This document shows positions 1 to 64,000 of a stretch of 64,000 nt of DNA, in pieces. The position numbers and the translations under genes are program-made. Origin of the DNA: an uncultured Spirochaetota bacterium (GTDB lineage Bacteria; Spirochaetota; Spirochaetia; SZUA-6; Fen-1364); contig CAWGAA010000001.1 in assembly GCA_963820525.1 (NCBI GenBank), positions 1,216,001 through 1,280,000 of the forward strand, read 5' to 3'. The notes beneath the pieces were generated by a model, which worked only from the letters and a program-made list of their open reading frames with translations, searched no databases and was not told the DNA's origin. Each line of letters begins with the position of its first letter. Within the stretch, counting starts at the first letter, position 1.

Positions 1-576
1 CTTGGTCCTGAGGCCGCGGGCGGGCTGGGAGAGAAGACCCCACACCATGGCGCGGTTTCCCTTGACCAGCTTGAAGCGTTTCACGGCCTCCACTCCCAGG
101 TCGTGTCCCGCTGTGTAGAGATCCGCGCCCACGTAGCCGAACCCGTTGGCCGCGTACTTGGCCTCCGCCTTGGCAAGCTGGGTGTTCTGGCTGGTGACGA
201 TGATGCCCTGACTCTCCGCCTGATCGATCAGCGCGTCGAATGCCTCGTCTCCGGGATGGCCCATGACGGCGATGCCGTCCGGCTTGGTGGCCATGACTTC
301 GCGGAACTGCTGGATCATCTTCTGGGGATCCCAGTCGGACCATATGTAGTTGACCTTGCATCCCAGGTCCGCCTCGGCCTGCCGGGCGCCATTGTACACG
401 TTGACCGCGAACACGCCGCCCGAGGGCCCACCGGGGAAGAAGACGACGCTCACCTTGGAAGCCCAGCCCGTTGCCTGGCCCGCGGTCGTGGTCGCCGGTT
501 TCCCGCATGAAACCGCGAAGATCGTCACCAGGGCCAGAAGGGCGACGAGGACGGTGAGAACTCTCGATCTCTTCAT
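1..576 (-). CDS. Sugar ABC transporter substrate-binding lipoprotein (partial, runs off the left edge)
   Basis: Manual translation from ATG 576: MKRSRVLTVLVALLALVTIFAVSCGK... (lipobox), then VVFFPGG..VYNGARQAEADLG..KPDGIAVMGHPG..GYVGADLY, a periplasmic binding protein type 1 pattern. RBS AGGAGG upstream. Confidence 0.85.
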   Translation of the reverse strand, partial: MKRSRVLTVLVALLALVTIFAVSCGKPATTTAGQATGWASKVSVVFFPGGPSGGVFAVNVYNGARQAEADLGCKVNYIWSDWDPQKMIQQFREVMATKPDGIAVMGHPGDEAFDALIDQAESQGIIVTSQNTQLAKAEAKYAANGFGYVGADLYTAGHDLGVEAVKRFKLVKGNRAMVWGLLSQPARGLRTK

Positions 577-634
577 ACACAATTCCTCCTTGCTTTTATT
601 GAATTGCCCCAACGGGGCAATAACGGATCACAAT

Positions 635-1666
635 TCACGGCTTCTGTCTCCCGATGTTCTGCTCCTCCAACCGAGTCGTGTAGCTGTCGATGTTCCGCCG
701 ATCCACGAAGATCACGCCCGTGTCGATGACCTTCGGCACGAGCCGCCCGTCCACGGCGTCCAGCAGGTGCTCGACGGACAGCCACCCCATCTTGAAGGTG
801 TTCTGCACGATGCAGAAGACCACGGAGCCGTCGCGGATCCCATCGAGGGTGTCCCGCAGGTCGTCGAACCCCGCGATGACGACACCCTTCCTGCCCTGCT
901 GCTTCACCACAGCCGCGGCGGCAGGAGCCCCCTCGGCTGAAACTGAGAAGATCGCGTTCAGGTCGGGATGATCCACGAAAAGCGCCTCGGTCTTGTGCAC
1001 CGATTCGGCGAAATCGCCCCCCTCGTCGACCACGGAGACGATCTCGATATCCGGGGCCGCGTTCGCGAGAGCCCTGGTGAGCCCGCGGGTGCGGAGGTTC
1101 AGGTTGGTTGCGCCCAGGCCTCCCTGGAGCACGGCGAGCTTGCCGCGCCCTCCCATCGCCTGGGCCATGCGCACCCCCGCCTGGTAGCCCGCGCTCTCGT
1201 TGTCGGTTCCGATGTAGGTGAGCGCCTCGCTCGAGGGCGCGGGGGCGTCGAAGGTGATCACCTTGATCCCCGCCCGGGCCGCCTCGTGGATGACCGCCAC
1301 GAGCCCCGCATCGTCGTTGGCCGAGATCGCGATGCCGTCCACCCCGCGCGCGATGAGATCCTCGATCACCTTCACTTGCAGCACCACGTCGAATCGCGGG
1401 GGGGCGTCCACCTCGGTTTGGACCCCGTAGCGCTTCGCCGCTGCGTCGAAGGCTCGGTAGACCGGCTCATAGTAGGGATGGACCCCCTTGGGCACCATGA
1501 CAAAGATGAGCCGCCGGCTTCCGGTCGCTCGAGCTGCCTGGGCAGAGGATGAAGCCTGATCCCCGCCTCCACGCTCGCGCGTACATCCACCGAACAGCAG
1601 GGGAACGGTCAGGAGCAGGGCGGCAATGCTGAGAAAACCGATGGCTCTTTTTGCCTGAAACTTCAT
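635..1666 (-). CDS. Sugar ABC transporter substrate-binding lipoprotein (RbsB-like)
   Basis: Lipobox LFGGC; motifs HPYY, GVDGIAIS, VITFDA, YIGTDN, IAGFDD. Confidence 0.9.
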   Translation of the reverse strand: MKFQAKRAIGFLSIAALLLTVPLLFGGCTRERGGGDQASSSAQAARATGSRRLIFVMVPKGVHPYYEPVYRAFDAAAKRYGVQTEVDAPPRFDVVLQVKVIEDLIARGVDGIAISANDDAGLVAVIHEAARAGIKVITFDAPAPSSEALTYIGTDNESAGYQAGVRMAQAMGGRGKLAVLQGGLGATNLNLRTRGLTRALANAAPDIEIVSVVDEGGDFAESVHKTEALFVDHPDLNAIFSVSAEGAPAAAAVVKQQGRKGVVIAGFDDLRDTLDGIRDGSVVFCIVQNTFKMGWLSVEHLLDAVDGRLVPKVIDTGVIFVDRRNIDSYTTRLEEQNIGRQKP

Positions 1667-1694
1667 CCCAGCAGTATCCGATTAAGCCTTATTA

Positions 1695-1712
1695 TTGCAC
1701 GAACCGGACCAA
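1695..1712 (-). promoter_or_regulatory. Sigma54 (-24/-12) promoter candidate for the binding-protein genes
   Basis: Minus strand TTGGTCCGGTTCGTGCAA has GG-N10-GC spacing, ~30 nt upstream of ATG 1666 and next to a sigma54 activator gene. Confidence 0.6.
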
Positions 1713-1818
1713 CCGGGGGCAGCGGAGAAGAAAGACCTTCATTTTGATATCTCATAAGAAATTAGAGAGGTTTTTCTGCTCCTGGCATTTCGATCCATCC
1801 CAGCCGCGGAGCGCCGCC

Positions 1819-1837
1819 TTTACTCGAATTGGGTAAA
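1819..1837. promoter_or_regulatory. Candidate upstream activator site (imperfect palindrome)
   Basis: TTTACTC-gaatt-GGGTAAA, ~110 bp upstream of the -24 element, with an AT-rich stretch in between. Confidence 0.4.
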
Positions 1838-1857
1838 CGTGAGTAGGAGTGGGTAGT

Positions 1858-3171
1858 CTATTGGATCGCGTAGCGCTTCATCTTGTTGTACAGCGTCTTT
1901 CTGCTCATCCCAAGCTCGCGTGAGGCCACCGAGCGGTTGAAACCGGTGCGCCGGAGCACCTCGATGATCGCCTCGCGCTCCTGCCTCCACAGCTCGGGAA
2001 GGCTTCCCTCCGCGGGCCCTTCCAGAAGGAAATCCTGGGGCATGAGCGGCCGGGTCTGCTCGGAGAGCAGCACGGCGGACTCCACCGCGTTCTTCAGCTC
2101 GCGCACGTTCCCCGGCCACTGGTAGGCGCGCAGGTAGCGGATCGCCTCCCGGGAGATCCCAACCCCCGGTTTCTTGTAGCGCTTCGTGTACCGATCCAGG
2201 AAGAGGCTGATGAGGGGCTCGATATCCTCGCGGCGATCGCGAAGCGGCGGGATCGTCACCGCGAAGCCCTTGAGCCTGTAGTAGAGATCCAGCCGGAAGC
2301 GCTTCTCGCGGATCATTTCTGCCAGGTCGCAATTCGTCGATGCCATGATCCGCGCGTACAGCGGAATGGATCGGGTGGATCCGACCGGCTCGAAGGAACG
2401 CTCTTCCAGGGCACGCAGCAGCTTGGTCTGGAGGTGCGGTCCCATGTCGCCGATCTCATCGAGGAAAATCGTCCCTTCTTCCGCCGCTTCGAACTTGCCG
2501 GCAGCGGAGGCGTGGGCTCCCGTGAATGCGCCCTTCTCGTGCCCGAAGAGCTCGCTCTCCAGGAGCTCGGGGGGGATGGCGGCGCAGTTGATGGCCACGA
2601 ACGGCCGCGCGCTCCTCGCGCTGTGCCCATGAACGAATCGCGCCAGCATCTCCTTGCCCGTGCCGCTTTCCCCCAGGAGCAGGAGCGGGATCTCGGAGTC
2701 CATCACCTTCTCCAGGGTGGAGACGATATGCCGCATCGCATGACTTTCCGCCACAAGTCCGCCGTTGACGGACGCCGCCCCCCCACCGCTCTCCTTCCCC
2801 CGCGCTCCGATGCAGAGGCGGTCTGCGAGGGTGACGATGTCCTGGTTGTCGAAGGGTTTCTGCAGATAATCCACGGCGCCCAGCTTCATGGCCCGCACCG
2901 CCGTGTCCACGGAGGCATAAGCGGTGATGATGACGACGGAAGTCTTTCCGGCGCGGAAGTCCGCGAGGAGGTCCGTGCCGCTGAGATCGGGCAGCTTCAG
3001 GTCCACGAAGGCGCAGTCGATCCGGCCGGATTGGGCGATTCTCTTCGCTTCGGCCCCCGTCGCGGCGGTCATCACACGGTAGCCTTCGAGGGCCAGGGCC
3101 TTTTCCAGCCCGAGGCGCATGCCCTCCTCGTCGTCCGCGATAAGAATCATGTAGTCGCTTCGGCTTGGCAT
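1858..3171 (-). CDS. Sigma54-dependent response regulator (NtrC/AtoC family)
   Basis: Receiver domain (ILIADDE..VDLKLP), AAA+ GESGTGKE, ELFGHEKGAFTGA, WPGNVREL, C-terminal Fis-type HTH. Confidence 0.95.
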   Translation of the reverse strand: MPSRSDYMILIADDEEGMRLGLEKALALEGYRVMTAATGAEAKRIAQSGRIDCAFVDLKLPDLSGTDLLADFRAGKTSVVIITAYASVDTAVRAMKLGAVDYLQKPFDNQDIVTLADRLCIGARGKESGGGAASVNGGLVAESHAMRHIVSTLEKVMDSEIPLLLLGESGTGKEMLARFVHGHSARSARPFVAINCAAIPPELLESELFGHEKGAFTGAHASAAGKFEAAEEGTIFLDEIGDMGPHLQTKLLRALEERSFEPVGSTRSIPLYARIMASTNCDLAEMIREKRFRLDLYYRLKGFAVTIPPLRDRREDIEPLISLFLDRYTKRYKKPGVGISREAIRYLRAYQWPGNVRELKNAVESAVLLSEQTRPLMPQDFLLEGPAEGSLPELWRQEREAIIEVLRRTGFNRSVASRELGMSRKTLYNKMKRYAIQ

Positions 3172-4943
3172 GCCTCCTCCTTGCGCGGAAACCACAGGGA
3201 AACTGTGGTTCCGACGTTCGCCTCGCTCTCCACCTCGATCGCGCCTCCATGCTGTTTCATGATCTTCTGGCTGAGGGCGAGCCCGAGCCCCGTGCCGTAT
3301 CCCTGCTTGCGGGTGAAGAAGGGCTCGAAGATGTGCCGGCGCGTCGCGTCGTCCATGCCCTCCCCGTTGTCGGTGACGCGGACCCAGAAGCCCTGGCCGT
3401 CCGCCTCCGCGGCTATCCTGACAAGCCCCCGATCGTGGTGGATCGCCTGCAGGGCGTTGTACATGAGGTTGAAGAACACCTGCTTGACCGCATCCACGTC
3501 TCCCTCGATGACGACGCCGGGGAGGAAAGGCTCGACGCGGACCTCCACCCCGTTCAACCGGAGCTTGGGGGAGAAGAGCTGCACGACCTCGTTCACGACG
3601 GGCTCAAGGGCGAAATCACTCAAGGCGAGCTCGTCATCCCTGGCGTGATGGAGGAGGTTTCCCAGGAGACGGTTGACGCGCTTGATCTCGGTCTCCACGC
3701 GGGAGAGAAACTCATTGCGCTCCGCTTCCACCAGGCGTCCCGAGCGCAGGAGCTGGACGTGGTTGAGGATTATTCCCAGGGGATTGTTGATCTCATGGGC
3801 CACGCCCGCCGAGAAGCGGCCGAGGGCCGCCATCTTCTCGCTGGTGACAAGGAGGCGCTTGCTCTCCTCCAGCCGCACGGCGTTTTCCTCGAGCTCAACC
3901 GCCATCTTGGAGAACCCCCTGTAGAGCTCGCCGAACTCGTCGCGCCGTTCCACAGGAAGCCCCACGCGGTACTCCCCGCGGGCAACCTTGACCGACGCCG
4001 CGAGGAGCGTGCGGATGGCGCGGATCACCTCGCTCCCCCAGAGTATGAAGAGAACCGTCGCCACGCCCACGCAGATCAGCGCGATGATGGACAGGCGGGA
4101 GAAGTTCCGCCACCAATCCGAAAGCGTGATGGAAGAAGGTCCCCCGACGAAAAGGAAGCCCTTTGCCGCCTGCCCCATCTCGAAGTAATACCCCACGTAC
4201 TTGTAGAGACGCCCCGCGAAGGGGTACGTGCCGGAAAAGAAGCCGCCCGTCGCGGGATGGTTTCGGGTCCACAATGCCCCGGCTGCGTCGATCCCCGGCA
4301 GGGAGGAATAGCGATAGAGCCCCTGGGCGTAGAGAGCGATCCCGATGTTGAACCTGAGGGAGAGGGTCTCGAGGTAGCTGCGGTTGAAAGCCTTCTGGAG
4401 GGCAAGGAGGCCGATCTCCGAGCCGGAGCGGAATACCGGTATGTAGAATGTCGCATAGATGCCGTCCGAGGTCTGGAGGTATTCGGGCTGGCCAGAGAGC
4501 CGGGAGGGCGTATCGTGGGTGACGGTGGAGTGGATGTACGTCGAGTTTCCCACGACTGCCACCGAGACATAGTGGTCTCCCTCGATGCGGTAGACTGCGA
4601 TCGTATCGATGGACTCGTAGAGAAGAGCGTTCTCCAAGTTATCCCTGAGCACGGAGATGTCGCCGTCGAGAGTGTCCTTGCTGAAGAAGCCCCAGTACTT
4701 GTTGTAGACGTAGAGCTTGCGCTGCAGGAAATCCGATACGGCGAGACGGCCGATGCTCAGGCGGTAGCGCTGCTCCGTGTCCGAGATGTCCTTCTGCACG
4801 AGGTCCAGGGCAGCCCGGAACCGCGCCTCCTGGGAACGCCCGCCGCTTTCAACGACGACTGCGGCGGCTACGGCTATAGCCACCAGGACGGGAACCAGAA
4901 GCGCGCAAATCGAGAAGAAGAGCAGCCTCGCGCGGAGCTTCAC
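3147..4943 (-). CDS. HAMP-domain sensor histidine kinase
   Basis: Two TM segments, HAMP (RDEFGEL), H-box AHEINNPL, N-box QVFFNLMYNA, G boxes DNGEG and GTGLGL. Confidence 0.93.
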   Translation of the reverse strand: MKLRARLLFFSICALLVPVLVAIAVAAAVVVESGGRSQEARFRAALDLVQKDISDTEQRYRLSIGRLAVSDFLQRKLYVYNKYWGFFSKDTLDGDISVLRDNLENALLYESIDTIAVYRIEGDHYVSVAVVGNSTYIHSTVTHDTPSRLSGQPEYLQTSDGIYATFYIPVFRSGSEIGLLALQKAFNRSYLETLSLRFNIGIALYAQGLYRYSSLPGIDAAGALWTRNHPATGGFFSGTYPFAGRLYKYVGYYFEMGQAAKGFLFVGGPSSITLSDWWRNFSRLSIIALICVGVATVLFILWGSEVIRAIRTLLAASVKVARGEYRVGLPVERRDEFGELYRGFSKMAVELEENAVRLEESKRLLVTSEKMAALGRFSAGVAHEINNPLGIILNHVQLLRSGRLVEAERNEFLSRVETEIKRVNRLLGNLLHHARDDELALSDFALEPVVNEVVQLFSPKLRLNGVEVRVEPFLPGVVIEGDVDAVKQVFFNLMYNALQAIHHDRGLVRIAAEADGQGFWVRVTDNGEGMDDATRRHIFEPFFTRKQGYGTGLGLALSQKIMKQHGGAIEVESEANVGTTVSLWFPRKEEACQAEATT

Positions 4944-4969
4944 TGAGTCGTGATCCCCCTTGACCCAGC

Positions 4970-4998
4970 ATTATAGCAGAGGGAGAGCGCGCGAGCAA
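4970..4998 (-). promoter_or_regulatory. Sigma70-type promoter for the kinase/regulator pair
   Basis: Minus strand TTGCTC-17 nt-TATAAT upstream of GTG 4943. Confidence 0.55.
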
Positions 4999-5145
4999 AC
5001 GGGAGAGGCACAGAACCGCAGCTCTCCCAATCCCAGGGGAACTCGGCGGGATAATCACGCTGTAGACCAGCCAGGCTTTACCGGGCCAGCTTGGCAATTT
5101 GCTCCCGCTCCCAGCCGTAAGCTTGCAGGCGGCGCTGCATGGCCT

Positions 5146-5225
5146 CCCGGCAATCCCAGCGCCACTATTGCTACGTCGATGGACCCGTCTCCGCGCGCCC
5201 GAGAGCCGAATATCGATAATCGACA
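5146..5225 (-). pseudogene. Possible relic of a minimal nucleotidyltransferase (MNT)
   Basis: Minus strand reads CRLSIFGSRARGDGSIDVAIVALGLP, resembling hFGSxARG..SDiDl with residues deleted. No intact ORF. Confidence 0.3.
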
Positions 5226-5245
5226 CCATTGCACGAGTTCCGAAA

Positions 5246-6652
5246 TTACCGGCTGGATGCGGCTGCGTGCTCAATTGCTTCGAAGATTTTCTGATACCCG
5301 GTGCAGCGGCACAGGTTGCCTGTGATCGCCTGCCGTATTTGCTGCCGCGTCGGAGAAGAATTCTCTTCCAACAGTTGCGCGCCGCTCATGATCACCCCTG
5401 GTGTACAGTATCCGCATTGTACTGCGCCGGCTTCGACAAAAGCGCGCTGTACGGGGTGGAGTTCATTTTCTTGTTTCAAGCCCTCGATTGTAACGATGTT
5501 CGCATACTGCGCACGAGGGGCGGGCACCAGGCAGCTCATCACCGCAATGTCATCGAGCAAAACCGTGCATGCCCCGCATTCGCCTTCCGCGCAACCTTCC
5601 TTCGTGCCTGTCAATCCTATGTCCTCACGCAGCATCCGCAGCAGCGTCTTGGCGCCTGCGCCCTTGATATCATACGGCCTGCCGTTGACGGTCGTTTTAA
5701 TGGCATCTGTGCCGTCCGATTTTGAATCTATCTTTTTGAATTTTCCGTTCGTCTTGCCCCACAGCTTCACAGGATTTGCAGGAAAATCGGCGCCCTCGGT
5801 ACCGTCGCGTAACTGGCGTAGCGCGCGGGCAGTGTGCACTCTCACCATCTCGTAGCGATACTCCGCCGTGCCACGAATATCGTCAATCGGTCGAGCGGCA
5901 CGGCTCGCCAGATCCGCCGCAACGGCAATGGTCGCCTCATCGAGTGTTTTTCCCAATAAGAACTGTTGTGCATCGCTTGCGGCGGCAATCGTCGGCGCGA
6001 CGGAGCCTAGAGTGATGCGTGCACTCTCAATGCGTGAATCGCTGAATCCTAAGACAAGCGCGACATTCACCACGGAAATCGCCTGGGCGCGCCGCAGTCC
6101 AAACTTGATAAAGGTGCCGCGTTCGTTTTCTTTGAGAGCGGGGAAAGATATCTCGGTCAGCATTTCGTCGGACGCGAGCGTCGTCTGACGCACACCGCAT
6201 ATGAACTCGGGGAGCGGGATCTGACGCTCACCGCGTGCCTTGCTTGCCAGCGTTACCCCAGCTCCCATTGCCCACAACGGTGCAATCGTGTCATTCGCCG
6301 GCGACGCGGTGATGACATTGCCCGCGATCGTGCCGCGATTGCGGATCTGCGGAGCGCCTACCTCCCAACATGCGCGCACGAGCGGATATGCGCGTTCGCG
6401 CAGCAGCGGCGAGCCGATGACGTGATTGTGCGTGACGCTTGCGCCCACATGGAACGTACCGCCATCGAATCGGATTTCGTCCAATCCCTCGATGCGGCTT
6501 ACATCGATCATCACCTTCGGCGTGCGCACCTTGCGTTCCATCTCGATCAGCAAATCGGTACCGCCGTTGATGACTCGCGCATCTTTGCCGTACTCTGCTA
6601 AAAACTCCAGCGTCTCGTCGATGGATGTCGGTTGCACGTATTTTTCCCACAT
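5246..6652 (-). CDS. Xanthine dehydrogenase-family FAD-binding subunit fused to a 2x[2Fe-2S] domain
   Basis: INGGTDL, IRNRGTIAGN and PIDDIRGTAEYR (FAD part), followed by GCAEGECGAC and QCGYCTPG..NLCRCTGY. Confidence 0.92.
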   Translation of the reverse strand: MWEKYVQPTSIDETLEFLAEYGKDARVINGGTDLLIEMERKVRTPKVMIDVSRIEGLDEIRFDGGTFHVGASVTHNHVIGSPLLRERAYPLVRACWEVGAPQIRNRGTIAGNVITASPANDTIAPLWAMGAGVTLASKARGERQIPLPEFICGVRQTTLASDEMLTEISFPALKENERGTFIKFGLRRAQAISVVNVALVLGFSDSRIESARITLGSVAPTIAAASDAQQFLLGKTLDEATIAVAADLASRAARPIDDIRGTAEYRYEMVRVHTARALRQLRDGTEGADFPANPVKLWGKTNGKFKKIDSKSDGTDAIKTTVNGRPYDIKGAGAKTLLRMLREDIGLTGTKEGCAEGECGACTVLLDDIAVMSCLVPAPRAQYANIVTIEGLKQENELHPVQRAFVEAGAVQCGYCTPGVIMSGAQLLEENSSPTRQQIRQAITGNLCRCTGYQKIFEAIEHAAASSR

Positions 6653-6666
6653 AGGCTCCTCGGTTG

Positions 6667-8904
6667 TCATCTTTCATGCAGCGCCTTGAATACTTTTTCG
6701 GGCGTCGCCGGCAGTTCGTTGAGCCAGACCCCCGTCGCATCGTGAATCGCGGCAAGAATCGCGGGAGCAAGCGGCAAGAAAGGCAGCTCGCCCAAGCCAC
6801 GTGCGCCCCATGGTCCGCGCGGGTCGGGAACTTCGACGATTACGGATTCGACCACCTCGGGTACGTCAAGCGCGGTTGGAATGAGGTATGTACTGAGCTG
6901 GTCGGTAATCACACGACCGTCCTTCATCTGGAAATTTTCTTGCAGCGCGTAGCCCTGCGCTTGTGCGACCGCGCCTTCGATTTGTCCCTCAATCGCCTGT
7001 GAATTGATGGCTTTACCCACATCGTCCGCCGCGACGACACGCAGCAGGTGCACAAAACCGGTCCCGGTGTCAACCTGCACTTCGACGGCCTGCGCCGAGT
7101 AGGCGTAGGCAAAGTTCGGCGTCGAATAACCCGTCTCATTGTCGAAGGGCGTCGTTTGCGGCGCGAGATATGTGTACTCTGCGATGGCAGGACGTTCCTC
7201 CGCGCGCCATTTCTCCAGCGCGCTTTGTGCCGCGCCGCGAATTGCGTTACCCGCCATGAATGTGAGGCGCGACGCGGACGTACTGCCCGAATTGCCCATG
7301 CGCGCCGTGTCCGATGCGACGAGCATTACTTTGTCAAACGGCAGGCCAAGTGCCTCTGCCGCCATTTGCATTATCACCGTGTGCGCCCCCTGCCCGACAT
7401 CCGCGCCCGCGTGATACACGACCGCGCGCTCGATGTTACCGCCGCCATACAGTTCGACGCGCGTCCAGCAATTTTCTTGATAGCCGAAACTGAAACCGAT
7501 GTTCTTGAATCCTGCCGCAAAACCTATCCCGCGACGCATGACAGACGGCAGAGAGCCGGCACCATCCTCCTTTGTCTTTCGGCTTTCCTCGTCGGGGCAA
7601 TACCAGCCAGTCGGTGTCTGACGCCATCCCGCACGCCCCGCCGCTGAGCTAATCACATGAGCGATGCTGACGGGACCTGGCGGCGCGGTGCCGACGCCGA
7701 GCGTATCACCCTTGCGCAGCACGTTTCGCATCCTCAATTCAACAGGGTCCATGCCCAGCGCTCCAGCGAGCTTGTTCATCTGCATCTCGGCAAGGAAATT
7801 TCCCTGCGGCGCGCCAAACCCGCGAAAAGCGCAGGTGGGAATGTTGTTTGTGTATACGGCGTAGGTATCCACCTTGACATGAGGGATGAAATACGGACCC
7901 GTGCAGACAATTGTGGTGTTTCCGAGCACTTTGTTGCTGGTGAAGAGATATGCGCCAGCGTCCGCGACGATTTCCATTTCCGCGGCGACGAGTCTGCCCG
8001 CGCTGCTCGCTCCCCATTTGGCGCGGAGCGTCATCGGGTGGCGCTTGCCGTGCCCAATGATGGACTCGCGGCGGCTCCAGACTGTCTTCACGGGACGCCG
8101 CAGCTTCAGCGCCGCGAGCGCGAGCACGATCTGAACCGACATGTCTTCCCGTCCGCCGAATGCCCCGCCGATTACAGGATAGACCACACGTACCCGATCT
8201 TCGGGCACGCTGAGCGCGTGCGCGATCTGTTGCCGGTCCGTGTGAGCCCACTGCCCGGCGACCTCCACCGTCACGCGTCCTTCCTCATCAATGTACGCGA
8301 TGCCCGCTTCGGGTTGCAGGTACGCGTGCTCCTGAAACGGCAACAGGTACTCGCTTTCGATAATCACCTCGGCCTGCGCGAATCCTGCCGCAACATCGCC
8401 CTTGCGAATCTTGTAGCAAGCGCAAATGTTGCTATCACCTCGTTCCGGGTGGATAAGCTGCGCGCCGGGTTGCATCGCCGCAAGCGGGTCCGTCACAATG
8501 GGCAAGTCTACAAACTCGACCCTAATCAAATCCCGTGCGGCAGTCGCGGATTGCTCCGTTTCCGCAACGACAAGAGCGATCTTGTCGCCGACAAAACGCA
8601 CGATGTCGCTGCCCGGCTTGGCAGAACCAGGACCACACAACACGGGTTGGTCGGGTTGCTGCAAGCCGCACTCGTTGACGGGCACATCCTTCGCCGTGAA
8701 CACCTCGACCACTCCGGGGTATTTTTCCGCGCGGGATGTATCGAGTCGGAGGATGCGCGCGTGCGGACGCTCGGCAAACAGAGTCTTCATGTGCAGCATC
8801 CCCGGCATCGTGAGGTCGCCGGGATAAAGCGCCCGGCCGGTCACTTTGGCCATAGCGTCAACCCGGGCCACCGACTGACCGACAATATTCAGTGCAGGCG
8901 ACAT
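6667..8904 (-). CDS. Xanthine dehydrogenase-family molybdopterin-binding subunit
   Basis: QEHAYLQPE, GGAFGGR, AFRGFGAPQ, DVGQG, SASR, GQIEG, GARGLGE (catalytic Glu). Likely start MSPALNIVG. Confidence 0.93.
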   Translation of the reverse strand: MSPALNIVGQSVARVDAMAKVTGRALYPGDLTMPGMLHMKTLFAERPHARILRLDTSRAEKYPGVVEVFTAKDVPVNECGLQQPDQPVLCGPGSAKPGSDIVRFVGDKIALVVAETEQSATAARDLIRVEFVDLPIVTDPLAAMQPGAQLIHPERGDSNICACYKIRKGDVAAGFAQAEVIIESEYLLPFQEHAYLQPEAGIAYIDEEGRVTVEVAGQWAHTDRQQIAHALSVPEDRVRVVYPVIGGAFGGREDMSVQIVLALAALKLRRPVKTVWSRRESIIGHGKRHPMTLRAKWGASSAGRLVAAEMEIVADAGAYLFTSNKVLGNTTIVCTGPYFIPHVKVDTYAVYTNNIPTCAFRGFGAPQGNFLAEMQMNKLAGALGMDPVELRMRNVLRKGDTLGVGTAPPGPVSIAHVISSAAGRAGWRQTPTGWYCPDEESRKTKEDGAGSLPSVMRRGIGFAAGFKNIGFSFGYQENCWTRVELYGGGNIERAVVYHAGADVGQGAHTVIMQMAAEALGLPFDKVMLVASDTARMGNSGSTSASRLTFMAGNAIRGAAQSALEKWRAEERPAIAEYTYLAPQTTPFDNETGYSTPNFAYAYSAQAVEVQVDTGTGFVHLLRVVAADDVGKAINSQAIEGQIEGAVAQAQGYALQENFQMKDGRVITDQLSTYLIPTALDVPEVVESVIVEVPDPRGPWGARGLGELPFLPLAPAILAAIHDATGVWLNELPATPEKVFKALHER

Positions 8905-8942
8905 TCTTTCCTCCGCTTCAGTTTCAGCTCGGCGTGTATATT

Positions 8943-11336
8943 CTATCCCTGGCGCTGCTTCAGCGCGTGCCACACACGCTCGGGCGTTGCGGGAATTTCA
9001 CGTAGGCGAACCCCCGTCGCGTCGTAGATTGCATTCACGACCGCGGGCGCTACGCCGTCGGTAGGAATTTCTGCAGCGGCTTTTGCTCCGAACGGTCCCG
9101 ATGGATCGCGCCCGGGCGCGATGAATCTCTCAATGGTCGGCATCTCGTTCGCTCGAAAAATGTAGTAATCGCGTAGATTGCCGTTGAGTAACCTGCCTTG
9201 CTCGTCGAACAGCATTTCCTCACACACACCGTAGCCGAGCGACATCGCAAGCCCGCCGTCAATCTGCCCCTCGACGCCCACCGGGTTGATGGGTTGTCCG
9301 CAATCGATGCCGAACACGAGTCTGTTCACGCGCACCTCGCCCGTCTGCATGTCCACCTCAACTTGAGCGAACTGGGCGGCGAATGGCGGTGCGTACATCA
9401 GCGACATATGCGAGTCCGCGGCTTGAATTTGATGTTGGTCGCGCACGTGCAGTGATTCGAGTGCAACCTCGCGAAGCGCAACGCTCCCGCCATCGGGCGC
9501 AATGACGCAGCCATCGGCAAGCCGCAGGATCCCGGGCTCACAGTCCAGCATTCGCCCCGCCACTTCCTTGATCATCCCCGCCACTTTTTCCGCCGCCTTC
9601 TTCACCGCCCCGCCTGAGACGAACGTCGTGGATGAGGCATATGCGCCTTTGTCGAAGGGCGTGAGGTCGGTGTCCGCCGCGTAGACCTGGATGTCGTCCA
9701 CGCGGCACCCCAGCACTTCGGCGGCGATCTGCGCAAGGACCGTATCCGCGCCCGTGCCCAGGTCCGTCGCCCCGAACATCAAGTTGAAGGAGCCGTCGTC
9801 GTTCATCTTGAGATACGCGCCGCCCATGTCAATCCCGGGGATGCCGCTGCCGTGAATCAGGGCCGCCATGCCGATACCGCGGCGAACGTGCGGGCGATCC
9901 GCAAGTACGTGCCAATCCGGATCGCGCCGTCTTTCCCACCCAATGAGATGCGCGCCGCGCTCGACGCACTGCGCGAGTGCCGTCGAGCGCAGAGGATTCG
10001 GAAAACCTTTGCGTCCTTCGCCCAACGCCTCGGCGAGCGCGAACGTATCGCCCACCTGCACCCAGTTGCGCCGCCGAAACTCGATGGGGTCGAGGCCTAA
10101 TTCACAGGCGATTTCGTCCATGTGCACTTCGAGCGCGAACAGACCCTGCGGCGCGCCATAGCCGCGCATTGCGCCCGCGGGAGGAAGATTCGTGTACACC
10201 ACATCCATCTCGAAGCGCAGGTTTTTGCAGCGATACAGAGCGAGAGTCTTCGATCCCGTGTTGCCCTGCACTGTCAGCGAATGCGAGCCATACGCTCCCG
10301 TGGCCGCCAAGAGCTTTAGCGTCATCGCCGTGATCGTTCCATCACGGCTCACGCCGGTCTTTAGGCGCAGGATTTGCGGATGACGACTGCGCGCGGAGTT
10401 GAACTCCTCCTCCCGCGAGTATTCCAGGCGCACGGGCTTGCCGGTAACCATGGTCAGGTACGCGCAGATGTCTTCGACCACGATTTCCTGCTTGCCGCCA
10501 AAGCCCCCGCCCAGGCGCGGCTTGAGCACGCGAATGCGTTTCTCGGACAGGCCGAGCACCGGCGCGAGGATGCGGCGCACGTGGAATGGGACTTGCGTCG
10601 CCGAGCGAATCACCAGGCGGTCGTCCTCGTCCCAGTACGTGATGCAGACGTGGGGCTCCAGCGCCACGTGCTGCACTTGCGGCACGCGATACTCGCCTTC
10701 GAACACACGATATGCTTCCGCGTACCCCGCCGCCAGATCGCCTGCCTCAGCCTCCATGTGCGCGGCGATGTTGCGCTGAGGAATGAATACCCCTTCAATG
10801 CCGGAGCAGTCCGGCTCGTCGTGGAGAATAGGCGCGCCGGCATTCAGCGCGTCTTGGGGTTTCATCACCGCGGGCAGTACCTCGTATTCGACCTCAATGA
10901 GCGCGAGAGCGCGCTGCGCGATCTCCTCCGTGTCCGCCGCCACCGCCGCGACGCGGTCACCGACAAAGCGCACTTTCTGATCGAGGACGAGCGAATCCAA
11001 CGGCGAGGGCAGCGGATATGATTGTCCCGCCGTCGTGAATCGCACGGGCCGGATGTCGCGGTGAGTCAGCACGGCGCGCACGCCGGGCAAGGCGCTGGCC
11101 TTGGATGCGTCAATCCGCTTTATGCGCGCGTGCGCGTGCGGGCTGTGCAGGATTTTGGCTTGCTGCATTCCGGGCAGCGTGAAATCGTCCGTGAATACGG
11201 GCTTGCCGAGCGCGAGCTTCACCGCGTCCACGCGCGGCACCGATGTGCCGACCACGCGGAACTGGCCGGGCGTGAGTCCTTCCGGATGCTCGCTCATCTT
11301 CAGCATCCGGTCCGGGTCATTATACGGGCGGGACAT
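8943..11336 (-). CDS. Xanthine dehydrogenase-family molybdopterin-binding subunit (XdhD/YgfN-like)
   Basis: VQHVALEPH, GGGFGGKQ, AMRGYGAPQ, DLGTG, AYASS, GPFGAKAAAE. Confidence 0.92.
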   Translation of the reverse strand: MSRPYNDPDRMLKMSEHPEGLTPGQFRVVGTSVPRVDAVKLALGKPVFTDDFTLPGMQQAKILHSPHAHARIKRIDASKASALPGVRAVLTHRDIRPVRFTTAGQSYPLPSPLDSLVLDQKVRFVGDRVAAVAADTEEIAQRALALIEVEYEVLPAVMKPQDALNAGAPILHDEPDCSGIEGVFIPQRNIAAHMEAEAGDLAAGYAEAYRVFEGEYRVPQVQHVALEPHVCITYWDEDDRLVIRSATQVPFHVRRILAPVLGLSEKRIRVLKPRLGGGFGGKQEIVVEDICAYLTMVTGKPVRLEYSREEEFNSARSRHPQILRLKTGVSRDGTITAMTLKLLAATGAYGSHSLTVQGNTGSKTLALYRCKNLRFEMDVVYTNLPPAGAMRGYGAPQGLFALEVHMDEIACELGLDPIEFRRRNWVQVGDTFALAEALGEGRKGFPNPLRSTALAQCVERGAHLIGWERRRDPDWHVLADRPHVRRGIGMAALIHGSGIPGIDMGGAYLKMNDDGSFNLMFGATDLGTGADTVLAQIAAEVLGCRVDDIQVYAADTDLTPFDKGAYASSTTFVSGGAVKKAAEKVAGMIKEVAGRMLDCEPGILRLADGCVIAPDGGSVALREVALESLHVRDQHQIQAADSHMSLMYAPPFAAQFAQVEVDMQTGEVRVNRLVFGIDCGQPINPVGVEGQIDGGLAMSLGYGVCEEMLFDEQGRLLNGNLRDYYIFRANEMPTIERFIAPGRDPSGPFGAKAAAEIPTDGVAPAVVNAIYDATGVRLREIPATPERVWHALKQRQG

Positions 11337-11796
11337 GGCGTGCCTCCCCGTTCACCACGCGCATCACCGCTTCAACGGGCTTAACGTACCCCGTGCAGCG
11401 GCAGAGAACGCCGCCGAGCGCGTCGCGGACTTCCTCTTCGCTCGGGTGCGCATTCTCTTCGAGCAATGCTTTCGCGGCCAGAATCCGCGCCGGCGTGCAG
11501 TATCCGCACTGGATTGCCCCTGCTTCGACGAACGCGGCCTGCAGCGGATCCAGCCGTTCGCGAGAGCCCAAGGCTTCGATAGTCGTGATGCGCTTTCCAT
11601 CGGCTTGCGCGGCGAGCATGATGCAGCTATTGACCAGCTTGCCGTCCAGAATCACCGCGCATACCCCGCACATGCCGTCTTCGCAGCCATGCTTGACACC
11701 GTAGAAACCTTCGCGTCGAAGCACGTGCAGGAGGGTTTCGACGGGCTCGACGACCCATGTCAGCGGAACCCCGTTCACGTTCACATGGACTTCCAT
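11320..11796 (-). CDS. 2x[2Fe-2S] subunit of a molybdenum hydroxylase (CoxS-like)
   Basis: GCEDGMCGVC, QCGYCTP, LCRCTGY. Confidence 0.95.
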   Translation of the reverse strand: MEVHVNVNGVPLTWVVEPVETLLHVLRREGFYGVKHGCEDGMCGVCAVILDGKLVNSCIMLAAQADGKRITTIEALGSRERLDPLQAAFVEAGAIQCGYCTPARILAAKALLEENAHPSEEEVRDALGGVLCRCTGYVKPVEAVMRVVNGEARHVPPV

Positions 11797-12650
11797 TACA
11801 CAGCTCCTTGTGCGTTTGCCCAGGCTTGCGTGAGAGCGCGCTGCGCAATGACTGCGGCCATTTCGCGCCGGTACTGGCTGGACGCGCGGATATCCCCGAG
11901 TGGAGAGAGTGCTGCGGCAAATTGCTCGATCGCACGGGCTAAACGCTTCTCATCCCAGGCGTGTCCTACAAGTGCAGATTCGATGGACACGGCACGAATA
12001 ACCCGCGTGCCCACGCCGCCTACGGCCAGCCGCACGCGTGTGCATACCAGACCATCGGGGACGACCAGCGCCGCCGCGTTCACAATCGCCGTATCATTCG
12101 GCGTGCGCGCCACACGGACCAGCGCAGCGCCGAAAGGTTTCGCGGGAACCGGGATGCTCAGATCGATGAGAATGCCCGCGCCGAGACAATCGCCCGGCGC
12201 TTTCATGAACTTATCGAGGGCGGCAGTGCGTATCACCTTTGTCCGCATCGAAACGTGCGCGTCGAGCGCTAAAAACGTCGCAAGCAGATCGCACGCTGTT
12301 CCTCCTGAAATGATAGTGCCGCCAATGGTCGCTACGTTGCGGACGTTACGCGGCGCGCACACCCGTGCCGCCTCCGCCAGTATGCCGTTAGCAAAAGCCC
12401 GCGCCATTGGGTCAGACGCCAGCGCTTGAAGGGTAGTCATCGCACCGAGGCGTATCGGCCGTTCCTGCCATTCGATACCAGCGAGATCCAGCGCACTTAA
12501 ATCTACAACTGCGCGCACCGAATCGTTGCGCGATGGAATGAGTGCGGTGCCCCCCGCGAGTGGAACGGTATGAATCATGCTTCGCGCGAGTAGACGCAGC
12601 GCTTCGTTCAGCGTACTCGGGCGAAGATATTCTTCGAGGTTGGGCAGCAT
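11796..12650 (-). CDS. FAD-binding subunit of a molybdenum hydroxylase (CoxM/YgfM-like)
   Basis: YLRPSTLNEA, LAGGT, VRNVATIGG, DIRASSQYR. Confidence 0.92.
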   Translation of the reverse strand: MLPNLEEYLRPSTLNEALRLLARSMIHTVPLAGGTALIPSRNDSVRAVVDLSALDLAGIEWQERPIRLGAMTTLQALASDPMARAFANGILAEAARVCAPRNVRNVATIGGTIISGGTACDLLATFLALDAHVSMRTKVIRTAALDKFMKAPGDCLGAGILIDLSIPVPAKPFGAALVRVARTPNDTAIVNAAALVVPDGLVCTRVRLAVGGVGTRVIRAVSIESALVGHAWDEKRLARAIEQFAAALSPLGDIRASSQYRREMAAVIAQRALTQAWANAQGAV

Positions 12651-12724
12651 TTCACTCCACCTCCCTCACGTCGATACCTTCGAAAATAACATACGCCCCC
12701 ACCCGTGCCAATAGAGAGCCCTCT

Positions 12725-13309
12725 TCACTTCAACATGCCACCCATAATGACATCGATCACCTTTTCTTCTTCCAAGCCCCTCGCCATCAGCGTCTCCACC
12801 TGTTTCTGGTCCACCCTTCCAATTGCCGCCTCATGTTTAGCCTTGGCCAATTCATGCGTGACGCTAACCTTCGGAACAGCGGTCGCTTCCGCCCGGCCCT
12901 GGACTATCTCCACGCAATCCACATGCCCCCGTGCCCCGCGGGCACCAGCGGCAAGCTCGCTGACAATATCGCTTCTTGCCTCTCCCTTGACCGAGACCCG
13001 GCTTTTAATGAGGCCCCGTGCGTCTTCTCCCAGGAGATTGGCCGCCTCACGGATTCTGATCCGATCGGTGCCGGAGCCGTAGACTTTGGCCGTCATCTCC
13101 ATGGATGAACCTGCCAGCGCCTCAGTGTCGTAGTCCAAATCCAGCAGCCCCACCCTGCCGTGAAGCAGGGAAAAGTTCGTGACAAGACGGCTGTTATTTC
13201 CGATTCGGATTTTCGCTTTGGGAATGACCTCAATACCGCCTTTATCGCCGTAGAAATGTACTTCATTGTACGCGTAGGATGCTCTATTGCCCACTTCGAT
13301 CTCCGCGGC
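12725..13309 (-). pseudogene. 5'-truncated second copy of sufBD (C-terminal ~194 codons)
   Basis: Collinear with 14871-15455 from AAEIEVGNRASY to the stop; upstream sequence is unrelated and has no cognate start. Confidence 0.85.
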
Positions 13310-13407
13310 GACTTCCGAGCCGACAGATGGCGACCAAACACTGACTGCTGAAGGTAGCTGCGGTCCATCTCCCGGGCTGGTGGATTGCATGATCGGCGAC
13401 GATGAGC

Positions 13408-13854
13408 CTAGTTGGCCTGCCAGTCGTCTTCAAGCACTCCTACGATCTCTGACCTCAGGTTCTTGCCCGCCGTCTGCCTCTTTGAGATAGCGTGCAGGAC
13501 GGCGAACGAGCCAGCGAAAAAGACCGCCGCGCCGGCGATGCCAATCCCCTCACTCGCCCCGGGTGCCCCGAGTGCCAGCCCTAGGGCTGCCCCGACACCG
13601 TAGCCGGCGAACAATGCAAGCAGTGGCACGACGAACAGCTTCAGCGACGCCTTCGCCGGGTTGATTCCCTTTGTTTCTATCAGGACTCGGTCGCCGGGCG
13701 AGACGCCTACGCGGTCGAAGACCTCCGCTTCCATGTACTTGCCGAGGTCATGGTACAGGCAGCCCTGGCAGCCCATAGCACAATCCCTTGGACGTTCAAT
13801 TTGAACCAGCGCCTTGCTGTGGCCGCTCTCGATCACGATTCCTCGTTCCTCCAT
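13408..13854 (-). CDS. RseC/MucC family membrane protein
   Basis: MEERGIVI start, CAMGCQGC motif, GDRVLI, two C-terminal TM helices. Confidence 0.8.
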   Translation of the reverse strand: MEERGIVIESGHSKALVQIERPRDCAMGCQGCLYHDLGKYMEAEVFDRVGVSPGDRVLIETKGINPAKASLKLFVVPLLALFAGYGVGAALGLALGAPGASEGIGIAGAAVFFAGSFAVLHAISKRQTAGKNLRSEIVGVLEDDWQAN

Positions 13855-13950
13855 AAGAACCTCCGTGGCCTGCGCGAAGAGTATTCTGCATCGACCGACA
13901 ATGAAAACCTGAGACGTTAAAATTGCCTTTCGAGTGATACCTCAGTTTGC

Positions 13951-14020
13951 GCGCTTCGTTCAGCGTACTCGGGCGAAGGTATTCTTCGAGGTTGGGCAGC
14001 ATTTCACTCCACCTCACTCA
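13951..14020 (-). repeat. Duplicate of the RBS and first 17 codons of the FAD-subunit gene (direct repeat of 12599-12668)
   Basis: GAGGTGGAGTGAAATGCTGCCCAACCTCGAAGAATA... encodes MLPNLEEYLRPSTLNEA in both places, with two mismatches over ~70 bp. Confidence 0.9.
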
Positions 14021-14065
14021 AGTCGACACTCAAGACATTCACAGGCGTCCCCACCTGTGCCAACA

Positions 14066-14428
14066 TCAGCAGCACCCGGTTTTCCCGGCCAGGGAGGCGA
14101 AATCGAAGCCAAGCAAACGACTCAACTCGCCATTGACCCTCCGAAAGAAAATGCGAAGCTTTTCCTGGGCATCCAGATATGCGTTCACTTTTCCATTGAC
14201 CTTCCGCTGGATTTGCGAAATTTCCTCGAGATCGGTCACGGTGATGGCCCCTCTGACGTGCATTGCCTGGGTGGCCGTCTGGATACGCGCTTGCTTTTCC
14301 AGCAGTTGAAGCGCCTCTTCATCATCTTCAAGCCCCTCTCTTGCCTTGAGATACTCCTCAACCACTGGAGTCTGTCGCAATGCTTCCCCAAGAGCACGTG
14401 CCGATTGCTCAAGCTGAATGAGCGTCAT
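14066..14428 (-). CDS. YlbF/YmcA-like helical protein ending in Cys-Cys
   Basis: ARALGEALRQTPVVEEYLKA..AYLDAQ..LGFDFA pattern; C-terminus GKTGCC*. Confidence 0.7.
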   Translation of the reverse strand: MTLIQLEQSARALGEALRQTPVVEEYLKAREGLEDDEEALQLLEKQARIQTATQAMHVRGAITVTDLEEISQIQRKVNGKVNAYLDAQEKLRIFFRRVNGELSRLLGFDFASLAGKTGCC

Positions 14429-14437
14429 CTCACCACC

Positions 14438-14833
14438 TCACCCGCAACGGCTGCTCGCGCCATGCAGCGCGAAATCGATATCTAAAGCTTCGCTCAAGTG
14501 AACGTTCAAGACCTGGCACAAGGTGTGCAACTCACCCTCAGCTTCCAGATAGGAAGCGACGGCAGGCATCAGCCTGTAGGAGGCGGAGAGTTCCTGGAGC
14601 TTCTTCCGATGCACGGGAGCGGCGATGTTAAGCAGATTGCCGCCGCGTACCCGCGACTGCAGCTCTCGAATGCGCCGAGCGGTTGTCATGGCATGTTCGC
14701 CCTTCGCGATACCTGCCAGCGCCTCCTCCCATTCATGGAACTGCTGGGTTTCGAGCAGCATCTTCGCGAACGTATAGGCCGCTTCCCGCACGGCATCCGG
14801 GATGTCCCCCGATTCATTTTGGCTCATTCTCAT
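14438..14833 (-). CDS. YlbF/YmcA-like helical protein
   Basis: AAYTFAKMLLETQQF..PAVASYLEAE..LDIDFA; C-terminus SSRCG*. Confidence 0.65.
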   Translation of the reverse strand: MRMSQNESGDIPDAVREAAYTFAKMLLETQQFHEWEEALAGIAKGEHAMTTARRIRELQSRVRGGNLLNIAAPVHRKKLQELSASYRLMPAVASYLEAEGELHTLCQVLNVHLSEALDIDFALHGASSRCG

Positions 14834-14870
14834 ACTCCTTCAATGAAACGACCAACTGCGTGCGCCCCCT

Positions 14871-15806
14871 TCACTTCAGCATCCCGCCGATGACCAGGTC
14901 GATCGCCCTTTCCTCCTCCAGGCCCCTCGCCATCAGCGTTTCCACCTGTTTCTGGTCCACCCTTCCGATGGCCGCCTCGTGCGTGACCTTGGCCAGTTCA
15001 TGCGTGACACTGACCTTCGGAACGGCGGTCGCTTCCGCCCGACCCTGGACAATCTCCACGCAATCCACATGCCCCCTTGCCCCGCGGGCGCCGGCGGTGA
15101 GCTCGCTGACAATATCGCTTCTAGCCTCTCCCTTGACCGCGATCCGGCTTTTGATCAGGCCTCGGGAGCCTTCGCCTAGGAGATGGGCAGCTTCACGGAT
15201 CCTGATCCGATCCGTGCCGGAGCCGTAGACTTTGGCCGTCATCTCCATGGATGAGCCGGCCAGCACCTCCGTATCGTAGTCCAAATCGAGCAGTCCCACC
15301 CTGCCCTGGAGCAGGGAAAAGTTGGTGACCAGACGGCTGTTATTCCCGATACGGATCTTCGCCTTGGGAATGACTTCAATACCGCCGTCCTGGCCATGGA
15401 AATGAACCTCGTTGTACGTGTAGGAGGCCCTGTTGCCCACTTCGATCTCCGCGGCCATGCGGTGTACCACTTTCACGGCATTCGGAAAAACGCAGTGGGC
15501 AAGCAGCTCCACGCCGGAGCCATCCTGAATCTCGACATTCATCAGGATCTCCTGCACTCCCTCTTGAGGCATGACCCCAAAGCACAGGTGCACCGGCCGC
15601 TCGATTCGGACCCCCTTCTTGACGATCAGCCGCACCCGCACCCCCGATTCCGTTTCCACAGGCTCGAGAATCAGGCCATCCACAAGGTGACTCCCGATGA
15701 CCTTGTTTTTGTGGACGACCAGGTGGGCGATATTCGAATCCTTGAATGTCTCCGGCGTTCCTCCGGCCTGTGCGTAGGCGTCCAGCATGAGCTCATAGTC
15801 CTGCAT
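14871..15806 (-). CDS. SufBD family Fe-S scaffold, short SmsB-like form
   Basis: PVHLCFG, LAHCVFP, YNEVHFHG, ARGHVDCVEIV, VTHEAAIG, LMARGL; ~311 aa. Confidence 0.9.
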   Translation of the reverse strand: MQDYELMLDAYAQAGGTPETFKDSNIAHLVVHKNKVIGSHLVDGLILEPVETESGVRVRLIVKKGVRIERPVHLCFGVMPQEGVQEILMNVEIQDGSGVELLAHCVFPNAVKVVHRMAAEIEVGNRASYTYNEVHFHGQDGGIEVIPKAKIRIGNNSRLVTNFSLLQGRVGLLDLDYDTEVLAGSSMEMTAKVYGSGTDRIRIREAAHLLGEGSRGLIKSRIAVKGEARSDIVSELTAGARGARGHVDCVEIVQGRAEATAVPKVSVTHELAKVTHEAAIGRVDQKQVETLMARGLEEERAIDLVIGGMLK

Positions 15807-16566
15807 CAGGCCGACTCTCCTCACTCTGATGGCGCTCCTCCGCTTCGAAGACCCTTGTCGGGCAGGGGATGCATTTCTCCTTGAAATACCTCCCCACTTC
15901 GGGCGGCTTTCCCTCCTTCACGATGAGGCCGGAGCAGATGAGCGAGCTCCTGTCCGCTATCTCCGCCACTTCCTCTCGGTGGGTGATCAGGAGCACGGTG
16001 GTTCCCTGCTCCTTCAGCTCCTGGATCAAGAGGACTATATTGTCCAGGGCCAGAATATCGATCCCCGAGTCCGGCTCGTCCAAAATCGCCAGGCGCGGCT
16101 TCATGGCGAACACCGCCGCAAGCTCGATGCGCTTTCTTTCCCCGCCGCTCAGAGTTTTGTCCACCGGCCGCTGAAGGTAGTCCTTCGGCGTGAGCAGGAC
16201 TTTCTCCAACGCTTCCTCGACTCGGCCGGTACGGTCGGCGCCGATGCCGACGGAGATAAAGTCCCTCACGGTCAAACCTTCGAAACGGGCCGGCTCCTGC
16301 CACGCGAGAGTCATCCCCATCTTTGCCCGCTGGGAGATGGAAAGGCGCGTGATGTTCTTGTTCAGGAAGAAAATCGATCCACTCGTAAGGGCGTAGTCAT
16401 GGCAGCCCATGAGGGCTGCCGCGAGGCTGGATTTTCCGGCCGCGTTCGAGCCCAGGATCGAGTGCACGGTACCGGCTCTGACTGAGAGAGAAACCTCCTT
16501 CAGAATGGACCTTCCGTCTCGAACCAGAGAAATATGATCTGCGCGCAGCATCTCCGTCTTATCCAT
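15793..16566 (-). CDS. sufC: SufC/SmsC-like ABC ATPase
   Basis: GSNAAGKS, LAWQEPARFEG, LSGGERKRIELA, ILDEPDSGID, C-terminal CIPC (CxxC typical of SmsC). Confidence 0.88.
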   Translation of the reverse strand: MDKTEMLRADHISLVRDGRSILKEVSLSVRAGTVHSILGSNAAGKSSLAAALMGCHDYALTSGSIFFLNKNITRLSISQRAKMGMTLAWQEPARFEGLTVRDFISVGIGADRTGRVEEALEKVLLTPKDYLQRPVDKTLSGGERKRIELAAVFAMKPRLAILDEPDSGIDILALDNIVLLIQELKEQGTTVLLITHREEVAEIADRSSLICSGLIVKEGKPPEVGRYFKEKCIPCPTRVFEAEERHQSEESRPDAGL

Positions 16567-17197
16567 CGCGGTGTTCCACCTCTGCGCGCGGCAAATCGGG
16601 CGGAACCGTTTTCCCATCGTCGGAATCCCTGCCGGCCTCTGACCGTGCATCGAGATCTCGGGCCACGCGAATTGCCGTCTTGAGTATGACGTCAAGACGC
16701 GCGAGGCGTCCCCATCCCTCTCCGCCGCAGGCCATTTCCCCATACTCAGGCTCGACGAAATGGTAGCCGTAGGCTTTCAGCTTCCTGACATTATCCTGGA
16801 CGATGGGATTCAGCCACATGTTCTCGTTCATGGCGGGACAGATAATGACCGGCGCCTTCAGAGCCATGATGATGGTGGTGAGCATGTCGTCGGCTATGCC
16901 GCCCGCGACCTTGCCGATGAAGTTCCCCGTGGCTGGCGCCACCACGGCGAGGTCTGCAAATCGGGCGAGCACGATATGCTCGACGCGGGAATGATCCCCA
17001 TCCGCGAACATACCCACCGTGACCCGATGCCCCGAGATCGTCTCGAGAGTCAACGGTGGAATGAACTTTGTGGCCGCCTCCGTCATGATCACGCGCGTGT
17101 CGGCGAGCCGCGACCGGAACATGCCGATCAGGTCGGCAGCTTGGTAAGCGGCGATCCCTCCGGTAACACCGAGAAGGATGCGTTTCCCTGCAAGCAC
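16559..17197 (-). CDS. Stand-alone HFCD flavoprotein (CoaC / PPC decarboxylase-like, no CoaB domain)
   Basis: ILLGVTGGIAAY, EHI, VAPATGN, GIADD, PAMNENMW, GEMACG..GRL. Confidence 0.88.
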   Translation of the reverse strand: MLAGKRILLGVTGGIAAYQAADLIGMFRSRLADTRVIMTEAATKFIPPLTLETISGHRVTVGMFADGDHSRVEHIVLARFADLAVVAPATGNFIGKVAGGIADDMLTTIIMALKAPVIICPAMNENMWLNPIVQDNVRKLKAYGYHFVEPEYGEMACGGEGWGRLARLDVILKTAIRVARDLDARSEAGRDSDDGKTVPPDLPRAEVEHRDG

Positions 17198-17245
17198 GGG
17201 ATAATTCTCACGGGGCCGGAGCGAGTGCCCGGCCTTCCGTGGTCC

Positions 17246-17614
17246 TCAGCAGGCTGCCGCCGGAGCGGCGTTGGCGGCGAAGTCGAAGCCGAGAAGACTG
17301 CTCATGGCCTGGTTGCAGCTCCCCAGCAACTCCAGGGCTTCGTCCCGAGCAGTAACGAGCCGGACGTTCGCGGGATGGGTAGTGACCCTCTTGTACAGCG
17401 CGCGCAGCTTCGAGATATCTTCCTGGGAGTACGTTCCGTCGAACTGCTTGGTTCGAAACTCCTCGACCATCCGGGCGTGCTGGTCGAGCAAGGCCGACAA
17501 TTCCTCGTCACCCTCCATTGAAGCCTTCGCCTCCTTAAATGCAGAGACGACAGGGCTCGCCGCGAGCACACGCACGAACTCGTCGGCCGATTCTTGAAGT
17601 GTCGTATCGATCAT
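17246..17614 (-). CDS. YlbF/YmcA-like helical protein ending in Cys
   Basis: ADEFVRVLAASPVVSAFKEA..HPAN..LLGFDFAA; C-terminus APAAAC*(TGA). Confidence 0.7.
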   Translation of the reverse strand: MIDTTLQESADEFVRVLAASPVVSAFKEAKASMEGDEELSALLDQHARMVEEFRTKQFDGTYSQEDISKLRALYKRVTTHPANVRLVTARDEALELLGSCNQAMSSLLGFDFAANAAPAAAC

Positions 17615-17626
17615 ATGATCCCTCCG

Positions 17627-18031
17627 TTAACAGCAGCCGCCCGCCGGCTTGGTCATGTCTGCGAAATCGAAGCCGAGCGTCCCGGTGAGATAGTCGTTCA
17701 GATCCTTGAGGGCGACGAGGAGATCCTCCTGCGCCGCCATGTAACGCCTGTAGGTCGGGTGGGCGATCAGCTTTTTCTCCAGGCCTTGAAAACGGCCTTC
17801 GAAGCTTTTATCGCTGCCGCCCCAGCTCCATTTCATCTGTGCATCCCGCCGCGCGCTCTGATACACGCGAAACAGCTTTTGCGCATCCGCATCGGCGCGG
17901 AATACCATGGAGGCTGCTTCGAACTCCTTGTAGACATCCGACTCCGCCACCTTTCGCGCCAGGGCTTGAGCCGCCTCTTGAGCGGCACGGACCGTTGCAT
18001 TGTCCGTCTGATTCTGTTCCGTCTGTCGCAT
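17627..18031 (-). CDS. YlbF/YmcA-like helical protein ending in Cys-Cys
   Basis: AQALARKVAESDVYKEF..HPTYRRYMAAQEDL..LGFDFADM; C-terminus PAGGCC*; RBS AAGGAGG. Confidence 0.75.
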   Translation of the reverse strand: MRQTEQNQTDNATVRAAQEAAQALARKVAESDVYKEFEAASMVFRADADAQKLFRVYQSARRDAQMKWSWGGSDKSFEGRFQGLEKKLIAHPTYRRYMAAQEDLLVALKDLNDYLTGTLGFDFADMTKPAGGCC

Positions 18032-18050
18032 GATTTCCTCCTTCTGCTTC

Positions 18051-18401
18051 CTATGCGGCGGGCGTAACCGTGAGGCCGCGGGCCTCGAGAGCCTCGCGGA
18101 TGGTCCGCTCCGAGATTTTCCCTCCGCTTTGAACGATCTCATCATCCACGGTGATGATTGGTACGTGCGCGGATCCGTCCTGCACGCGGGCCATTACCTG
18201 CGAGAACTGAAAGAACCCGGGGGAGAAGAGCTGAATGAACTCGAACGCCACCTGGCTGCCGAAGCGGCCTGCAAGGCGCTGAAAGATCACATCGGCCGCG
18301 TTTTCCCATGTCTTGCCTCCCGCACACCCTGAGATCGGTGGGGCGAACACGCGCACCACCACCGGCCGGGAAGCCGCGCGCGCCTGCTGCGTGTCCGGCA
18401 T
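18051..18401 (-). CDS. Small thioredoxin-fold-like protein
   Basis: VVRVFAPPISGCAG..VAFEFI..VPIITVDDEIVQSGGKI (cis-Pro loop pattern); start overlaps the upstream stop (TGATG). Confidence 0.6.
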   Translation of the reverse strand: MPDTQQARAASRPVVVRVFAPPISGCAGGKTWENAADVIFQRLAGRFGSQVAFEFIQLFSPGFFQFSQVMARVQDGSAHVPIITVDDEIVQSGGKISERTIREALEARGLTVTPAA

Positions 18402-18628
18402 CAGCAGCATCCCGCTCCGCTGCCGGGACCGCAGGCCGGCATTCCACCCAACCCTCCGGAGGAACCCGTCCTCGCGGAGGAGAGAATTCCGATCGTCCCG
18501 AAAACCTGCGTGGCCTTCTTCGAACCGCACGAGGGACACTCAGGGTGGAGTCCCGCCTCTTTTTCGGCTACCGACGCGGTGACGTCGAACATCATACCGC
18601 ACTCCTTGCACCGATACTCATACGTCAT
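18401..18628 (-). CDS. FmdB-family zinc ribbon protein ending in Cys-Cys
   Basis: MTYEYRCKECG..F..ECPSCGS; Gly-rich tail ending PACGPGSGAGCC*. Confidence 0.85.
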   Translation of the reverse strand: MTYEYRCKECGMMFDVTASVAEKEAGLHPECPSCGSKKATQVFGTIGILSSARTGSSGGLGGMPACGPGSGAGCC

Positions 18629-18664
18629 TTCAACGATCCTCCTGTTGCCCTGCGCCGCATTCCG

Positions 18665-20587
18665 TCAGCGTACGCTCGGCTCCGGTTCTTCCTGGAACAA
18701 CACATGCGCAGCGCGGCCCACCATTTCAAGACCGATGATCTCGGTCTCGAGGAGCGGCATGATCGCCACCGGGAGGCCGAAGCGCTTCCTGATCTCCGCG
18801 AGGTATTTCTCCTGCATGGCACGACGCTTTCTGAAGTAGTCATTCGTGCAATACTCGCGCGAGAGCACTTGATTGGTAATGACGAGCTGAGTCCCGATAC
18901 CGGCATCCCGCAGGTCGAGCATGGCGCGGTACGCTTCCACAACGGGGGTGGACTCGGGATAGACCACGAAGACGAAAACCGAACGCTCGGGATCCTTCAT
19001 CTGGGCGATGATGTGGTCGAAACGCTTCTGCATCTCGGACTTGGCTCCGGCTGAGGACGCGTTCGTGGTGACCATCAGCCCGATCTGATCGCTATAGTCA
19101 AAGGGCAGCTCGAGAAGCCGCAGCGTATGGCCGGTAGGCGCGGTGTCGAATATCACCACGTCGTACGCCTCCTGCTCCACGTACCCCATGAACTTGTCGA
19201 ATGCCGCCATCTCCTCCGTGCAGGGCGATTCAAGCTCTTCGCGCACCGCGGCAAGCATATCCTGCGAGTACTTCTTTTTCGCCTCCTCGATGATGCGCGC
19301 CTTGTATTCCAATACGGCCTTCTCCTGATCGATCATGACGGCCCACAGGTTTTCAACTCCCTCAACGGACTGGATTGTATCGTTCACGTCCTGGTTTAGC
19401 ACCTGACCGATGTGGGATGCCGGATCCGTGGTGAGAAGAAGCGTCCTGAGGCCACGCGCGGCGGTTGCGTATGCGGCGGCGCACGCCATGGTCGTCTTGC
19501 CGACTCCGCCCTTGCCGGTGAAGAACACCGCCTTCGATTTTCCGCTCACGGGCCGAAAGAGATCCATCAGCGATGCCGAATCGAGCGTCTCGAAGACCTT
19601 CGCTTCGGGGCTCACGACGCGCTCTGATGCCGCACCGATCCACGCGCCTCCCCTCTCCGACGAAAGACGGAAGCTCGGGGCATGCCCGTTTTCCGAAAAC
19701 AGATCGTTGGCGATATTGAGAAGACCCGGTATCCCTTTTATCTCACCGTCCCGCTGCAGCATCCGCCGGGTCGGGACGGGGAACTCCAGGGCGATGCGCG
19801 CGAGATACCCCTGCTGCATGTCGAATCGACTCTTGAAGAAGGGATGCTCGCATACTTCCTCCGGCAGAATTCCGTTCACGATGAGACTCACGTTCTTGAC
19901 GCCGATTGTGGCGAGTTCCGCCGAGGAACGTTTTGTCTCATAGAGCGAAGTCTCCTCGGGCTGAAGAACGAAGATGAAGTCGGTGCGCGCCGCGTCTCCC
20001 AGAAGGCGGGTCGCCTCGTCGTACTTCTTCTTGTTCTCCTGTATCGCCGCCACAGGGCCGATGCAGGTGTTGCCGCCGCCTTTGGCGCTCTCCTCGATGT
20101 GCTTGCTCCAATCGACGGGAAGCTCGAGCAGCCGTATCGTGTGCCCCGTGGGCGCGGTATCGAAGATGACCACATCGTAGGCTTTGTCACCATCGGTCGA
20201 TTCCTCGGTCATGAAGTCCACGAAGCGGTCGAATGAGGCGATCTCGGTGGTGCAGGGCGAGCGGAACTGCTCCTCCATCACTTTCATGACTTCCGCCGGC
20301 ATGACCGCCCGCATGGGCGCCAGGATGCGCTCGCGGTATTCCTCGGTGGCTTTGTCGGGGTCGATTTCCATGCCCCAAAGGTTGGGCAGGCCGAGAGGAC
20401 GAATTCGGTGGCCGATCTCCATCTCGAATACGTCTGCGAGGTTCGACGCAGGATCAGTGGTGACAATGAGCGTCCTTTTGCCCTGGCCGGCGGAGTGGAC
20501 CGCCGTGGCACAGGCCATGGTCGTCTTCCCGACTCCTCCTTTTCCCGAGAAGAACACGTAGCGGGTCTTGATGTTCCTTGATTTCAT
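18665..20587 (-). CDS. arsA: Arsenite-activated ATPase with two nucleotide-binding domains
   Basis: Two GKGGVGKT motifs, two DTAPTGHT signatures, SPCT in both halves, TCIGP. Confidence 0.93.
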   Translation of the reverse strand: MKSRNIKTRYVFFSGKGGVGKTTMACATAVHSAGQGKRTLIVTTDPASNLADVFEMEIGHRIRPLGLPNLWGMEIDPDKATEEYRERILAPMRAVMPAEVMKVMEEQFRSPCTTEIASFDRFVDFMTEESTDGDKAYDVVIFDTAPTGHTIRLLELPVDWSKHIEESAKGGGNTCIGPVAAIQENKKKYDEATRLLGDAARTDFIFVLQPEETSLYETKRSSAELATIGVKNVSLIVNGILPEEVCEHPFFKSRFDMQQGYLARIALEFPVPTRRMLQRDGEIKGIPGLLNIANDLFSENGHAPSFRLSSERGGAWIGAASERVVSPEAKVFETLDSASLMDLFRPVSGKSKAVFFTGKGGVGKTTMACAAAYATAARGLRTLLLTTDPASHIGQVLNQDVNDTIQSVEGVENLWAVMIDQEKAVLEYKARIIEEAKKKYSQDMLAAVREELESPCTEEMAAFDKFMGYVEQEAYDVVIFDTAPTGHTLRLLELPFDYSDQIGLMVTTNASSAGAKSEMQKRFDHIIAQMKDPERSVFVFVVYPESTPVVEAYRAMLDLRDAGIGTQLVITNQVLSREYCTNDYFRKRRAMQEKYLAEIRKRFGLPVAIMPLLETEIIGLEMVGRAAHVLFQEEPEPSVR

Positions 20588-20606
20588 GTGAGATTCCTTT
20601 CGTCTC

Positions 20607-20945
20607 CTACTCTGAAGCTACCGGTTGTTGTGCGTACTGAAGAAGCTCATCATAGGTGGGGAATTCCCTCGTTTTCACCACCCTGCCATTGACCGCGGTC
20701 ACCGGAAGCACGCCCGTGCTCTGCTCCTTCAGGAGCGCGAGAACATCCGGGTTCTGCATGAACTTCGCCCCCTGTTGCTGAAGCAGGTAGCGGTGTACCA
20801 CGATACCGTGGTTGTTCTTCATCTTCAGCACCGCCTCGTTCAGATCCAAGAGCGCCGGGTCGATGACCGGTCCGCAGAGGCCCCCGGGGCAGCACATGGG
20901 AGGATCGAAGATCTCGATAAGAACGTTCGTGTTCATGCGCGCCAT
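20607..20945 (-). CDS. arsD: Arsenic metallochaperone
   Basis: IFDPPMCCPGGLCGP (CC-x4-C site), LPVTAVNG..FPT. Confidence 0.92.
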   Translation of the reverse strand: MARMNTNVLIEIFDPPMCCPGGLCGPVIDPALLDLNEAVLKMKNNHGIVVHRYLLQQQGAKFMQNPDVLALLKEQSTGVLPVTAVNGRVVKTREFPTYDELLQYAQQPVASE

Positions 20946-21361
20946 ACCCTCTCCTTTGTATGCATTCGTCCTCGCTCGAAACGTCTGGGGGACAACTTCC
21001 CTTCAGGAGGGAAACCCACAATGCACTTTCCATCCTCTCGGAGGCGGAGCCGCCTTTCCAACTGCTTTCGGTCCAGATCGAACGTCTCACTGGTGAGAAA
21101 AGCCTCAAGAAACTCAAACACTGTTGCGTTCGCATCGTTTTCTTTTTCCACCGAATGGTAAGCCCAGGTTCCTTCCTTTTCGACCTTCACAAGCTCCGCG
21201 TTTTTCAGAATGAGCAGATGCCGGGATACCTGGTATTGGGGAAGGCTCAGGGCATCCACCATCTCGCATACGCACAAGGGAACCTTCGCCGCGAGTAAAA
21301 TGTTCATCAAGCGGAGCCTGGTTTCATCGGCAAGGGCTTTCATCACCCGTGTTTGCTTCAT
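20933..21361 (-). CDS. arsR: ArsR/SmtB repressor with alpha3 CxC metalloid site
   Basis: KALADETRLRLM, LCVCEM, VSRHLLILKNAELV, KEGTWAYHS. Confidence 0.9.
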   Translation of the reverse strand: MKQTRVMKALADETRLRLMNILLAAKVPLCVCEMVDALSLPQYQVSRHLLILKNAELVKVEKEGTWAYHSVEKENDANATVFEFLEAFLTSETFDLDRKQLERRLRLREDGKCIVGFPPEGKLSPRRFERGRMHTKERVWRA

Positions 21362-21373
21362 ATGCCATTCCTT

Positions 21374-21394
21374 TATATGCATGTATGCGTTTAT
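21374..21394. promoter_or_regulatory. Probable ArsR operator for the left arm
   Basis: Imperfect dyad ATATGCAT-GT-ATGCGTTT in an AT-rich stretch just upstream of the arsR RBS. Confidence 0.5.
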
Positions 21395-21646
21395 TTACAT
21401 ATTTAAAATAGCATAATACTAGCCAACTGTCAACTCCCGCCCTAGCACCGAGAAACCAAGAGACTGACGCCCCGTTTGTGAAGAATGCCCAGTATTCAAT
21501 TCTGCCTGGATTGACCGGAGCGGCGGTTCACCGTGAAATTGCGGGGACAGAGCAACGCTTACACGCCTTTCGGCCAGTTCGAACACGCCGTTGCTGCTCA
21601 AACTCTTTCCGCCCCCGCGATTTGTTCATTTTTGTCAATTCCGTTC

Positions 21647-21680
21647 TTGACAAATATTTGCTTCATGGTAGAATTGCCAT
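21647..21680 (+). promoter_or_regulatory. Promoter and dyad for the right arm
   Basis: TTGACA-16 nt-TAGAAT with extended TG; dyad ATGGTA-gaat-TGCCAT overlaps the -10. Confidence 0.6.
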
Positions 21681-21686
21681 TTAGCC

Positions 21687-22004
21687 ATGGATACGAAAAC
21701 TCTCAGATTGTATCAGGGTCGCGTGAAGGTCATTAAAGCGCTCGCCCACCCAAGCCGCCTTTATATGGTCGATAAGCTCTCGGAGCGGGCACACTGCGTG
21801 AACGAGCTCACCGCGCTGGTAGGCTGCGATATGTCAACCGTGTCGAAGCACCTGAGCGTGTTGAAAAACGCGGGGGTCGTGCAGGACGAGAAACGCGGGA
21901 CCGCTATCTACTATTCACTGAGCGTGCCCTGCATCCTCAACTTCTTCAAGTGCACTGACGCGGTGCTCAAGGCTATCAAGGAGGAAGAGATGAGCCTCGT
22001 GTAA
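21687..22004 (+). CDS. ArsR/SmtB family regulator
   Basis: KALAHPSRL, HCVNEL, STVSKHLSVLKNAG, YYSL..PC..FFKC. Confidence 0.92.
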   Translation: MDTKTLRLYQGRVKVIKALAHPSRLYMVDKLSERAHCVNELTALVGCDMSTVSKHLSVLKNAGVVQDEKRGTAIYYSLSVPCILNFFKCTDAVLKAIKEEEMSLV

Positions 22005-22010
22005 GACGTA

Positions 22011-22168
22011 TGGGTTTGACACTCGTCGGATCAGGGAGAGGGTGATGGAAATCAAATTTGAGCTCAAAAAGGAGTGGAAACCGCTCCTCGGCATCGTCGC
22101 GCTTTTCCTGGCCTCCTACTATCTGCCGATAGGTCTCCGGCGCTTCGACGGCGCTGTCAAGGAAGCCC
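22011..22168 (+). repeat. Duplicate of the RBS and first ~41 codons of the permease gene (direct repeat of 23162-23319)
   Basis: MEIKFELKKEWKPLLGIVALFLASYYLPIGLRRFDGAVKEA versus MEVKLELKKEWKPLLGIVALFLAAYYLPIGLPRFDGAVKEA. Confidence 0.9.
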
Positions 22169-22181
22169 CAAACGCGCGTAA

Positions 22182-22203
22182 TAGTTCAATAGGTATTGAA
22201 CTA
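22182..22203. promoter_or_regulatory. Perfect 10-2-10 inverted repeat, ArsR/SmtB-type operator candidate
   Basis: TAGTTCAATA-GG-TATTGAACTA, 33 nt upstream of the USP start. Confidence 0.65.
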
Positions 22204-22236
22204 ATCATATAGGAAAAGCTTGCAAGGGGGAGCGGT

Positions 22237-23109
22237 ATGTTCAGCAAAATACTGATCGCATCCGATTTGTCCGAAGCATCGAACGAGATGATACGATGCA
22301 TACAGGGGCTTCGACTTCTCGGAAGCCGCGAAGCGGTTCTTTTTCACGCGCTTCGAATTCGGCATCTCGATGACCTGAAATACGAGCTCGCGCGATACGC
22401 CGAGCCGCAGCTGCAAAAGCAAAAGGCCGCCCTCGAAGCGCTCGGCTTTACGACAAAAATCGAAATAGCCCCGAGCGAAACAGCGTACGAGTTGGAACGT
22501 GCCGCAAGGAAAGAAAATATCTCGCTCGTCGTGATCGCTACCCACGGCAAGAGCCTCCTGAAACACGCGTTTATGGGGGGCGAGGCGACCAAGATACTCC
22601 AACACCACACCAAGCCGGTTCTGGTGATTCGAATAGCCATCACTGAAAGAGAGGGAGAGACAAAATGCGAAGCGAGTTGCCTAGACCCCTCAAGGAAAAT
22701 CCTGTATGCGACAGACTTTTCCGACACGGCCCAGCGGGCATTCACCTATGTTGAAATGATGGTGGAGAGCGGCTGGAAGAAAATAACTGTCCTGCACGTG
22801 CAGGACAGTACGAGAATAGACAAACACCTCAAAGAGCGTCTGGACGAATTCAATTCGATCGACACCGAGCGCCTCGAAATGCTAAAGGATGCGCTGCTGA
22901 AGAAGGGCGCCTCGGAGGTCGACATTGCCCTTTCGTACGGGTTGCCGTTTCAGGAAATCACAAAGATGGCAAAGAGCAATTTGTATTCCATCATCGTGAT
23001 GGGGAGCCAGGGAAGGGGCTTTGCCGAGGAAATATTTCTGGGAAGCGTGAGCCACAACTTGGTGCGCCATGCTCCCATTCCGGTACTGCTTGTGCCAGCG
23101 TTACGTTAG
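22237..23109 (+). CDS. Tandem-domain universal stress protein
   Basis: KILIASDLS..VIATHG..KPVLVI and KILYATDFS..VMGSQGRG..LGSVS..PVLLVP. Confidence 0.93.
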   Translation: MFSKILIASDLSEASNEMIRCIQGLRLLGSREAVLFHALRIRHLDDLKYELARYAEPQLQKQKAALEALGFTTKIEIAPSETAYELERAARKENISLVVIATHGKSLLKHAFMGGEATKILQHHTKPVLVIRIAITEREGETKCEASCLDPSRKILYATDFSDTAQRAFTYVEMMVESGWKKITVLHVQDSTRIDKHLKERLDEFNSIDTERLEMLKDALLKKGASEVDIALSYGLPFQEITKMAKSNLYSIIVMGSQGRGFAEEIFLGSVSHNLVRHAPIPVLLVPALR

Positions 23110-23195
23110 ATGATTGCCTTACAAGTGCTGACGTCGTCTAGGCGCTTTTTTCTTTATCGTGTGGGCGTGACCCGCGTCGGATCAGGGAGAGGGTA

Positions 23196-24506
23196 ATGGA
23201 AGTCAAATTGGAACTCAAAAAGGAGTGGAAGCCGCTCCTCGGCATCGTCGCGCTTTTCCTGGCTGCCTACTATCTGCCGATAGGTCTCCCGCGCTTCGAC
23301 GGCGCCGTCAAGGAAGCCCTTTCGCTGGTCAAATGGTACGCGCAGGAGCATGTGCTTCTCTGCCTGGTTCCCGCGTTCTTCATTGCCGGCGCCATCGGGG
23401 TATTCGTCAACCAGGCCTCGGTAATGAAGTACCTCGGACCCAAGGCGAACAAGCTTCTTTCATACTCAGTCGCCTCGGTTTCAGGAACCGTCCTCGCGGT
23501 CTGCTCCTGCACCGTTCTTCCCCTTTTCTCGGGTATATACCGAATGGGCGCCGGCATCGGTCCGGCTACCGCCTTCCTCTACTCCGGCCCCGCCATCAAT
23601 GTGCTGGCCATCGTGTTCACGGCCCGCATCCTGGGCCTGGAAATGGGTGTTGCCCGGACCGTGGGCGCCGTGGCGTTCAGTGTCATCATCGGGCTCTTCA
23701 TGCACCTGATCTTCCGAAAGGAGGAACAGGCCAAGGCGGCGGCGTGGGCGTCGATGCCGGAGCCCGAGGTCAAACGCCCCCTGTGGCAGAATGGCGTTTT
23801 TTTCGCTCTTCTTGTGGCGATCCTCGTGTTCGCCAATTGGGCAAGGCCTGAGATCCCCTTCGGCGCATGGTACGCGATCTGGACGGTCAAATGGCCGGTC
23901 ACGGCCGCAGCATCGATCGGGCTGGGGGCAGTGCTGATCGGATGGTTCAAGCTGGCGTGGTGGAAGATCGCCCTTACCGCCGCCCCGACGCTCGCCCTCG
24001 CCCTCATCTTCCCCGGCATTCCGCAGCTCGCGTTCGGATCCGCCGTGGTCGGGCTTTCAATCAGCCTGGCCACCGACAAGGCCGAGGGAGGAGGATGGTT
24101 CAACACTTCGTGGGGTTTCGCCAAGCAGATTTTCCCCCTTCTGTTCCTCGGTGTCTTTTTCTCCGGCCTCTTCCTGGGAAGGCCGGGGCACGAGGGGCTC
24201 ATCCCTTCGGGATGGATAGCTCATCTTGTAGGAGGGAACTCGCTTTGGTCCAACCTGTTCGCCTCGGTGGCCGGGGCTCTCATGTATTTTGCCACTCTCA
24301 CCGAGGTGCCCATCCTCCAGGGCTTGATGGCGAACGGCATGGGAAAGGGCCCGGCCCTCGCTCTGCTCTTGGCGGGACCCGCCCTTTCGCTTCCCAGCAT
24401 GCTGGTGCTTCGAAGCATCCTGGGAACGAGGAAGGCGCTCACGTACATCCTTCTCGTGGTAGCAATGGCGACTGTGACCGGAATAGCCTACGGCGCCTTG
24501 TTTTGA
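23196..24506 (+). CDS. DUF318 / ArsP-type permease
   Basis: HVLLCLVPAFFIAGAI, VCSCTVLP, FLYSGPAIN, MYFATLTEVP, LLLAGPALSLP. Confidence 0.88.
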   Translation: MEVKLELKKEWKPLLGIVALFLAAYYLPIGLPRFDGAVKEALSLVKWYAQEHVLLCLVPAFFIAGAIGVFVNQASVMKYLGPKANKLLSYSVASVSGTVLAVCSCTVLPLFSGIYRMGAGIGPATAFLYSGPAINVLAIVFTARILGLEMGVARTVGAVAFSVIIGLFMHLIFRKEEQAKAAAWASMPEPEVKRPLWQNGVFFALLVAILVFANWARPEIPFGAWYAIWTVKWPVTAAASIGLGAVLIGWFKLAWWKIALTAAPTLALALIFPGIPQLAFGSAVVGLSISLATDKAEGGGWFNTSWGFAKQIFPLLFLGVFFSGLFLGRPGHEGLIPSGWIAHLVGGNSLWSNLFASVAGALMYFATLTEVPILQGLMANGMGKGPALALLLAGPALSLPSMLVLRSILGTRKALTYILLVVAMATVTGIAYGALF

Positions 24507-24525
24507 TTTGCAGGAGGAAATGCCG

Positions 24526-24762
24526 ATGAAGATCGAAGTCCTCGGGCCGGGCTGCCCCAAGTGCCAGAGCACCGAGCAGAATGTGATGAAAGCCTTGGGA
24601 GAGCTGAACCTCCAAGCAGAGGTGGTGAAGGTGACCGACATCAATGCCATCATCGAGCGGGGCGTCATGTGGACGCCGGCTCTCGTTATCGACGGGAAAT
24701 TAGCCCTGCAGGGCAAGATTCCGACGGTGGATCAGATCAAGCAGCTCATAAAAGGGGGATGA
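24526..24762 (+). CDS. Small redox-active disulfide protein (MTH895-like thioredoxin)
   Basis: IEVLGPGCPKC, GVMWTPALVIDG..GKIP. Confidence 0.9.
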   Translation: MKIEVLGPGCPKCQSTEQNVMKALGELNLQAEVVKVTDINAIIERGVMWTPALVIDGKLALQGKIPTVDQIKQLIKGG

Positions 24763-24766
24763 TCCG

Positions 24767-25030
24767 ATGGGAAGCTATGGAAGGTGGCGAGGCGTGCCGA
24801 GAGAGCAGGTGCCCTGGTATCCCACGGTTGATTCGGCGAAGTGCAAGGGATGCAAGGAGTGCTACGGTTTTTGTCATCAGAAAGTCTTCGCCTGGGATGC
24901 GGAGAACGACAAAACCCTTGTCGCCGAGCCGTATCGGTGCGTGGTGGGCTGCAGCACCTGCGCGAGCCTCTGCAAAGAAGGGGCGATATCCTTCCCGCCC
25001 TTGACTATCCTGAAAAACATCGGGAGGTGA
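24767..25030 (+). CDS. 2x[4Fe-4S] ferredoxin
   Basis: CKGCKECYGFC and CVVGCSTCASLC; N-terminal GVPREQVPWYP. Confidence 0.88.
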   Translation: MGSYGRWRGVPREQVPWYPTVDSAKCKGCKECYGFCHQKVFAWDAENDKTLVAEPYRCVVGCSTCASLCKEGAISFPPLTILKNIGR

Positions 25031-25035
25031 ACCGC

Positions 25036-25329
25036 ATGGAGACTGTAGTAAAAGATTACCTGGGCATCCCAAGGAACCTCATTCCCTGGTTTCCGTCCGT
25101 GGACGGGGCCAGATGCAAGGGCTGCTCCACCTGCGTCAAAGCCTGCAAGCACGAAGTATTCGCCTACGACAGCTCTAAGAAACAGGCTTTCGTCGCAAAC
25201 CCCTATTCCTGTGAAGTCTTCTGCCAGAGCTGCCAATTCCAGTGCAACGAGGAAGCCATCTCTTTTCCCGACAAAAGTCGGGTGAAAGAGATCATCAAGA
25301 AGCTGCGGGAACAGTACCCGCCAAGATGA
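25036..25329 (+). CDS. 2x[4Fe-4S] ferredoxin (paralog of the previous gene)
   Basis: CKGCSTCVKAC and CEVFCQSCQFQC; N-terminal GIPRNLIPWFP. Confidence 0.88.
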   Translation: METVVKDYLGIPRNLIPWFPSVDGARCKGCSTCVKACKHEVFAYDSSKKQAFVANPYSCEVFCQSCQFQCNEEAISFPDKSRVKEIIKKLREQYPPR

Positions 25330-25349
25330 CCGAAGAATGGAGGGACGCC

Positions 25350-25718
25350 ATGAAGGATAAACCGAGATTTCTCCTCTGCGTTTGTCGGGGCGACTGTCCA
25401 GGTTTCGCGAAACTGGACATCTGGAAGTTCATCAACTTCGTGCGCAACGAGCTCGAAGTGGAATATGCCGTCGCGCACCCACAGATGTGCGTTGACGACG
25501 GCGACCGATTCTGGAAGGATTATGCGAAGAAAGGCGCAACGTATATCGTGGCGGGTTGCGATCCGAAGATGCAGCGCAAGATGTACAAGGACGCCCTCGC
25601 GGAAGTAGGATGCGATTTCGACAAGCAGGTATTCCCGATTGACCTGAGGAATATTCCCACGGAGGAGGCGATGCAGAAGATCAAAACCTTCGTGGAAGAG
25701 GTGAACAGTAGAACGTGA
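25350..25718 (+). CDS. Stand-alone protein resembling the N-terminal Fe-S domain of heterodisulfide reductase A
   Basis: LLCVCRGDC..HPQMC..IVAGCDP..IDLRN matches the HdrA N-terminal CxC..C..AC.P..NiR pattern. Confidence 0.65.
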   Translation: MKDKPRFLLCVCRGDCPGFAKLDIWKFINFVRNELEVEYAVAHPQMCVDDGDRFWKDYAKKGATYIVAGCDPKMQRKMYKDALAEVGCDFDKQVFPIDLRNIPTEEAMQKIKTFVEEVNSRT

Positions 25719-25792
25719 TGCTCTTCCCTGGCTCGCGGACCGGCGATGGAACTCTGCCTTGCTGCGGCCAAAGATCATCATGCTGTGGATGA
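25718..25792 (+). CDS. 24-aa Cys-rich peptide MLFPGSRTGDGTLPCCGQRSSCCG (below the ORF-track cutoff)
   Basis: ATG overlaps the upstream stop (TGATG), GAGGTG lies upstream, and the stop abuts the acr3 RBS. Confidence 0.55.
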   Translation: MLFPGSRTGDGTLPCCGQRSSCCG

Positions 25793-25807
25793 GAGGAGTA
25801 GCAATTC

Positions 25808-26911
25808 ATGCAGGGAAGGACGATCTCCAAACTTTCATTTCTCGACCGTTTTCTGACTCTCTGGATCTTTCTCGCCATGGCGGTGGGGGTGGGAATCGGA
25901 TACCTGGTTCCCGGGGTCGAGCCGTTCATGAACAAGTTCCAGGCAGGCACGACCAATATCCCCATTGCGATTGGGCTTATCCTGATGATGTATCCTGTTC
26001 TGGCCAAGGTGCGCTATGAGGCGTTCGCAACGGTGTTCCGCCATGGGAAAACCCTCGCACTCTCCCTGATCGCCAACTGGATCGTCGGGCCCATTGTGAT
26101 GTTCACGCTCGCCATGCTCTTCCTTCACGGACATCAGGAGTATGCCATCGGCCTGATCCTGGTCGGGCTTGCGCGCTGTATCGCCATGGTGCTCGTATGG
26201 AACGATCTTGCCAAGGCTGACAGGGACCTCGTGGCCGGGTTGGTCGCTTTCAACGCGGTCTTCCAGGTGCTGTTCTACAGCGTCTACGCGTGGATCTTCG
26301 TCACGCTTCTGCCGCCGATTTTCGGCATGAAGGGAAGCACCGTCGATGTGCGTATGGCCAAGATCGCCAAGAGCGTGTTCATCTACCTGGGCATACCTTT
26401 CCTTGGGGGGATCGTCACGAGATTCGCTCTCATGGGATTGAAAGGACGCGACTGGTACGAAAAATCCTTCATTCCGAAGATCGCTCCGGTGACACTGGTG
26501 GCCCTTCTCTTTACGATTGTTGTCATGTTCTCCCTCAAGGGAAACCTGATCATCCAGCTTCCGCTCGATGTGGTGCGCATCGCGGTGCCGCTTGCGCTGT
26601 ATTTCGCGATCATGTTTATCGTCACTTTTTTCATTTCGCGGAGGATCGGATCCCCATACAAGCCGACCGCCACCGTAGCGCTCACCGCGGCGAGCAATGA
26701 TTTCGAGCTGGCGATCGCCGTGGCTGTCGCGGTGTTCGGAATCGGCTCCGGTGTGGCTTTTGCTGCGGTCATCGGTCCGCTGGTGGAAGTTCCTGTCATG
26801 TTGGGGCTGGTCAACGTTTCCCTCTGGTTCAGGCGGAAGCTCTTCGCAGACGATGGCGAGATGCCGGAAGCTGCGCCTGCCCCCCGACAATCCACGATGC
26901 GCCGCCCCTGA
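25808..26911 (+). CDS. acr3: Acr3 family arsenite efflux transporter
   Basis: [49 protein letters not shown]. Confidence 0.95.
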
Positions 26912-26935
26912 TGTCTCGGTGGATGCCTGGAGCGC

Positions 26936-27268
26936 ATGATGATAAAGACCACGATACAGGCAGGCATATGCGGCTTCACAACCACGGTGTTAGCTTGCTC
27001 GGAGGACATGCAGAACGTGACCCTCCAGATCACGAGTACCTGCGACAAGATCCGCGGGCTTGCCGCCGATCTCGGGATAGTTTACGCCTACCAGGAGATT
27101 GGCAATGGCTTCGACGGGACGGTTCACAAGGCGGTCCGGAAGCACTTGAATGGATGCTGTTCGGGCTGCGTTGTGCCGAGCGGTATCTTCAAGACCATGC
27201 AGGTCGCGGGCGGTGTCGCGCTCCCCACCCCTGTCTCATTCACGATCGAAAAGACGGAAAATGTGTGA
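26936..27268 (+). CDS. Small Cys-containing protein (DUF6951-like)
   Basis: IQAGICGFTT, ITSTC, CCSGCVVPSG..VAGGVALP. Confidence 0.6.
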   Translation: MMIKTTIQAGICGFTTTVLACSEDMQNVTLQITSTCDKIRGLAADLGIVYAYQEIGNGFDGTVHKAVRKHLNGCCSGCVVPSGIFKTMQVAGGVALPTPVSFTIEKTENV

Positions 27269-27277
27269 GGCGATGAA

Positions 27278-27781
27278 ATGGAATCAAACGCACAAGAGGA
27301 GAAGCAAAAGAGACATTCACCGATACGCCTGATCGTTTCGGTGATTCTCCTCGCCTTCGTCGGGGTGAGCGTGGGCTACCTCATCTGGACCCAATTCAGG
27401 CCACGCAGCAACGTTGCGGAGGTGAAAGGCGAGATCCCTCCAATGACGAGGGTCACGGTCTACTACTTCTACACCAATATCCGCTGTGCCTCCTGCAGGC
27501 GGATCGAGGCGTGGACGCGCGATACCCTCCAAGCGGCATTTCCAACCGAGCTTGCCAATGGCAGCGTCCAGTGGAAACCCATCAACGTAGAGGAACGCGG
27601 CAACGATCACTTCATCAAGGATTTCTCCTTGAGGGCGAAAACCGTCGTTGTCTGCCGAATCGTGAACGGAAAGACCGTGGAATGGAAGGACATGATCGAT
27701 GTGTGGATGTTTCTCTCCGACAATCCCCGATTCTCGCGGCTTATCTCTGATAAAGTACGTGAGTACCTCCAGAAGAGCTAG
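27278..27781 (+). CDS. ArsF-like membrane-anchored thioredoxin-fold protein
   Basis: N-terminal TM, VYYFYTNIRCASCRRIE; immediately precedes an ArsG-like gene. Confidence 0.7.
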   Translation: MESNAQEEKQKRHSPIRLIVSVILLAFVGVSVGYLIWTQFRPRSNVAEVKGEIPPMTRVTVYYFYTNIRCASCRRIEAWTRDTLQAAFPTELANGSVQWKPINVEERGNDHFIKDFSLRAKTVVVCRIVNGKTVEWKDMIDVWMFLSDNPRFSRLISDKVREYLQKS

Positions 27782-27783
27782 GC

Positions 27784-28476
27784 ATGGATGTATTTCTCTC
27801 ATCGGCAACGGCTCTCTGGCTGGGAGTTCTCACCTCGATCAGCCCCTGCCCGCTCGCCTCCAACATAGCAGCGGTCTCCTGGCTTGGCACGCGAGGCGGA
27901 CGCATTAAGGGGGCCGTAGCGGCCGGCTTGCTGTACACGGCAGGCCGCGTGGCCGCTTACGTAACACTCGGGGTCATTCTCGCCACCGGTGCGCTTGCAC
28001 TTCCTGCCGTGTCGCAATTCCTTCAGAAGTACGGCACGCGCATCCTCGGACCTCTTCTCGTGCTGATAGGAGTATTCGTATTGGAGTTGATTCGGTTTCC
28101 CCTCCCGCGGGGCGGGGATTTGGCGGCCGCGGTGGCCGAACGCGCCAGAAATCTCGGGACCGCACGCGCAATGCTTCTCGGCTTCCTCTTCGCGCTCTCC
28201 TTCTGCCCTGTTTCCGCGGCATTGTTCTTCGGAAGCCTTGTTCCACTGGCCATCCAGCAACGTTCGCCGATTCTTGCCCCGGCCATGTATGGCATCGGAA
28301 CAGGGCTGCCAGTCGTCCTTGCCTCTTTCCTTCTTTCGCTGGCGGGCAGCAGGATCAGCGAGCGGCTCGCGCGGATCACCCGCTTCGAACTCTGGGCCCG
28401 TCGGGTGACGGGCGTGATTTTCGTGGGAACGGGAATGTATCTCAGCCTGAAATACATCTTTCTCCTCATCCCTTGA
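27784..28476 (+). CDS. ArsG-like / CcdA-DsbD-fold membrane protein
   Basis: LTSISPCPLASN, LSFCPVSAALFFGSL, YGIGTGLPV. Confidence 0.75.
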   Translation: MDVFLSSATALWLGVLTSISPCPLASNIAAVSWLGTRGGRIKGAVAAGLLYTAGRVAAYVTLGVILATGALALPAVSQFLQKYGTRILGPLLVLIGVFVLELIRFPLPRGGDLAAAVAERARNLGTARAMLLGFLFALSFCPVSAALFFGSLVPLAIQQRSPILAPAMYGIGTGLPVVLASFLLSLAGSRISERLARITRFELWARRVTGVIFVGTGMYLSLKYIFLLIP

Positions 28477-28496
28477 GACGGAAAGGAGCTCCGCAA

Positions 28497-28982
28497 ATGG
28501 TCACTGGGATCGTATTCTACGCAATCGCGGCTGCACTTCTAGTTCTGTCCTTCGTCAAGGATCGCGCGAAAACACTTCAGGCGCTGAAAAAAGCCTGGAT
28601 GGCATTCGAGAGCATTCTTCCGCAGTTCCTGGGAATCATCGTGCTCGTTGGCATACTCCTCGCGGTGCTCGATCCCCAGAGGATTCAACGAATTCTTGGC
28701 AAATCATCGGGCATTCTGGGGGTCCTCATCGCTTCAATAATCGGGTCGATCACCCTCATACCGGGATTCATCGCTTTTCCCACGGCGGCCATGCTCCTGA
28801 AGGGTGGCGCGGGGTACATGCAGATGGGTGCTTTTATTTCGACCTTGATGATGGTGGGGATTGTCACTCTCCCAGCGGAGATCAGCTACTTCAACAGGCG
28901 AACTGCGCTCCTGCGAAACGCGCTGGCATACCTGTTCTCGCTCCTGGTCGCCTTGGTCATCGGGTTGATTATGGCATTATGA
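28497..28982 (+). CDS. Half-size DUF318-like permease subunit
   Basis: Hydrophobic; GSITLIPGFIAFP, FISTLMMVG..PAE..F..RN. Confidence 0.75.
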   Translation: MVTGIVFYAIAAALLVLSFVKDRAKTLQALKKAWMAFESILPQFLGIIVLVGILLAVLDPQRIQRILGKSSGILGVLIASIIGSITLIPGFIAFPTAAMLLKGGAGYMQMGAFISTLMMVGIVTLPAEISYFNRRTALLRNALAYLFSLLVALVIGLIMAL

Positions 28983-29539
28983 GGAAAGCACACATGAAAC
29001 CAGCTACGCGGAAAGGCTTGATAAAACGCTATTGGCTTCTAATCGCGGCTGTCGGTTGCGGCCTGGTACTCTGGCTTGTCAGCCGGCAGATGGGCTCGAA
29101 GATGATCAACGTCACCCTCTACAGCCTCAAGGAGATGATCATCGTCATCCCTCCAATCTTCATCATTCTCGGGCTCCTCGACGTCTGGGTCCCCCGTGAA
29201 CAGATGGTGCGTTTCCTAGGCGAAGGTTCGGGCGTGAAGGGAATCTTGCTGGCGATTTTCATCGGCTCGGCGGCCGCGGGCCCCCTGTACGGTGCGTTCC
29301 CCGTTGCCCAGGTATTTCTGAAAAAGGGGGCGAGCTTCCGCAACGTCATGATTCTCCTGGGCGCCTGGTCAACCACCAAGATCCCCCTGCTATTGTTCGA
29401 GCTTGCCAGCATGGGGCTTCGTTTCACCGTAACGCGCTTGATCGTGGACATGGCAGGGATTCTGATTATTGCCCTGCTCATGGAGTGGCTCATCAAGGAG
29501 AAAGACAGAGAAGAGATTCGGACCAAGGTGTGGCGATAG
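28979..29539 (+). CDS. Half-size DUF318-like permease subunit
   Basis: GLLDVWVP, AAGPLYGAFP, GAWSTTKIP..FE. Confidence 0.75.
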   Translation: MRKAHMKPATRKGLIKRYWLLIAAVGCGLVLWLVSRQMGSKMINVTLYSLKEMIIVIPPIFIILGLLDVWVPREQMVRFLGEGSGVKGILLAIFIGSAAAGPLYGAFPVAQVFLKKGASFRNVMILLGAWSTTKIPLLLFELASMGLRFTVTRLIVDMAGILIIALLMEWLIKEKDREEIRTKVWR

Positions 29540-29558
29540 GGATTCCTTCAAGGCACCG

Positions 29559-29665
29559 ATGCACCTGGTGAGCGTCAGCCGGGAGGGGTGGAACGTCTAC
29601 TGCCAGGCCATCAAGCCTGGGGTACTCGACATCATCGATGCGGCGGCACGAATGATCGCAGGCGG
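29559..29665 (+). pseudogene. Possible C-terminal relic of an ArsR-type regulator
   Basis: LVSVSREGWNVYC..PGVLDII resembles the ArsR wing region; no N-terminal half is present. Confidence 0.3.
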
Positions 29666-29846
29666 AAAGAGGAAGACTGGATTGCCCGGCAATTCCCATC
29701 AGCGGGGTTGCGCCTGCCCGAAGCGCAGCTTCGAACGCTCAAGACAGGCCGTGAAAATCAATCTGCCGCGGCACGCGCTAGGAGGATCGCTCCGAGCGGC
29801 AACGTTCTGCAAAATGAAGGCGCATCGGGAGGAAAACGTGTTTGGA

Positions 29847-30131
29847 ATGAAAAAGAAGGTTCATGGCGCGGCCATCCTCATTGCGGCATGTCTGCTCCTG
29901 GTATCATGCACCGGCACCGATATAAATCAGATCGAAATCAGGATGCCTGACTTGAGCAAAATCCCGGACGGAACCTACATCGGAACTCAAACGGTTTTTC
30001 CCGTTCGCGTTAAGGTTTCCGTCACAGTGGCATCCGGCAAGATCACGCGTTTCACGATCTTGAGGCATTTTCCCAGCGATCATGGCTTCAGCTCGATGCC
30101 GTGTCTGGTGCTACTTTCTCAAGCAAAGTGA
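29847..30131 (+). pseudogene. FMN-binding-domain lipoprotein, 3' truncated
   Basis: Lipobox LLVSC, IPDGTYIG..VKVSVTVASGKI; lacks the DxxSGAT flavinylation motif. Confidence 0.55.
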
Positions 30132-30229
30132 TCCTCAAGGCAGGAGAAAACGCTCTCGAATCCGCCAGGTAAAAACGATATCACGCTCCGCAGACTCTCT
30201 CGAGGGTCGCGGGGGATGCCCTTCTCTCC

Positions 30230-30469
30230 CTATTGGATGTCCTTGCGTTTCGCCTCGTATTCCTCCTTGCTGATTTCGCCCCTGGCATAACGCTTTTGTA
30301 GAATCTCCAGGGCGGAATCATCTCTCTCCGGCCGGTGACCCTGCCGGACGAGAGAGCGGACAAGAAACACAACTCCGACGATAATTGCGATCCACAGACC
30401 GCCCATCATCGCGGGCCCGATCAGCCAAAACGGGGCTCCATAGCCCCCATGCATCCATCCCCACAACAT
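30230..30469 (-). CDS. SHOCT-domain small membrane protein
   Basis: One TM, then ALEILQKRYARGEISKEEYE. Confidence 0.85.
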   Translation of the reverse strand: MLWGWMHGGYGAPFWLIGPAMMGGLWIAIIVGVVFLVRSLVRQGHRPERDDSALEILQKRYARGEISKEEYEAKRKDIQ

Positions 30470-30893
30470 GTCGAACTCCTCCAGGCTTTCATGCCCCATT
30501 GAAAAAGTAACGATATTCCCGACGCAAGAGCACGTTCCATTAGACTCTTTTTTGCCCACAACTGGTGCATGCGGAGCTTTTACCTGCCGCGTCCGGAGAG
30601 AAGCTTCTGTCCCTTTCACTTCTTTCTTACAGGAAATTGATGGTTCTTGCTCGCGCGGCGGCGCCAGTTCAGGATAAACAGGTGCCGTCGACCAAGCGCG
30701 AAGCGAAGGGGGACACGCGATCGACGCGCTTTTCCCTTCGCACAGTTCATCAACGGGAGCCGTACGTGAGAGTGATCACCAGAGCCGAGTGTTCTCGGGC
30801 GCCCGGTGGCGCGGACAGCTCGATCCAGAACAAGCCGCGGCAGGAGATCCTTGACAAACCCTTATGAGAGTGGTTTAAGAAAAGCAGCAGATC

Positions 30894-31082
30894 ATGAAGT
30901 CAATCGAGAATAGAAAGCTCATAAAGAAGGTCGTTTGGGCTTTTTTCATTCTCGTGCCGGCCGCGGCCGCAGCCGCGCAATCGAATGACGATGGACAAAC
31001 ACTCAGAGGGAAGACCAGGGACGCCATCCTGTTGATGACAAATCTGGATTTTGCCGCAGCAGATCGAGCAGGCTCACTGTGA
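30894..31082 (+). pseudogene. 5' stub of a secreted protein, cut at the defence-island edge
   Basis: Signal-peptide-like N-terminus, TTGACA at 30851, short ORF ending just before AIPR. Confidence 0.35.
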
Positions 31083-31113
31083 ATGCAAGCATGATCGTTG
31101 AGGTAATAGAATC

Positions 31114-32522
31114 ATGAGTGAAATCCACGTTCAGCAAATTCGGGCACACCTGACAAGTTCCTTTCAAGGACTCATCGATGTTGCAGATTGCGTCGGAGAG
31201 CAAACTGAGGCGCGGGAGACACGCTTCTTGACTCGCGCGTTGGCTGCCTTCTCTTTAGTGCACGTGGCTGATATCGAACCGCCCATAGCTGCCACATATG
31301 TCACGGACGGTGGCCGAGACAACGGCGTGGACGCCCTCTACTACGACAATGTAGAAAAGATACTCTACATCGTTCAAGCCAAATGGGATCACGATGGTCG
31401 TGGTAGTCTCCAACGCGGAGAGGTGCAGAAGTTTCTAACGGGCGTCAAGGATCTGGTCAATGCCCGGTTTGACCGCTTCAACCCAAAGGTACGGGCCAAG
31501 GAAGCCGACGTTCGCGCTGAGCTCGAATCCGCTCAAACTCGCTTCGTCTTGGTAGCCGCATATACTGATCAGGAAGCACTAGCTGCTGAGCCTCAACGGG
31601 ATTTCGATGACTTCGTGAAGGAGATGAACGATCCGACAGACGTTCTCCAGTTAAGAATTCTCCATCAGGGAACGCTTCACAGCGCGATCTCGCGTGGAGC
31701 ACGCGGGGCACCGATTCATCTAGAAGTCGTCCTCCAGAATTGGGGTCAAGTGCGTGAGCCTTATCGAGCTTACTACGGTCAGGTCGCTGTCGCAGACGTC
31801 GCGGGATGGTGGGAATCCCACCATCCACGTCTCTTTGCACCTAATCTACGGATGTTCCTTGGGATGACCGATGTGAACCAGAGCCTCCTCGAAACTCTAA
31901 GAAACGATCCAGAGAACTTCTGGTATTTTAACAACGGTATAACTGCTCTCTGCGGGAATATCCAGAAGAAGCCGGTAGGTGGCAGTTCGCGAGACACAGG
32001 GGTCTTTGAACCGACGTATCGATCGTTAACGGTGCGCAGACGGTTGGTTCAATCGCTGCAGCTTATCGGACACACCCGGAGCAGGCCACCCGTGCGACAG
32101 TCTTCGTAAGATTCATTTCGCTCGAACAAGTGCCACCTGGCTTCTCTACCGAAGTCACGAGAGCGACGAATACGCAGAACCGGATCGAGCGACGAGATTT
32201 TGTTTCTCTTGATACAGAGCAGGAGCGTCTTCGTACCGAACTTCAATTGGATGGAGTCGATTATGTCTATAAATCGGGCGAAAAAATTCCTCAACCAGAT
32301 GTAGGTTTCGATCTCGCCGAAGCCACGGTAGCTTTGGCCTGTTCGTCGCCTGACGTATCGTTCGCAGTTCAGGCGAAACGCGAGATCGGCAAGTTGTGGG
32401 AAGACATTTCACGCGCACCTTATCGCGCCCTATTCAACCCAACAGTCACGGGTCGTAAAGTGTGGCTCCTAGTTACACTACTGAGAGCTATCGAACAGCA
32501 ACTGGCGGTTGAACGGGCCAGC
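31114..32522 (+). pseudogene. AIPR family protein, frameshifted (~32010) and 3' truncated
   Basis: DGGRDNGVD..VQAKW, NLRMFLG, PENFWYFNNGIT, then (shifted frame) SIVNGAQT and ATNTQN. Confidence 0.85.
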
Positions 32523-32643
32523 AGGATGCGGCAACGATACGCCTTACCCGGCGCATACGAGAACTGACACAACTTCGAGAGGCGAAGAAGCGCACGGTAC
32601 TGAATATTCTCGACGATTTGATCCGTGCTAACTCATAGAAACA

Positions 32644-32886
32644 TCGGTTTTGACGCTCCGGGCTTCCCTCGCCCCCCTTGCCGCCTCCCCCCTCCCCAGG
32701 CCCACCCCCTCCGCTTACCCCCCATCTATGGTATCCTTTGGTCGTCTGGGAGGGGATGGCTCAAAAGGGGGGCTTCGGTCGCGGTACGCTCCTCCCTCGC
32801 GGGCATCCTTGCCCGTTCACTCGTCGCTACCGCGAACCCCCTCCGCTGCAAGGGCTGTTTGGGCGCTGACGGGCTTCCGAGCGTCA
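32644..32886 (+). repeat. ~200-240 bp structured non-coding element, copy 1
   Basis: Homologous to 37841-38045 in inverted orientation; internal stems TCGCGGTA/TACCGCGA and CGGGCA/TGCCCG; bounded by TGACGCTC...GAGCGTCA. Confidence 0.85.
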
Positions 32887-33849
32887 TATGCGGTTATTCA
32901 TGGCCAATCTCCAATAGTACCGCCCGGAGGGGGTCAGCCGGCATGCCTTTGAGCGCATCGCAGCATCATACATATGCTGTGCATCGCAAGGCACGACGAG
33001 GTGAACTCGACTTAAGGTCTGAAGATCTCTGAAGATAGTCGTCTTGGCCGGGTCTGCAGTTGGCGAAGTAGGCTCATAGGAAGGATCAAGTAGAAGATCC
33101 TCGGCGGGCAACGGAAACAACGAGGGCAACTTGCGTAGAGTTTCTCGATCGACGGGGGGCGCGCATCGACGTAGCGGAATCAAACGAGAGACGTGCGACT
33201 TGAAAAGTGGTCGCTGATCCCACGCACCAAGTGCTGCATCGATATATGCGTACACACTCGGAGCTGTGACGGCGCCTAGGATGTCGGCCGCACCGCCAGT
33301 GAGAGCGTCTACTACCAGCGAAGTAAACAAACCACCGCCCCCGGTTTCAACGGAAGGCTGATCTCCTCGACTCGCGGTTAGTATGGAAAGCCCTTCTCGT
33401 AGAAGTGTCTTGGTATTGTCAACCGCAGGCGGGTTACCAAGTGCGCCAGAAAAGCAGCAATCTAGGAGAAGTACGACTTCCGCCGCTTTGGAGTCATTGG
33501 CCCACTTGAGGATATCGGCCATGGCGACACCCTCATCATATTTCTTGGCGTCTTGGGTTACTGGATAGCCATCGAGGTTATTGACGGTGCCGTGCCCAGA
33601 AAAATGTAATAGGGCGACATCTGCCTTATCTCGGAAAAGCTTCTCGATAGCTTCACGTAACGCCGCTCTTGTAATGAGATTGGGCGCGCCGCCAACAGGC
33701 GCGGTTAGAATCCGACAGTCGAAATTTGGTGATCCATCGTGATTCGTGGTAAGAACAGCAACAATTCTCTCCGCGTCGCTTACGCAGCCGCGAAGGGACC
33801 CGTCCGAATACTGATCGATTCCTACACAGAGTGCACGGCGCATATGCAA
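32884..33849 (-). CDS. Caspase-like (peptidase C14) protease, type IV Thoeris-like effector
   Basis: RALCVGID.Y..LRGCVSDA, HFSGHG (His), LLDCCFSG (Cys); directly downstream of a TIR gene. Confidence 0.9.
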   Translation of the reverse strand: MHMRRALCVGIDQYSDGSLRGCVSDAERIVAVLTTNHDGSPNFDCRILTAPVGGAPNLITRAALREAIEKLFRDKADVALLHFSGHGTVNNLDGYPVTQDAKKYDEGVAMADILKWANDSKAAEVVLLLDCCFSGALGNPPAVDNTKTLLREGLSILTASRGDQPSVETGGGGLFTSLVVDALTGGAADILGAVTAPSVYAYIDAALGAWDQRPLFKSHVSRLIPLRRCAPPVDRETLRKLPSLFPLPAEDLLLDPSYEPTSPTADPAKTTIFRDLQTLSRVHLVVPCDAQHMYDAAMRSKACRLTPSGRYYWRLAMNNRI

Positions 33850-33866
33850 TCCCCTGTTTTCCAGAG

Positions 33867-34256
33867 TCAGCGGGACCCGCCGATCAATGCCTTGAGATTA
33901 TCCCAAGTCCAATTGTAAATCTTGTCGCTATCTTTGGCGGCTTTTGGCTTCTTGCATGTCTTATTGGCCCGTCCCCAGAGTAAGAAGTAAGGTTTTCCCT
34001 CTTCTTGTGCAATCGTGAGTTCTGCGGACACCCCTGTGGCGGTGTCAGTGTATTCACCGCAGATCACCGCGACGATATCGACGCTACGAATTCGCGTTCG
34101 CACTTTGTCCTTCCAGTTACCCGTCATGGGCTCCTGCACTGACCAATCGGCTAGATCGAATGGAGAGTCGGGATGCTTCGCTTGGCCTACAAGAAGATTC
34201 CGTAGATCCTCGTCGTGATCGAAGTCGAAGCTAGTAAAAACGCGTTTCTTTGCCAT
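33867..34256 (-). CDS. ThsB-like (DUF1863/MTH538) TIR domain protein
   Basis: RVFTSFDFDHD, DWSV.E, VICG..T..GVSAEL (catalytic Glu)..KP. Confidence 0.88.
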   Translation of the reverse strand: MAKKRVFTSFDFDHDEDLRNLLVGQAKHPDSPFDLADWSVQEPMTGNWKDKVRTRIRSVDIVAVICGEYTDTATGVSAELTIAQEEGKPYFLLWGRANKTCKKPKAAKDSDKIYNWTWDNLKALIGGSR

Positions 34257-34324
34257 TTCACTCCCTCCTCTTCATCTTTGCGGCACTCAACGACTCCTGA
34301 CCGAGTTAAAAACGCGAAGCATCA

Positions 34325-35389
34325 TCAGCTCCAATCTGTTGTTAGCCGGCCTCTCGCACTGAACCACGTCACTTGCTGGATCCCGAAACTGTAATTGACG
34401 TCATACGATACGGGGATCGGGTAGACGAACCAAGAAGCATCTGGATATCGAGCTGATAACCATATAGCACAGGTAAAGATGACTGACTTCGGGCCGAATG
34501 GAAAAAGAAGAATCGGCGCCTTGCGAGGCTGAACCTCTTTTAGCAATTCATCCAGCACCATCTCAACTGTCATCGAATCGAGCACAGCTACACGTCTTCT
34601 TTCCCATTTCTGGGAGCGCATGCGACTCAGCTGCTGAAGCAGTCTCTGATTCCTTCGCAGCATGAGGTGCTTAAAATCTGGTCTTCCAGGATACTCTGGA
34701 ATCAAGATCCGACCACCCGCAGGTTCTATCTCACCAATTGCCACGACAAGACGTTGGGCCTCATGGCCAGGTATTATAATTCCGCGGCCATCAGTCTCGT
34801 AGAACAGACTAGCACCTTCCGCTAATGGGGCAATGATGATATCAGACCATGCTGTCGGACCCTCTAATCGCTCATCTAAGAATCCATAGTTCTCGGGGAT
34901 CACATATGCCACGATTGCGCCTCGGTCCGTCTCCAAAGCTAAAAAGGCACCAATGGCCATTGTGTGGATCTTCGTCAAGCAACTTACATCTAGAATCATG
35001 ACATCATATGGCTGCGCGTTACATACCGTCTCAAAGAGCCTCCTCACCTCGTCGAATGCATACGGCGACAGCTTTTCAACTCGCAAGGCATTCTGGAATA
35101 GTCCGCCCGCAAGTTCCATCAATCGTGACTTGTTAAGAGCGCGTTTAATCTCTCCTTCGGGCTGCGGGACAATGCCCGTATCATATTCGATAAGGATTCC
35201 ATCAGTTAGCCGTACGCCCATATTACGGAGTTGAATAAGCGTCCCTATGCATCTTTCCTCAAAGCTTAGCGCACCGATCCATACCGATCTCTCCGCGCTT
35301 CGCACAGCTGCTAGCACGTGCTCGTCAGAGAGGGACTTAACATACTGTGGTGTTATTCCCTGTTGCTGACCTACGCTTGGCCGCTTCAT
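34325..35389 (-). CDS. Hypothetical protein with two Rossmann/CARF-like repeats
   Basis: SFEERC..ILDVSCLTK..YVIPENY and IIPGHEAQR..LFPFGPKS..VYPIPVSY; start overlaps the upstream stop (TAATG). Confidence 0.6.
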   Translation of the reverse strand: MKRPSVGQQQGITPQYVKSLSDEHVLAAVRSAERSVWIGALSFEERCIGTLIQLRNMGVRLTDGILIEYDTGIVPQPEGEIKRALNKSRLMELAGGLFQNALRVEKLSPYAFDEVRRLFETVCNAQPYDVMILDVSCLTKIHTMAIGAFLALETDRGAIVAYVIPENYGFLDERLEGPTAWSDIIIAPLAEGASLFYETDGRGIIIPGHEAQRLVVAIGEIEPAGGRILIPEYPGRPDFKHLMLRRNQRLLQQLSRMRSQKWERRRVAVLDSMTVEMVLDELLKEVQPRKAPILLFPFGPKSVIFTCAIWLSARYPDASWFVYPIPVSYDVNYSFGIQQVTWFSARGRLTTDWS

Positions 35390-37609
35390 TACTTAGGCTG
35401 TTGCCTCCACTGCCGAAACCGCTCAAGGAAGAGTCTGGCCTCCTCACGTACGCTTGAAGGCTTCACTACGACTACGGTATCTTCGCATCGTGACAAGCCC
35501 TCCGCGGTATACTCTCTCTCCTTTGCGTCCGGAGGCTCAACGACGACGATTCTCCGGGAAAGCTTCTTCGCGCCGTAACCAGCGTCCGGACGAGCCACTA
35601 CAGCCCCGCACACATAGTGTGCGAAGGCGTCCCACTCTGTGCCATCAAGAGTAACGACTAGAAAACTTGCAAGAGTAGCTCTCTCCAGGATCTTAGCGGG
35701 GGGATCTTGGTCAGAATAGATTTCCGCATGTATATTCTCTCGTTGTGTGAGGGTTTGGAACTGCTTGGTGGCCTGACTGGTCCAATCGGTCGGTTTAATC
35801 CAAACGAGCAATGCAGGGAGCGGAGGTGGGTTTCCTCGCCGAGGTCTCAGGCTCGGATCTGCAAGATGAGCCTCAATGCTTGCCACGAGATCTCCCAGGT
35901 CCAGCCCGCTCTGGAACTCTCCAACTTGCCTTCGCCTCAGCCAGTATGGTAATTCGCTTCGCGCGCCCGCAGCGACTACAGGAAGGAGAGGTACACCGAG
36001 GCCATAAGCGAAGCCGAGTTCGAACACAACCTCGGGTCTCATCCCTGTGCAATCGCCTACGACAAGGCTCGAGGAACCAATCCGACGTCGAATCTCCTCG
36101 GCCCAATCCTCGGTTCCAACCGGCACCCACCCATTTTGCACTTTCACTGTCGCAAGGCGTGAATGCACCGAAAGTTCTTGTTCCAATGCCACACTAAATG
36201 CCTTGCTCTCTTCGGAATGCATCCTGTATGCGATGAAAACGCTTGGAACTGGCGATGGACCTCCACGCACTCTCCTGAAATCTTGTTCCCGTATCTTGAG
36301 AGGTTCTAAGCGTTCGGCATCAGCATACGACCACCTCGGATCTCCCGGCTGCCACATCAACAACGGCGGTACTTCGAGTAGTGTTGGGCAGTCGCCTGGT
36401 AGCCAAATTCGCCCATTAGGTATGCACAAAGCAGCTGATCGGAGAGCCGCCTCAATAAATAAGAATAGACGTGTCGGCTCGGGAATCAGGAGCGGCTCGT
36501 TCTCCGGTAAGATATTCAAAGTCACGGGACCGCGCACCTGACCGACCTTTTTAATGACCTCCTTTCGAAGCCACGAGATCGCCTCTCCGTAATCTTGATG
36601 GTGTGGTCGGAGCTTCGTCTTAACAGCCATAAAGTATAGTTCCCTGAGATCCACTAACGCTTCGATCAAATTCCCATCGATATTATCTTCTCGTGAAGGT
36701 GCCACTCGCGCAATGACTTCTAGGGCCAAGCGAATGGAGTCTCGAGATAGTGCGATCACCGCATCAAGCCGGTCTCTTCCGATTCGCTTCAGGAGCTCCT
36801 CTCCCACTTGAGCTGCCAGAGCGTCACTAACAAAGTCCGCCCATTCCTTCGTAAGCGGACTACGCCCAAGGTTGTACACGTCGTAGTGATCTCCCGGAGC
36901 GCTACTCTCGTCTAGACGTGTAACAATTCCACTGCCATGACCTGGTCTCGTTGCTACCAAAGCGGTATAGCCCGGCGACTGATCCATCAACTGCAGTACT
37001 GGGACTAGTGCCAACGGCGATACTAGATCAGCCCTATCCAGTAGCAATAATAACGACCCCTCCGCTCGCAATGATGCCTCTGCAGCTTCACGTCCAAACT
37101 CGACAAGCGGTCGCGTCATCGGAACTGATTCGAACACTGGCAGACTTGCCCGGGATACGCGAATTTTCGCTTCCCACAACCAGTCTCTGAGACTTCGAGG
37201 CATTCTACCCAATAGCGTACGTGGGATGCACTCCGCGACTGCATCTCGATTAACGCGTACCCGCTTTCGCAGCAGTCTACTCGCGATCGAAAGCGACAAG
37301 AGCGCCGATGCCTTGTTCCCGACGAAGTCGGAGCGTACACCGGACGCCTGACGAACGAGTGGTCCGAGAGCATCTTGACGTGCGAGGCTCGAAAGTTCGG
37401 TCGCCAGTGACAGATGAAGCGCTACGCCATCATGAATGGCTTTCTGGTAGCGAAGAAGCGTTGTCTTCCCAACTCCCTTGGACCCTGCAGATGAGCGCAC
37501 TTCTTGAAAACGACCCGGGTAACTCCGGCGGTCGCTGGAATATCCTTTCCACATCGTCGTCAGGTATTTTTTCCCCGTCAGTCCAAAGAGTTAATTGCCT
37601 GGATCCCAT
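35389..37609 (-). CDS. P-loop ATPase fused to C-terminal TIR / nucleoside deoxyribosyltransferase-like domains (1-nt frameshift near 37486)
   Basis: Removing one base joins MGSRQLTL..SALIC to GSKGVGKTT (Walker A). Walker B LLLLDRAD; C-terminal VFIAY..IGSSSLVVGDCT..PEVVFELGFAYGLG.P. Confidence 0.75.
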
Positions 37610-37840
37610 ATCAAATGCCTTACCGCTACGTGAACTCGCGCTGCAATTTTCATCGCCGCCGGGCAGCTAACTTATCATTATAGCTGAAATACGGACTATA
37701 GGGAACTTGGAGCTAAACGAACTACAGGGTACCCCTTTATATATTGATAGGTGAGAAGCGAAGCCCGAAAAATGCATCTCTGTCGCCCCGTCAACCACCG
37801 CGCCTGTACTTGAGAAAGCTTCAAGCTGACCCCCCGCTAC

Positions 37841-38045
37841 CAGCAGCGTAGGGCTCGCGGTAGCGACAAGCGAGCGGGCAAGGATGTCCGCGAGCGAGGA
37901 GCGTACCGCGATCGAAGCCCCCCTTTTGAGCCACCCCCTCCCAGACGACCACAGGATACCATAGCCGGGGGGGTAAGCGGAGGGGAGGGCCTGGGAGGGG
38001 GAGGCGGCAAGGGGGGCGAGGGAAGCCCGAAGCGTCAAGCCGATT
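37841..38045 (-). repeat. ~200 bp structured non-coding element, copy 2 (inverted relative to copy 1)
   Basis: Minus strand begins ATCGGCTTGACGCTTCGGGCTTCCCTCGCCCCCCTTGCCGCCTCC and aligns with 32644-32850. Confidence 0.85.
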
Positions 38046-38378
38046 CGAGCGGTCCCTCCGAGTATTCTGTAAGAGTGTTGCCACAGTCCGACGCAAAGTC
38101 ATCCACTTGTTAGTTTCCCTTTAATTATGGAGCGCAGCTTACTCTTCCAACCACTTGTGTGTAGCACTCTCTCGAAAGACTCACCGTACTTGCCCGAAAG
38201 GAGGTCAATGCGGCTCTTCTTGCTGAGCTCTTCCCATTCTTCAAACATAACGTAGACTGCATTGCCATATTCTATGTTCTCAAAAACAACAAGATCGTCT
38301 CGCATGAGTGCTCCGAAGTAGCGCCGGAATCCACTGGTTCCGAAAACTAGCTTCTGAGGCTCTAGGGTCATGAAGAAA

Positions 38379-39421
38379 AGGGGGATATTTACTTCGCGGC
38401 ACCTGAAGTGGTATCCTGACGCGTGGCTAATATTAGCTGTTTTGTTCCGCGCGCCGGAATAGACTACCCGAGGAACATTACCGAGTTCCATCAGTTATTT
38501 CCTGATGAGAATAGTTGCCGGCGCTACCTTCAAAACGTTAGATGGAGGGATGGCTTTGTTTGCCATGCATGCGGCAGAAACGGTGATCCTTGGCACGCCA
38601 TGCGCGACGTTTTGTTATGTCCGTACTGTCGCTCTAAAACAAGATTGACAGCAGGAACCGTTTTCGAGGGTACTCGCAAGCCTCTAAAGATGTGGTTTCT
38701 TGCGATGTGGGAGCTGACCAGCCAGAAGTATGGAGCCAACGCGCTTGGACTTCAGCGCGATCTCGGCCTGAGAAGCTACACAACCGCCTGGGCGTGGCTT
38801 CACAAGCTCCGGCGAGCGATGGTACGTCCAGGTCGGGATCGACTTCACGGTCATGTGGAAGTCGATGAGAGCTACATTGGAGGAGAAGAATCCAACGTCA
38901 AAGGCCGCCAGACGACCAAAAAGGCCATCGTTGCAATCGCGGTTGAACTTAACGATGGAAGAATGGGGCGTATACGCCTACGGCACGTAGCTGATATTAC
39001 GGCGAAAAGCCTTCAAAGTTTCGTTACAGACGTTGTAGAACACGGTAGTACCGTGAGAACAGACGGATTGTCGTCATATGTCGGGCTCGATACTCTCAAG
39101 TTCAAGCACGATGTGACCGTGCTTTCAGATTCACATGATCCTGCACACGTCCAGATGCCGAGCGTACATCGTATTGCTGCGCTTCTTAAGCGTTGGCTGC
39201 TGGGTACCCTTCAGGGTTCAGTTAGCACTGAACATCTGCCGTACTATCTTGATGAGTTTACCTTCCGGTTCAACAGGCGTACATCAAATTCCCGCGGGAT
39301 GTTGTTCTACCGACTTCTCGAGCAAGCGTTGCTGGTCGGCCATGTCAGCACAAGGCAGCTTTTCAAGAAAACCGGGCGGGGCGTGCGGCATTCATTAGGT
39401 GCCGTGAAGTAAATATCCCCC
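38379..39421 (+). mobile_element. IS1595 family insertion sequence
   Basis: Terminal inverted repeats GGGGGATATTTACTTC(G/A)CGGCACCT; 8-bp direct repeat TGAAGAAA at 38371-38378 and 39422-39429. Confidence 0.92.
38423..39412 (+). CDS. IS1595 family DDE transposase
   Basis: Zn ribbon CHAC..CPYC, VEVDESY, VRTDG, YLDEFTFRFNRR. Confidence 0.93.
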   Translation: MANISCFVPRAGIDYPRNITEFHQLFPDENSCRRYLQNVRWRDGFVCHACGRNGDPWHAMRDVLLCPYCRSKTRLTAGTVFEGTRKPLKMWFLAMWELTSQKYGANALGLQRDLGLRSYTTAWAWLHKLRRAMVRPGRDRLHGHVEVDESYIGGEESNVKGRQTTKKAIVAIAVELNDGRMGRIRLRHVADITAKSLQSFVTDVVEHGSTVRTDGLSSYVGLDTLKFKHDVTVLSDSHDPAHVQMPSVHRIAALLKRWLLGTLQGSVSTEHLPYYLDEFTFRFNRRTSNSRGMLFYRLLEQALLVGHVSTRQLFKKTGRGVRHSLGAVK

Positions 39422-40140
39422 TGAAGAAATCATACCTATTACCCGCAGAGTCCTTTTCCGCTTTTGAAGCGACCCGACCGCGGAAGAGCCTTTCGATTGC
39501 TTCCTTCCGGGTTCCAGGTGGCAGAATTTCCCAAGACAAATGAAGTGACTTGGTGTACTTCTCCAGCGGCGTCTGGGCGGCCTCCACGCTGCAGGCACCA
39601 ACGCTTTCTTGAAGGAGATTGAGGTTTTCAAAAAGACGTTGCTTAAATCCACGAGAGCCCTTTCTGAGGGTGTGGTTAACCTTGAATGATATTGCATATG
39701 CAGGCAAGCCAGGTTCGGTCGAGATCGGCTGGATAACTATTTCTGTTTCTTGTGGTGGCTTGAATTCCCGCTGGAAGCACTCGTGAGGCAAATCGACCGC
39801 GTGATATCCTTTGTAGGGATCGCCCCAGTTGGGCGTCTCCACGGTTGTATAATGGGTTACTTTCGGTAGACCTTTGCGAATAATCTCCTGGCCGTTGGCA
39901 TTTGCGCGTGAATACCGGCCACGGTCCGCCGGGGGCATTTTCGATGCTGGAGCAGTCAGGCCTTTTGGGCTCAGTCTGATGCCGAGATGTCGCAAGATTC
40001 CTTTGCGCAGCTGAGAAGAACTGAACTTAAGAGCGCAGGCTACCACGATGTCCTCTCCCTCAATTTGATTGAGCTTCTCGATGACCTGCCTGGGAATCTT
40101 GCGGATATTCCGTTTCATGGCCTATGTCTCCTTGTCAGTA

Positions 40141-41181
40141 TTAATGCCAACAGAAGCTTGGTGCGGCCGCGAGCCCAGTCCGAACGCCATCACTTCTCCT
40201 CCACATGGGGGGCAACCCTTTGCGACTCAGGACTTCCCAATGGTTCGTTTTGAGGCCCTTGATCAGTTTCTCAGTCTCCTCTAATGCTTGGAGCAGCTCT
40301 TGGTCGTTTTTCAGGTTTGCCAGCGTAGTCCAAGGATAGCCTTTGATGGTTTCAGCCAGTGCCTGGATGTCCCCGGCAAGACCCGGCCGTCTCTTCGTCT
40401 GAACGGGCCCGAGCTTCAGAAGAGCCGACTCGACTGAGCCGTCGTTCGATAGGAAGTCGTCTCGCGCCACGGGATCTGGCAATATCTGTCGCAGTTTTCT
40501 CACATCCTTGGAGTTCGTCATCTTCTGGTCGTTGACCTTCTTGATGACGGCGTTGAGCACATCTTGAGTTAGCAGTTTTCGGTTGAGGTTCTTGATTTCG
40601 CGGGCCCAAGTGATCGACGTCGATGGGTCAGGCAGATTCGTGAGCTTCTCCGAAAGCTGATAAATCTCCACCAGCTTGTCCAAGTCACGAACAGTGGTGC
40701 CGAGTATATTGGCGGCGCTGGCGCGGCCGACCAAATCGACCAACCGGTAGGCCACCATCTCTTTCTCTTTCGCGTCCCATTCCTTCCTCTGGCGGTGGAT
40801 GTATATCCACACCCTGAGCCGCTCGTCGTCGCTTAGAGTCCGGTCCGTAATTTCTGCGGGGAATGTGCGGTATTGCTCCTTTTTGTTAACCTCGACTAGG
40901 ATCTTCGAGTTGCTCCATCGGCGATCTCCGTCAATGATGCGGAACTTCCCAGGGTGGTCGGGATGGGGCTCAAGCAGGAGCGGCTCGAAGATCCCCTCGT
41001 TCGCTTCGATCTGCCGTTGGAGTTCGGGGTCTTCCTTCGGCCCTAATCGCGGCTGATTCGCGTTTGGTAACACGTCGTCCAAACCAACGGTAGCCCGACG
41101 CGTTCTCAGAATCGTTCGTTCAAGCCGCCTTTCATGCCAGGGACTACCTGGAGGTGCGTTCTCAAGGGATTCTTGGCTCAT
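40141..41181 (-). CDS. ParB/Srx N-terminal domain protein
   Basis: PNANQPR, GIFEPLLL, FRIIDGDRRW. The true end may be ~40227 if one base of a homopolymer is spurious. Confidence 0.8.
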   Translation of the reverse strand: MSQESLENAPPGSPWHERRLERTILRTRRATVGLDDVLPNANQPRLGPKEDPELQRQIEANEGIFEPLLLEPHPDHPGKFRIIDGDRRWSNSKILVEVNKKEQYRTFPAEITDRTLSDDERLRVWIYIHRQRKEWDAKEKEMVAYRLVDLVGRASAANILGTTVRDLDKLVEIYQLSEKLTNLPDPSTSITWAREIKNLNRKLLTQDVLNAVIKKVNDQKMTNSKDVRKLRQILPDPVARDDFLSNDGSVESALLKLGPVQTKRRPGLAGDIQALAETIKGYPWTTLANLKNDQELLQALEETEKLIKGLKTNHWEVLSRKGLPPMWRRSDGVRTGLAAAPSFCWH

Positions 41182-41188
41182 CTGCCCC

Positions 41189-42397
41189 TCACTTCGTGCC
41201 TTCATGCGAAGAAGCCCGACCTTCAATTATCGCGCTAACTTCGGTATCGATCACCCCTACTGCGTTCCGCAGCCGAGTGGCCATCTTTCCTCTCTTCTCC
41301 CAGGTCTTGTCGTGGGTACGTTTCTCCTCAACATCGAGATCAAGTATCTCATTCGACAAGCGTGTGGCTTCGACCAAGTGCTGTCGGAAAACCTCTGAGG
41401 CGATGTATTTATAGAGTTGCTCTTTCTTGTTAGCCTTCTCGGTCTGGCTCAGCTTGAGAGCACTCATGCGGGTCATAGCCTCACGGAGCAGGCGGACGAT
41501 CTCCACCGCCCGAGCACGGTTGACTACGATTACCCCTGTCTCCTTGTCGACGTAAAGCTCCTTCTTTCCCCGGGGGTAGACCGTAGTGGCCAAGACCGCG
41601 TGCTCTGCCTTCTCCGCCATTTGATCTTCACGCAGCTTCGTCACGTACGAGTTCTGCCAGCTATTGCGGTTCTTTGAGTCGATGAGGATAGTCCCACACG
41701 ACTCGCCCCTGTAAATTACCTGGTGGCGTATATCTGCGCCTGGCTCGCCCCTCTTAACGCGCTTAATGTCGTCACGGGCGAATGCATCGCGCAGAGCATC
41801 AAAGACATCAATTTCTGCACCTTCTCCGAGCTCATCCGCGGTTTTGTGTTGCACCTGGCGCGTCAGGGCATCAATCTTCTGCTGGAGCTGCTCGCGCTCG
41901 CGATTGTTCTGGACCTGTACCTTGAGGACCTGCGAGTCGCGGTCCTTTTCCAGAACTGAGCGCTGCTGCTCCAGTTCCTTCTTGTTTGCGGTTTCGAGCT
42001 GCTTCAGCTTCGCAGTGGCCTCGTCCCTCTCTGCCGCGAGAGTGGATAGCTTGCCGCTCGCTTCTTCCTTGACTCGGGCCTCGGCCTGGGCCGCGGCTTG
42101 CTTGCGAACTGCTGCTTCGTTGTCTTGCAGTTCTTTGATTTTCGCGGCTGCCTTGTCCCGCTCGGCGGTTATCTCAGCGAGTTTCCCGTCGGCTTCCTTC
42201 CTTAGCCGCGCCTCCACCTTCTGCATCTTGGCGCTGAACTGCTGCTCCATCAGAGTCCGCTCTTCAGCCAGTTTCTGATGTTCCTCCTCTGCGATTTTGT
42301 TCTTGATCTCGATGAATTTCACCCGCGAAATCGTGGATCCACACCACGGGCACTTCTCTGTGGCTACCCGAGACCGAACAGCGACCTCTGTGCTCAT
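41189..42397 (-). CDS. DUF2130-like coiled-coil protein with a C-terminal nuclease-like domain
   Basis: N-terminal CPWC, long coiled coil, then ELGEGAE..F..D.I..VKRG.PGAD..CGTILIDSKN..W..KLREDQ. Confidence 0.75.
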   Translation of the reverse strand: MSTEVAVRSRVATEKCPWCGSTISRVKFIEIKNKIAEEEHQKLAEERTLMEQQFSAKMQKVEARLRKEADGKLAEITAERDKAAAKIKELQDNEAAVRKQAAAQAEARVKEEASGKLSTLAAERDEATAKLKQLETANKKELEQQRSVLEKDRDSQVLKVQVQNNREREQLQQKIDALTRQVQHKTADELGEGAEIDVFDALRDAFARDDIKRVKRGEPGADIRHQVIYRGESCGTILIDSKNRNSWQNSYVTKLREDQMAEKAEHAVLATTVYPRGKKELYVDKETGVIVVNRARAVEIVRLLREAMTRMSALKLSQTEKANKKEQLYKYIASEVFRQHLVEATRLSNEILDLDVEEKRTHDKTWEKRGKMATRLRNAVGVIDTEVSAIIEGRASSHEGTK

Positions 42398-42559
42398 AAG
42401 GCACCTCCCCTCTCCCTCCTTAGAAGGAGTCAAAAGGAGTATACTACTCCTTTTATGTCCTTGTCAAGTCTTTCTACAACGAAATCTCCGGGGTTCCTTT
42501 CGCCCGACGAAAAGCCAATTGACTGCAATGCCTTGATTGTATGACTATGCTCCATCACC

Positions 42560-43360
42560 ATGCCGGACCCATCGGCCACCAGCAATATCCACGAGAGGAT
42601 CAAAAAAGCCGCCTCCCTCATTCGCTCCGCGCGCTACCTCACCGCCTTCACGGGCGCGGGCATCTCCGTGGAGAGCGGCATCCCGCCCTTCCGCGGCCCC
42701 GGCGGGCTGTGGAACAAATACGACCCACGGATGCTGGAGATCGACTACTTCCTGGCCAACCCCGGGAAGGCATGGCCGGTGATCCGCGAGATCTTCTACG
42801 ACCACTTCGGCCGCGCGCGGCCCAACCGCGCTCACCAGGTGCTCGCCCGCCTGGAGAATGAGGGGTTGGCGCGCGATCCCGACGGCCCTGGCCGCCTCCA
42901 GGTCCTCATCACCCAGAACATCGACAACCTTCATTTTGAGGCCGGCTCGCGGAAGGTCGTCGAGTTTCACGGAAACTCACGGACCCTTGTCTGCATGGCT
43001 TGCCGAAAGAGCCGCCCCGCGGAGCCGAAGTTGCTGGAAGTCCTTCCTCCCCGCTGTCCCTGCGGCGGCATCTACAAGCCGGATTTCATTTTCTTTGGAG
43101 AAGGGATCCCGCCGCGCGCACTGGCGGAGTCGCAGGATGCCGCGCGGAAAACCGATGTCATGCTGGTGGTCGGCTCCACGGGAGAAGTGTATCCGGCCGC
43201 GGGCGTTCCGCGCCAGGCCAAGGACGGCGGCGCCAAAATCATAGAGATAAATCCCTCGATGTCGGAGTTCACAGTCTCCGTGACCGACCTCTTCATCCCG
43301 CTGGGGGCGGGAGAAGCCCTCGCGCTCATCGAGCAGGAGCTCACCGGCACGCAACCATGA
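42560..43360 (+). CDS. cobB: NAD-dependent protein deacylase (Sir2/CobB)
   Basis: [27 protein letters not shown], Zn Cys pairs, FFGE, GST. Confidence 0.92.
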
Positions 43361-43756
43361 AGGAGAACCTGAAGATGAAGCTCATCGACCTTCGAAGCGA
43401 TACCGTCACCCGGCCGTCGCCGGAGATGCGCAAGGCCATGTACGACGCCGAAGTGGGAGACGACGTGTACGGGGAAGACCCCACGGTGAACAGGCTCCAG
43501 GAGCTGTCGGCCGAAATCACGGGCAAGGAGGCGGCGCTGTTCGTGAGCTCCGGCTCCCATGGGCAACCTCATCCCCATTTACCTCAACTGCGGGCGTGGC
43601 AACGAGCTGCTGATCGATTCCCGCGGCCATGTCATCAACTATGAAATGGCATCTGTGGCAAACATCGCAGGAAGCCTGCCCGTCGCCATCCCCACGGAAA
43701 AGGGAATCCTCGCGGCGGAGCAGCTTGGGGAGCGCATCAGACCGGACATCTATTAA
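43357..43756 (+). pseudogene. ltaE: Low-specificity threonine aldolase, N-terminal third only (frameshift ~43557)
   Basis: [27 protein letters not shown]...YE; ends abruptly. Confidence 0.85.
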
Positions 43757-44257
43757 AATGGCTTGGAACGGCGGGGCGTCGCGAGCTTTTTTGCGAAACA
43801 GCGCGCCCGACTCATCGCCGTCTACAAGTTTGCCGAGGAACGCAATCTCCTTGTTTGCGGGAGCGCCCATAAATCCGAGGACTACGTCGGGCTCTACGTC
43901 AAATTCGGCGTCGACGACGCGGCGGACATCATGCCGCTCAAGTACCTTTACCGGACGCAAATTCTGCAACTTGCCGAACACTTAAACGTCCCTCCGGAAA
44001 TCAGGGCGAGGACGCCCAACCCAGATCTTGTCCCCGGCGTATCGGACAAATACCGCGACATCCTCCATCTCGAATCGGGGAAGCTGGATCTCCTGCTCTA
44101 CGGGATCGAGCGGGGAATGAAGACAAACTTGATCGCCGAGGCCTTAGACATTCCGCAAAAAAAGGTGCTTGAAATCGAGGAGCTCGTCAGGCTCACGGCG
44201 CATATGCGCAATCCGGTCATGGCGCCCGTATTGAACGGAAAATGCCGGATGGCCTGA
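43757..44257 (+). pseudogene. nadE: C-terminal half of an NH3-dependent NAD+ synthetase
   Basis: KQRAR..Y..AE..LVCGS.HKSE..GLYVKFG.D.AADIMPL..LY.TQ; lacks the N-terminal SGGxDS motif. Confidence 0.75.
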
Positions 44258-44509
44258 GTGCCTTGCTCGCGGGGCGGTCGGCTGAGCGCTGTTCGGCACG
44301 ACCCGGTTCCTTCATCCAAAGTGGCTTCTCATATCAATTTTAGTCTGTTACAATAAACGATGGATTTTGCCGTGTGACACAACGAATGGGGTGCAAAAAC
44401 TGTGTGAAGAAAGTTCATCAATTGAAAAAGATTCCATACCGGTTTTTGATTCCATCGTCCGCTCGCTGTCTCATCTGGTTTGCTCGAATATCGATCAAGG
44501 AGTGATACC

Positions 44510-45574
44510 GTGGCGAATGATGTGATTGATATCAACGGCGCGCCTGCGATTACCGGCTTGCTATTCCGCCGCTTCCGCGGCCCGAGCGACTTCCCCCTGA
44601 TGGCCGCAGTGTTCACGGCGAGCGCCGAGGCGGATCACGTGGAGCAGGTCACGTCTATCGAACAGATCGCCTTTAACTATGCCCATCTCGTCAACTCGGA
44701 TCCCGAACGCGACATGATTTTTGCCGAAAAAAACAAAGAGCTGATCGGATACGCGCGCTGCTGGTGGTACGAGGAGGCGAATGGCCCCCATCTGTACGGA
44801 TTCCTGCTGCATCTCCTTCCCGCTTGGCGTGGGAAGGGCATCGGCCGGTCGATGCTGCATTGGCTTGAAAACCGCCTGTGCGTGATCGCCGGCGGCCATC
44901 CCGTATGCTGCGCGAAATTCTTTCAAGCCGTTGCCTCGCAATACGAGAGGGATAAGACCGCGCTCTTGGAACGGGAAGGCTATCAGCCTGTCCGCTTTAG
45001 CTGGGAAATGGTGCGGCAATCGCTGGACGACATTCCCGACTTTCCCCTGCCCGCGGGCCTGGAAGTCCGCCCGTCGCTCCCCGAGCATTACCGGCCTATC
45101 TGGGAGGCCTCCAATGAAGCCTTTCGCGATCATTGGGGTTACGCGGAACCGACGGAAGATCATTACCAGGCTTGGCTCGCCGACAAAACTCTTTTTCAGC
45201 CGCATCTCTGGCAAATCGCCTGGGACATCGCGACGGATCAAGTGGCGGGGCAGGTACGCACATTCATCGACCATGCCCAGCACGAAAAATTCAAACGCAA
45301 ACGCAGCTACACGGAGAGCATCAGCGTGCGGCGTCCGTGGCGCAGACGCGGCCTCGCGCGCGCGCTCATCAGCTTAAGCCTCAGAGCGCAAAAGGAATAA
45401 GGCATGACCGAATCCGCCTTGGGCGTGGACAGCGAGAACCTCAGCGGCGCCACGCGCGTTTATGAGGACTGCGGTTTTCGCGTTGTCAAACAGAATACAA
45501 TTTATCGAAAACCGCTGCCGCTCTCAAATGGGGCCGGAGAATCTTTGGGACAGGCGCGCTGGACAGTACGTTGA
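44510..45574 (+). pseudogene. Tandem GNAT acetyltransferase with an in-frame TAA at 45398-45400
   Basis: WRGKGIG and WRRRGLA motifs; the frame continues after the stop as GMTESALGVDSENLSGATRVYEDCGF. Confidence 0.8.
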
Positions 45575-45627
45575 AGCCGACGACGAATGTGCCGGCATGA
45601 ACGGGCGTCGAGACGATTTTAATGGTA

Positions 45628-46285
45628 GTAAATGGTAGTAACGACTATAGCTCGCGACGGGGGCTTCGAGGAGGTCCAGACAGGAGTTGGCCCCCCAGGA
45701 CAGCAGGGCGGATGCACCTGACGGCGCAGGAAGCGCTGGCGCGATGCGTCGTGCAGGCAGGGCGGGGTGCAGAAGGCGATCGGAGTTTGCGCAAGGGTCA
45801 GTCGGCTGGCGTGAGGACAAGAATCTGGCGCGCGTGGGAACGAGGGGAGAAGATTCAACCCAGGGACGCGGCTTCAAGGCCCGGGGGAGCCGCGCCGGTC
45901 TTGATGAGGTGGCGGAGGATTCTGAGGATCTGCGGGGGATCGGTGATGACGGCGAGGACCCGCATCGGGGAACCACAACGGCGGCAGCGCAGCGGGCTCT
46001 CGCTGTTTGCTGCGCAAACAGCTGCCGCCTATGAGATCGACCTCGTAGATCTTTGCAAGCAGCCGAGCCCAGCCGGAGCGGGACTCCGTGGCGGACACGG
46101 ACAGATTCGGCGTGTCCTGGGGGGGCTGGGCCGAGGTGCAGAGCAGGCCGGGACTGGTGGTCCTTCTTCCAGCCGTCGGGAGCCAGGCGGAGGAGGTGGG
46201 GCTTGCGGGACCATGTGCCACGCGATCGCGAGGAATACAGGCCGTAGCGGCGAATCAACCTGGCCCCCGTGTCCGGAAGGTGTTG
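45628..46285 (-). mobile_element. IS91-family remnant (3' end of transposase plus ~230-bp tail), copy 1
   Basis: Near-identical to 53639-54297; IRRYGLYSSRSRG..WARLLAKIYEVD. Confidence 0.85.
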
Positions 46286-46400
46286 AGAAAGTATAGCTCC
46301 AAACCCTGCAAGAAAACTGCGGGGGTTAATCCTGCCGGTAGATGCATCGTGAAAGAAGATGATATATTCTTCAAGTTCGATTTTCTTTCCGAGGTACATC

Positions 46401-47441
46401 ATGAAAGCAGCCCAACTGACCGCCATCAGGCGATTCGAGATCCGGGAGGTCCCGGACCCGAACATCACAAATGACACCGACGTCCGTATCCGCGTCACCA
46501 CCGTCGGTGTGTGCGGCTCGGACATCCACTATTACACGGACGGCCGCATCGGGACGCAGGTGGTCGAGTTCCCGTTCACCATCGGGCACGAGGCGGCCGG
46601 AGTGGTCGAGCGCACAGGGAAGGCGGTAAAGCGCGTCAAGCCCGGCGACCGCATCGCCATCGACCCTGCTTGTTATTGCGGAATATGCGACCAATGCCGG
46701 GCCGGCCGGGAAAACACCTGCCGCCGGCTCAAGTTCCTGGGCTGTCCCAAGCAGCTCGACGGCTGCCTGAGCGAATACATCGTCGTGCACGAACACTGCT
46801 GTTTCCCGATTCCGCGGGGCATGACCTTCGAGCAGGCCGCGCTCTCCGAGCCCCTCGGCATCGCCGTGTATTCCGTGGAACGCACCTTTCCCGGCCGCGG
46901 CGCGACCGCGGGCATCCTCGGCCTCGGTCCTATTGGCCTGTCCGTGTTCCACGTGCTGCGCGATCACAAGGCCGGCGACGTCTTCGTCACGGACAAAATC
47001 CCCGGGCGCCTCGTCTTCGCGAAGGATCTCAAGCCGAAGTGGAGCGGCCGGCCGGACCAGACCGAGGTGGCGAAGGAGATCCTCGCACGGGAGCCTTTGG
47101 GCCTCGACCTCGTCTACGAGTGCTCAGGAGATCCGGCGGCCGTCGCCCAGGGCATCCGGCTGTGCAAACCGGGCGGCCGGCTCGTCATCATCGGCATCCC
47201 GGAAGTCGATGACATCGTCTTTCCCATCCACGAGCTGCGCCGGAACGAAATCACCGTCTACAACATCCGCCGCCAGGCGAACTGCACCCGGAAAGCCATC
47301 GACCTGATCGCGAAGAGACGGGTGAACCTGGATTCACTGGTAACGCACCGCTTTCCGCTCGAGCGGACGCAGGAGGCCTTCGACCTCGTCGCCGGCTACC
47401 GCGATGGAGTGATGAAGGCGATGATCACGATCGGGCAATGA
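46401..47441 (+). CDS. Zn-dependent polyol (sorbitol/xylitol-type) dehydrogenase
   Basis: GVCGSD, GHE, CGICDQC..C, GLGPIG. Confidence 0.92.
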   Translation: MKAAQLTAIRRFEIREVPDPNITNDTDVRIRVTTVGVCGSDIHYYTDGRIGTQVVEFPFTIGHEAAGVVERTGKAVKRVKPGDRIAIDPACYCGICDQCRAGRENTCRRLKFLGCPKQLDGCLSEYIVVHEHCCFPIPRGMTFEQAALSEPLGIAVYSVERTFPGRGATAGILGLGPIGLSVFHVLRDHKAGDVFVTDKIPGRLVFAKDLKPKWSGRPDQTEVAKEILAREPLGLDLVYECSGDPAAVAQGIRLCKPGGRLVIIGIPEVDDIVFPIHELRRNEITVYNIRRQANCTRKAIDLIAKRRVNLDSLVTHRFPLERTQEAFDLVAGYRDGVMKAMITIGQ

Positions 47442-48955
47442 TGAGCAGGCGATTCAAGACGGGCGCAGCCGGCCTGGTCATCGGCCTCGATGCCTCGACC
47501 ACGGGCGCCAAAGCGCTCGCCCTCGACCGGGACGGCCGGGTCGTCGCCCAGGCAACGCACCCCATTCCTCTCTCCTCCCCGCGGCCGAATCTCTACGAGC
47601 AGGACCCGGCGGACTGGTGGAAGGCGGCGCGCCTGACGCTCGGATCGGTGGCGCGCGCGGTCGGGGCGGAGCGCATCTCCGCCCTGGCGGTCTCGAACCA
47701 GCGGGAGACCTTCGTGCCCTTGGGACCGAACGGCCGGCCGCTCCGGCCCGCCATCATCTGGCTCGACGAGCGCTGCAAGGGCGAGGTCGAGCCCTTTTCC
47801 CGAAAAATCGGCAAGAGGAAAATCCTCGCGATCACGGGCAAGCCGGCGGACTACGCGCCGGTGGTCTACCGCCTCGCCTGGATGAAGCGCCACGAGCCGA
47901 GGCTCTTCGAGCGGACAGGCATGTTCTGCGACGTGCATGCATACCTTTCCGGGAAACTCACGGGCGGGTTCAGAACGAGCTGGGCAAGCGCCGATCCGCT
48001 CGGCCTCTTCGACCTCAGGAGCAAACGATGGTCCCCGGTCATTTTGAAGGCGCTCGGGCTCTCGCCAAACCGGCTGCCCGAAGCCCTCCGCCCGGGCGCG
48101 GTGCTCGGCGAAATAACCCCGGCGGCGGCGCGTGAGTGCGGCCTTGCGGCCGGCACGTCCGTGGTTGCCGGCGGAGGCGACGGCCAGGCGGCGGGCCTGG
48201 GCGTGAACGCGCTCTGCGGCGCGCGAGCCTACCTCAACCTGGGCACCGCGGTGGTGGCCGGCGTGTTCGGCGACGCCTGCCGGACGAGCACCGCCTTCCG
48301 CACGCTCATCGCCTGCGCCGACTCGGGTTTCTACTACGAATGCAGCCTGCGCTCCGGCTCCTTCGCGATTGACTGGCTCGTGAAAAACGTCCTCGGCCTC
48401 GACCCTAAAACAGACCCCGGCGTCTACAGCCGCCTGGAAGAAGGAGCGCGCCGGCTCGGGCCCGGCAGCGACGGCCTCTTCCACCTCCCGTACCTCTGCG
48501 GCGTCATGAACCCCTATTGGGACATGGACGCCCGCGGCGCCTTCACCGGCCTCTCCTCCTCGCACGGCCGATATCACCTCTACCGCGCGGTTCTCGAAGG
48601 CATCGCCTTTGAGCAGGCGCTCGCCTTGAGTGCCGTGGAGGGGGCCGTGGGCGAACCGGTGCGCGAGCTCGTCGCCATCGGCGGGGGGGCTTCGAACGCG
48701 CTCTGGCTCCGGATCCTGGCCGACGTGACCGGCAAATCCATCTGCCTTCCGGCCAACACCGAGGCGTCGGCCCTGGGCGCCGGGATCGCGGCCGCAGTGG
48801 GCGCGGGTTGGTTCGGGAGCTTTGCCGAAGCCGCCGCCGCCATGACCGTGGTGAAAAAAATCATCGAGCCGGATCCGAAGAACCGCAAGGTGTACCGGGA
48901 GCTTTTCGAAAAGTATCGACTGATTTATCCGAGTCTCAAAGGCGATAAAGGATAA
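47438..48955 (+). CDS. FGGY family carbohydrate kinase (xylulokinase-like)
   Basis: IGLDASTT, NQRET, WLDER, GGGDG, LGT, GGGA. Confidence 0.92.
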   Translation: MMSRRFKTGAAGLVIGLDASTTGAKALALDRDGRVVAQATHPIPLSSPRPNLYEQDPADWWKAARLTLGSVARAVGAERISALAVSNQRETFVPLGPNGRPLRPAIIWLDERCKGEVEPFSRKIGKRKILAITGKPADYAPVVYRLAWMKRHEPRLFERTGMFCDVHAYLSGKLTGGFRTSWASADPLGLFDLRSKRWSPVILKALGLSPNRLPEALRPGAVLGEITPAAARECGLAAGTSVVAGGGDGQAAGLGVNALCGARAYLNLGTAVVAGVFGDACRTSTAFRTLIACADSGFYYECSLRSGSFAIDWLVKNVLGLDPKTDPGVYSRLEEGARRLGPGSDGLFHLPYLCGVMNPYWDMDARGAFTGLSSSHGRYHLYRAVLEGIAFEQALALSAVEGAVGEPVRELVAIGGGASNALWLRILADVTGKSICLPANTEASALGAGIAAAVGAGWFGSFAEAAAAMTVVKKIIEPDPKNRKVYRELFEKYRLIYPSLKGDKG

Positions 48956-49090
48956 CCGGTCCTCCTTCTCCCGCTCTACACCTCTTCACGTCGATGGGGA
49001 AGGCCCGCCGCCAGCCGCTCCGGGTCAGTTGAAGCTCAGATTCCGCATCACACCGAATGAGCGCCCGCCGCCAACTTCGCGCGAGTCTTC

Positions 49091-49861
49091 CTATCTCCGC
49101 ACCATTCGAATGAAGTCGAATGAGACACCTTCAAGCGTAAAGCAGCACGCCTTCTCTCCCTTCCGCTCGATGATAGAGAGGGTTTGCTCGTGGCGGTACC
49201 CGACCGGTACGACCATCCTCCCCTCCGCGGCTGACAGCTGGGCGGTCAGGTGCCAGATATTCGACAGGTGTGGGACCGAAGCGGCCACGATGATGCCGTC
49301 GAAGGGGCATTTCTCGACGAGTCCTTCCTGGCCGTTGCCCGCGAAAAGCTCGATGCGTCCCCGGTGAGGGAAGTGCCTCCGGATCGAGAGATACCGTCTC
49401 ACGCATTCCCTTTTGTTTTGCGCTCTCTTCAGCCTTTTATCGACCTTGTATCCGAGCCGCACGAGGATTCCGTTCGCGACATCCGCAACCGACCGGTCGA
49501 TCTCGATTGTGCATACGTTCACACTCATCTCCGCCAGGACTGCAGCCTGGTAGCCCGTGCCGGTTCCCATCTCGAGCAGCCTGTCGCCCTTGGATACTCC
49601 GGCGAGGGAAATCATCTGCGCGACGACGGAGGGAGCGGAAGTGGTCAATCCTCGGCAGGTTGGCAGGGCGTTATCCGTGTACGCAAGGGCTTTGTAGCCC
49701 TCATTGACGAACAGGTGTCTGGGGACGTTTCTTATGGCGGAAAGGATGGCGGGGTTTCTGTAGCTGTCCGGAAAGTTCTGCACGATCCGTTCTTCGAGAA
49801 GAGAGACATTCTCCCGGAAAAACCCGTACTCATCTTCGGAAAAGACGAACTCCCAGGACAT
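49091..49861 (-). CDS. pcm: Protein-L-isoaspartate O-methyltransferase
   Basis: VPRHLFV..AY.D, SAP, LEMGTGTGYQAA, PFDGIIV, GRMVVPVG. Confidence 0.88.
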   Translation of the reverse strand: MSWEFVFSEDEYGFFRENVSLLEERIVQNFPDSYRNPAILSAIRNVPRHLFVNEGYKALAYTDNALPTCRGLTTSAPSVVAQMISLAGVSKGDRLLEMGTGTGYQAAVLAEMSVNVCTIEIDRSVADVANGILVRLGYKVDKRLKRAQNKRECVRRYLSIRRHFPHRGRIELFAGNGQEGLVEKCPFDGIIVAASVPHLSNIWHLTAQLSAAEGRMVVPVGYRHEQTLSIIERKGEKACCFTLEGVSFDFIRMVRR

Positions 49862-49891
49862 TGCCGCCGGCTCCCGCCGCTTGATCGATTG

Positions 49892-50413
49892 TCATGCGTC
49901 ACGCCCGTCCCTGAGGATCACAGGCAAGAGAGCGGCCGCGAGACTTTCCCGATTGCCGGGATCCAATTCGAAGAGCGAAATATCCGGCCTCCGCTTGACG
50001 CGCTCGATGAATCCGGTGCCGCGGCGTGCGATCGTCGCGATGCATATCCTTTGCGAATCGAGGATTGCCGTGACGAGCCGCTGGAACTCCTTTGAAAGGC
50101 ATTCCATTTTCCCGATCTCGTCGATGACGACGTACTTCGTGGCCTGGTCCAGGAAGGGAAGGGAACCCAGGAATCGCTCGAATCCTTCCACGTCCACGCC
50201 GTACTTGCCGACTCGGAAAGAGCCGTGGATGTCGACGTGGGACAGCAATCCCGTCCTTCCGTCCAAGCTCACAAGCGTGAATCCCGTGCGCGCGCCTCCA
50301 TCGCGGATCTCTTCGGTGGTGAAACCTACGGGGTGAAAGGGTTGCAGCGTTCGGACGATTTCTCGGATAACAGTGGTTTTACCTATCCCCGGCATGCCCG
50401 TGATGAGATACAT
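49892..50413 (-). CDS. THEP1-type nucleoside triphosphatase
   Basis: GMPGIGKTT, GFTTEEIR, VGKYGV, VIDEIGKME. Confidence 0.9.
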   Translation of the reverse strand: MYLITGMPGIGKTTVIREIVRTLQPFHPVGFTTEEIRDGGARTGFTLVSLDGRTGLLSHVDIHGSFRVGKYGVDVEGFERFLGSLPFLDQATKYVVIDEIGKMECLSKEFQRLVTAILDSQRICIATIARRGTGFIERVKRRPDISLFELDPGNRESLAAALLPVILRDGRDA

Positions 50414-50506
50414 GCTTCCGCTCCAGTCTCACCGTTGTCGATTCTTTCGTCAAGACGATTGGCAGCAGGACTGTGTTATAATCAGTGGCGGAATGCACAG
50501 GGGGAA

Positions 50507-51127
50507 ATGATCTCTTCGAACGGAAAACAGGTCATACAACTTCCTCCGCCTCAAAGGGAGAGTCCAACATCGATCGAGGAGGCTCTCCTCAGGAGAAGAT
50601 CGATTCGGGAGTATCGGCAGGAGACCCTGTCGCTCAAGGAGCTCGCACAGCTGCTTTGGGCGGCACAGGGAGTGACGGACCCGGGAGGGTACAGGACAGC
50701 GCCTTCGGCGGGAGCGCTCTTTCCTATCGAGCTCTTCGTCGCAGCCGGAAACGTGAACGAAGTTCCCGCGGGCGTCTACAAATACGTGCCTGACAGGCAT
50801 TGGCTCGTCATGGGACTCCACGGTGACAGGAGAAACAGCATTTATACGGCGGCGTTGATGCAGGACCCTATCAGGAGAGCCGAGGCTGTTCTCGTTTTCG
50901 CCGTCGTCTACGAGCGGACAACGAGGAAATACGGCGAGAGGGGGATACGGTACGCGCAGATCGATGTGGGTCACGCGGCGCAGAATGTCTACCTGCAGTG
51001 CGTCTCCCTGAACCTGGGGACGGTTGCCATCGGGGCCTTTTTCGATGTGGGGGTGAAAAAGGCCATTGGGGCGAAAGATGATGAAGTTCCCCTCTACATT
51101 ATGCCTATCGGGAGAGGGAGTCTCTGA
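50507..51127 (+). CDS. SagB/ThcOx-type nitroreductase family protein
   Basis: RRRSIREY, LLWAAQG, RTAPSAGALFP, GHAAQNVYL, IGAF. Confidence 0.9.
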   Translation: MISSNGKQVIQLPPPQRESPTSIEEALLRRRSIREYRQETLSLKELAQLLWAAQGVTDPGGYRTAPSAGALFPIELFVAAGNVNEVPAGVYKYVPDRHWLVMGLHGDRRNSIYTAALMQDPIRRAEAVLVFAVVYERTTRKYGERGIRYAQIDVGHAAQNVYLQCVSLNLGTVAIGAFFDVGVKKAIGAKDDEVPLYIMPIGRGSL

Positions 51128-51142
51128 TTCCGGGAGGATACC

Positions 51143-51346
51143 ATGGCTGTTCAGATCTGCAAGTACTGTGCGAAAAGAATATCGGGCAAAATCCCCGGTT
51201 TCTGCTCGAGAAGCCCAAACAAGAACCACGAGCTCATCATCGAACAGGCCCAATACATCTGCAAGTATTGCGGCAAGAAGTCGACAGAACCGTTTGCAGG
51301 TCCCTGCAAGGCAAGTCCCCACAAGAACCATGAGATGGTCGGATGA
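51143..51346 (+). CDS. 67-aa protein with two CxxC..C..H repeats
   Basis: RBS GGAGG; repeats CKYC..CSRSPNKNHE and CKYC..CKASPHKNHE. Confidence 0.75.
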   Translation: MAVQICKYCAKRISGKIPGFCSRSPNKNHELIIEQAQYICKYCGKKSTEPFAGPCKASPHKNHEMVG

Positions 51347-51359
51347 TGCGGATCGAAGG

Positions 51360-51716
51360 CGGGGCTGCCGTGCGGCCTGTGCGCGAACGAGTGCCGCATG
51401 GATCCGGAACAACGGGGCTACTGCGGATTGATCACCCATGCGCTTCATGCCTCCCTCATCGCTCTCGAGGATGCCGGGGGGAGGATCCTGCGGATCTGCT
51501 GGGAGACCAACGGATCGATGGCCCCTGACCTGCTCGAGCAGGCGGCACTCCTGTCTCTTGGCTCCGGAGGCTGCATCAAGTTCGATCTAAAGGCCTGGAG
51601 CGAGGAGCTCAGCGTTGCCCTGTGCGGCGCGAGTAACAGGAGGACCCTCGAGAGCTTACGCTTCCTCGCCGGCCTTGCCGCGCGAAGACCTGATCCTCCA
51701 TTCCTTGTCGTGAGCC
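51360..51716 (+). pseudogene. Internally deleted radical SAM (PflA/AmrS-like) gene
   Basis: CGLCANEC..RGYCGL joined directly to RICWETNG..IKFDLKA..LCG.SN; the CxxxCxxC motif and C-terminus are missing. Confidence 0.7.
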
Positions 51717-51868
51717 CCGTGCGCTCCTCAGCGCATACTTGTCCAGGCGTGCCTGCTCCAATGTCCTCGGCTACAGGGCCCAAGCCGTGCCCCATGCTCT
51801 CGCGATTTGCCCATTGACGCCTTGATCAGCCCGGATATCATTGCGGTGAAAGATAACGGAGGAGAAAA

Positions 51869-52267
51869 ATGGCAAAGGCGAAGAAGGTGAAACAGTTGAG
51901 CCTTTTCCTTCCTGACAGGGTGGGTTTGCTCGCCGAGGTGAGCGCTCTGATCGCGAAAGCCAAGGTGAACATCAGCGCCATCTGCGCATACCAGTCCGAA
52001 GACAAAGCCCAGTTCCTGATCGTCGCCGAAAGCAACGCGAAGGCGAAAAAGGCGCTTGCCGCTCTCGGAGTCGAAGTCAAGGAAGAGGACGTGGTGTGCG
52101 TCGAGATGCCCAACAAGGCCGGCGAGCTTGCGAGAGTGGCGGGCAAGCTGGCTGACGCCGGCGTCAACATCAACTTCTCCTGGGCTACCGCCTTCGTGGG
52201 AAAGACATCCGCTTGGGTCATCAAGACATCGAACAACGCGAAGGCGATCACAGCGATTAACCGGTAG
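51869..52267 (+). CDS. Tandem ACT domain protein
   Basis: QLSLFLPDRVGLLAEV..VNI and EMPNKAGELARV..GVNI. Confidence 0.88.
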   Translation: MAKAKKVKQLSLFLPDRVGLLAEVSALIAKAKVNISAICAYQSEDKAQFLIVAESNAKAKKALAALGVEVKEEDVVCVEMPNKAGELARVAGKLADAGVNINFSWATAFVGKTSAWVIKTSNNAKAITAINR

Positions 52268-52353
52268 CGGCGGGTGCGGCACAACTTCCTTTTGTTTGAA
52301 GCTTCTCCCGATCGGCTCTGGCCCCGGGCGTCGGTACAGGCGGCGGAGCTTCG

Positions 52354-52545
52354 TCAGAGGAAACCGTGAACGCCGCGGAGCGGGCTTTCCTCCGTCAGAC
52401 TTTCGGGATTGTCGGGGTAGGCACCATAAGCAGTCGTGCTGCTTGCGACGATAAGCTTTTGCACACCGGCGCGCAAGGAGCATTCCAGGACGTTCTTGGT
52501 GCCGCGCACCTCGATATCGTGGGCGGCACGGAGATTTCGCACGGG
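52354..52545 (-). pseudogene. Internal fragment of an NAD-dependent epimerase/dehydratase
   Basis: VRGTKNVLE..GVQKLIVASSTTAYG..LTEESPL. Confidence 0.7.
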
Positions 52546-52955
52546 CGCTCCGGGCCTCCCAGTGAAGCGATCATCCGCATGGAAGGGATCGTTGTCATAT
52601 CGTATGAACCACGGGCCAGTTCCGCCACTTTCAGCGCGCTCTTCACATTCTCCGCCTCTGATAGCCGGCGTTGAAAGCTATAGCTGCTGTTCCCCACCCG
52701 CAACCACCCTAATGCACCTCGACGGCGTCAATATGTGGTTTCGCCCATGACATCCATTTCGCAGAGTACTCCGTACGGAACTTGGGAAGATCCACTTCAA
52801 CGCCGCCGCATTGGAAGCCGCTACCAAAGCCCTCACCATCGAGTGCTGGACCCTCGGGATCATCGTGGGCGGTGAGGATACTCGACGACGACGTGCTCAA
52901 TTTGTGGGAAACGCCGATTCTCTCCCGCACTCAACGTCAGGAAGCCATCCCGTCA

Positions 52956-53642
52956 TCAGTCCGAGCGGACGTGGATTCCCCGTCCGTCTATCACGTAGAG
53001 CTTTGCGCTGGTTGAGCCGTTATGGGGCTCCCGCGTTTCGAGGTACACGGGGCGGCCCCAGAGGGAGAAGATGTTCTCGAGGGTCTTGCGGCAGTACTCG
53101 TCGTCCAATGGAAGCCCCTCGTAGGCGTGGGAGAGGTAGAGCTGGATGCTGCCCTGGTAGTTGCCGTCCATCAACTGGACCCGCGGCACCCCCCAGTTCA
53201 TCATGCTCTGCACGAGGGTGCGTTTCACCTTCCTCCAATGCGTTTCCTCCACCACTGTTTTATAGTAGGTATCCTTGTCGTTCTCCACGTAGACGTAGAG
53301 CCCCAGCTTCTCGATGATCTCGCGGGTGAGAAACTCGTCGAGGAAGAACCAATCCATGTACGTCCTGCGGACGTCGAAGATCTTGCCCAGCCCCTGTCCG
53401 AGCCAGAGGTCCCAATTCTCCTTGGCCTGGAGGTTCCGCTCCCTCTCCCAATCCTGGCCGAAGCGCCCCTTGTTCCACCGGTCCTCGATGTCGCAGAACA
53501 TCGTGTAGCCCAGGAGATAGGGGTTGATCATCCGTGGATGATGAGCCTTGACGCGGGCGTTGTAGAGATTGTAGGCGCCGTGCTCCTCCGCGTCGAGGAA
53601 CTTGTCCGCAAAGAGCCTCTGCATGATCTTCTCGTGCCAGTA
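52956..53642 (-). pseudogene. C-terminal part of a SpoVR family protein, cut by the IS91 end
   Basis: YWHEKIM, INPYLLG..DIEDRW.KG, D..FL..FLT, P.V...DGNY..LYL.H..LWGRPV.LET. Confidence 0.8.
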
Positions 53643-54630
53643 AATGGTAGTAACGACTATAGCTCGCGACGGGAGCTTCGAGGAGGTCCAGACAGGAGTT
53701 TGGCCCCCCAGGACAGCAGGGCGGATGCACCTGACGGCGCAGGAAGCGCTGGCGCGATGCGTCGTGCAGGCAGGGCGGGGTGCAGAAGGCGATCGGAGTC
53801 TGCGCAAGGGTCAGTCGGCTGGCGTGAGGACAAGAATCTGGCGCGCGTGGGAACGAGGGGAGAAGATTCAACCCAGGGACGCGGCTTCAAGGCCCGGGGG
53901 AGCCGCGCCGGTCTTGATGAGGTGGCGGAGGATTCTGAGGATCTGCGGGGGATCGGTGATGACGGCCAGGACCCGCATCGGGGAACCACAACGGCGGCAG
54001 CGCAGCGGGCTCTCGCTGTTTGCTGCGCAAACAGCTGCCGCCTATGAGATCGACCTCGTAGATCTTTGCGAGCAGCCGAGCCCAGGCGGAGCGGGACTCC
54101 GTGGCGGACACGGACAGATTCGGCGTGTCCTGGGGGGCTGGGCCGAGGTGCAGAGCAGGCCGGGACTGGTGGTCCTTCTTCCAGCCGTCGGGAGCCAGGC
54201 GGAGGAGGTGGGGCTTGCGGGACCATGTGCCACGCGATCGCGAGGAATACAGGCCGTAGCGGCGAATGAACCTGGCCCCCGCGTCCGGAAGGTGTTGCAG
54301 GACCTCGACCAGGAACTCCGTCGCGGGGAACAGCTTGGAGTTTGTGCGGAAATAGGGATTGTACTCTGAGCGATACATGACGCTGCCAGCGTGTTCCTCC
54401 ACGAGCATCTTCTTCAGCGACACAGGCGGACGCGCTGTGTACTGCGCGAAGGCCTCCCGCGCCTTGGAGGAGGTGGCGGGGATCTTGACCGAGAGGTCCA
54501 CGCGGAACCCGCTGTGTGTCCAGTCCAGCATATTCCTAGCCAGCCGCTTGTTGAGCAGGGTATGTTTCAGGAAAAAGTCGACCATGCCGGCGCGGAAGTA
54601 CTGACTGAGCTTGGCCAGATCGAGGGAAGG
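53639..54630 (-). mobile_element. IS91-family (Y2 transposase) remnant, copy 2, 5' truncated
   Basis: W.HSGF.V, QYTARPP, RRYGLY, WARLLAKIYEVD, C..CG..MR; HUH N-terminus absent. Confidence 0.85.
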
Positions 54631-54920
54631 AAACGGATTTAATAGCAAAAAGTCGTCTCATATGGAGAACACTCTGAATGCGAAAGATGTCCAGGACCTT
54701 CTAGCAAAGAACATTCGGGCAGCCAGAAAGCGACTAGGCATCACCCAGAGCAGGCTCGCAAAGAAAGCCGACTTGTCAGTAGGTTACATGAACGATGTGG
54801 AACGTGCCCGCCGCTGGGTCGGTGCAGCAACTTTAGCCCGGCTTGCCAGCGTGCTTCATTTACAACCCTACCAGTTTTTTCTAGAAGATGGGGACGGGAA
54901 GATCGACATTCACAGGATGC

Positions 54921-56094
54921 TAGTGTGATGTCCCATAAATAACTTTACAGAAAGCGCCGTTTGTGCTACTCTCCCTGCCATACTATCCTAGAAGGGAGAA
55001 CGGTCTATGGCAGCGAGGAACGTGGCCAGACCCATCACTATGGACGCTGACACTCGTCAGCAAGTCGAAGCCTTCGCGCGATCCCGCAGTCTGCCCCATG
55101 CGCTGGTAGTTCGAGCGAAGGTCATCCTCATGGCCTGCGCGGGGATGAAGAGTATCGACATTGCCGCGAAGATTGGCCTCAGTCGTGTGAGCGTGGGCAA
55201 GTGGCGCACCCGGTTCGCTAAAGGCGGTTTGAACGGGTTGTATGAGGAGCTACGGCCCGGACGACCTCGACAAATTGAGGAAGAGCGGATTGCGGCTCTG
55301 ATCACCAAGACACTTCGTAGCACGCCACGGGGACAGACGCACTGGAGCTGTCGGACGATGTCGGAATCGGTCGGGTTGTCGAAATCCACGGTGCAACGAG
55401 TGTGGAACGCCTTTGGGGTCCAGCCGCACCGCCAGAGTCAGTTCAAGCTGTCCAACGATCCGTTTTTTGTGGAGAAGGTGCGGGATATCGTGGGGCTGTA
55501 CCTTCATCCTCCACAGCATGCGATGGTGTTGTGTGTTGACGAGAAGAGCCAGTGTCAGGCTTTGGAGCGGTCACAACCATCGCTTCCGCTAGGGCTGGGA
55601 TATGTGCAGGGTTACACGCACGATTACGTGCGCCATGGGACCACGACGTTGTTTGCGGCGCTAGATATCGCCAACGGGCAGGTATTGACGCAATGCCGGC
55701 CGCACCATCGGCATCAGGAGTTCCTCAGTTTTCTGCGGTTGATCGACCGCAATGTTCCCGAAGGACTTGAGGTCCATCTCGTTGTCGACAACTATAGCAG
55801 CCATAAGCATGCTGCGATCAAGGGTTGGCTTGCGCGTCACGAACGATTCCACTTTCATTTCACGCCCAATTACTCCTCATGGTTGAACCAGGTAGAGCGA
55901 TGGTTCTCCCTGATCACCCAGCGGGCTATTCGCCGGGGTTCATTCGGCAGCGTCAAGGAGCTGGTTGCAAAGATCGACGAGTTCGTGCAGGCCCACAACG
56001 AGGACTCCACGCCTTTCATCTGGCACGCCACCGCTGAGTCAATCCTGGAGAAACTGAGCCGGCTGTGCCAAGCTATTTCCGGGACAGGACACTA
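54921..56094 (+). mobile_element. IS630 family insertion sequence
   Basis: Ends TAGTGTGATGTCCC and GGGACAGGACACTA; duplicated TA within a CTAG target. Confidence 0.9.
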
Positions 56095-56095
56095 G
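55007..56095 (+). CDS. IS630 family transposase
   Basis: RPGRP, THWS, VDEKSQ, VVDNYSSH, SSWLNQVERWF. Confidence 0.95.
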   Translation: MAARNVARPITMDADTRQQVEAFARSRSLPHALVVRAKVILMACAGMKSIDIAAKIGLSRVSVGKWRTRFAKGGLNGLYEELRPGRPRQIEEERIAALITKTLRSTPRGQTHWSCRTMSESVGLSKSTVQRVWNAFGVQPHRQSQFKLSNDPFFVEKVRDIVGLYLHPPQHAMVLCVDEKSQCQALERSQPSLPLGLGYVQGYTHDYVRHGTTTLFAALDIANGQVLTQCRPHHRHQEFLSFLRLIDRNVPEGLEVHLVVDNYSSHKHAAIKGWLARHERFHFHFTPNYSSWLNQVERWFSLITQRAIRRGSFGSVKELVAKIDEFVQAHNEDSTPFIWHATAESILEKLSRLCQAISGTGH

Positions 56096-56488
56096 CTGAG
56101 ATTCTTGCCGAATTGCGAACCGCAATCGATTTGGGCATCGAGCGGATCATCATGGGGCACGCTGGCTTGAGGCATCGTAGTAAGAGAGATTCGGGGAGAT
56201 CTGCTCGATAGTGCATAGACTGCCTCTTATCATATGGACGCGAGGGCGACTGTCAAAGCAAAGCAAGGTCGGCTCAGGCATCGGTTTGGAGGGGTTCTCT
56301 TGCCCCAATTTCTAGATTATTCATCCTCTTTCCCTCTACATCAGGGTCGCGTTACGGGTGGCGTCGGGATGGGATCTTGCCCTGCGCCAACGGGACGTTT
56401 ATAGTAGGTTCTAGCGTTCAGGTGTCACCTCTCTGCTTTTTGACCGTGCTATTGGCACAGGCGAAATGTTACCCGTGGCGGAGGACAA

Positions 56489-59400
56489 GTGAGCCTACGA
56501 CAAACTTTTTCTAACCCATTCTTCGAGCACCCCGTTCTGAACTCCCCTTATGCGATTCCTACTCGGCATTGGGAACTTGATACAAATGGGCAACCTACCC
56601 AGCAAATCATTGAACGTCGGCGTCGGGCAGAGTTTATCACACCGATCCCGAAGCCGAAGAAGCACAAGAAGGCTGCCAAGCAGGATGAGTTCGTTTTCGA
56701 CGAAGGAAAGGGGCTTTCAACAAAGGAACAGCAATACGATCCCACTTCGATTATCAACGAAGTGCGCGGACACGTGGACGCTTGGCGTTCCTTGCCCCCT
56801 AATCACTGGCAAGTCACACCAGAAACGGCCCGTCTTCTTCAGCATTGGCGTTACCATGAGTTCAACAGTGTCCGTCCGTTTTTCTGCCAGGTCGAAGCGG
56901 CGGAAACCGTCATATGGCTTATTGAGGTCGCGCCCCAATTTAAAGATGGGAAGCGCTTGCTCGGTCATCTCGCTTCCGCGAACTCGGACGCCAACCCGGA
57001 GCTGATGCGACTTGCGCTGAAGCTTGCAACCGGTGCCGGTAAAACGACGGTGATGGCAATGATCATCGCATGGCAGACGGTCAACGCGGTGCGTCGGCCT
57101 GGCAGCGGGCATTTCACCCGCGGCTTTCTGGTTTGCACTCCTGGCTTGACGATCAAGGATAGGTTGCGAGTCCTTCAGCCATTCGACCCCGACTGTTACT
57201 ATGCAAGCCGGGAACTCGTTCCCAACGACATGCTCGACGATGTGAACAGGGCCAAAATCGTTATAACCAATTTCCATGCTTTCAAACTTAGAGAACGCGT
57301 GGAACTGTCCGCCGGTGGCCGCTCGCTTCTCCAAGGTCGTACCGGTGCCGAACTCAATACGTTGGAGACCGAGGGCCAGATGCTCCAACGCGTAATGCCC
57401 GATCTAATGGGAATAAAGAACATTCTCGTAATCAACGATGAAGCGCACCACTGCTACCGTGAGAAGCCGACCGCTGTTGACGCAGGCGATCTGAAAGGCG
57501 ACGAGAGAAGGGAGGCGGAGAAGAACAATGAAGCCGCCCGCGTTTGGATTTCCGGCCTCGAAGCAGTGAAACGCAAGCTTGGCGTCAATCGTGTCATTGA
57601 CCTATCTGCAACGCCGTTTTTTCTTCGCGGCTCGGGATACGCTGAGGGAACTCTGTTCCCATGGGCGATGAGCGATTTTTCGCTCATGGATTCAATCGAG
57701 TGCGGCATCGTCAAACTTCCGCGTGTCCCGGTTGCAGAGAATATTCCCGGCGACGAGATGCCAATGTTTCGCAATCTCTGGGAGAACATTCGCAAAGATA
57801 TGCCCAAGAAGGGACGCCGGCAAGGTGAGGAACTCGACCCGCTCAAGCTCCCGACTCGGTTGCAGACCGCGCTTCAGGCGCTGTACGGCCACTACGAGAA
57901 GACCTTCAAGCTTTGGGAAGAGAAGGGAATCAATGTTCCCCCGTGTTTTATTATTGTCTGCCAGAACACCTCCATCTCAAAGCTCGTCTATGACTACGTC
58001 TCCGGCTTCCAGCGAAAGAACGACGACGGCTCCACCACCTTGGAGAACGGGCGTCTTGCCTTGTTTCGCAATTTCGATGAAACTACGGGCAACCCACTTC
58101 CGCGTCCGAATACAATCCTCATCGACAGCGAGCAGCTCGAAGCAGGGGACGCTCTCGACGAGAACTTTCGCGCCATGGCTTCAGATGAGATTGAGCGGTT
58201 TCGCCGTGAGATCATCGAGCGCACCGGAGATTTGCGTGCCGGTGAAAATATCAGCGACCAGGAACTTCTGCGCGAGGTTATGAACACCGTCGGAAAGCCC
58301 GGCCAGCTTGGTGGTTCCATCCACTGTGTCGTTTCGGTTTCAATGCTCACCGAGGGCTGGGATGCCAATACCGTAACCCACGTCCTCGGCATCCGCGCCT
58401 TCGGCACCCAACTTCTGTGCGAGCAGGTGATTGGTCGGGCGTTGCGTCGCCAGTCTTACGATCTCAACGAAGAGGGACTCTTCAACGTTGAATATGCTGA
58501 TGTCTTTGGCGTTCCGTTCGACTTCACCGCCAAACCAGTCATCGCCCCACCGCAACCGCCGCGTGAGACGATTCAAGTTAAGGCAGTTAGCCCAGAACGC
58601 GACATCCTTGAAATCCGCTTTCCTCGCGTTGAAGGCTATCGCGTTGAGTTGCCGGAGGAACGTCTGAGCGCCAAGTTCAACGATGACTCCGTCCTCGTTC
58701 TTAGCCCTGAAATCGTAGGCCCGTCCATTACAAGAAACCAGGGCATCATTGGCAAGAGCGTAGACATGCGCCTCGATCATCTGGGCGACATGCGGCCCTC
58801 TTCGCTGGTGTTTTACGTTACCCAACGGCTGCTTTACACGAAATGGCGTGACCCCGGCGAGGAACCGAAGCTGCACCTTTTTGGTCAGCTCAAACGCATC
58901 ACAAAGCAATGGCTAGACACGTGCCTTGTGTGTAATGGAGGCACCTATCCAGCGCTTCTCATGTATCAGGAACTTGCCGACATGGCCTGCAACAGGATCA
59001 ACGCAGCCATCACCAGCCAGTTCCTTGGAGAGCGTCCTATCAAGGCGTTGCTCGATCCTTACAATCCCAGCGGCTCCACGATGCACGTTCGCTTTAATAC
59101 CTCCCGGAAAGAACTATGGGACACAAGTGGTCCGCCGCCAAAAAACCATGTTAACTGGGTAGTGCTTGATAGCGACTGGGAGGCTGAGTTTTGTCGGGTC
59201 GCTGAATCGCATCCCAAAGTGATTGCTTACACCAAGAATCAGAACCTGGGGTTTGAAGTTCCGTATCGCTACGGCTCCGAGACACGGAAGTATTTACCCG
59301 ACTTCATCGTGTTGGTCGATGACGGCCAGCGACCGGACGATCCGCTTCAGCTCGTAGTCGAAATCAAGGGCTACCGACGCGAGGACGCTAAGGAGAAGAA

Positions 59401-59566
59401 GTCAGCTATGGAGACCTACTGGGTGCCTGGCGTGAACCATCTTGGTAGCTATGGCCGCTGGGCATTCGCTGAGTTCACGGAGATCTATCAGATCGAGGCC
59501 GATTTCAAGACCAAGGTCGAAAGCGAGTTCAATAAGATGATTGAGTCTGTTGCGAATAAGCAATAA
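56489..59566 (+). CDS. Type III restriction endonuclease (Res) subunit
   Basis: ATGAGKT, NDEAHH, SATP, MLTEGWD, QVIGRALRR, C-terminal PDF..VEIKG nuclease motif. Confidence 0.92.
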   Translation: MSLRQTFSNPFFEHPVLNSPYAIPTRHWELDTNGQPTQQIIERRRRAEFITPIPKPKKHKKAAKQDEFVFDEGKGLSTKEQQYDPTSIINEVRGHVDAWRSLPPNHWQVTPETARLLQHWRYHEFNSVRPFFCQVEAAETVIWLIEVAPQFKDGKRLLGHLASANSDANPELMRLALKLATGAGKTTVMAMIIAWQTVNAVRRPGSGHFTRGFLVCTPGLTIKDRLRVLQPFDPDCYYASRELVPNDMLDDVNRAKIVITNFHAFKLRERVELSAGGRSLLQGRTGAELNTLETEGQMLQRVMPDLMGIKNILVINDEAHHCYREKPTAVDAGDLKGDERREAEKNNEAARVWISGLEAVKRKLGVNRVIDLSATPFFLRGSGYAEGTLFPWAMSDFSLMDSIECGIVKLPRVPVAENIPGDEMPMFRNLWENIRKDMPKKGRRQGEELDPLKLPTRLQTALQALYGHYEKTFKLWEEKGINVPPCFIIVCQNTSISKLVYDYVSGFQRKNDDGSTTLENGRLALFRNFDETTGNPLPRPNTILIDSEQLEAGDALDENFRAMASDEIERFRREIIERTGDLRAGENISDQELLREVMNTVGKPGQLGGSIHCVVSVSMLTEGWDANTVTHVLGIRAFGTQLLCEQVIGRALRRQSYDLNEEGLFNVEYADVFGVPFDFTAKPVIAPPQPPRETIQVKAVSPERDILEIRFPRVEGYRVELPEERLSAKFNDDSVLVLSPEIVGPSITRNQGIIGKSVDMRLDHLGDMRPSSLVFYVTQRLLYTKWRDPGEEPKLHLFGQLKRITKQWLDTCLVCNGGTYPALLMYQELADMACNRINAAITSQFLGERPIKALLDPYNPSGSTMHVRFNTSRKELWDTSGPPPKNHVNWVVLDSDWEAEFCRVAESHPKVIAYTKNQNLGFEVPYRYGSETRKYLPDFIVLVDDGQRPDDPLQLVVEIKGYRREDAKEKKSAMETYWVPGVNHLGSYGRWAFAEFTEIYQIEADFKTKVESEFNKMIESVANKQ

Positions 59567-59582
59567 TGGAGATCAAGTAGCA

Positions 59583-62354
59583 ATGGCCAAGAAATCCACC
59601 GCAAAGACAGTTGAAGCCTTCAAGCACGAGGCCGATAAGCGGAAGAACATCCCTACGGCTGAGTTTCAGTCCGTCCTCAAGCCAGACGAGCAGAAACCCG
59701 TGAAGGTGCGATACCCACGTAACACCGACCTGGACCCCCAGTTGGTCTGGCGCGGTAAGGATGAGCAGGACTGGAGCGATCTCGTTGTCCACGCGCCGCC
59801 TCTCTACATCCAAGAGAAGGTTCTACCCAAAGTGCTCATCGACGACCTGCTCCGCGATACGAGGGAACGCGAACATGAGGCCGGAATGACTACGCCTGAT
59901 CTGTTCGCAGACTTCAACGGCATCCCAAAGGGCGTTGACAAGACAGAGTTCTACCAGCACGACCAGAACTGGAGTAATCGGATGATTCTCGGTGACTCGC
60001 TCCAAGTCATGGCCAGCCTGGCAGAGCGTGAGGGCTTGCGTGGCAAGGTGCAGTGCATCTACATCGACCCGCCCTACGGAATCAAGTTCAACAGCAACTT
60101 TCAGTGGTCCACCACCAGCCGCGATGTGAAGGACGGCAAGGCAGACCATATCACCCGCGAGCCAGAGCAGGTTAAAGCTTTCCGCGACACTTGGCGTGAC
60201 GGCATCCACAGCTACTTGGCCTATCTTCGAGACCGCCTCACTGTCGCCCGCGATCTGCTCGCTGAGTCCGGTTCCATTTTCGTTCAGATCAGTGATGAGA
60301 ACGTGCATCGTGTTCGTGCGGTGATGGATGAAGTCCTTGGAGATGCCAATTTCTGTGCGGTTATCTCCTTCGCCAAGACGACGGGACAAACCACAAAGGT
60401 GCTTTCGCAGACGGCAGACTCGATCCTGTGGTATGCCAAACAAGGCTCGGCGGTGAAGCACAGGGCCTATTCGACTCTCGAAAGCCCATAGAAAATCCAA
60501 ACGAACGCTATGTGTGCGTCGAAACGGCGGATGGCCGGATTATCGACCTAAGTGTCAGGCAAAAAACTGGCGAAATGCCCATTCCAAAGGGAAGAATTCT
60601 TCGTCTAGACAATCTAACATCACAAACGGGAGGGGACTCTAGGCAGGTTTACCGTTGCGTTCCAGTCAGGCGACTACGTGCCCTACACCAATCGTGGTTG
60701 GTCAACCAGCCGCACAGGCATAGAGCGCCTAAGGCGAGCCGACTTTCTCGTTGCAGTGGGCAAGTCTCTGCTCTGGAAAAGTTACCGGGATGTGTTCTTG
60801 TTCAAGCCTATCACGACCGATTGGCAAGCTCTGAAACCCTCTGGCTTCGGCGACGAGAAGGTCTATGTTGTTCAAACGACTCCGGAGGTTATTGCGCGCT
60901 GCATCCTAATGACGACTGATCCGGGGGACTTAGTTCTAGACCCCACCTGCGGTGGTGGCACCACAGCCTATGTAGCCGAGCAATGGGGACGCCGCTGGAT
61001 CACGATAGACACCTCGCGAGTGGCGCTGGCGCTGGCCCGTGCCCGTATTATGGGTGCGCGCTATCCATTTTATCTTTTGGCCGACTCCCGTGAAGGCCAG
61101 TTCAAGGAAGCCGAGATCACTAGCAGCGCGCCATCTTCGCAGCCGACGCACGGAAACGTCCGGCACGGCTTCATCTATGAGCGTGTTCCGCACGTCACCC
61201 TCAAGTCAATCGCTAACAATGCAGAGATCGATGTCATCTCGGACAAATGGAATGTCGTGCTTGAGCCGTTGCGTGAGAGGTTGAGCGCCGCACTCAAGGA
61301 GCAGTGGCAGGAGTGGGAGATTCCGCGTGAAGCGGACAAAGCCTGGTCAGAGCCAGTGAAGAAACTGCACGCCGATTGGTGGCAGGCCCGCATCGCCCGA
61401 CAGAGGGAGATCGACAAGTCAATCGCCGCCAAAGCGGAGTTTGAATACCTCTACGACAGGCCCTATGAGGATAAGAAAAAGGTCCGCGTGGCCGGTCCCT
61501 TCACCGTGGAGAGCCTCAGCCCTCATCGGGTTTTGGGTGTGGATGAGAACGACGAACTGCTCGGTGTAGTGCGGGAAGACGACGCCAAAGGTTCTTTCCC
61601 CCAGATGATCCTTGAGAACCTCAAGACCGCGGGCGTTCAACAGGCGCACAAGGATGACCGGATCACATTCACAGCCCTTACTCCATGGCCTGGGGAGTTG
61701 ATCTGCGCTGAAGGTCGTTACATGGAGGGCGAGACCGAGAAACGGGCCGCAATCTTCATTGGTCCAGAGTTTGGCACAGTCCAGCGCGCCGACCTCGTTG
61801 CCGCTGCCCGTGAAGCGGGGGATGCCGGGTTCGATGTTCTCATTGCTTGCGCCTTTAATTACGAGGCGCACACTACAGAGTTCACCAAACTGGGTCGCAT
61901 TCCAGTGCTCAAGGCCCGCATGAACGCCGACCTCCACATGGCGGAGGACCTCAAGAATACGGGCAAGGGGAACCTCTTCGTCATCTTTGGCGAGCCGGAC
62001 ATCACCCTAATCAATGAGAAGGACGGCAAACTATGTGTGAAGGTGAACGGCGTGGATGTATTCAAACCTCAAACCGGAGAGGTTATCAGTGACAATGCTG
62101 ACGGCATTGCTTGCTGGTTCATCGACACCGACTACAACGGAGAAAGTTTTTTCGTTCGTCATGCCTATTTCCTAGGTACTAACGATCCCTACAACTCCTT
62201 GAAAACGACGCTGAAGGCGGAAATCGATCCGGAAGCCTGGGCAAGCCTAAATAGCGACATCTCACGGCCTTTTGAACGGCCAAAGAACGGCCGCATTGCT
62301 GTGAAGGTAATCAACCATCTTGGTGACGAGGTGATGAAAATCTTCAAAGTGTGA
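59583..62354 (+). CDS. Type III DNA methyltransferase (Mod), with two compensating frameshifts (~60463, ~60641)
   Basis: YIDPPYG, DPTCGGGTT, C-terminal IAVKVINHLGDE; the middle segment is in another frame. Confidence 0.88.
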
Positions 62355-62358
62355 TGCC

Positions 62359-64000
62359 ATGGATTTTCTCATCGCCGACACGTTCACTGACAGCCTCGCC
62401 CGTTTGACAGAAGAGGAAAAAAAGGCAGTCAAGACAACGGCGTTTGACCTGCAACTGAATCCTGCCAATCCTGGCATGAGCTTCCACAAACTTGATAGGG
62501 CGAAGGACAAGAACTTCTGGTCGGTGCGGGTTAGTAATGACATTCGGCTGATCGTTCACAAGAGCGACAAAAGCCTTTTGCTTTGCTACGTCGGTCATCA
62601 CGACAAAGCTTACGAATGGGCCGAACGACGCAAAGTGGAGACGCACCCGAAAACTGGCGCGGCACAGTTGGTTGAGATACGGGAGACGGTGAAGGAGGTT
62701 GTTGTCCCATTCTACGGACAAGCGGAACTTGCTGATTCGACCAAGCCCGTGGCGGAGAAGAAACCTATTTTCGCCGAGGTGTCCGATGACGAACTCCTGA
62801 GCTATGGCGTGCCAGCCGAATGGGTTAACGACGTCAAGAAGGCTACTGACGATACCCTGCTAGCGTTGAGTGACCACCTACCCGCTGAGGCCGCGGAGGC
62901 GTTGCTGGAACTTGCGACTGGTGGCAAGCCGCGTGCCTTCCAACCCGCAGCGCAGGCGAATCCTTTCGATCATCCCGATGCCCAGCGACGCTTCCGCGTG
63001 ATGACGAATGTGGAAGAGTTGAAGCGCGCCCTTGAGTTCCCGTGGGATAGGTGGACTATTTTCCTTCACCCCGAACAGAGGGAGTTGGTAGAACGTGAAT
63101 ACACTGGTCCAGCCCGCGTCTCTGGTTCAGCGGGGACAGGCAAGACTATCGTAGCGCTACATCGGGCTGCCCATTTGGCGCGGAAGGAGCCCGAGGCTCG
63201 GGTACTGTTGACGACATTCTCCGATACCCTCGCGAATACGCTACAAACGATGCTGAAGCGACTGCTAAGCAGCGAACCGAGCCTTGCGGAGCGGATTGAT
63301 GTTTATTCGTTGAATGCCATTGGTCTTCGGCTTTACAAAGCGCAACTCGGAGAGGTAACCATCGCCAGCCAAGAAGAGTTGAGCGAATTGATGAAAGACG
63401 CCGCGACCGCCGTGAAGGGTCATAAGTTCAACTTCCATTTCCTCCTAGCAGAATGGGAGCAGGTGGTGGATGCCTGGCAGTTGGAGAACTGGGAGGCGTA
63501 TCGCGATATCGTTCGCCTTGGCAGGAAGACCCGGCTCCCGGAGGCGCAGCGAAAGGTGCTGTGGTCCATCTTTGAGCGCGTTCTTTCCGGACTGAAAGAT
63601 CGAAAGCTAATCACATATGCAGAGTTGTTCACTAGGCTGGCAGCCACGATCTCGAAAAACAATAAGATAGTGTTCGACTTCGTGGTCGTGGATGAGGCCC
63701 AGGACATTAGTATCGCCAATCTTCAATTCATAGCCGCCTTGGGCGGAGGTCGGCCCAGGGCTCTCTTCTTCGCTGGCGATCTGGGCCAGCGCATCTTTCA
63801 GCAGCCCTTCTCCTGGAAAGCACTCGGAGTGGACATTCGAGGGCGCTCCCGAACCCTGCGTGTCAACTATCGCACCTCGCATCAGATACGAACCCAAGCT
63901 GACCTTCTGCTCGGCCCCGTGGTGACCGATGTAGATGGCAGCAGCGAGGACCGGAGCGATACGATTTCGGTGTTCAACGGCCAGCCTCCGACGATTCGCT
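62359..64000 (+). CDS. UvrD-type SF1 helicase with an N-terminal RelE-like domain (partial, runs off the right edge)
   Basis: Manual translation: MDFLIADTF..FWSVRVSNDIRLIVH..YVGHHD.AY, then GSAGTGKT, VVDEAQD, GDLGQRIF, NYRTS. Confidence 0.88.
   Translation, partial: MDFLIADTFTDSLARLTEEEKKAVKTTAFDLQLNPANPGMSFHKLDRAKDKNFWSVRVSNDIRLIVHKSDKSLLLCYVGHHDKAYEWAERRKVETHPKTGAAQLVEIRETVKEVVVPFYGQAELADSTKPVAEKKPIFAEVSDDELLSYGVPAEWVNDVKKATDDTLLALSDHLPAEAAEALLELATGGKPRAFQPAAQANPFDHPDAQRRFRVMTNVEELKRALEFPWDRWTIFLHPEQRELVEREYTGPARVSGSAGTGKTIVALHRAAHLARKEPEARVLLTTFSDTLANTLQTMLKRLLSSEPSLAERIDVYSLNAIGLRLYKAQLGEVTIASQEELSELMKDAATAVKGHKFNFHFLLAEWEQVVDAWQLENWEAYRDIVRLGRKTRLPEAQRKVLWSIFERVLSGLKDRKLITYAELFTRLAATISKNNKIVFDFVVVDEAQDISIANLQFIAALGGGRPRALFFAGDLGQRIFQQPFSWKALGVDIRGRSRTLRVNYRTSHQIRTQADLLLGPVVTDVDGSSEDRSDTISVFNGQPPTIR

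Follow-up and report, generated by a model that had tools for sequence, protein, structure and literature searches.

A twelve-gene arsenite operon with Cys-tailed proteins, a CoaC-like flavoprotein and an SmsCB scaffold in an uncultured Spirochaetota bacterium

Within the window, the whole 64,000-nucleotide stretch of DNA that was analysed, positions 14066-21361 of the minus strand carry twelve same-strand, partly overlapping genes in the order arsR, arsD, arsA, zinc ribbon, thioredoxin-fold protein, the YlbF-like genes Y1 and Y2, CoaC-like flavoprotein, smsC, smsB, Y3 and Y4, and this cluster is a real arsenic-resistance operon. Our tentative reading is that it is an ArsR-controlled arsenite operon extended by three add-ons, namely As(III)-capturing Cys tails, a flavoprotein that would modify these tails and a backup SMS Fe-S scaffold. 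The original prediction, in which ArsD and ArsA pass arsenite to Cys-tailed acceptors or the tailed proteins carry and protect Fe-S clusters, is partly supported. The description as a new arsenic-stress system does not wholly hold, the core being already catalogued in NCBIfam.

Cluster layout and the arsenic core

The observation of a cluster of twelve tightly packed, co-oriented genes stands: each ORF was found on the minus strand, starts were re-read taking in-frame internal ATG codons as the likely true ones, and families were assigned for all but a 116-aa protein. The arsR and arsD genes share an ATGA overlap (likely arsD start, 20936), the zinc ribbon and 116-aa protein genes overlap by 1 nt at 18401, the flavoprotein gene and smsC by 8 nt (smsC start, 16566) and smsC and smsB by 14 nt (smsB start, 15806), and the remaining gaps within the cluster measure 9-48 nt. 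A sigma-70-like promoter (TTGACA-17-TATTTT, 10/12 matches, TG) lies 5' of arsR at 21405..21433 on the minus strand and a divergent one at 21647-21674 on the plus strand, both as consensus matches only; consensus matching likewise gave no convincing terminator-like site inside the cluster. We infer that all twelve genes are co-transcribed.

The three ars genes look arsenic-competent at the sequence level. ArsR (20933..21361, minus) is an ArsR/SmtB repressor with a C-V-C motif (HTH_5, 2.6e-10; NF033788, 78.4 bits, cut-off 55), whose start at 21361 was inferred from a 139-aa orthologue in metagenome locus L009. The arsD metallochaperone gene (20607..20945, minus) scores above the equivalog cut-off (NF033727, 97.8 bits, cut-off 90) and encodes a short form that has the N-terminal CC-x4-C but lacks the C-terminal Cys pairs. 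The two-domain ATPase ArsA (18665..20587, minus; PF02374, 489.9 bits) has as its best NCBIfam match the haloarchaeal model ArsA_halo (NF041417; 658 bits, under the cut-off of 800) and reaches 503 bits against the TIGR04291 equivalog, under the cut-off of 650. Three of its Cys align with Cys of the solved ArsA structure 9nbl and presumably form the metalloid site. As originally predicted, no membrane pump is encoded between 14066 and 21361; an ACR3-type arsenite carrier gene (25808-26911, plus; SBF, 190 bits) sits instead in the divergent arm (21687..26911, plus), together with a second arsR, a tandem Usp, an ArsP_1 permease, a Thioredoxin_3 gene and two ferredoxin-like ORFs.

The family scores and conserved Cys of arsR, arsD and arsA, with an ACR3-type carrier in the divergent arm, liken the cluster to arsRDA(B/ACR3) operons (R773 paradigm), from which it differs in the nine further genes coupled downstream, the ArsD devoid of C-terminal Cys pairs and an ArsA closest to the haloarchaeal model rather than to TIGR04291. 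The long ars1 operon of Bacillus sp. CDB3 (arsRYCDAT-orf7-orf8), as far as it is set out in the accessible part of its description (PMC4562236), also has arsD-arsA followed by an Fe-S-carrier-like gene, the HesB-like orf7, and an ArsD of the same short kind, but that part names no YlbF-like, zinc-ribbon, SMS or flavoprotein genes.

The Cys-tail module

The core module consists of the zinc ribbon, the ArsD/YuzD-like 116-aa protein and a YlbF pair, and it travels with arsD-arsA. In the FmdB-type zinc ribbon (18401..18628, minus; TIGR02605), a flexible Gly/Ser linker leads to a C-x7-CC tail ending in AGCC. A 35-sequence alignment shows no variation at the four ribbon Cys or at the first of the two terminal Cys; the second terminal Cys and another tail Cys, 6-8 residues before the pair, are each conserved in at least 90%. 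The 116-aa thioredoxin-fold protein ('unk5'; 18051..18401, minus) had no match in Pfam or NCBIfam. Its alignment (26 sequences) has a single conserved Cys, in the loop after strand 1, and its predicted structure (pLDDT 89.5), with 1xg8 and ArsD (3kgk/3mwh) as the best folds, resembles ArsD.

Y1 (17627..18031, C-terminal GGCC), Y2 (17246..17614, AAAC), Y3 (14438..14833, SRCG) and Y4 (14066..14428, TGCC), all on the minus strand, match Com_YlbF (PF06133) with 35-57 bits (cut-off 23.9) and are the sole YlbF-family genes in the genome. In all four, L(G/D)(F/I)DFA immediately precedes the tail, and re-reading the ORFs bore out both the predicted common L(G/D)xDFA motif and the Cys-bearing C-termini GCC, GCC, AAC, RCG and GCC. 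The terminal CC is invariant among 33 Y1 sequences and a terminal-region Cys occurs in at least 90% of 31 Y2 sequences, while a word search found one non-self relative of Y4 (64% identity). More widely, the extreme C-terminus of the tails reads CC, CCG or C, and a Cys lies within the last three residues in 68/68 YlbF-like and 39/39 zinc-ribbon ORFs from 69 metagenome loci and in 139 of the best 150 database representatives; the tails on which the original prediction was built are thus conserved.

The 69 metagenome loci had been anchored on ArsA itself. Among the 17 of them whose flanks reach at least 3 kb on each side, the zinc ribbon is present in 16, the Y pair in 12, the thioredoxin-fold protein in 10, and arsD and arsR in 16 each; of 8 Chloroflexota loci anchored on Y, 5 have arsD-arsA immediately 5' of the pair and one has it 5 kb away. 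The predicted co-occurrence with arsA is therefore found elsewhere. Two relatives (G004 and G015) have the same gene set, but the module occurs patchily, in 3 of 61 relative genomes, and its order with respect to arsDA differs between loci. Two YlbF genes are the rule elsewhere, four being peculiar to the Spirochaetota genome studied.

The original prediction also mentioned CC-terminated proteins of haloarchaea, and these do exist in NCBIfam, as 'halo-CC-star protein HcsL' (NF041416), with 'ArsA_halo'. Among NCBIfam models, Y1-Y4 all match HcsL best, at 61, 37, 24 and 44 bits, far below its cut-off of 140. The haloarchaeal HcsL/HcsS system (NF041416, NF041415, with NF041417), known by its names only and compared through the NCBIfam models, likewise has arsA next to genes for YlbF-like proteins that end in Cys-Cys; the bacterial version adds the zinc ribbon, thioredoxin-fold protein, flavoprotein and SMS. 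A literature search found no dedicated paper on the module or on HcsL/HcsS, and the Cys-tail module is widespread but unstudied.

In our tentative reading, arsenite would pass under ArsR control from the ArsD chaperone to the ArsA ATPase and on to the ACR3 carrier of the divergent arm. The four-protein module, with its YlbF-like heterodimer, would be the first add-on: its flexible C-terminal Cys or Cys-Cys tails may bind As(III) in the cytoplasm through their thiolates and deliver it to ArsD/ArsA. Long ArsD proteins bear C-terminal vicinal Cys pairs and short ones do not, according to the portion of PMC4562236 available, and the tails would do the job of those pairs in trans. The linkage to arsDA, the tail conservation, the ArsD-like fold and the short ArsD speak for such a relay. 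Against it stand Cys-tailed YlbF-like proteins with no ars genes nearby: in all 10 high-GC archaeal loci sampled, where the Y gene is of another, non-ars kind, in G270, whose pair lies beside arsR and Usp only, and in L161, whose pair accompanies SmsCB only.

Those proteins outside ars contexts also speak for another reading, rather unlikely in our judgement, by which the YlbF pair and the zinc ribbon ligate a [4Fe-4S] cluster between their Cys tails, like RicA/RicF with RicT. Arsenite would induce this cluster carrier or reservoir, which SMS would load here and IscU, IscA or DUF59 proteins in other lineages, and Fe-S enzymes would be resupplied from it as ArsDA/ACR3 brought the As(III) level down. 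RicA/RicF (YmcA/YlbF) of the Bacillus subtilis RicAFT Fe-S complex share with the Y proteins the PF06133 domain, paired paralogues and disordered C-terminal tails bearing functional Cys (PMC6751060), and the Y profile matches the RicF (2.4e-10) and RicA (1.4e-6) structures. The only role that experiments have established for Cys tails in the YlbF family is [4Fe-4S] ligation, by RicF C134 and C146 and RicA C141 (PMC6751060), and this precedent favours the Fe-S reading. It is further favoured by the smsC-smsB-Y-Y order in L161 (no arsDA within 10 kb) and in L041 (a contig of only 4.6 kb), by the IscA-like protein with a C-terminal SCCG encoded between arsD and arsA in L015, a locus devoid of Y and zinc-ribbon genes, by the four kinds of Fe-S biogenesis gene that have entered such islands, and by Y pairs supplying 2+2 Cys (20, the commonest) outnumbering those supplying 2+1 (13). 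However, arsD-arsA and arsR, not Fe-S genes, are by far the commonest partners, most module loci have no Fe-S assembly gene, and the fourth module protein is ArsD-like, unlike known cluster carriers. Moreover, adjacent Cys at a free terminus seldom serve as cluster ligands and are ideally suited to binding As(III), which means that a tail-based Fe-S carrier would itself be poisoned. The cluster also differs from the RicA/RicF system in having no RicT gene, in placing the Cys at the very terminus and in its arsDA linkage.

The Ric complex suggests, with very little probability, a regulatory role as well, in which the pair and the zinc ribbon form a sensor or adaptor, based on thiols or on a cluster, that tunes ars mRNA processing or ArsA activity instead of carrying arsenic or clusters. 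RicAFT acts as a specificity factor for RNase Y in the accessible text of PMC10245838, a PSP1/RicT-like gene lies on another contig of the genome, and the G270 pair fits this role. Yet no locus inspected showed linkage to an RNase or PSP1 gene, the module is found in Chloroflexota with relatives named in haloarchaea, and the proteins to which it is most strongly linked are ArsD and ArsA.

The flavoprotein and the SMS scaffold

The stand-alone HFCD flavoprotein (16559..17197, minus; PF02441, 104 bits) is CoaC-like but falls below the cut-offs for coaBC (199 bits, cut-off 219.7) and coaC_strep (168 bits, cut-off 261) and has no CoaB domain; a second flavoprotein gene, of CoaBC length, lies elsewhere in the genome. 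Its PDB matches are CoaBC, PPCDC, HAL3, MrsD and EpiD, the closest being CoaC 6tgv (6.6e-34), which places it in the fold family of the HFCD decarboxylases (CoaC/PPCDC; LanD enzymes EpiD, MrsD and CypD). LanD enzymes decarboxylate the C-terminal Cys of peptides, and here the gene directly follows those for proteins ending in Cys. It always lies directly after Y2 and only beside YlbF tails ending exactly in Cys: the tails encoded directly 5' of it have an exact terminal Cys in 22/22 cases, against 16/74 in flavoprotein-free loci, a correlation that represents few independent events, as the flavoprotein-bearing loci, from at least three lineages (the host's own family, L013 and Chloroflexota L162/L164), are partly close relatives. 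This correlation suggests that the flavoprotein decarboxylates the C-terminal Cys of YlbF tails, and as the second add-on it would thereby remove the carboxylate beside the thiols. Against this, Y3 ends in CG, the 16 tails just mentioned end in Cys with no flavoprotein, and zinc-ribbon tails mostly end in CC even in flavoprotein-free loci. In contrast to the LanD enzymes, the gene has no RiPP precursor or lanthionine genes nearby, and the putative substrates would be folded proteins of 75-135 aa.

The pair originally called sufC-sufBD is, by full-length homology, a bona fide and complete SMS (SmsCB) scaffold. SmsC (15793..16566, minus), a SufC-like ATPase predicted to host a [4Fe-4S] site, matches MJ0035 (3.2e-70) and has Cys aligned with C218, C239 and C242. 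SmsB (14871..15806, minus; 311 aa, SUFBD_core) matches MJ0034 (2.9e-64) and has three Cys and seven His that are (nearly) invariant among 84 family members; it scores 62 bits against the 445-position model NF052511 (cut-off 650). The Methanocaldococcus jannaschii SmsC2B2 has the same gene order and the three cluster-ligating SmsC Cys, as given in the accessible part of PMC12192291; here, unlike there, the genes lie inside an ars operon, and the genome also has canonical SufB/SufD-type genes, on another contig. The predicted minimal Fe-S assembly pair is thus real, though it is the generic SMS of anaerobes, present as a single copy, and no special arsenic version. SmsB was present in just 7 of the 69 ArsA-anchored loci, and in 70 of 80 SmsB loci neither an ars nor a Cys-tail gene lay within reach, so SMS is an optional add-on. 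As the third add-on, SmsC2B2 would be co-induced by arsenite and provide a sulfide-using, desulfurase-independent [4Fe-4S] supply that replaces arsenite-poisoned assembly and clusters.

Recombination and recurrent assembly

Downstream of smsB lies a mosaic junction (12599..14063, minus), in which the 5' end of a coxM-like gene has been copied (13951-14063 matches 12599-12711) around an rseC/mucC-like gene (13408-13854, minus; RseC_MucC) and a truncated second smsB (12725-13390, minus; SUFBD_core); both repeats are 87% identical. L095 lacks these inserts, and there the coxS/coxL-like genes come after smsB. Y3 and Y4 sit in the junction region, and the second pair is, judging from this arrangement, a product of local recombination.

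It is improbable, in our view, that the whole cluster is a mosaic of mutually independent accessory genes that accumulated in an arsenic island undergoing recombination, SMS, the flavoprotein and the second Y pair being passengers functionally linked neither to ArsDA nor to one another. The visible recombination, the loss of smsCB by deletion in G004, the variable module order, the patchy distribution and the usual grouping of ars-adjacent SmsB with SmsB of the same phylum fit such a history. But the 10 of 80 SmsB loci in which ars or Cys-tail genes adjoin SmsCB are scattered over the SmsB tree, one clade being made solely of ars-linked rows with 100% support, and by this tree SmsCB joined such clusters in several separate clades of a generic anaerobe family; chance assembly is therefore hard to invoke. 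Other Fe-S genes in such islands are DUF59 (L096/L097) and IscU (L013). Stop/start overlaps tie the flavoprotein gene to smsC and smsB, and the presence of the flavoprotein, at its constant position, tracks tail type. The operon, as we tentatively read it, hints that microbes couple arsenite removal to the protection or resupply of Fe-S cofactors.

Operon layout and ars core

ORF reading combined with Pfam and NCBIfam assignments revealed twelve ORFs between positions 14066 and 21361, all on the minus strand. In order, these encoded ArsR (20933-21361), ArsD (20607-20945), ArsA (18665-20587), an FmdB zinc ribbon (18401-18628), an unnamed 116-aa protein without any Pfam or NCBIfam match (18051-18401), two Com_YlbF proteins, here called Y1 (17627-18031) and Y2 (17246-17614), a Flavoprotein-family protein (16559-17197), a SufC-like ATPase (smsC, 15793-16566), a SUFBD_core protein (smsB, 14871-15806) and a second Com_YlbF pair, Y3 (14438-14833) and Y4 (14066-14428). 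The original prediction had described twelve tightly packed, co-oriented genes, and all of them were recovered with overlapping or close starts. An ATGA overlap joined arsR to arsD when starts were placed at in-frame internal ATG codons, and further overlaps, from internal ATG starts, amounted to 1 nt at position 18401, 8 nt between the flavoprotein gene and smsC, and 14 nt between smsC and smsB. Promoter-like sites, which are consensus matches only, were located upstream of arsR and, in divergent orientation, upstream of a second arsR.

This second arsR opens a divergent arm on the plus strand (21687-30131), which also contained tandem Usp genes, an ArsP_1 permease, Thioredoxin_3, two ferredoxin-like ORFs and ACR3, together with two ORFs without family, DsbD_2 and two half-length ArsP_1 ORFs. 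The absence of a membrane pump claimed for the operon arm was correct, but the carrier expected of an ars operon, an SBF/ACR3-type gene at 25808-26911, is nearby in the divergent arm, outside the operon proper. ArsP_1 and Thioredoxin_3 genes were also adjacent in three Chloroflexota loci (L163, L165 and L168). At 31114-32567 (plus strand), adjacent ORFs of 331 and 145 aa each matched part of the AIPR abortive-infection family and may represent a split gene.

ArsA has two domains: two ArsA_ATPase stretches were found by Pfam (489.9 bits) and both halves aligned with solved ArsA proteins. Three of its cysteines aligned with cysteines of the solved ArsA 9nbl, which we take to be metalloid-site residues. 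It scored 503 bits against TIGR04291 (equivalog cut-off 650), and its best NCBIfam match was 'ArsA_halo' (658 bits, below the cut-off of 800). A second ArsA-family locus exists in this genome (G000:C1:1423307-1425212), its matches being divided among three ORFs (559, 318 and 174 aa). ArsD exceeded its equivalog cut-off (NF033727, 97.8 bits; cut-off 90) and carried a CC-x4-C motif near the N-terminus. C-terminal Cys pairs were absent from this ArsD; short ArsDs of that kind are known from Bacillus sp. CDB3, as PMC4562236 describes. Judged by sequence, the ars core of the window is orthodox.

The cysteine-tail module and its linkage to arsDA

The zinc ribbon, the unnamed protein and a Y pair constitute what we call the cysteine-tail module. 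The predicted Cys tails, given here up to the stop codon, were read as originally stated: AGCC in the zinc ribbon, GGCC in Y1, AAAC in Y2, SRCG in Y3 and TGCC in Y4. The four Y proteins likewise shared the motif claimed to precede these tails, L(G/D)(F/I)DFA. All four exceeded the Pfam gathering cut-off (57.4, 51.7, 35.0 and 49.2 bits; PF06133 cut-off 23.9), and the Y profile matched PDB structures of RicF and RicA. Their best NCBIfam match was the 'halo-CC-star protein HcsL' (NF041416; 61.2, 36.6, 24.2 and 44.5 bits, far below the cut-off of 140), so the haloarchaeal CC-terminated YlbF-like proteins mentioned in the original prediction do exist as a named family. The likeness to HcsL lies in the CC ends of Y1 and Y4 and in the proximity to arsA, an adjacency that recurs elsewhere, whereas Y2 has a single terminal C and Y3 a terminal CG.

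Conservation of the tails and co-occurrence with arsA, on which the proposal of a new arsenic-stress system depended, were both found in 69 metagenome loci carrying ArsA relatives (58-89% identity), whose ORFs were annotated with the window's proteins; the choice of ArsA as anchor biases this sample towards arsA linkage. A cysteine was present within the last three residues in 68/68 Y ORFs and 39/39 zinc ribbons, and Cys-Cys tails in 55 and 36 of them, respectively. Across all 69 loci, many of them on short contigs, we counted Y genes in 35, the zinc ribbon in 39, the unnamed protein in 26, the flavoprotein in 6 and SmsB in 7. In the 17 loci where arsA was flanked by 3 kb or more at each end, the zinc ribbon occurred 16 times, a Y pair 12 times, the unnamed protein 10 times, the flavoprotein 4 times and SmsB 3 times. 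The block of zinc ribbon, unnamed protein, Y1 and Y2 was sited either before arsD or after arsA. In alignments, the terminal CC of Y1 was invariant (n=33), as were the four ribbon cysteines and the first Cys of the terminal pair in the zinc ribbon (n=35); the second Cys of that pair and a Cys 6-8 residues upstream were at least 90% kept.

When the Y1 profile was run with HMMER against the full set of 1.84 billion representatives, 2323 proteins were matched at E ≤0.001 (491 at E ≤1e-10). Of the best 150 of these 2323 matches, 139 had a Cys in the last three residues and 14 were 253-308 aa long, 11 of the latter matching the profile twice. Such proteins join two Y domains in a natural fusion whose inter-domain linker preserves the first Cys tail (P0132, P0134, P0141-P0143, P0145 and others), and their existence supports the view that the Y proteins may form a heterodimer. 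Prediction of a Y1-Y2 complex with the zinc ribbon as partner gave a score of 0.18 (mark, 0.32), a result that weighs neither for nor against such a complex. The idea that each Y pair offers exactly three thiolates to As(III) was discarded, as 20 pairs had 2+2 cysteines and 13 had 2+1.

The unnamed protein was predicted, from a 26-sequence alignment, to adopt a thioredoxin-like topology (beta-alpha-beta-alpha-alpha-beta-beta-alpha; pLDDT 89.5, pTM 0.80), and its single conserved Cys (n=26) is placed in the loop that follows strand 1. The top Foldseek matches were 1xg8 (S. aureus SA0789), then ArsD (3kgk_B and 3mwh_B) and then thioredoxins, with TM values of 0.58/0.67 against 3kgk_B. Membership in the ArsD family was rejected, the protein having neither a family match nor the Cys triad; its modelled structure resembles ArsD in fold only.

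How the module might act can be read in two ways that agree with these features. As(III) would be captured by the Cys tails and then handed on to ArsD/ArsA, a role that we tentatively prefer to Fe-S ligation, while considering it somewhat short of probable. In its favour, the dominant linkage is to arsD-arsA plus arsR, flexible ends carry the vicinal thiols, the tail of the zinc ribbon is like the C-terminal Cys pairs of long ArsDs, and the module holds an ArsD-like fold. That the Y tails instead ligate Fe-S clusters seems rather unlikely to us, and yet it draws on the only biochemistry of the family: PMC6751060 reports that tail cysteines of RicF/RicA ligate a [4Fe-4S] cluster with RicT. A PSP1 (RicT-type) gene is present in this genome on another contig, unlinked to the operon. 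A further idea, the module as a stand-in for missing low-molecular-weight thiols, found no support here, as the genome has GshA-like and BshC-like genes; no match to GshB was found in it.

The genes were present in 3 of 61 related genomes, this one included. The second (G004) carried arsR-D-A, zinc ribbon, unnamed protein, Y1, Y2 and flavoprotein, with smsC reduced to a stump, and the third (G015) arsD-arsA, unnamed protein, Y, Y, zinc ribbon, smsC and smsB, without the flavoprotein. At the end of the G015 cluster, an Nramp-family metal transporter gene directly follows smsB (L010:6433-7806). Within the phylum, 68 of 401 sampled genomes had YlbF-family matches, nearly all of which ended before the tail region and resembled ordinary YlbF/YmcA; the match ran through the tail only in this genome and in G270, which has Y-Y-arsR-Usp with arsDA absent. 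Tail-type Y genes occurred in 9/301 Chloroflexota genomes, and in the 8 loci fetched, arsD-arsA was directly ahead of the pair in 5 and 5 kb off in 1, one pair was beside arsR-Thioredoxin_3-ArsP, and one locus (L161) read smsC-smsB-Y-Y with arsDA absent within 10 kb. In an archaeal phylum sample, 114/401 genomes had a match. All 10 high-GC archaeal loci sampled (L170-L179) contained a single chromosomal Y gene ending in GGCCxD (in one locus, GCCEDE) and lacked ars genes for 10 kb around it, and all 10 low-GC loci sampled had a Cys-free Y form. The high-GC Y gene was adjoined by a 207-aa DUF7125/KaiC-like ORF in 3/3 loci inspected, an unstudied pairing. Since these archaeal Cys-tailed Y genes occur without ars genes, Cys tails belong to a wider family, beyond arsenic islands. 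Both the smsC-smsB-Y-Y loci, of which L161 is one, and the Cys-tailed relatives outside ars contexts count in favour of Fe-S ligation.

SMS genes, flavoprotein and downstream junction

The minimal Fe-S assembly system of the original prediction, its 'sufC-sufBD' pair, proved to be a SUF-like minimal system (SMS, SmsC2B2): the smsC and smsB genes are adjacent and overlapping, no SufD accompanies them, and the products matched M. jannaschii SmsC (MJ0035, 3.2e-70) and SmsB (MJ0034, 2.9e-64) over their full length. Cysteines of SmsC aligned with all three of C218, C239 and C242, which PMC12192291 names as the [4Fe-4S] ligands of the M. jannaschii protein; the same source describes sulfide as a usable sulfur source for SMS. 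Apart from the operon copy and a truncated duplicate, this genome has no other SMS; two SufB/SufD-type genes are on another contig. What did not stand was an arsenic-special version of the system. We had considered the SufBD-like protein as a divergent arsenic-specific family, and it turned out to be the generic 311-aa SmsB of many anaerobe phyla. A survey took in 80 genome loci spread across many phyla (45-72% identity): smsC was directly upstream of smsB in 78, the remaining two being cut by contig ends, and arsA, arsD, Y or Cys-tailed zinc-ribbon genes were within reach in only 10, leaving 70 without any ars or Cys-tail gene in reach. Three Cys and seven His of SmsB were invariant or nearly so in 84 family members, ars-linked copies included.

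In a quick tree of 84 SmsB rows, the ars-linked set (the 10 survey loci, the window, G015 and four metagenome cases) was scattered over about six well-separated neighbourhoods, with one deep clade (100% support) made solely of ars-linked rows. The tree required 12 changes of label, of which well-supported branches forced no fewer than 10; the number of events is uncertain because some 'non-ars' rows on short contigs may conceal ars genes. This is evidence that SMS joined ars/Cys-tail clusters repeatedly. Other Fe-S biogenesis genes were found in such islands as well: a DUF59 gene immediately after the flavoprotein in L096 and L097, an IscU gene in L013, and in L015 an IscA-like protein ending in SCCG, encoded between arsD and arsA. 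The literature describes a HesB-like orf7 in the ars1 operon of Bacillus sp. CDB3 (PMC4562236) and discusses arsenite effects on E. coli Isc/Suf regulation (PMC11394912). Such repeated joining is a further point for Fe-S ligation by the tails. Whether the tails do this or, as we prefer, capture As(III), the SMS is best read as a predicted arsenite-co-induced, sulfide-using Fe-S assembly line.

The flavoprotein was nearest to CoaC (CoaBC 6tgv, 6.6e-34; also human PPCDC and HAL3 in the PDB) and more distant from MrsD (9.7e-20) and EpiD (5.5e-15). It scored below the CoaC and CoaBC equivalog cut-offs (TIGR02113, 168 vs 261.4; TIGR00521, 199.1 vs 219.7 bits) and below that of the LanD-type CypD (NF033753, 22 vs 215 bits), and a second Flavoprotein gene, of CoaBC length, is located elsewhere in the genome. 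Wherever present, the gene directly follows Y2 (the window, G004, L013, L092, L093, L095, L096, L097, L146 and the Chloroflexota loci L162 and L164). The upstream Y tails in flavoprotein-bearing loci ended exactly in Cys (22/22), compared with 16/74 in flavoprotein-free loci, where the rest add Gly, Ser or another residue, typically giving CCG. A Cys-ending substrate encoded beside the enzyme is a LanD-like trait, for which the evidence here is circumstantial. HFCD enzymes such as CoaC and LanD act on a terminal cysteine moiety. From this chemistry and the terminal-Cys correlation we propose, as an improbable possibility, that the flavoprotein decarboxylates protein tails. Folded Y1 and Y2, and perhaps the zinc ribbon, would have their C-terminal Cys turned into a carboxylate-free thiol end (cysteamine-like or aminoenethiol), giving a pantetheine-like dithiol that is borne on the protein and tuned for As(III) or Fe-S binding; enzyme-free lineages, adding Gly or Ser after the Cys pair, would reach a similar result. 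Against it, the flavoprotein loci may represent only three or four independent lineages, the zinc-ribbon tails carry their terminal CC whether or not the enzyme is present, and Y3 of the window ends in CG. If true, HFCD/LanD-type modification would for the first time be known beyond CoA synthesis and RiPP peptides, and metal- or metalloid-binding post-translational modifications would gain a new class. The substrate-clamp Cys was uninformative as a mark of a special subfamily, being missing from the Chloroflexota ars-linked flavoproteins and from one housekeeping CoaBC.

Downstream of smsB, the locus L095, which shares the window's gene order up to that point, continues directly with coxS/coxL-like genes. 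The window has, after smsB, first Y3 and Y4, then a coxM-like 5' copy, an rseC/mucC-like gene and a truncated second smsB, and only after these the real coxM-like gene. This mosaic junction (12599-14063, minus strand), downstream of Y4, involves two 87%-identical repeats, one of the smsB 3' part (12718-13017 and 14864-15163) and one of the coxM-like 5' end (12599-12711 and 13951-14063), which flank the rseC/mucC-like gene (13408-13854) and the truncated smsB (12725-13390). By its sequence context, the Y3-Y4 pair is a local acquisition. A 778-nt contig of a public run (X1) spans 13759-14536 without differences, bridging Y4 and the repeated junction; the run may be the source sample, and the contig is hence no independent proof of the junction. 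CoxL/M/S-like genes of the xanthine-oxidase family of molybdenum hydroxylases adjoin the module in this lineage (window 8943-12650; L009; L095), and a gene of the same family occurs independently between flavoprotein and IscU in L013 (5679-7928).

Novelty and significance

Each part on its own is known (ars core, SMS, HFCD enzymes, YlbF family), and the Cys-tail module is named in NCBIfam; our searches found no literature on the module, on halo-CC-star proteins or joining ArsA with YlbF. What is new is the full combination within one operon, the correlation of the flavoprotein with terminal-Cys tails among the loci compared, the predicted ArsD-like fold of the fourth module protein, and the identification of SMS as the Fe-S partner, with evidence from gene order and phylogeny that it joined such clusters repeatedly.

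ArsD-ArsA is the textbook arsenite chaperone-ATPase pair, and four unstudied small Cys-bearing proteins accompany it across a large ArsA clade from sediments, wetlands, Chloroflexota and the relatives of this genome. Should their tails carry As(III), arsenic trafficking would gain a missing upstream step; should the cargo be Fe-S clusters, arsenic islands would bring their own cofactor-repair line. The repeated joining of SMS, IscU, IscA-like and DUF59 genes lends genomic support to Fe-S biogenesis as a prime in vivo target of arsenite in anaerobes, and the recently defined SMS gains a possible role in stress.

Follow-up and report, generated by a model that had tools for sequence, protein, structure and literature searches.

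A repeat-bracketed cassette in an uncultured Spirochaetota bacterium that probably holds two separable modules, a type IV Thoeris-like pair and an ATPase-CARF pair

A stretch of 64,000 nucleotides from an uncultured Spirochaetota bacterium (GCA_963820525.1 CAWGAA010000001.1:1216001-1280000; referred to below as the window) contains a set of four co-oriented genes that, with a probability of about 0.6, represents two separable two-gene anti-phage modules brought together in one repeat-bracketed cassette. One of them (module A) consists of a small TIR protein plus a caspase-like protease, and the other (module B) of an AAA+ ATPase and a tandem-CARF protein.

An ORF search of the window placed all four genes on the minus strand within 32884-37609. 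The ATPase ORF (35389-37554, minus strand, 721 aa, with its real N-terminus within a further ORF at 37430-37609) is followed by a stand-alone tandem-CARF gene (34325-35389, minus strand, 354 aa) whose start codon overlaps the ATPase stop by 1 nt, then by a ThsB-type TIR gene (33867-34256, minus strand, 129 aa, carrying Glu79) and a caspase-like protease gene (32884-33849, minus strand, 321 aa from TTG or 319 aa from Met3, where its homologs start). The gaps recomputed from the ORF coordinates are -1, 68, and 17 nt, the same values that an initial annotation of this DNA had given for its four co-oriented genes. No clear promoter or terminator was found between the CARF and TIR genes, where patterns matched no more often than by chance. 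An inverted repeat flanks the cassette with arms of ~190 nt (neither assigned to a strand), the left one (32650..32839) lying 45 nt past the caspase stop codon and the right one (37851..38038) beyond the ATPase gene. Within the arms a 151-nt segment is 86% complementary and a 42-nt segment 98%, the right arm is 91% identical to the left one in an alignment, and the left arm has folding z-scores of -3.6 and -3.0 on the two strands. A genome search found each of the four genes in a single copy. The island around the cassette carries an IS1595 element, and several of its genes are broken.

The TIR protein matches PF08937 (ThsB_TIR) with an E-value of 1.2e-5, above the curated cut-off, and PADLOC ThsB models as well. 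Its identity to the TIR proteins of an E. coli and a Proteus plasmid is 38% and 34%, and its E79 is invariant in four aligned sequences. The protease, whose gene starts 17-23 nt 3' of the TIR gene, matches the caspase family PF00656 (E 3.2e-13), and the His/Cys dyad that had been called intact is indeed invariant in seven aligned sequences (G-H86-G and D-C-C132-F-S-G). Its family is large, numbering 2,396 clusters or more; identity is 71-86% for the 120 listed, which with few exceptions are 319 aa long. Full-length matches occur in 59 plasmids, and a short TIR gene lies directly 5' of the caspase gene in both of the two plasmid regions inspected. To the TIR-linked caspases of the E. coli and Proteus plasmids the window protein aligns end to end, C-terminal domain included, at 46-53% identity. 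An assignment to the EACC1-associated caspases (NF047832) was rejected because the score, 88.1 bits, stays below the cut-off of 140. The tested mutants of a Pseudomonas system are PsTIR E79Q and PsCaspase C129A (10.1101/2024.10.24.620036), and Glu79 and Cys132 of the window proteins (Cys130 when counted from Met3) are equivalent in position to the tested E79 and C129. Judged from sequence, then, the two genes are a type IV Thoeris-like pair, and the pair looks intact in this genome. The layout proposed by the initial annotation agrees with the PF08937 and PF00656 matches, the gene adjacency, and the plasmid homologs.

The first domain of the ATPase (36535..37485, minus strand, residues ~24-340 of the 721-aa ORF) is identified by invariant residues and by profile matches of its homologs. 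Its Walker A (GSKGVGKT, G24-T31) and Walker B (LLLLDRAD, with D173 and D176) motifs are both conserved, and it contains an RDSIR motif (271-275) that we take to be sensor-2-like. The window's own ORF matched none of the Pfam families, and PF24389 was matched by 13 of 14 ATPase homologs (best E 1.3e-6), AAA_22 by 13, and AAA_16 by 12. By its sequence features the protein is an ORC/Cdc6-like AAA+ ATPase. A STAND/NLR-like NTPase was considered and rejected, as neither the model nor the alignment contains a repeat-type sensor domain and nSTAND_NTPase5 was touched by only 3 of the 14 homologs (E 0.016); in the earlier label "NLR-like ATPase," the ATPase part stands and the NLR-like part is too loose.

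The second domain of the ATPase (35836..36252, minus strand, residues 435-573) has an NDT/TIR fold, as had been suggested from the sequence. Its best fold matches are MilB (4ohr, Z 13.7) and the TIR domain of SfSTING (Z 12.9), with further NDTs and TIRs at Z 10-13. A PADLOC "Effector TIR" model matches residues 484-537 (E 3e-6, 54 residues only), PF05014 is weakly matched by 5 of the 14 homologs (best E 0.0088), and TIR_2 by one. D501, R506, and E512 are invariant in 14 aligned sequences, and the catalytic-type Glu noted earlier in both the small TIR and the ATPase-fused domain holds for each. One homolog carries the source name "nucleoside 2-deoxyribosyltransferase." The protein ends in a flavodoxin-like alpha/beta domain (35398..35814, minus strand, residues 581-719, pLDDT ~90), for which the fold search returned one row matching that domain alone (7p9b, Z 9.8) and the alignment shows invariant W591, D642, H646, G650, and R667.

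The second gene, annotated from the start as CARF-like, encodes what the structure model (pLDDT 82.7, pTM 0.87) indicates is a stand-alone double-CARF protein. The PADLOC CARF6 model covers it at near full length (E 7e-12), and its best fold match is Can1 (6sce, Z 15.1 over 240 residues, both CARF halves), followed by Csm6, Can2, Card1, and SAVED proteins. CARF proteins fill 13 of the 13 top rows, with SAVED proteins after them; this count takes in VC1899, which we assume to be a CARF protein although its structure title names no CARF. Conserved loops are found in the first half (G39-x-x-S42-F-E44 and D134-x-S-x-x-T-K140) and in the second (G208-H209-E and G299-P-K301), an arrangement after strand 1 and strand 4 that we take to be the CARF ligand-loop signature. 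None of its best 150 relatives is fused to another domain, all being stand-alone, and those that are complete measure ~320-360 aa. A search of the genome (G000) that covered SMODS cyclases and Cmr2-type Cas10, but not Csm1-type Cas10, detected neither.

The ATPase and CARF genes are adjacent in all 15 loci able to show adjacency, that is, those with the ATPase 3' end present and at least ~150 nt beyond it. In an all-against-all comparison that set aside antisense shadows of the two genes, no other family occurred in more than 2 of 27 sequences (26 loci and the window), leaving the pair without a third conserved neighbor. Elsewhere the pair has other genes of defense or mobility as neighbors, namely Dnd-like and HNH genes, a type II restriction enzyme, an integrase accompanied by conjugation genes, and transposases. 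With an ATPase family of at least 16 clusters, the pair is best read as a rare, undescribed two-gene module.

Besides the folds, conservation, and gene pairing demonstrated for module B, contact between the ATPase and the CARF protein is predicted from complex models, which gave ipSAE values of 0.72, 0.72, and 0.69 (best control 0.00), at a mark that 116 of 157 solved complexes attain, as do 2 of 215 mismatched pairs. The contacts agree to at least 83%, and partner pLDDT is at least 77; the underlying alignments are unpaired and, with 14 and 10 rows, shallow. The predicted interface uses family-invariant residues (G64-P65-L66 of the ATPase; 179-198 and 212-221 of the CARF protein). The complex was modeled without ATPase residues 1-29 (which hold the initial strand and where the P-loop starts), and some contacts at residues 31, 174, and 177 could be an artificial filling of that missing segment. 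A sensor that controls the ATPase is not the only role conceivable for such a protein; it could instead be a ring-nuclease-like off-switch that degrades the messenger, which we regard as improbable. CARF-only ring nucleases are indeed on record (PMC12669027). The window protein has no effector domain, its best 150 relatives are all stand-alone, its putative ligand loops contain invariant polar residues (S42, E44, R46, D134, K140, H142, H209, and K301), and the ring nuclease Sso2081 matches its fold at Z 8.9. However, better fold matches than the ring-nuclease structures exist, and the tight contact predicted with the AAA+ domain, together with a gene overlap of 1-4 nt, suggests a stable subunit.

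In the window the ATPase gene is interrupted. Its true 5' end (37487..37609, minus strand) encodes a conserved N-terminus up to ...SALIC that is severed by a frameshift (37484..37489, minus strand), where one extra base stands immediately 5' of the Walker A motif. Alignment of the upstream ORF (...WTDGEKIPDD...FSRSALIC) with the conserved N-terminus of 13 uninterrupted homologs of ~740 aa puts the extra base at 37486, between codons TGC (37489-37487) and GGG (37485-37483), the very position named in the initial annotation. The upstream ORF thereby goes out of frame one base ahead of GSKGVGKT, and Walker A is separated from its upstream strand. The frameshift is probably a real mutation because long housekeeping genes are intact in this assembly (rpoB and uvrA are stop-free open frames of 1,183 and 1,100 aa, and 288 stop-to-stop frames across the genome span at least 800 aa) and neighboring genes, an AIPR/AbiU and a threonine-aldolase-like gene, are also broken. 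It is possible, if rather doubtful, that the extra base is instead an assembly error and that the organism has an intact ATPase and a live module B. The public contigs compared break on both sides of the site and none covers it, and three frame breaks in ~12 kb could mean a locally poor consensus; yet long genes elsewhere are unbroken, the extra base is outside any long homopolymer, and the breaks in the neighbors include truncations and gene fragments, beyond what indel error produces. Since the extra base breaks Walker A and the genome has no second copy, module B is probably dead in this genome. A real frameshift with a dead ATPase had been named beforehand as a finding that would count against a working four-gene system, and this is probably, though not provably, the situation here.

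Whether the four genes form one system or two is addressed mainly by other loci. The two-module reading is preferred because the ATPase-CARF pair is conserved by itself and occurs without TIR and caspase elsewhere, and because the ATPase family is by far the rarer of the two (at least 16 clusters against at least 2,396 for the caspases). About 12 other ATPase-CARF loci with usable flank have no TIR or caspase alongside, although most of these metagenome loci are short, so that more distant TIR-caspase genes could lie outside them, and TIRs are divergent enough for phmmer or Pfam to have missed one. The earlier view that the two upstream genes are outside the Thoeris core is borne out by a pair that stands alone elsewhere; its headline of one expanded four-gene pathway fits less well than two separate modules, and the fallback it offered, a separate two-gene system, fits better, given a pair that is adjacent in all 15 informative loci and mostly without TIR or caspase. 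It had also taken a failure of the two pairs to co-occur in other genomes as evidence against it, and they do co-occur: among the loci examined, TIR-caspase genes adjoin the pair only in the window and in an Acidobacteriota MAG (L001), where the four lie close together on the same strand (gaps of 18, 27, and -4 nt) in a permuted order. Between the two loci the caspases are 42.5% and the TIRs 22% identical. Because the gene order differs and the Thoeris genes are distantly related, the sequences suggest that the modules were brought together twice, independently, and not inherited as one four-gene system.

Two such tight four-gene sets among ~13 distinct informative loci exceed a rough chance estimate, which makes a functional link between the modules plausible. 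An integrated pathway, in which a signal made by ThsB or by the NDT/TIR domain of the ATPase is read by both caspase and CARF protein, with two effectors or a relay, would explain the tight same-strand packing in two unrelated genomes and two gene orders, and partners acquired independently suggest selection for linkage. The putative CARF ligand loops are highly conserved, and with neither SMODS cyclase nor Cmr2-type Cas10 in the genome to feed them, the neighboring TIR is the nearest candidate signal maker. We nevertheless consider such a pathway unlikely: the ~12 loci without TIR and caspase and the thousands of TIR-linked caspase relatives set against so small an ATPase family speak against it, the one tested hybrid-operon precedent showed synergy without effector cross-activation (PMC13069673), and the main text of a survey of TIR systems reports no CARF. 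Plain crowding in a decaying defense island, with modules that neither cooperate nor communicate, is somewhat less unlikely, but still the weaker reading. It would suit the broken genes and IS1595 element of the island, the frameshifted ATPase, a locus (L002) where the pair lies on the same strand beside Dnd-like and HNH genes with a 174-nt gap, and another where it lies beside a restriction enzyme. Type IV Thoeris, however, has a frequency of ~1% (573 systems among ~46,000 genomes; PMC13069673), and two direct adjacencies in ~13 loci appear, by inference and not by a formal test, to exceed the rough expectation.

Under the two-module reading, we propose the following scheme. On infection, the TIR of module A would, by homology, make an ADPR-derived signal, N7-cADPR by the type IV Thoeris definition, that switches on the caspase-like protease via its C-terminal domain. 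In module B, the prediction places the CARF protein on the nucleotide-binding side of the ATPase; for ligand, direction of control, and chemistry, we infer that the two conserved loop pairs of the CARF subunit would take up a nucleotide messenger, that binding would alter the subunit's grip on the AAA+ domain, and that the ATPase would then assemble, gathering NDT/TIR-fold domains that degrade NAD+ or nucleotides. By analogy with Pycsar and type IV Thoeris in hybrid operons, the modules may support one another. A more speculative variant, to which we give little credence, is that the pair would be a new signal-gated defense module whose CARF protein caps the ATPase nucleotide site until a messenger comes; in the hybrid operons (those of the window and L001) this would be the ThsB TIR product, one alarm then firing two unrelated killers, the caspase and the NAD+- or nucleotide-degrading AAA+ assembly.

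Several known systems share parts of this arrangement. Type IV Thoeris (ThsB TIR and caspase-like ThsE; 10.1101/2024.10.24.620036) has its catalytic Glu and Cys at equivalent positions and the same TIR-caspase layout, the end-to-end caspase alignment having been made with the plasmid homologs; the window pair differs in following two more co-oriented genes inside one repeat-bracketed cassette. The Pycsar-type IV Thoeris hybrid operons (Liu-DS6; synergy, no cross-activation), a precedent for such linkage, likewise join type IV Thoeris in-operon to a second two-gene nucleotide-signaling module; there the partner is a cyclase with a membrane effector, where the window has a tandem-CARF protein and an AAA+/NDT-fold ATPase, and 107 are reported (PMC13069673), against two ATPase-CARF-Thoeris loci seen here. 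Can1, a tandem-CARF, cA4-activated nuclease, shares two unlike CARFs per chain as a pseudo-dimer, whereas the window protein is a bare sensor module without nuclease domains or CRISPR link. TIR-SAVED and Cat1 (CARF-TIR) of type III CRISPR/CBASS, represented by 7qqk and 9mud among the fold matches of the window proteins, also couple a CARF/SAVED sensor to a TIR-fold N-glycosidase; here, in contrast, separate proteins carry the sensor and the TIR-fold domain, linked via the AAA+ ATPase, and no cyclase gene lies alongside. The NDT N-glycosidases (MilB, Rcl/DNPH1, and nucleoside 2-deoxyribosyltransferases; Z 11-13.7) are the best fold matches to the ATPase-fused domain and share its invariant Glu, here in a VFELG motif, but the window domain is fused to an AAA+ ATPase and has no significant match to the Pfam NDT family.

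To our knowledge, nearly all CARF sensors described so far belong with type III CRISPR. A bare double-CARF protein fixed beside an AAA+ ATPase with a TIR/NDT fold, away from CRISPR and cyclase genes, suggests a further way in which bacteria read nucleotide alarms, and its repeated independent linkage with type IV Thoeris would be a second case, after Pycsar-Thoeris, of signaling systems sharing an operon. If the ThsB product does gate the CARF-ATPase pair, no CARF receptor before it would have been connected to TIR signaling outside CRISPR. The Acidobacteriota locus carries an intact four-gene operon. For the Spirochaetota genome itself the message is more modest: its Thoeris genes appear intact, whereas those of the partner module probably amount to a pseudogene.

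The four co-oriented genes of the cassette were all recovered as minus-strand open reading frames (ORFs) between 32884 and 37609 of the window, as the initial annotation had observed. The ATPase ORF (721 aa, 35389-37554) is followed by the gene of the CARF-like protein (354 aa, 34325-35389), which overlaps the ATPase stop codon by 1 base, by the TIR gene (129 aa, 33867-34256) 68 nt further downstream, and by the caspase gene (321 aa, 32884-33849) 17 nt after the TIR gene, or 23 nt if translation starts at Met3, the start codon of the 319-aa caspase relatives. The real 5' end of the ATPase gene lies in a separate 59-codon ORF (37430-37609, minus strand), which encodes the N-terminus conserved across the family as far as ...RSALIC. 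Between TGC (37489-37487) and GGG (37485-37483) stands one surplus base, exactly where the frameshift had initially been located, and the Walker A motif GSKGVGKT resumes in the other frame. Programmed frameshifting was rejected because all 13 aligned ATPase homologues are uninterrupted (about 730-750 aa) and the site apparently carries no slippery pattern. In the genome, rpoB, uvrA, and a 2,009-aa uvrA-like frame are unbroken and 288 open frames reach at least 800 aa, so the assembly is not riddled with indels; the break, at a site (37444-37517) outside all of the public contigs that span parts of the window (three runs of one study), is thus more likely to be real than an assembly error. The public runs listed as containing parts of the window include no RNA run.

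Each of the four genes is single-copy in the 5.05-Mb genome, in which no SMODS cyclase or Cmr2-type Cas10 was matched. The cassette is bracketed by the arms of an inverted repeat of about 190 nt (32650-32839 and 37851-38038, 91% alike), and two solitary intergenic copies, 72-74% alike, occur elsewhere (G000:C1:1362554-1362718 and G000:C2:473691-473855), making four copies in the genome. The repeat is GC-rich and internally structured, and its left arm folds more stably than shuffled sequence on either strand. No Rfam family corresponds to it, neither the Rfam nor the tRNA scan gave a match anywhere in the window, and a miRNA match of the repeat arm was dismissed as chance-level. The repeat looks like a MITE-type element, which may move the cassette as a unit.

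The surroundings contain several interrupted or partial genes. Beside the cassette is an IS1595-family element (38379-39422) with a 329-aa transposase and 26-nt terminal inverted repeats, and the unannotated minus-strand ORFs flanking it (38099-38491 and 39363-40118) may be the halves of one interrupted gene. On the other side, an AIPR/AbiU-like abortive-infection gene (31114-32567, plus strand) is split near 32110 into two frames; it stops before the left repeat arm and lacks roughly the final fifth of the AIPR profile. At 40141-42433, on the cassette's strand (minus), a ParB N-terminal domain gene and a DUF2130 gene overlap; PADLOC gives the latter a weak LmuB-like match. A SIR2-family gene (42560-43357) lies just upstream of a threonine-aldolase-like N-terminal fragment, which has a frame change near 43560 and is directly followed by a NAD synthase C-terminal fragment (together 43360-44254, plus strand). 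An arsenic-resistance cluster (18668-30128), encoding an ArsA ATPase, an ArsR regulator, ArsP-like permeases, an SBF/Acr3-like carrier, a tandem universal stress protein, and a DsbD-like membrane protein, is located within a lower-GC stretch (52-58%) that extends to about 42 kb.

The last two genes of the cassette resemble a known system. The TIR protein matches Pfam ThsB_TIR (E 1.2e-5) and the caspase matches Peptidase_C14 (E 3.2e-13); the PADLOC models matched by the pair are ThsB and caspase, and with the EACC1-associated caspase model the window caspase scores 88 bits, under the cut-off of 140. Metacaspases were its sole matches in a sequence search of the PDB. The caspase family is very large and strongly conserved: it comprises at least 2,396 clusters (a lower bound, from 8,000 candidates scored), and the 120 clusters listed are 71-86% identical and nearly all 319 aa long. 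By tblastn the caspase is present in 59 plasmids, with 50 matches spanning at least 80% of its length. The two plasmid regions examined, those of E. coli pCREC-591_1 and of Proteus pPp47, each have a TIR gene (124-137 aa) immediately upstream of a caspase gene of 317 aa and have nothing else in common. The caspases align over their full length, C-terminal domain included, and G-H86-G and D-x-C132 are invariant; the window TIR is 38% and 34% identical to the E. coli and Proteus TIRs respectively, with E79 invariant. According to the preprint defining type IV Thoeris, PsTIR E79Q and PsCaspase C129A abolish defense (10.1101/2024.10.24.620036); these are the positions equivalent to the catalytic TIR Glu and caspase Cys of the window. 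Based on this layout, the plasmid homologs, and the equivalent catalytic positions, we classify the pair as type IV Thoeris-like, an assignment by layout and homology rather than by direct alignment to the tested proteins.

The ATPase is a far rarer protein, with at least 16 clusters of relatives (a lower bound, from scoring the 8,000 candidates with the most shared words; a profile search gave the identical set) and none in 400 other genomes of its phylum. The window ORF matched no Pfam or NCBIfam family; among the 14 aligned members, ORC-CDC6-like and AAA_22 are each matched by 13, AAA_16 by 12, Nuc_deoxyrib_tr weakly by five, and TIR_2 by one. Walker A, LLLLDRAD (D173, D176), and RDS (271-273) are invariant across the alignment, as are D501, R506, and E512 within a VFELGFA motif. 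Searches of PDB sequences, with a profile and with single domains, returned nothing useful, and Foldseek with the whole 721-residue AlphaFold model (mean pLDDT 76.8, pTM 0.47) returned just generic tandem Rossmann-type matches (TM about 0.15). In an independent structure search, residues 435-573 best matched MilB (Z 13.7, 132 residues, rmsd 3.0), followed by the SfSTING TIR (Z 12.9), several nucleoside deoxyribosyltransferases (NDTs), and Rcl, with further matches to the TIRs of MAL, MyD88, SARM1, and Cat1, so the original TIR/NDT label is right at the level of the fold. Residues 581-719 form a confidently modeled flavodoxin-like domain. Since the ATPase has no repeat-type sensor, the description NLR-like, also proposed initially, is a loose one.

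Its partner is a tandem-CARF protein. The PADLOC CARF6 model spans nearly the whole protein (E 7e-12), and the structural model is confident (pLDDT 82.7, pTM 0.87, from an alignment of 10 sequences). Among 48,161 chains, the best fold match is the tandem-CARF nuclease Can1 (Z 15.1, 240 residues across both halves), followed by Csm6, Can2, Card1, Cdn1, Csa3, and then SAVED domains; Foldseek also ranks Can1 top by TM-score (0.51). Each half retains invariant residues (G39/S42/E44/R46, D134/K140/H142, G208/H209, and K301 in the two together) in the ligand-binding loops of the CARF fold. Searching 1.84 billion representatives in full with HMMER yielded 440 clusters of relatives, 170 of them at E 1e-30 or better; the best 150 of the 440 are just 126-390 aa long, and thus a fused effector was not seen among them. 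The CARF profile was found in two of 401 Acidobacteriota genomes, and the protein had no match in the plasmid collection or in viral contigs.

The ATPase and CARF genes form a unit. In addition to the window, 26 loci carry the ATPase (2 genome, 23 metagenome, and 1 further genome locus), and a CARF gene follows it, usually with an overlap of a few bases, in all 15 informative loci, i.e., those that extend at least about 150 nt past the 3' end of the ATPase gene (the window, L001, L002, L004, L005, L007, L008, L010, L012, L013, L015, L018, L021, L024, and L032). An all-against-all comparison of ORFs of at least 50 aa from the 26 loci and the window recovered these two as the sole widely common families, the other clusters being antisense shadows of the same genes. 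The two proteins are also predicted to bind each other, with ipSAE values, a model confidence rather than a measurement, of 0.72, 0.72, and 0.69 (best of three controls 0.00; the ipSAE mark is reached by 116 of 157 solved complexes vs. 2 of 215 mismatched pairs), contact agreement of at least 83%, and partner pLDDT of at least 77. The predicted interface involves AAA+ residues 49-67 (with the invariant G64-P65-L66), 131-137, 174 and 177 beside Walker B, 275-285, and 302-317, and the conserved CARF segments 179-198 and 212-221, in models built from shallow, unpaired alignments with an ATPase chain that begins at residue 30 and so lacks the first strand and some of the P-loop.

The initial annotation read the four genes as one expanded nucleotide-signaling system or, alternatively, the first two of them as a separate two-gene system. 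We searched stop-to-stop ORFs of at least 60 aa with phmmer, using the four window proteins and the TIR, caspase, and CARF proteins of L001, an Acidobacteriota MAG; among 25 loci, TIR and caspase genes stand beside the ATPase-CARF pair only in L001. Scanning 50 flanking ORFs against Pfam (drawn from 113 greedy ORFs after setting aside far flanks and the ORFs of the ATPase and CARF genes) detected neither in the other loci, of which L002 (same as L006), L003, L007, L009, L012, L014, L015, L019, L018, L022 (same as L023), L024, and L025 have at least about 1 kb of flank on one side. The survey of four-gene co-occurrence yielded a second case in L001 and none in the other loci with usable flank. 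Elsewhere the neighbors are DndC-like, DndD/PbeC-like, and HNH genes, a type II restriction enzyme, TPR proteins, an integrase with a coupling protein and relaxase, and transposases, which is a defense-island and mobile-element setting. For instance, in a Blastocatellia MAG (L002 4281-7742, same in L006), DndC-like, short DndD/PbeC-like, and HNH genes are directly upstream of the pair on the same strand, and in L008 the pair is followed by the gene of a type II restriction enzyme (3715-4341). In the metagenome contig L009, about 2.3 kb with four small unannotated genes separates the ATPase from the end of a second CARF-like gene upstream of it (2-217, plus strand), which may reflect tandem copies of the module.

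A single four-gene pathway is thus unsupported as the default, with TIR and caspase recurring only in L001, and the constant ATPase-CARF pairing favors a separate two-gene system. In L001 the TIR gene comes first, followed by the caspase, ATPase, and CARF genes at gaps of 18, 27, and -4 nt. Its caspase and TIR are 42.5% and 22% identical to those of the window, no more similar than the genes on the E. coli plasmid, while thousands of window caspase relatives exceed 70% identity; this sequence distance points to an independent origin of the two four-gene arrangements. Type IV Thoeris is counted at 573 systems per ~46,000 genomes in one study (PMC13069673), and two same-strand direct adjacencies among about 13 loci look, as a rough estimate, like more than chance. 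A precedent for linking type IV Thoeris to a second module is provided by Pycsar, which, according to the same study, shares one operon with it in 107 genomes and acts in synergy without cross-activation of each other's effectors (PMC13069673).

The main text of a survey of TIR systems names ancillary Cap2/3 and Cap9-11 and does not mention CARF or ATPase, and we found no account of an ATPase-NDT/TIR and tandem-CARF pair in the literature, although Table S1 of that survey could still list one. The second system is apparently a rare, undescribed AAA+/NDT-fold ATPase with a tandem-CARF subunit predicted to be bound to it. This ATPase-CARF system is the interesting remainder of the cassette, and a type IV Thoeris pair has become linked to it on two occasions.
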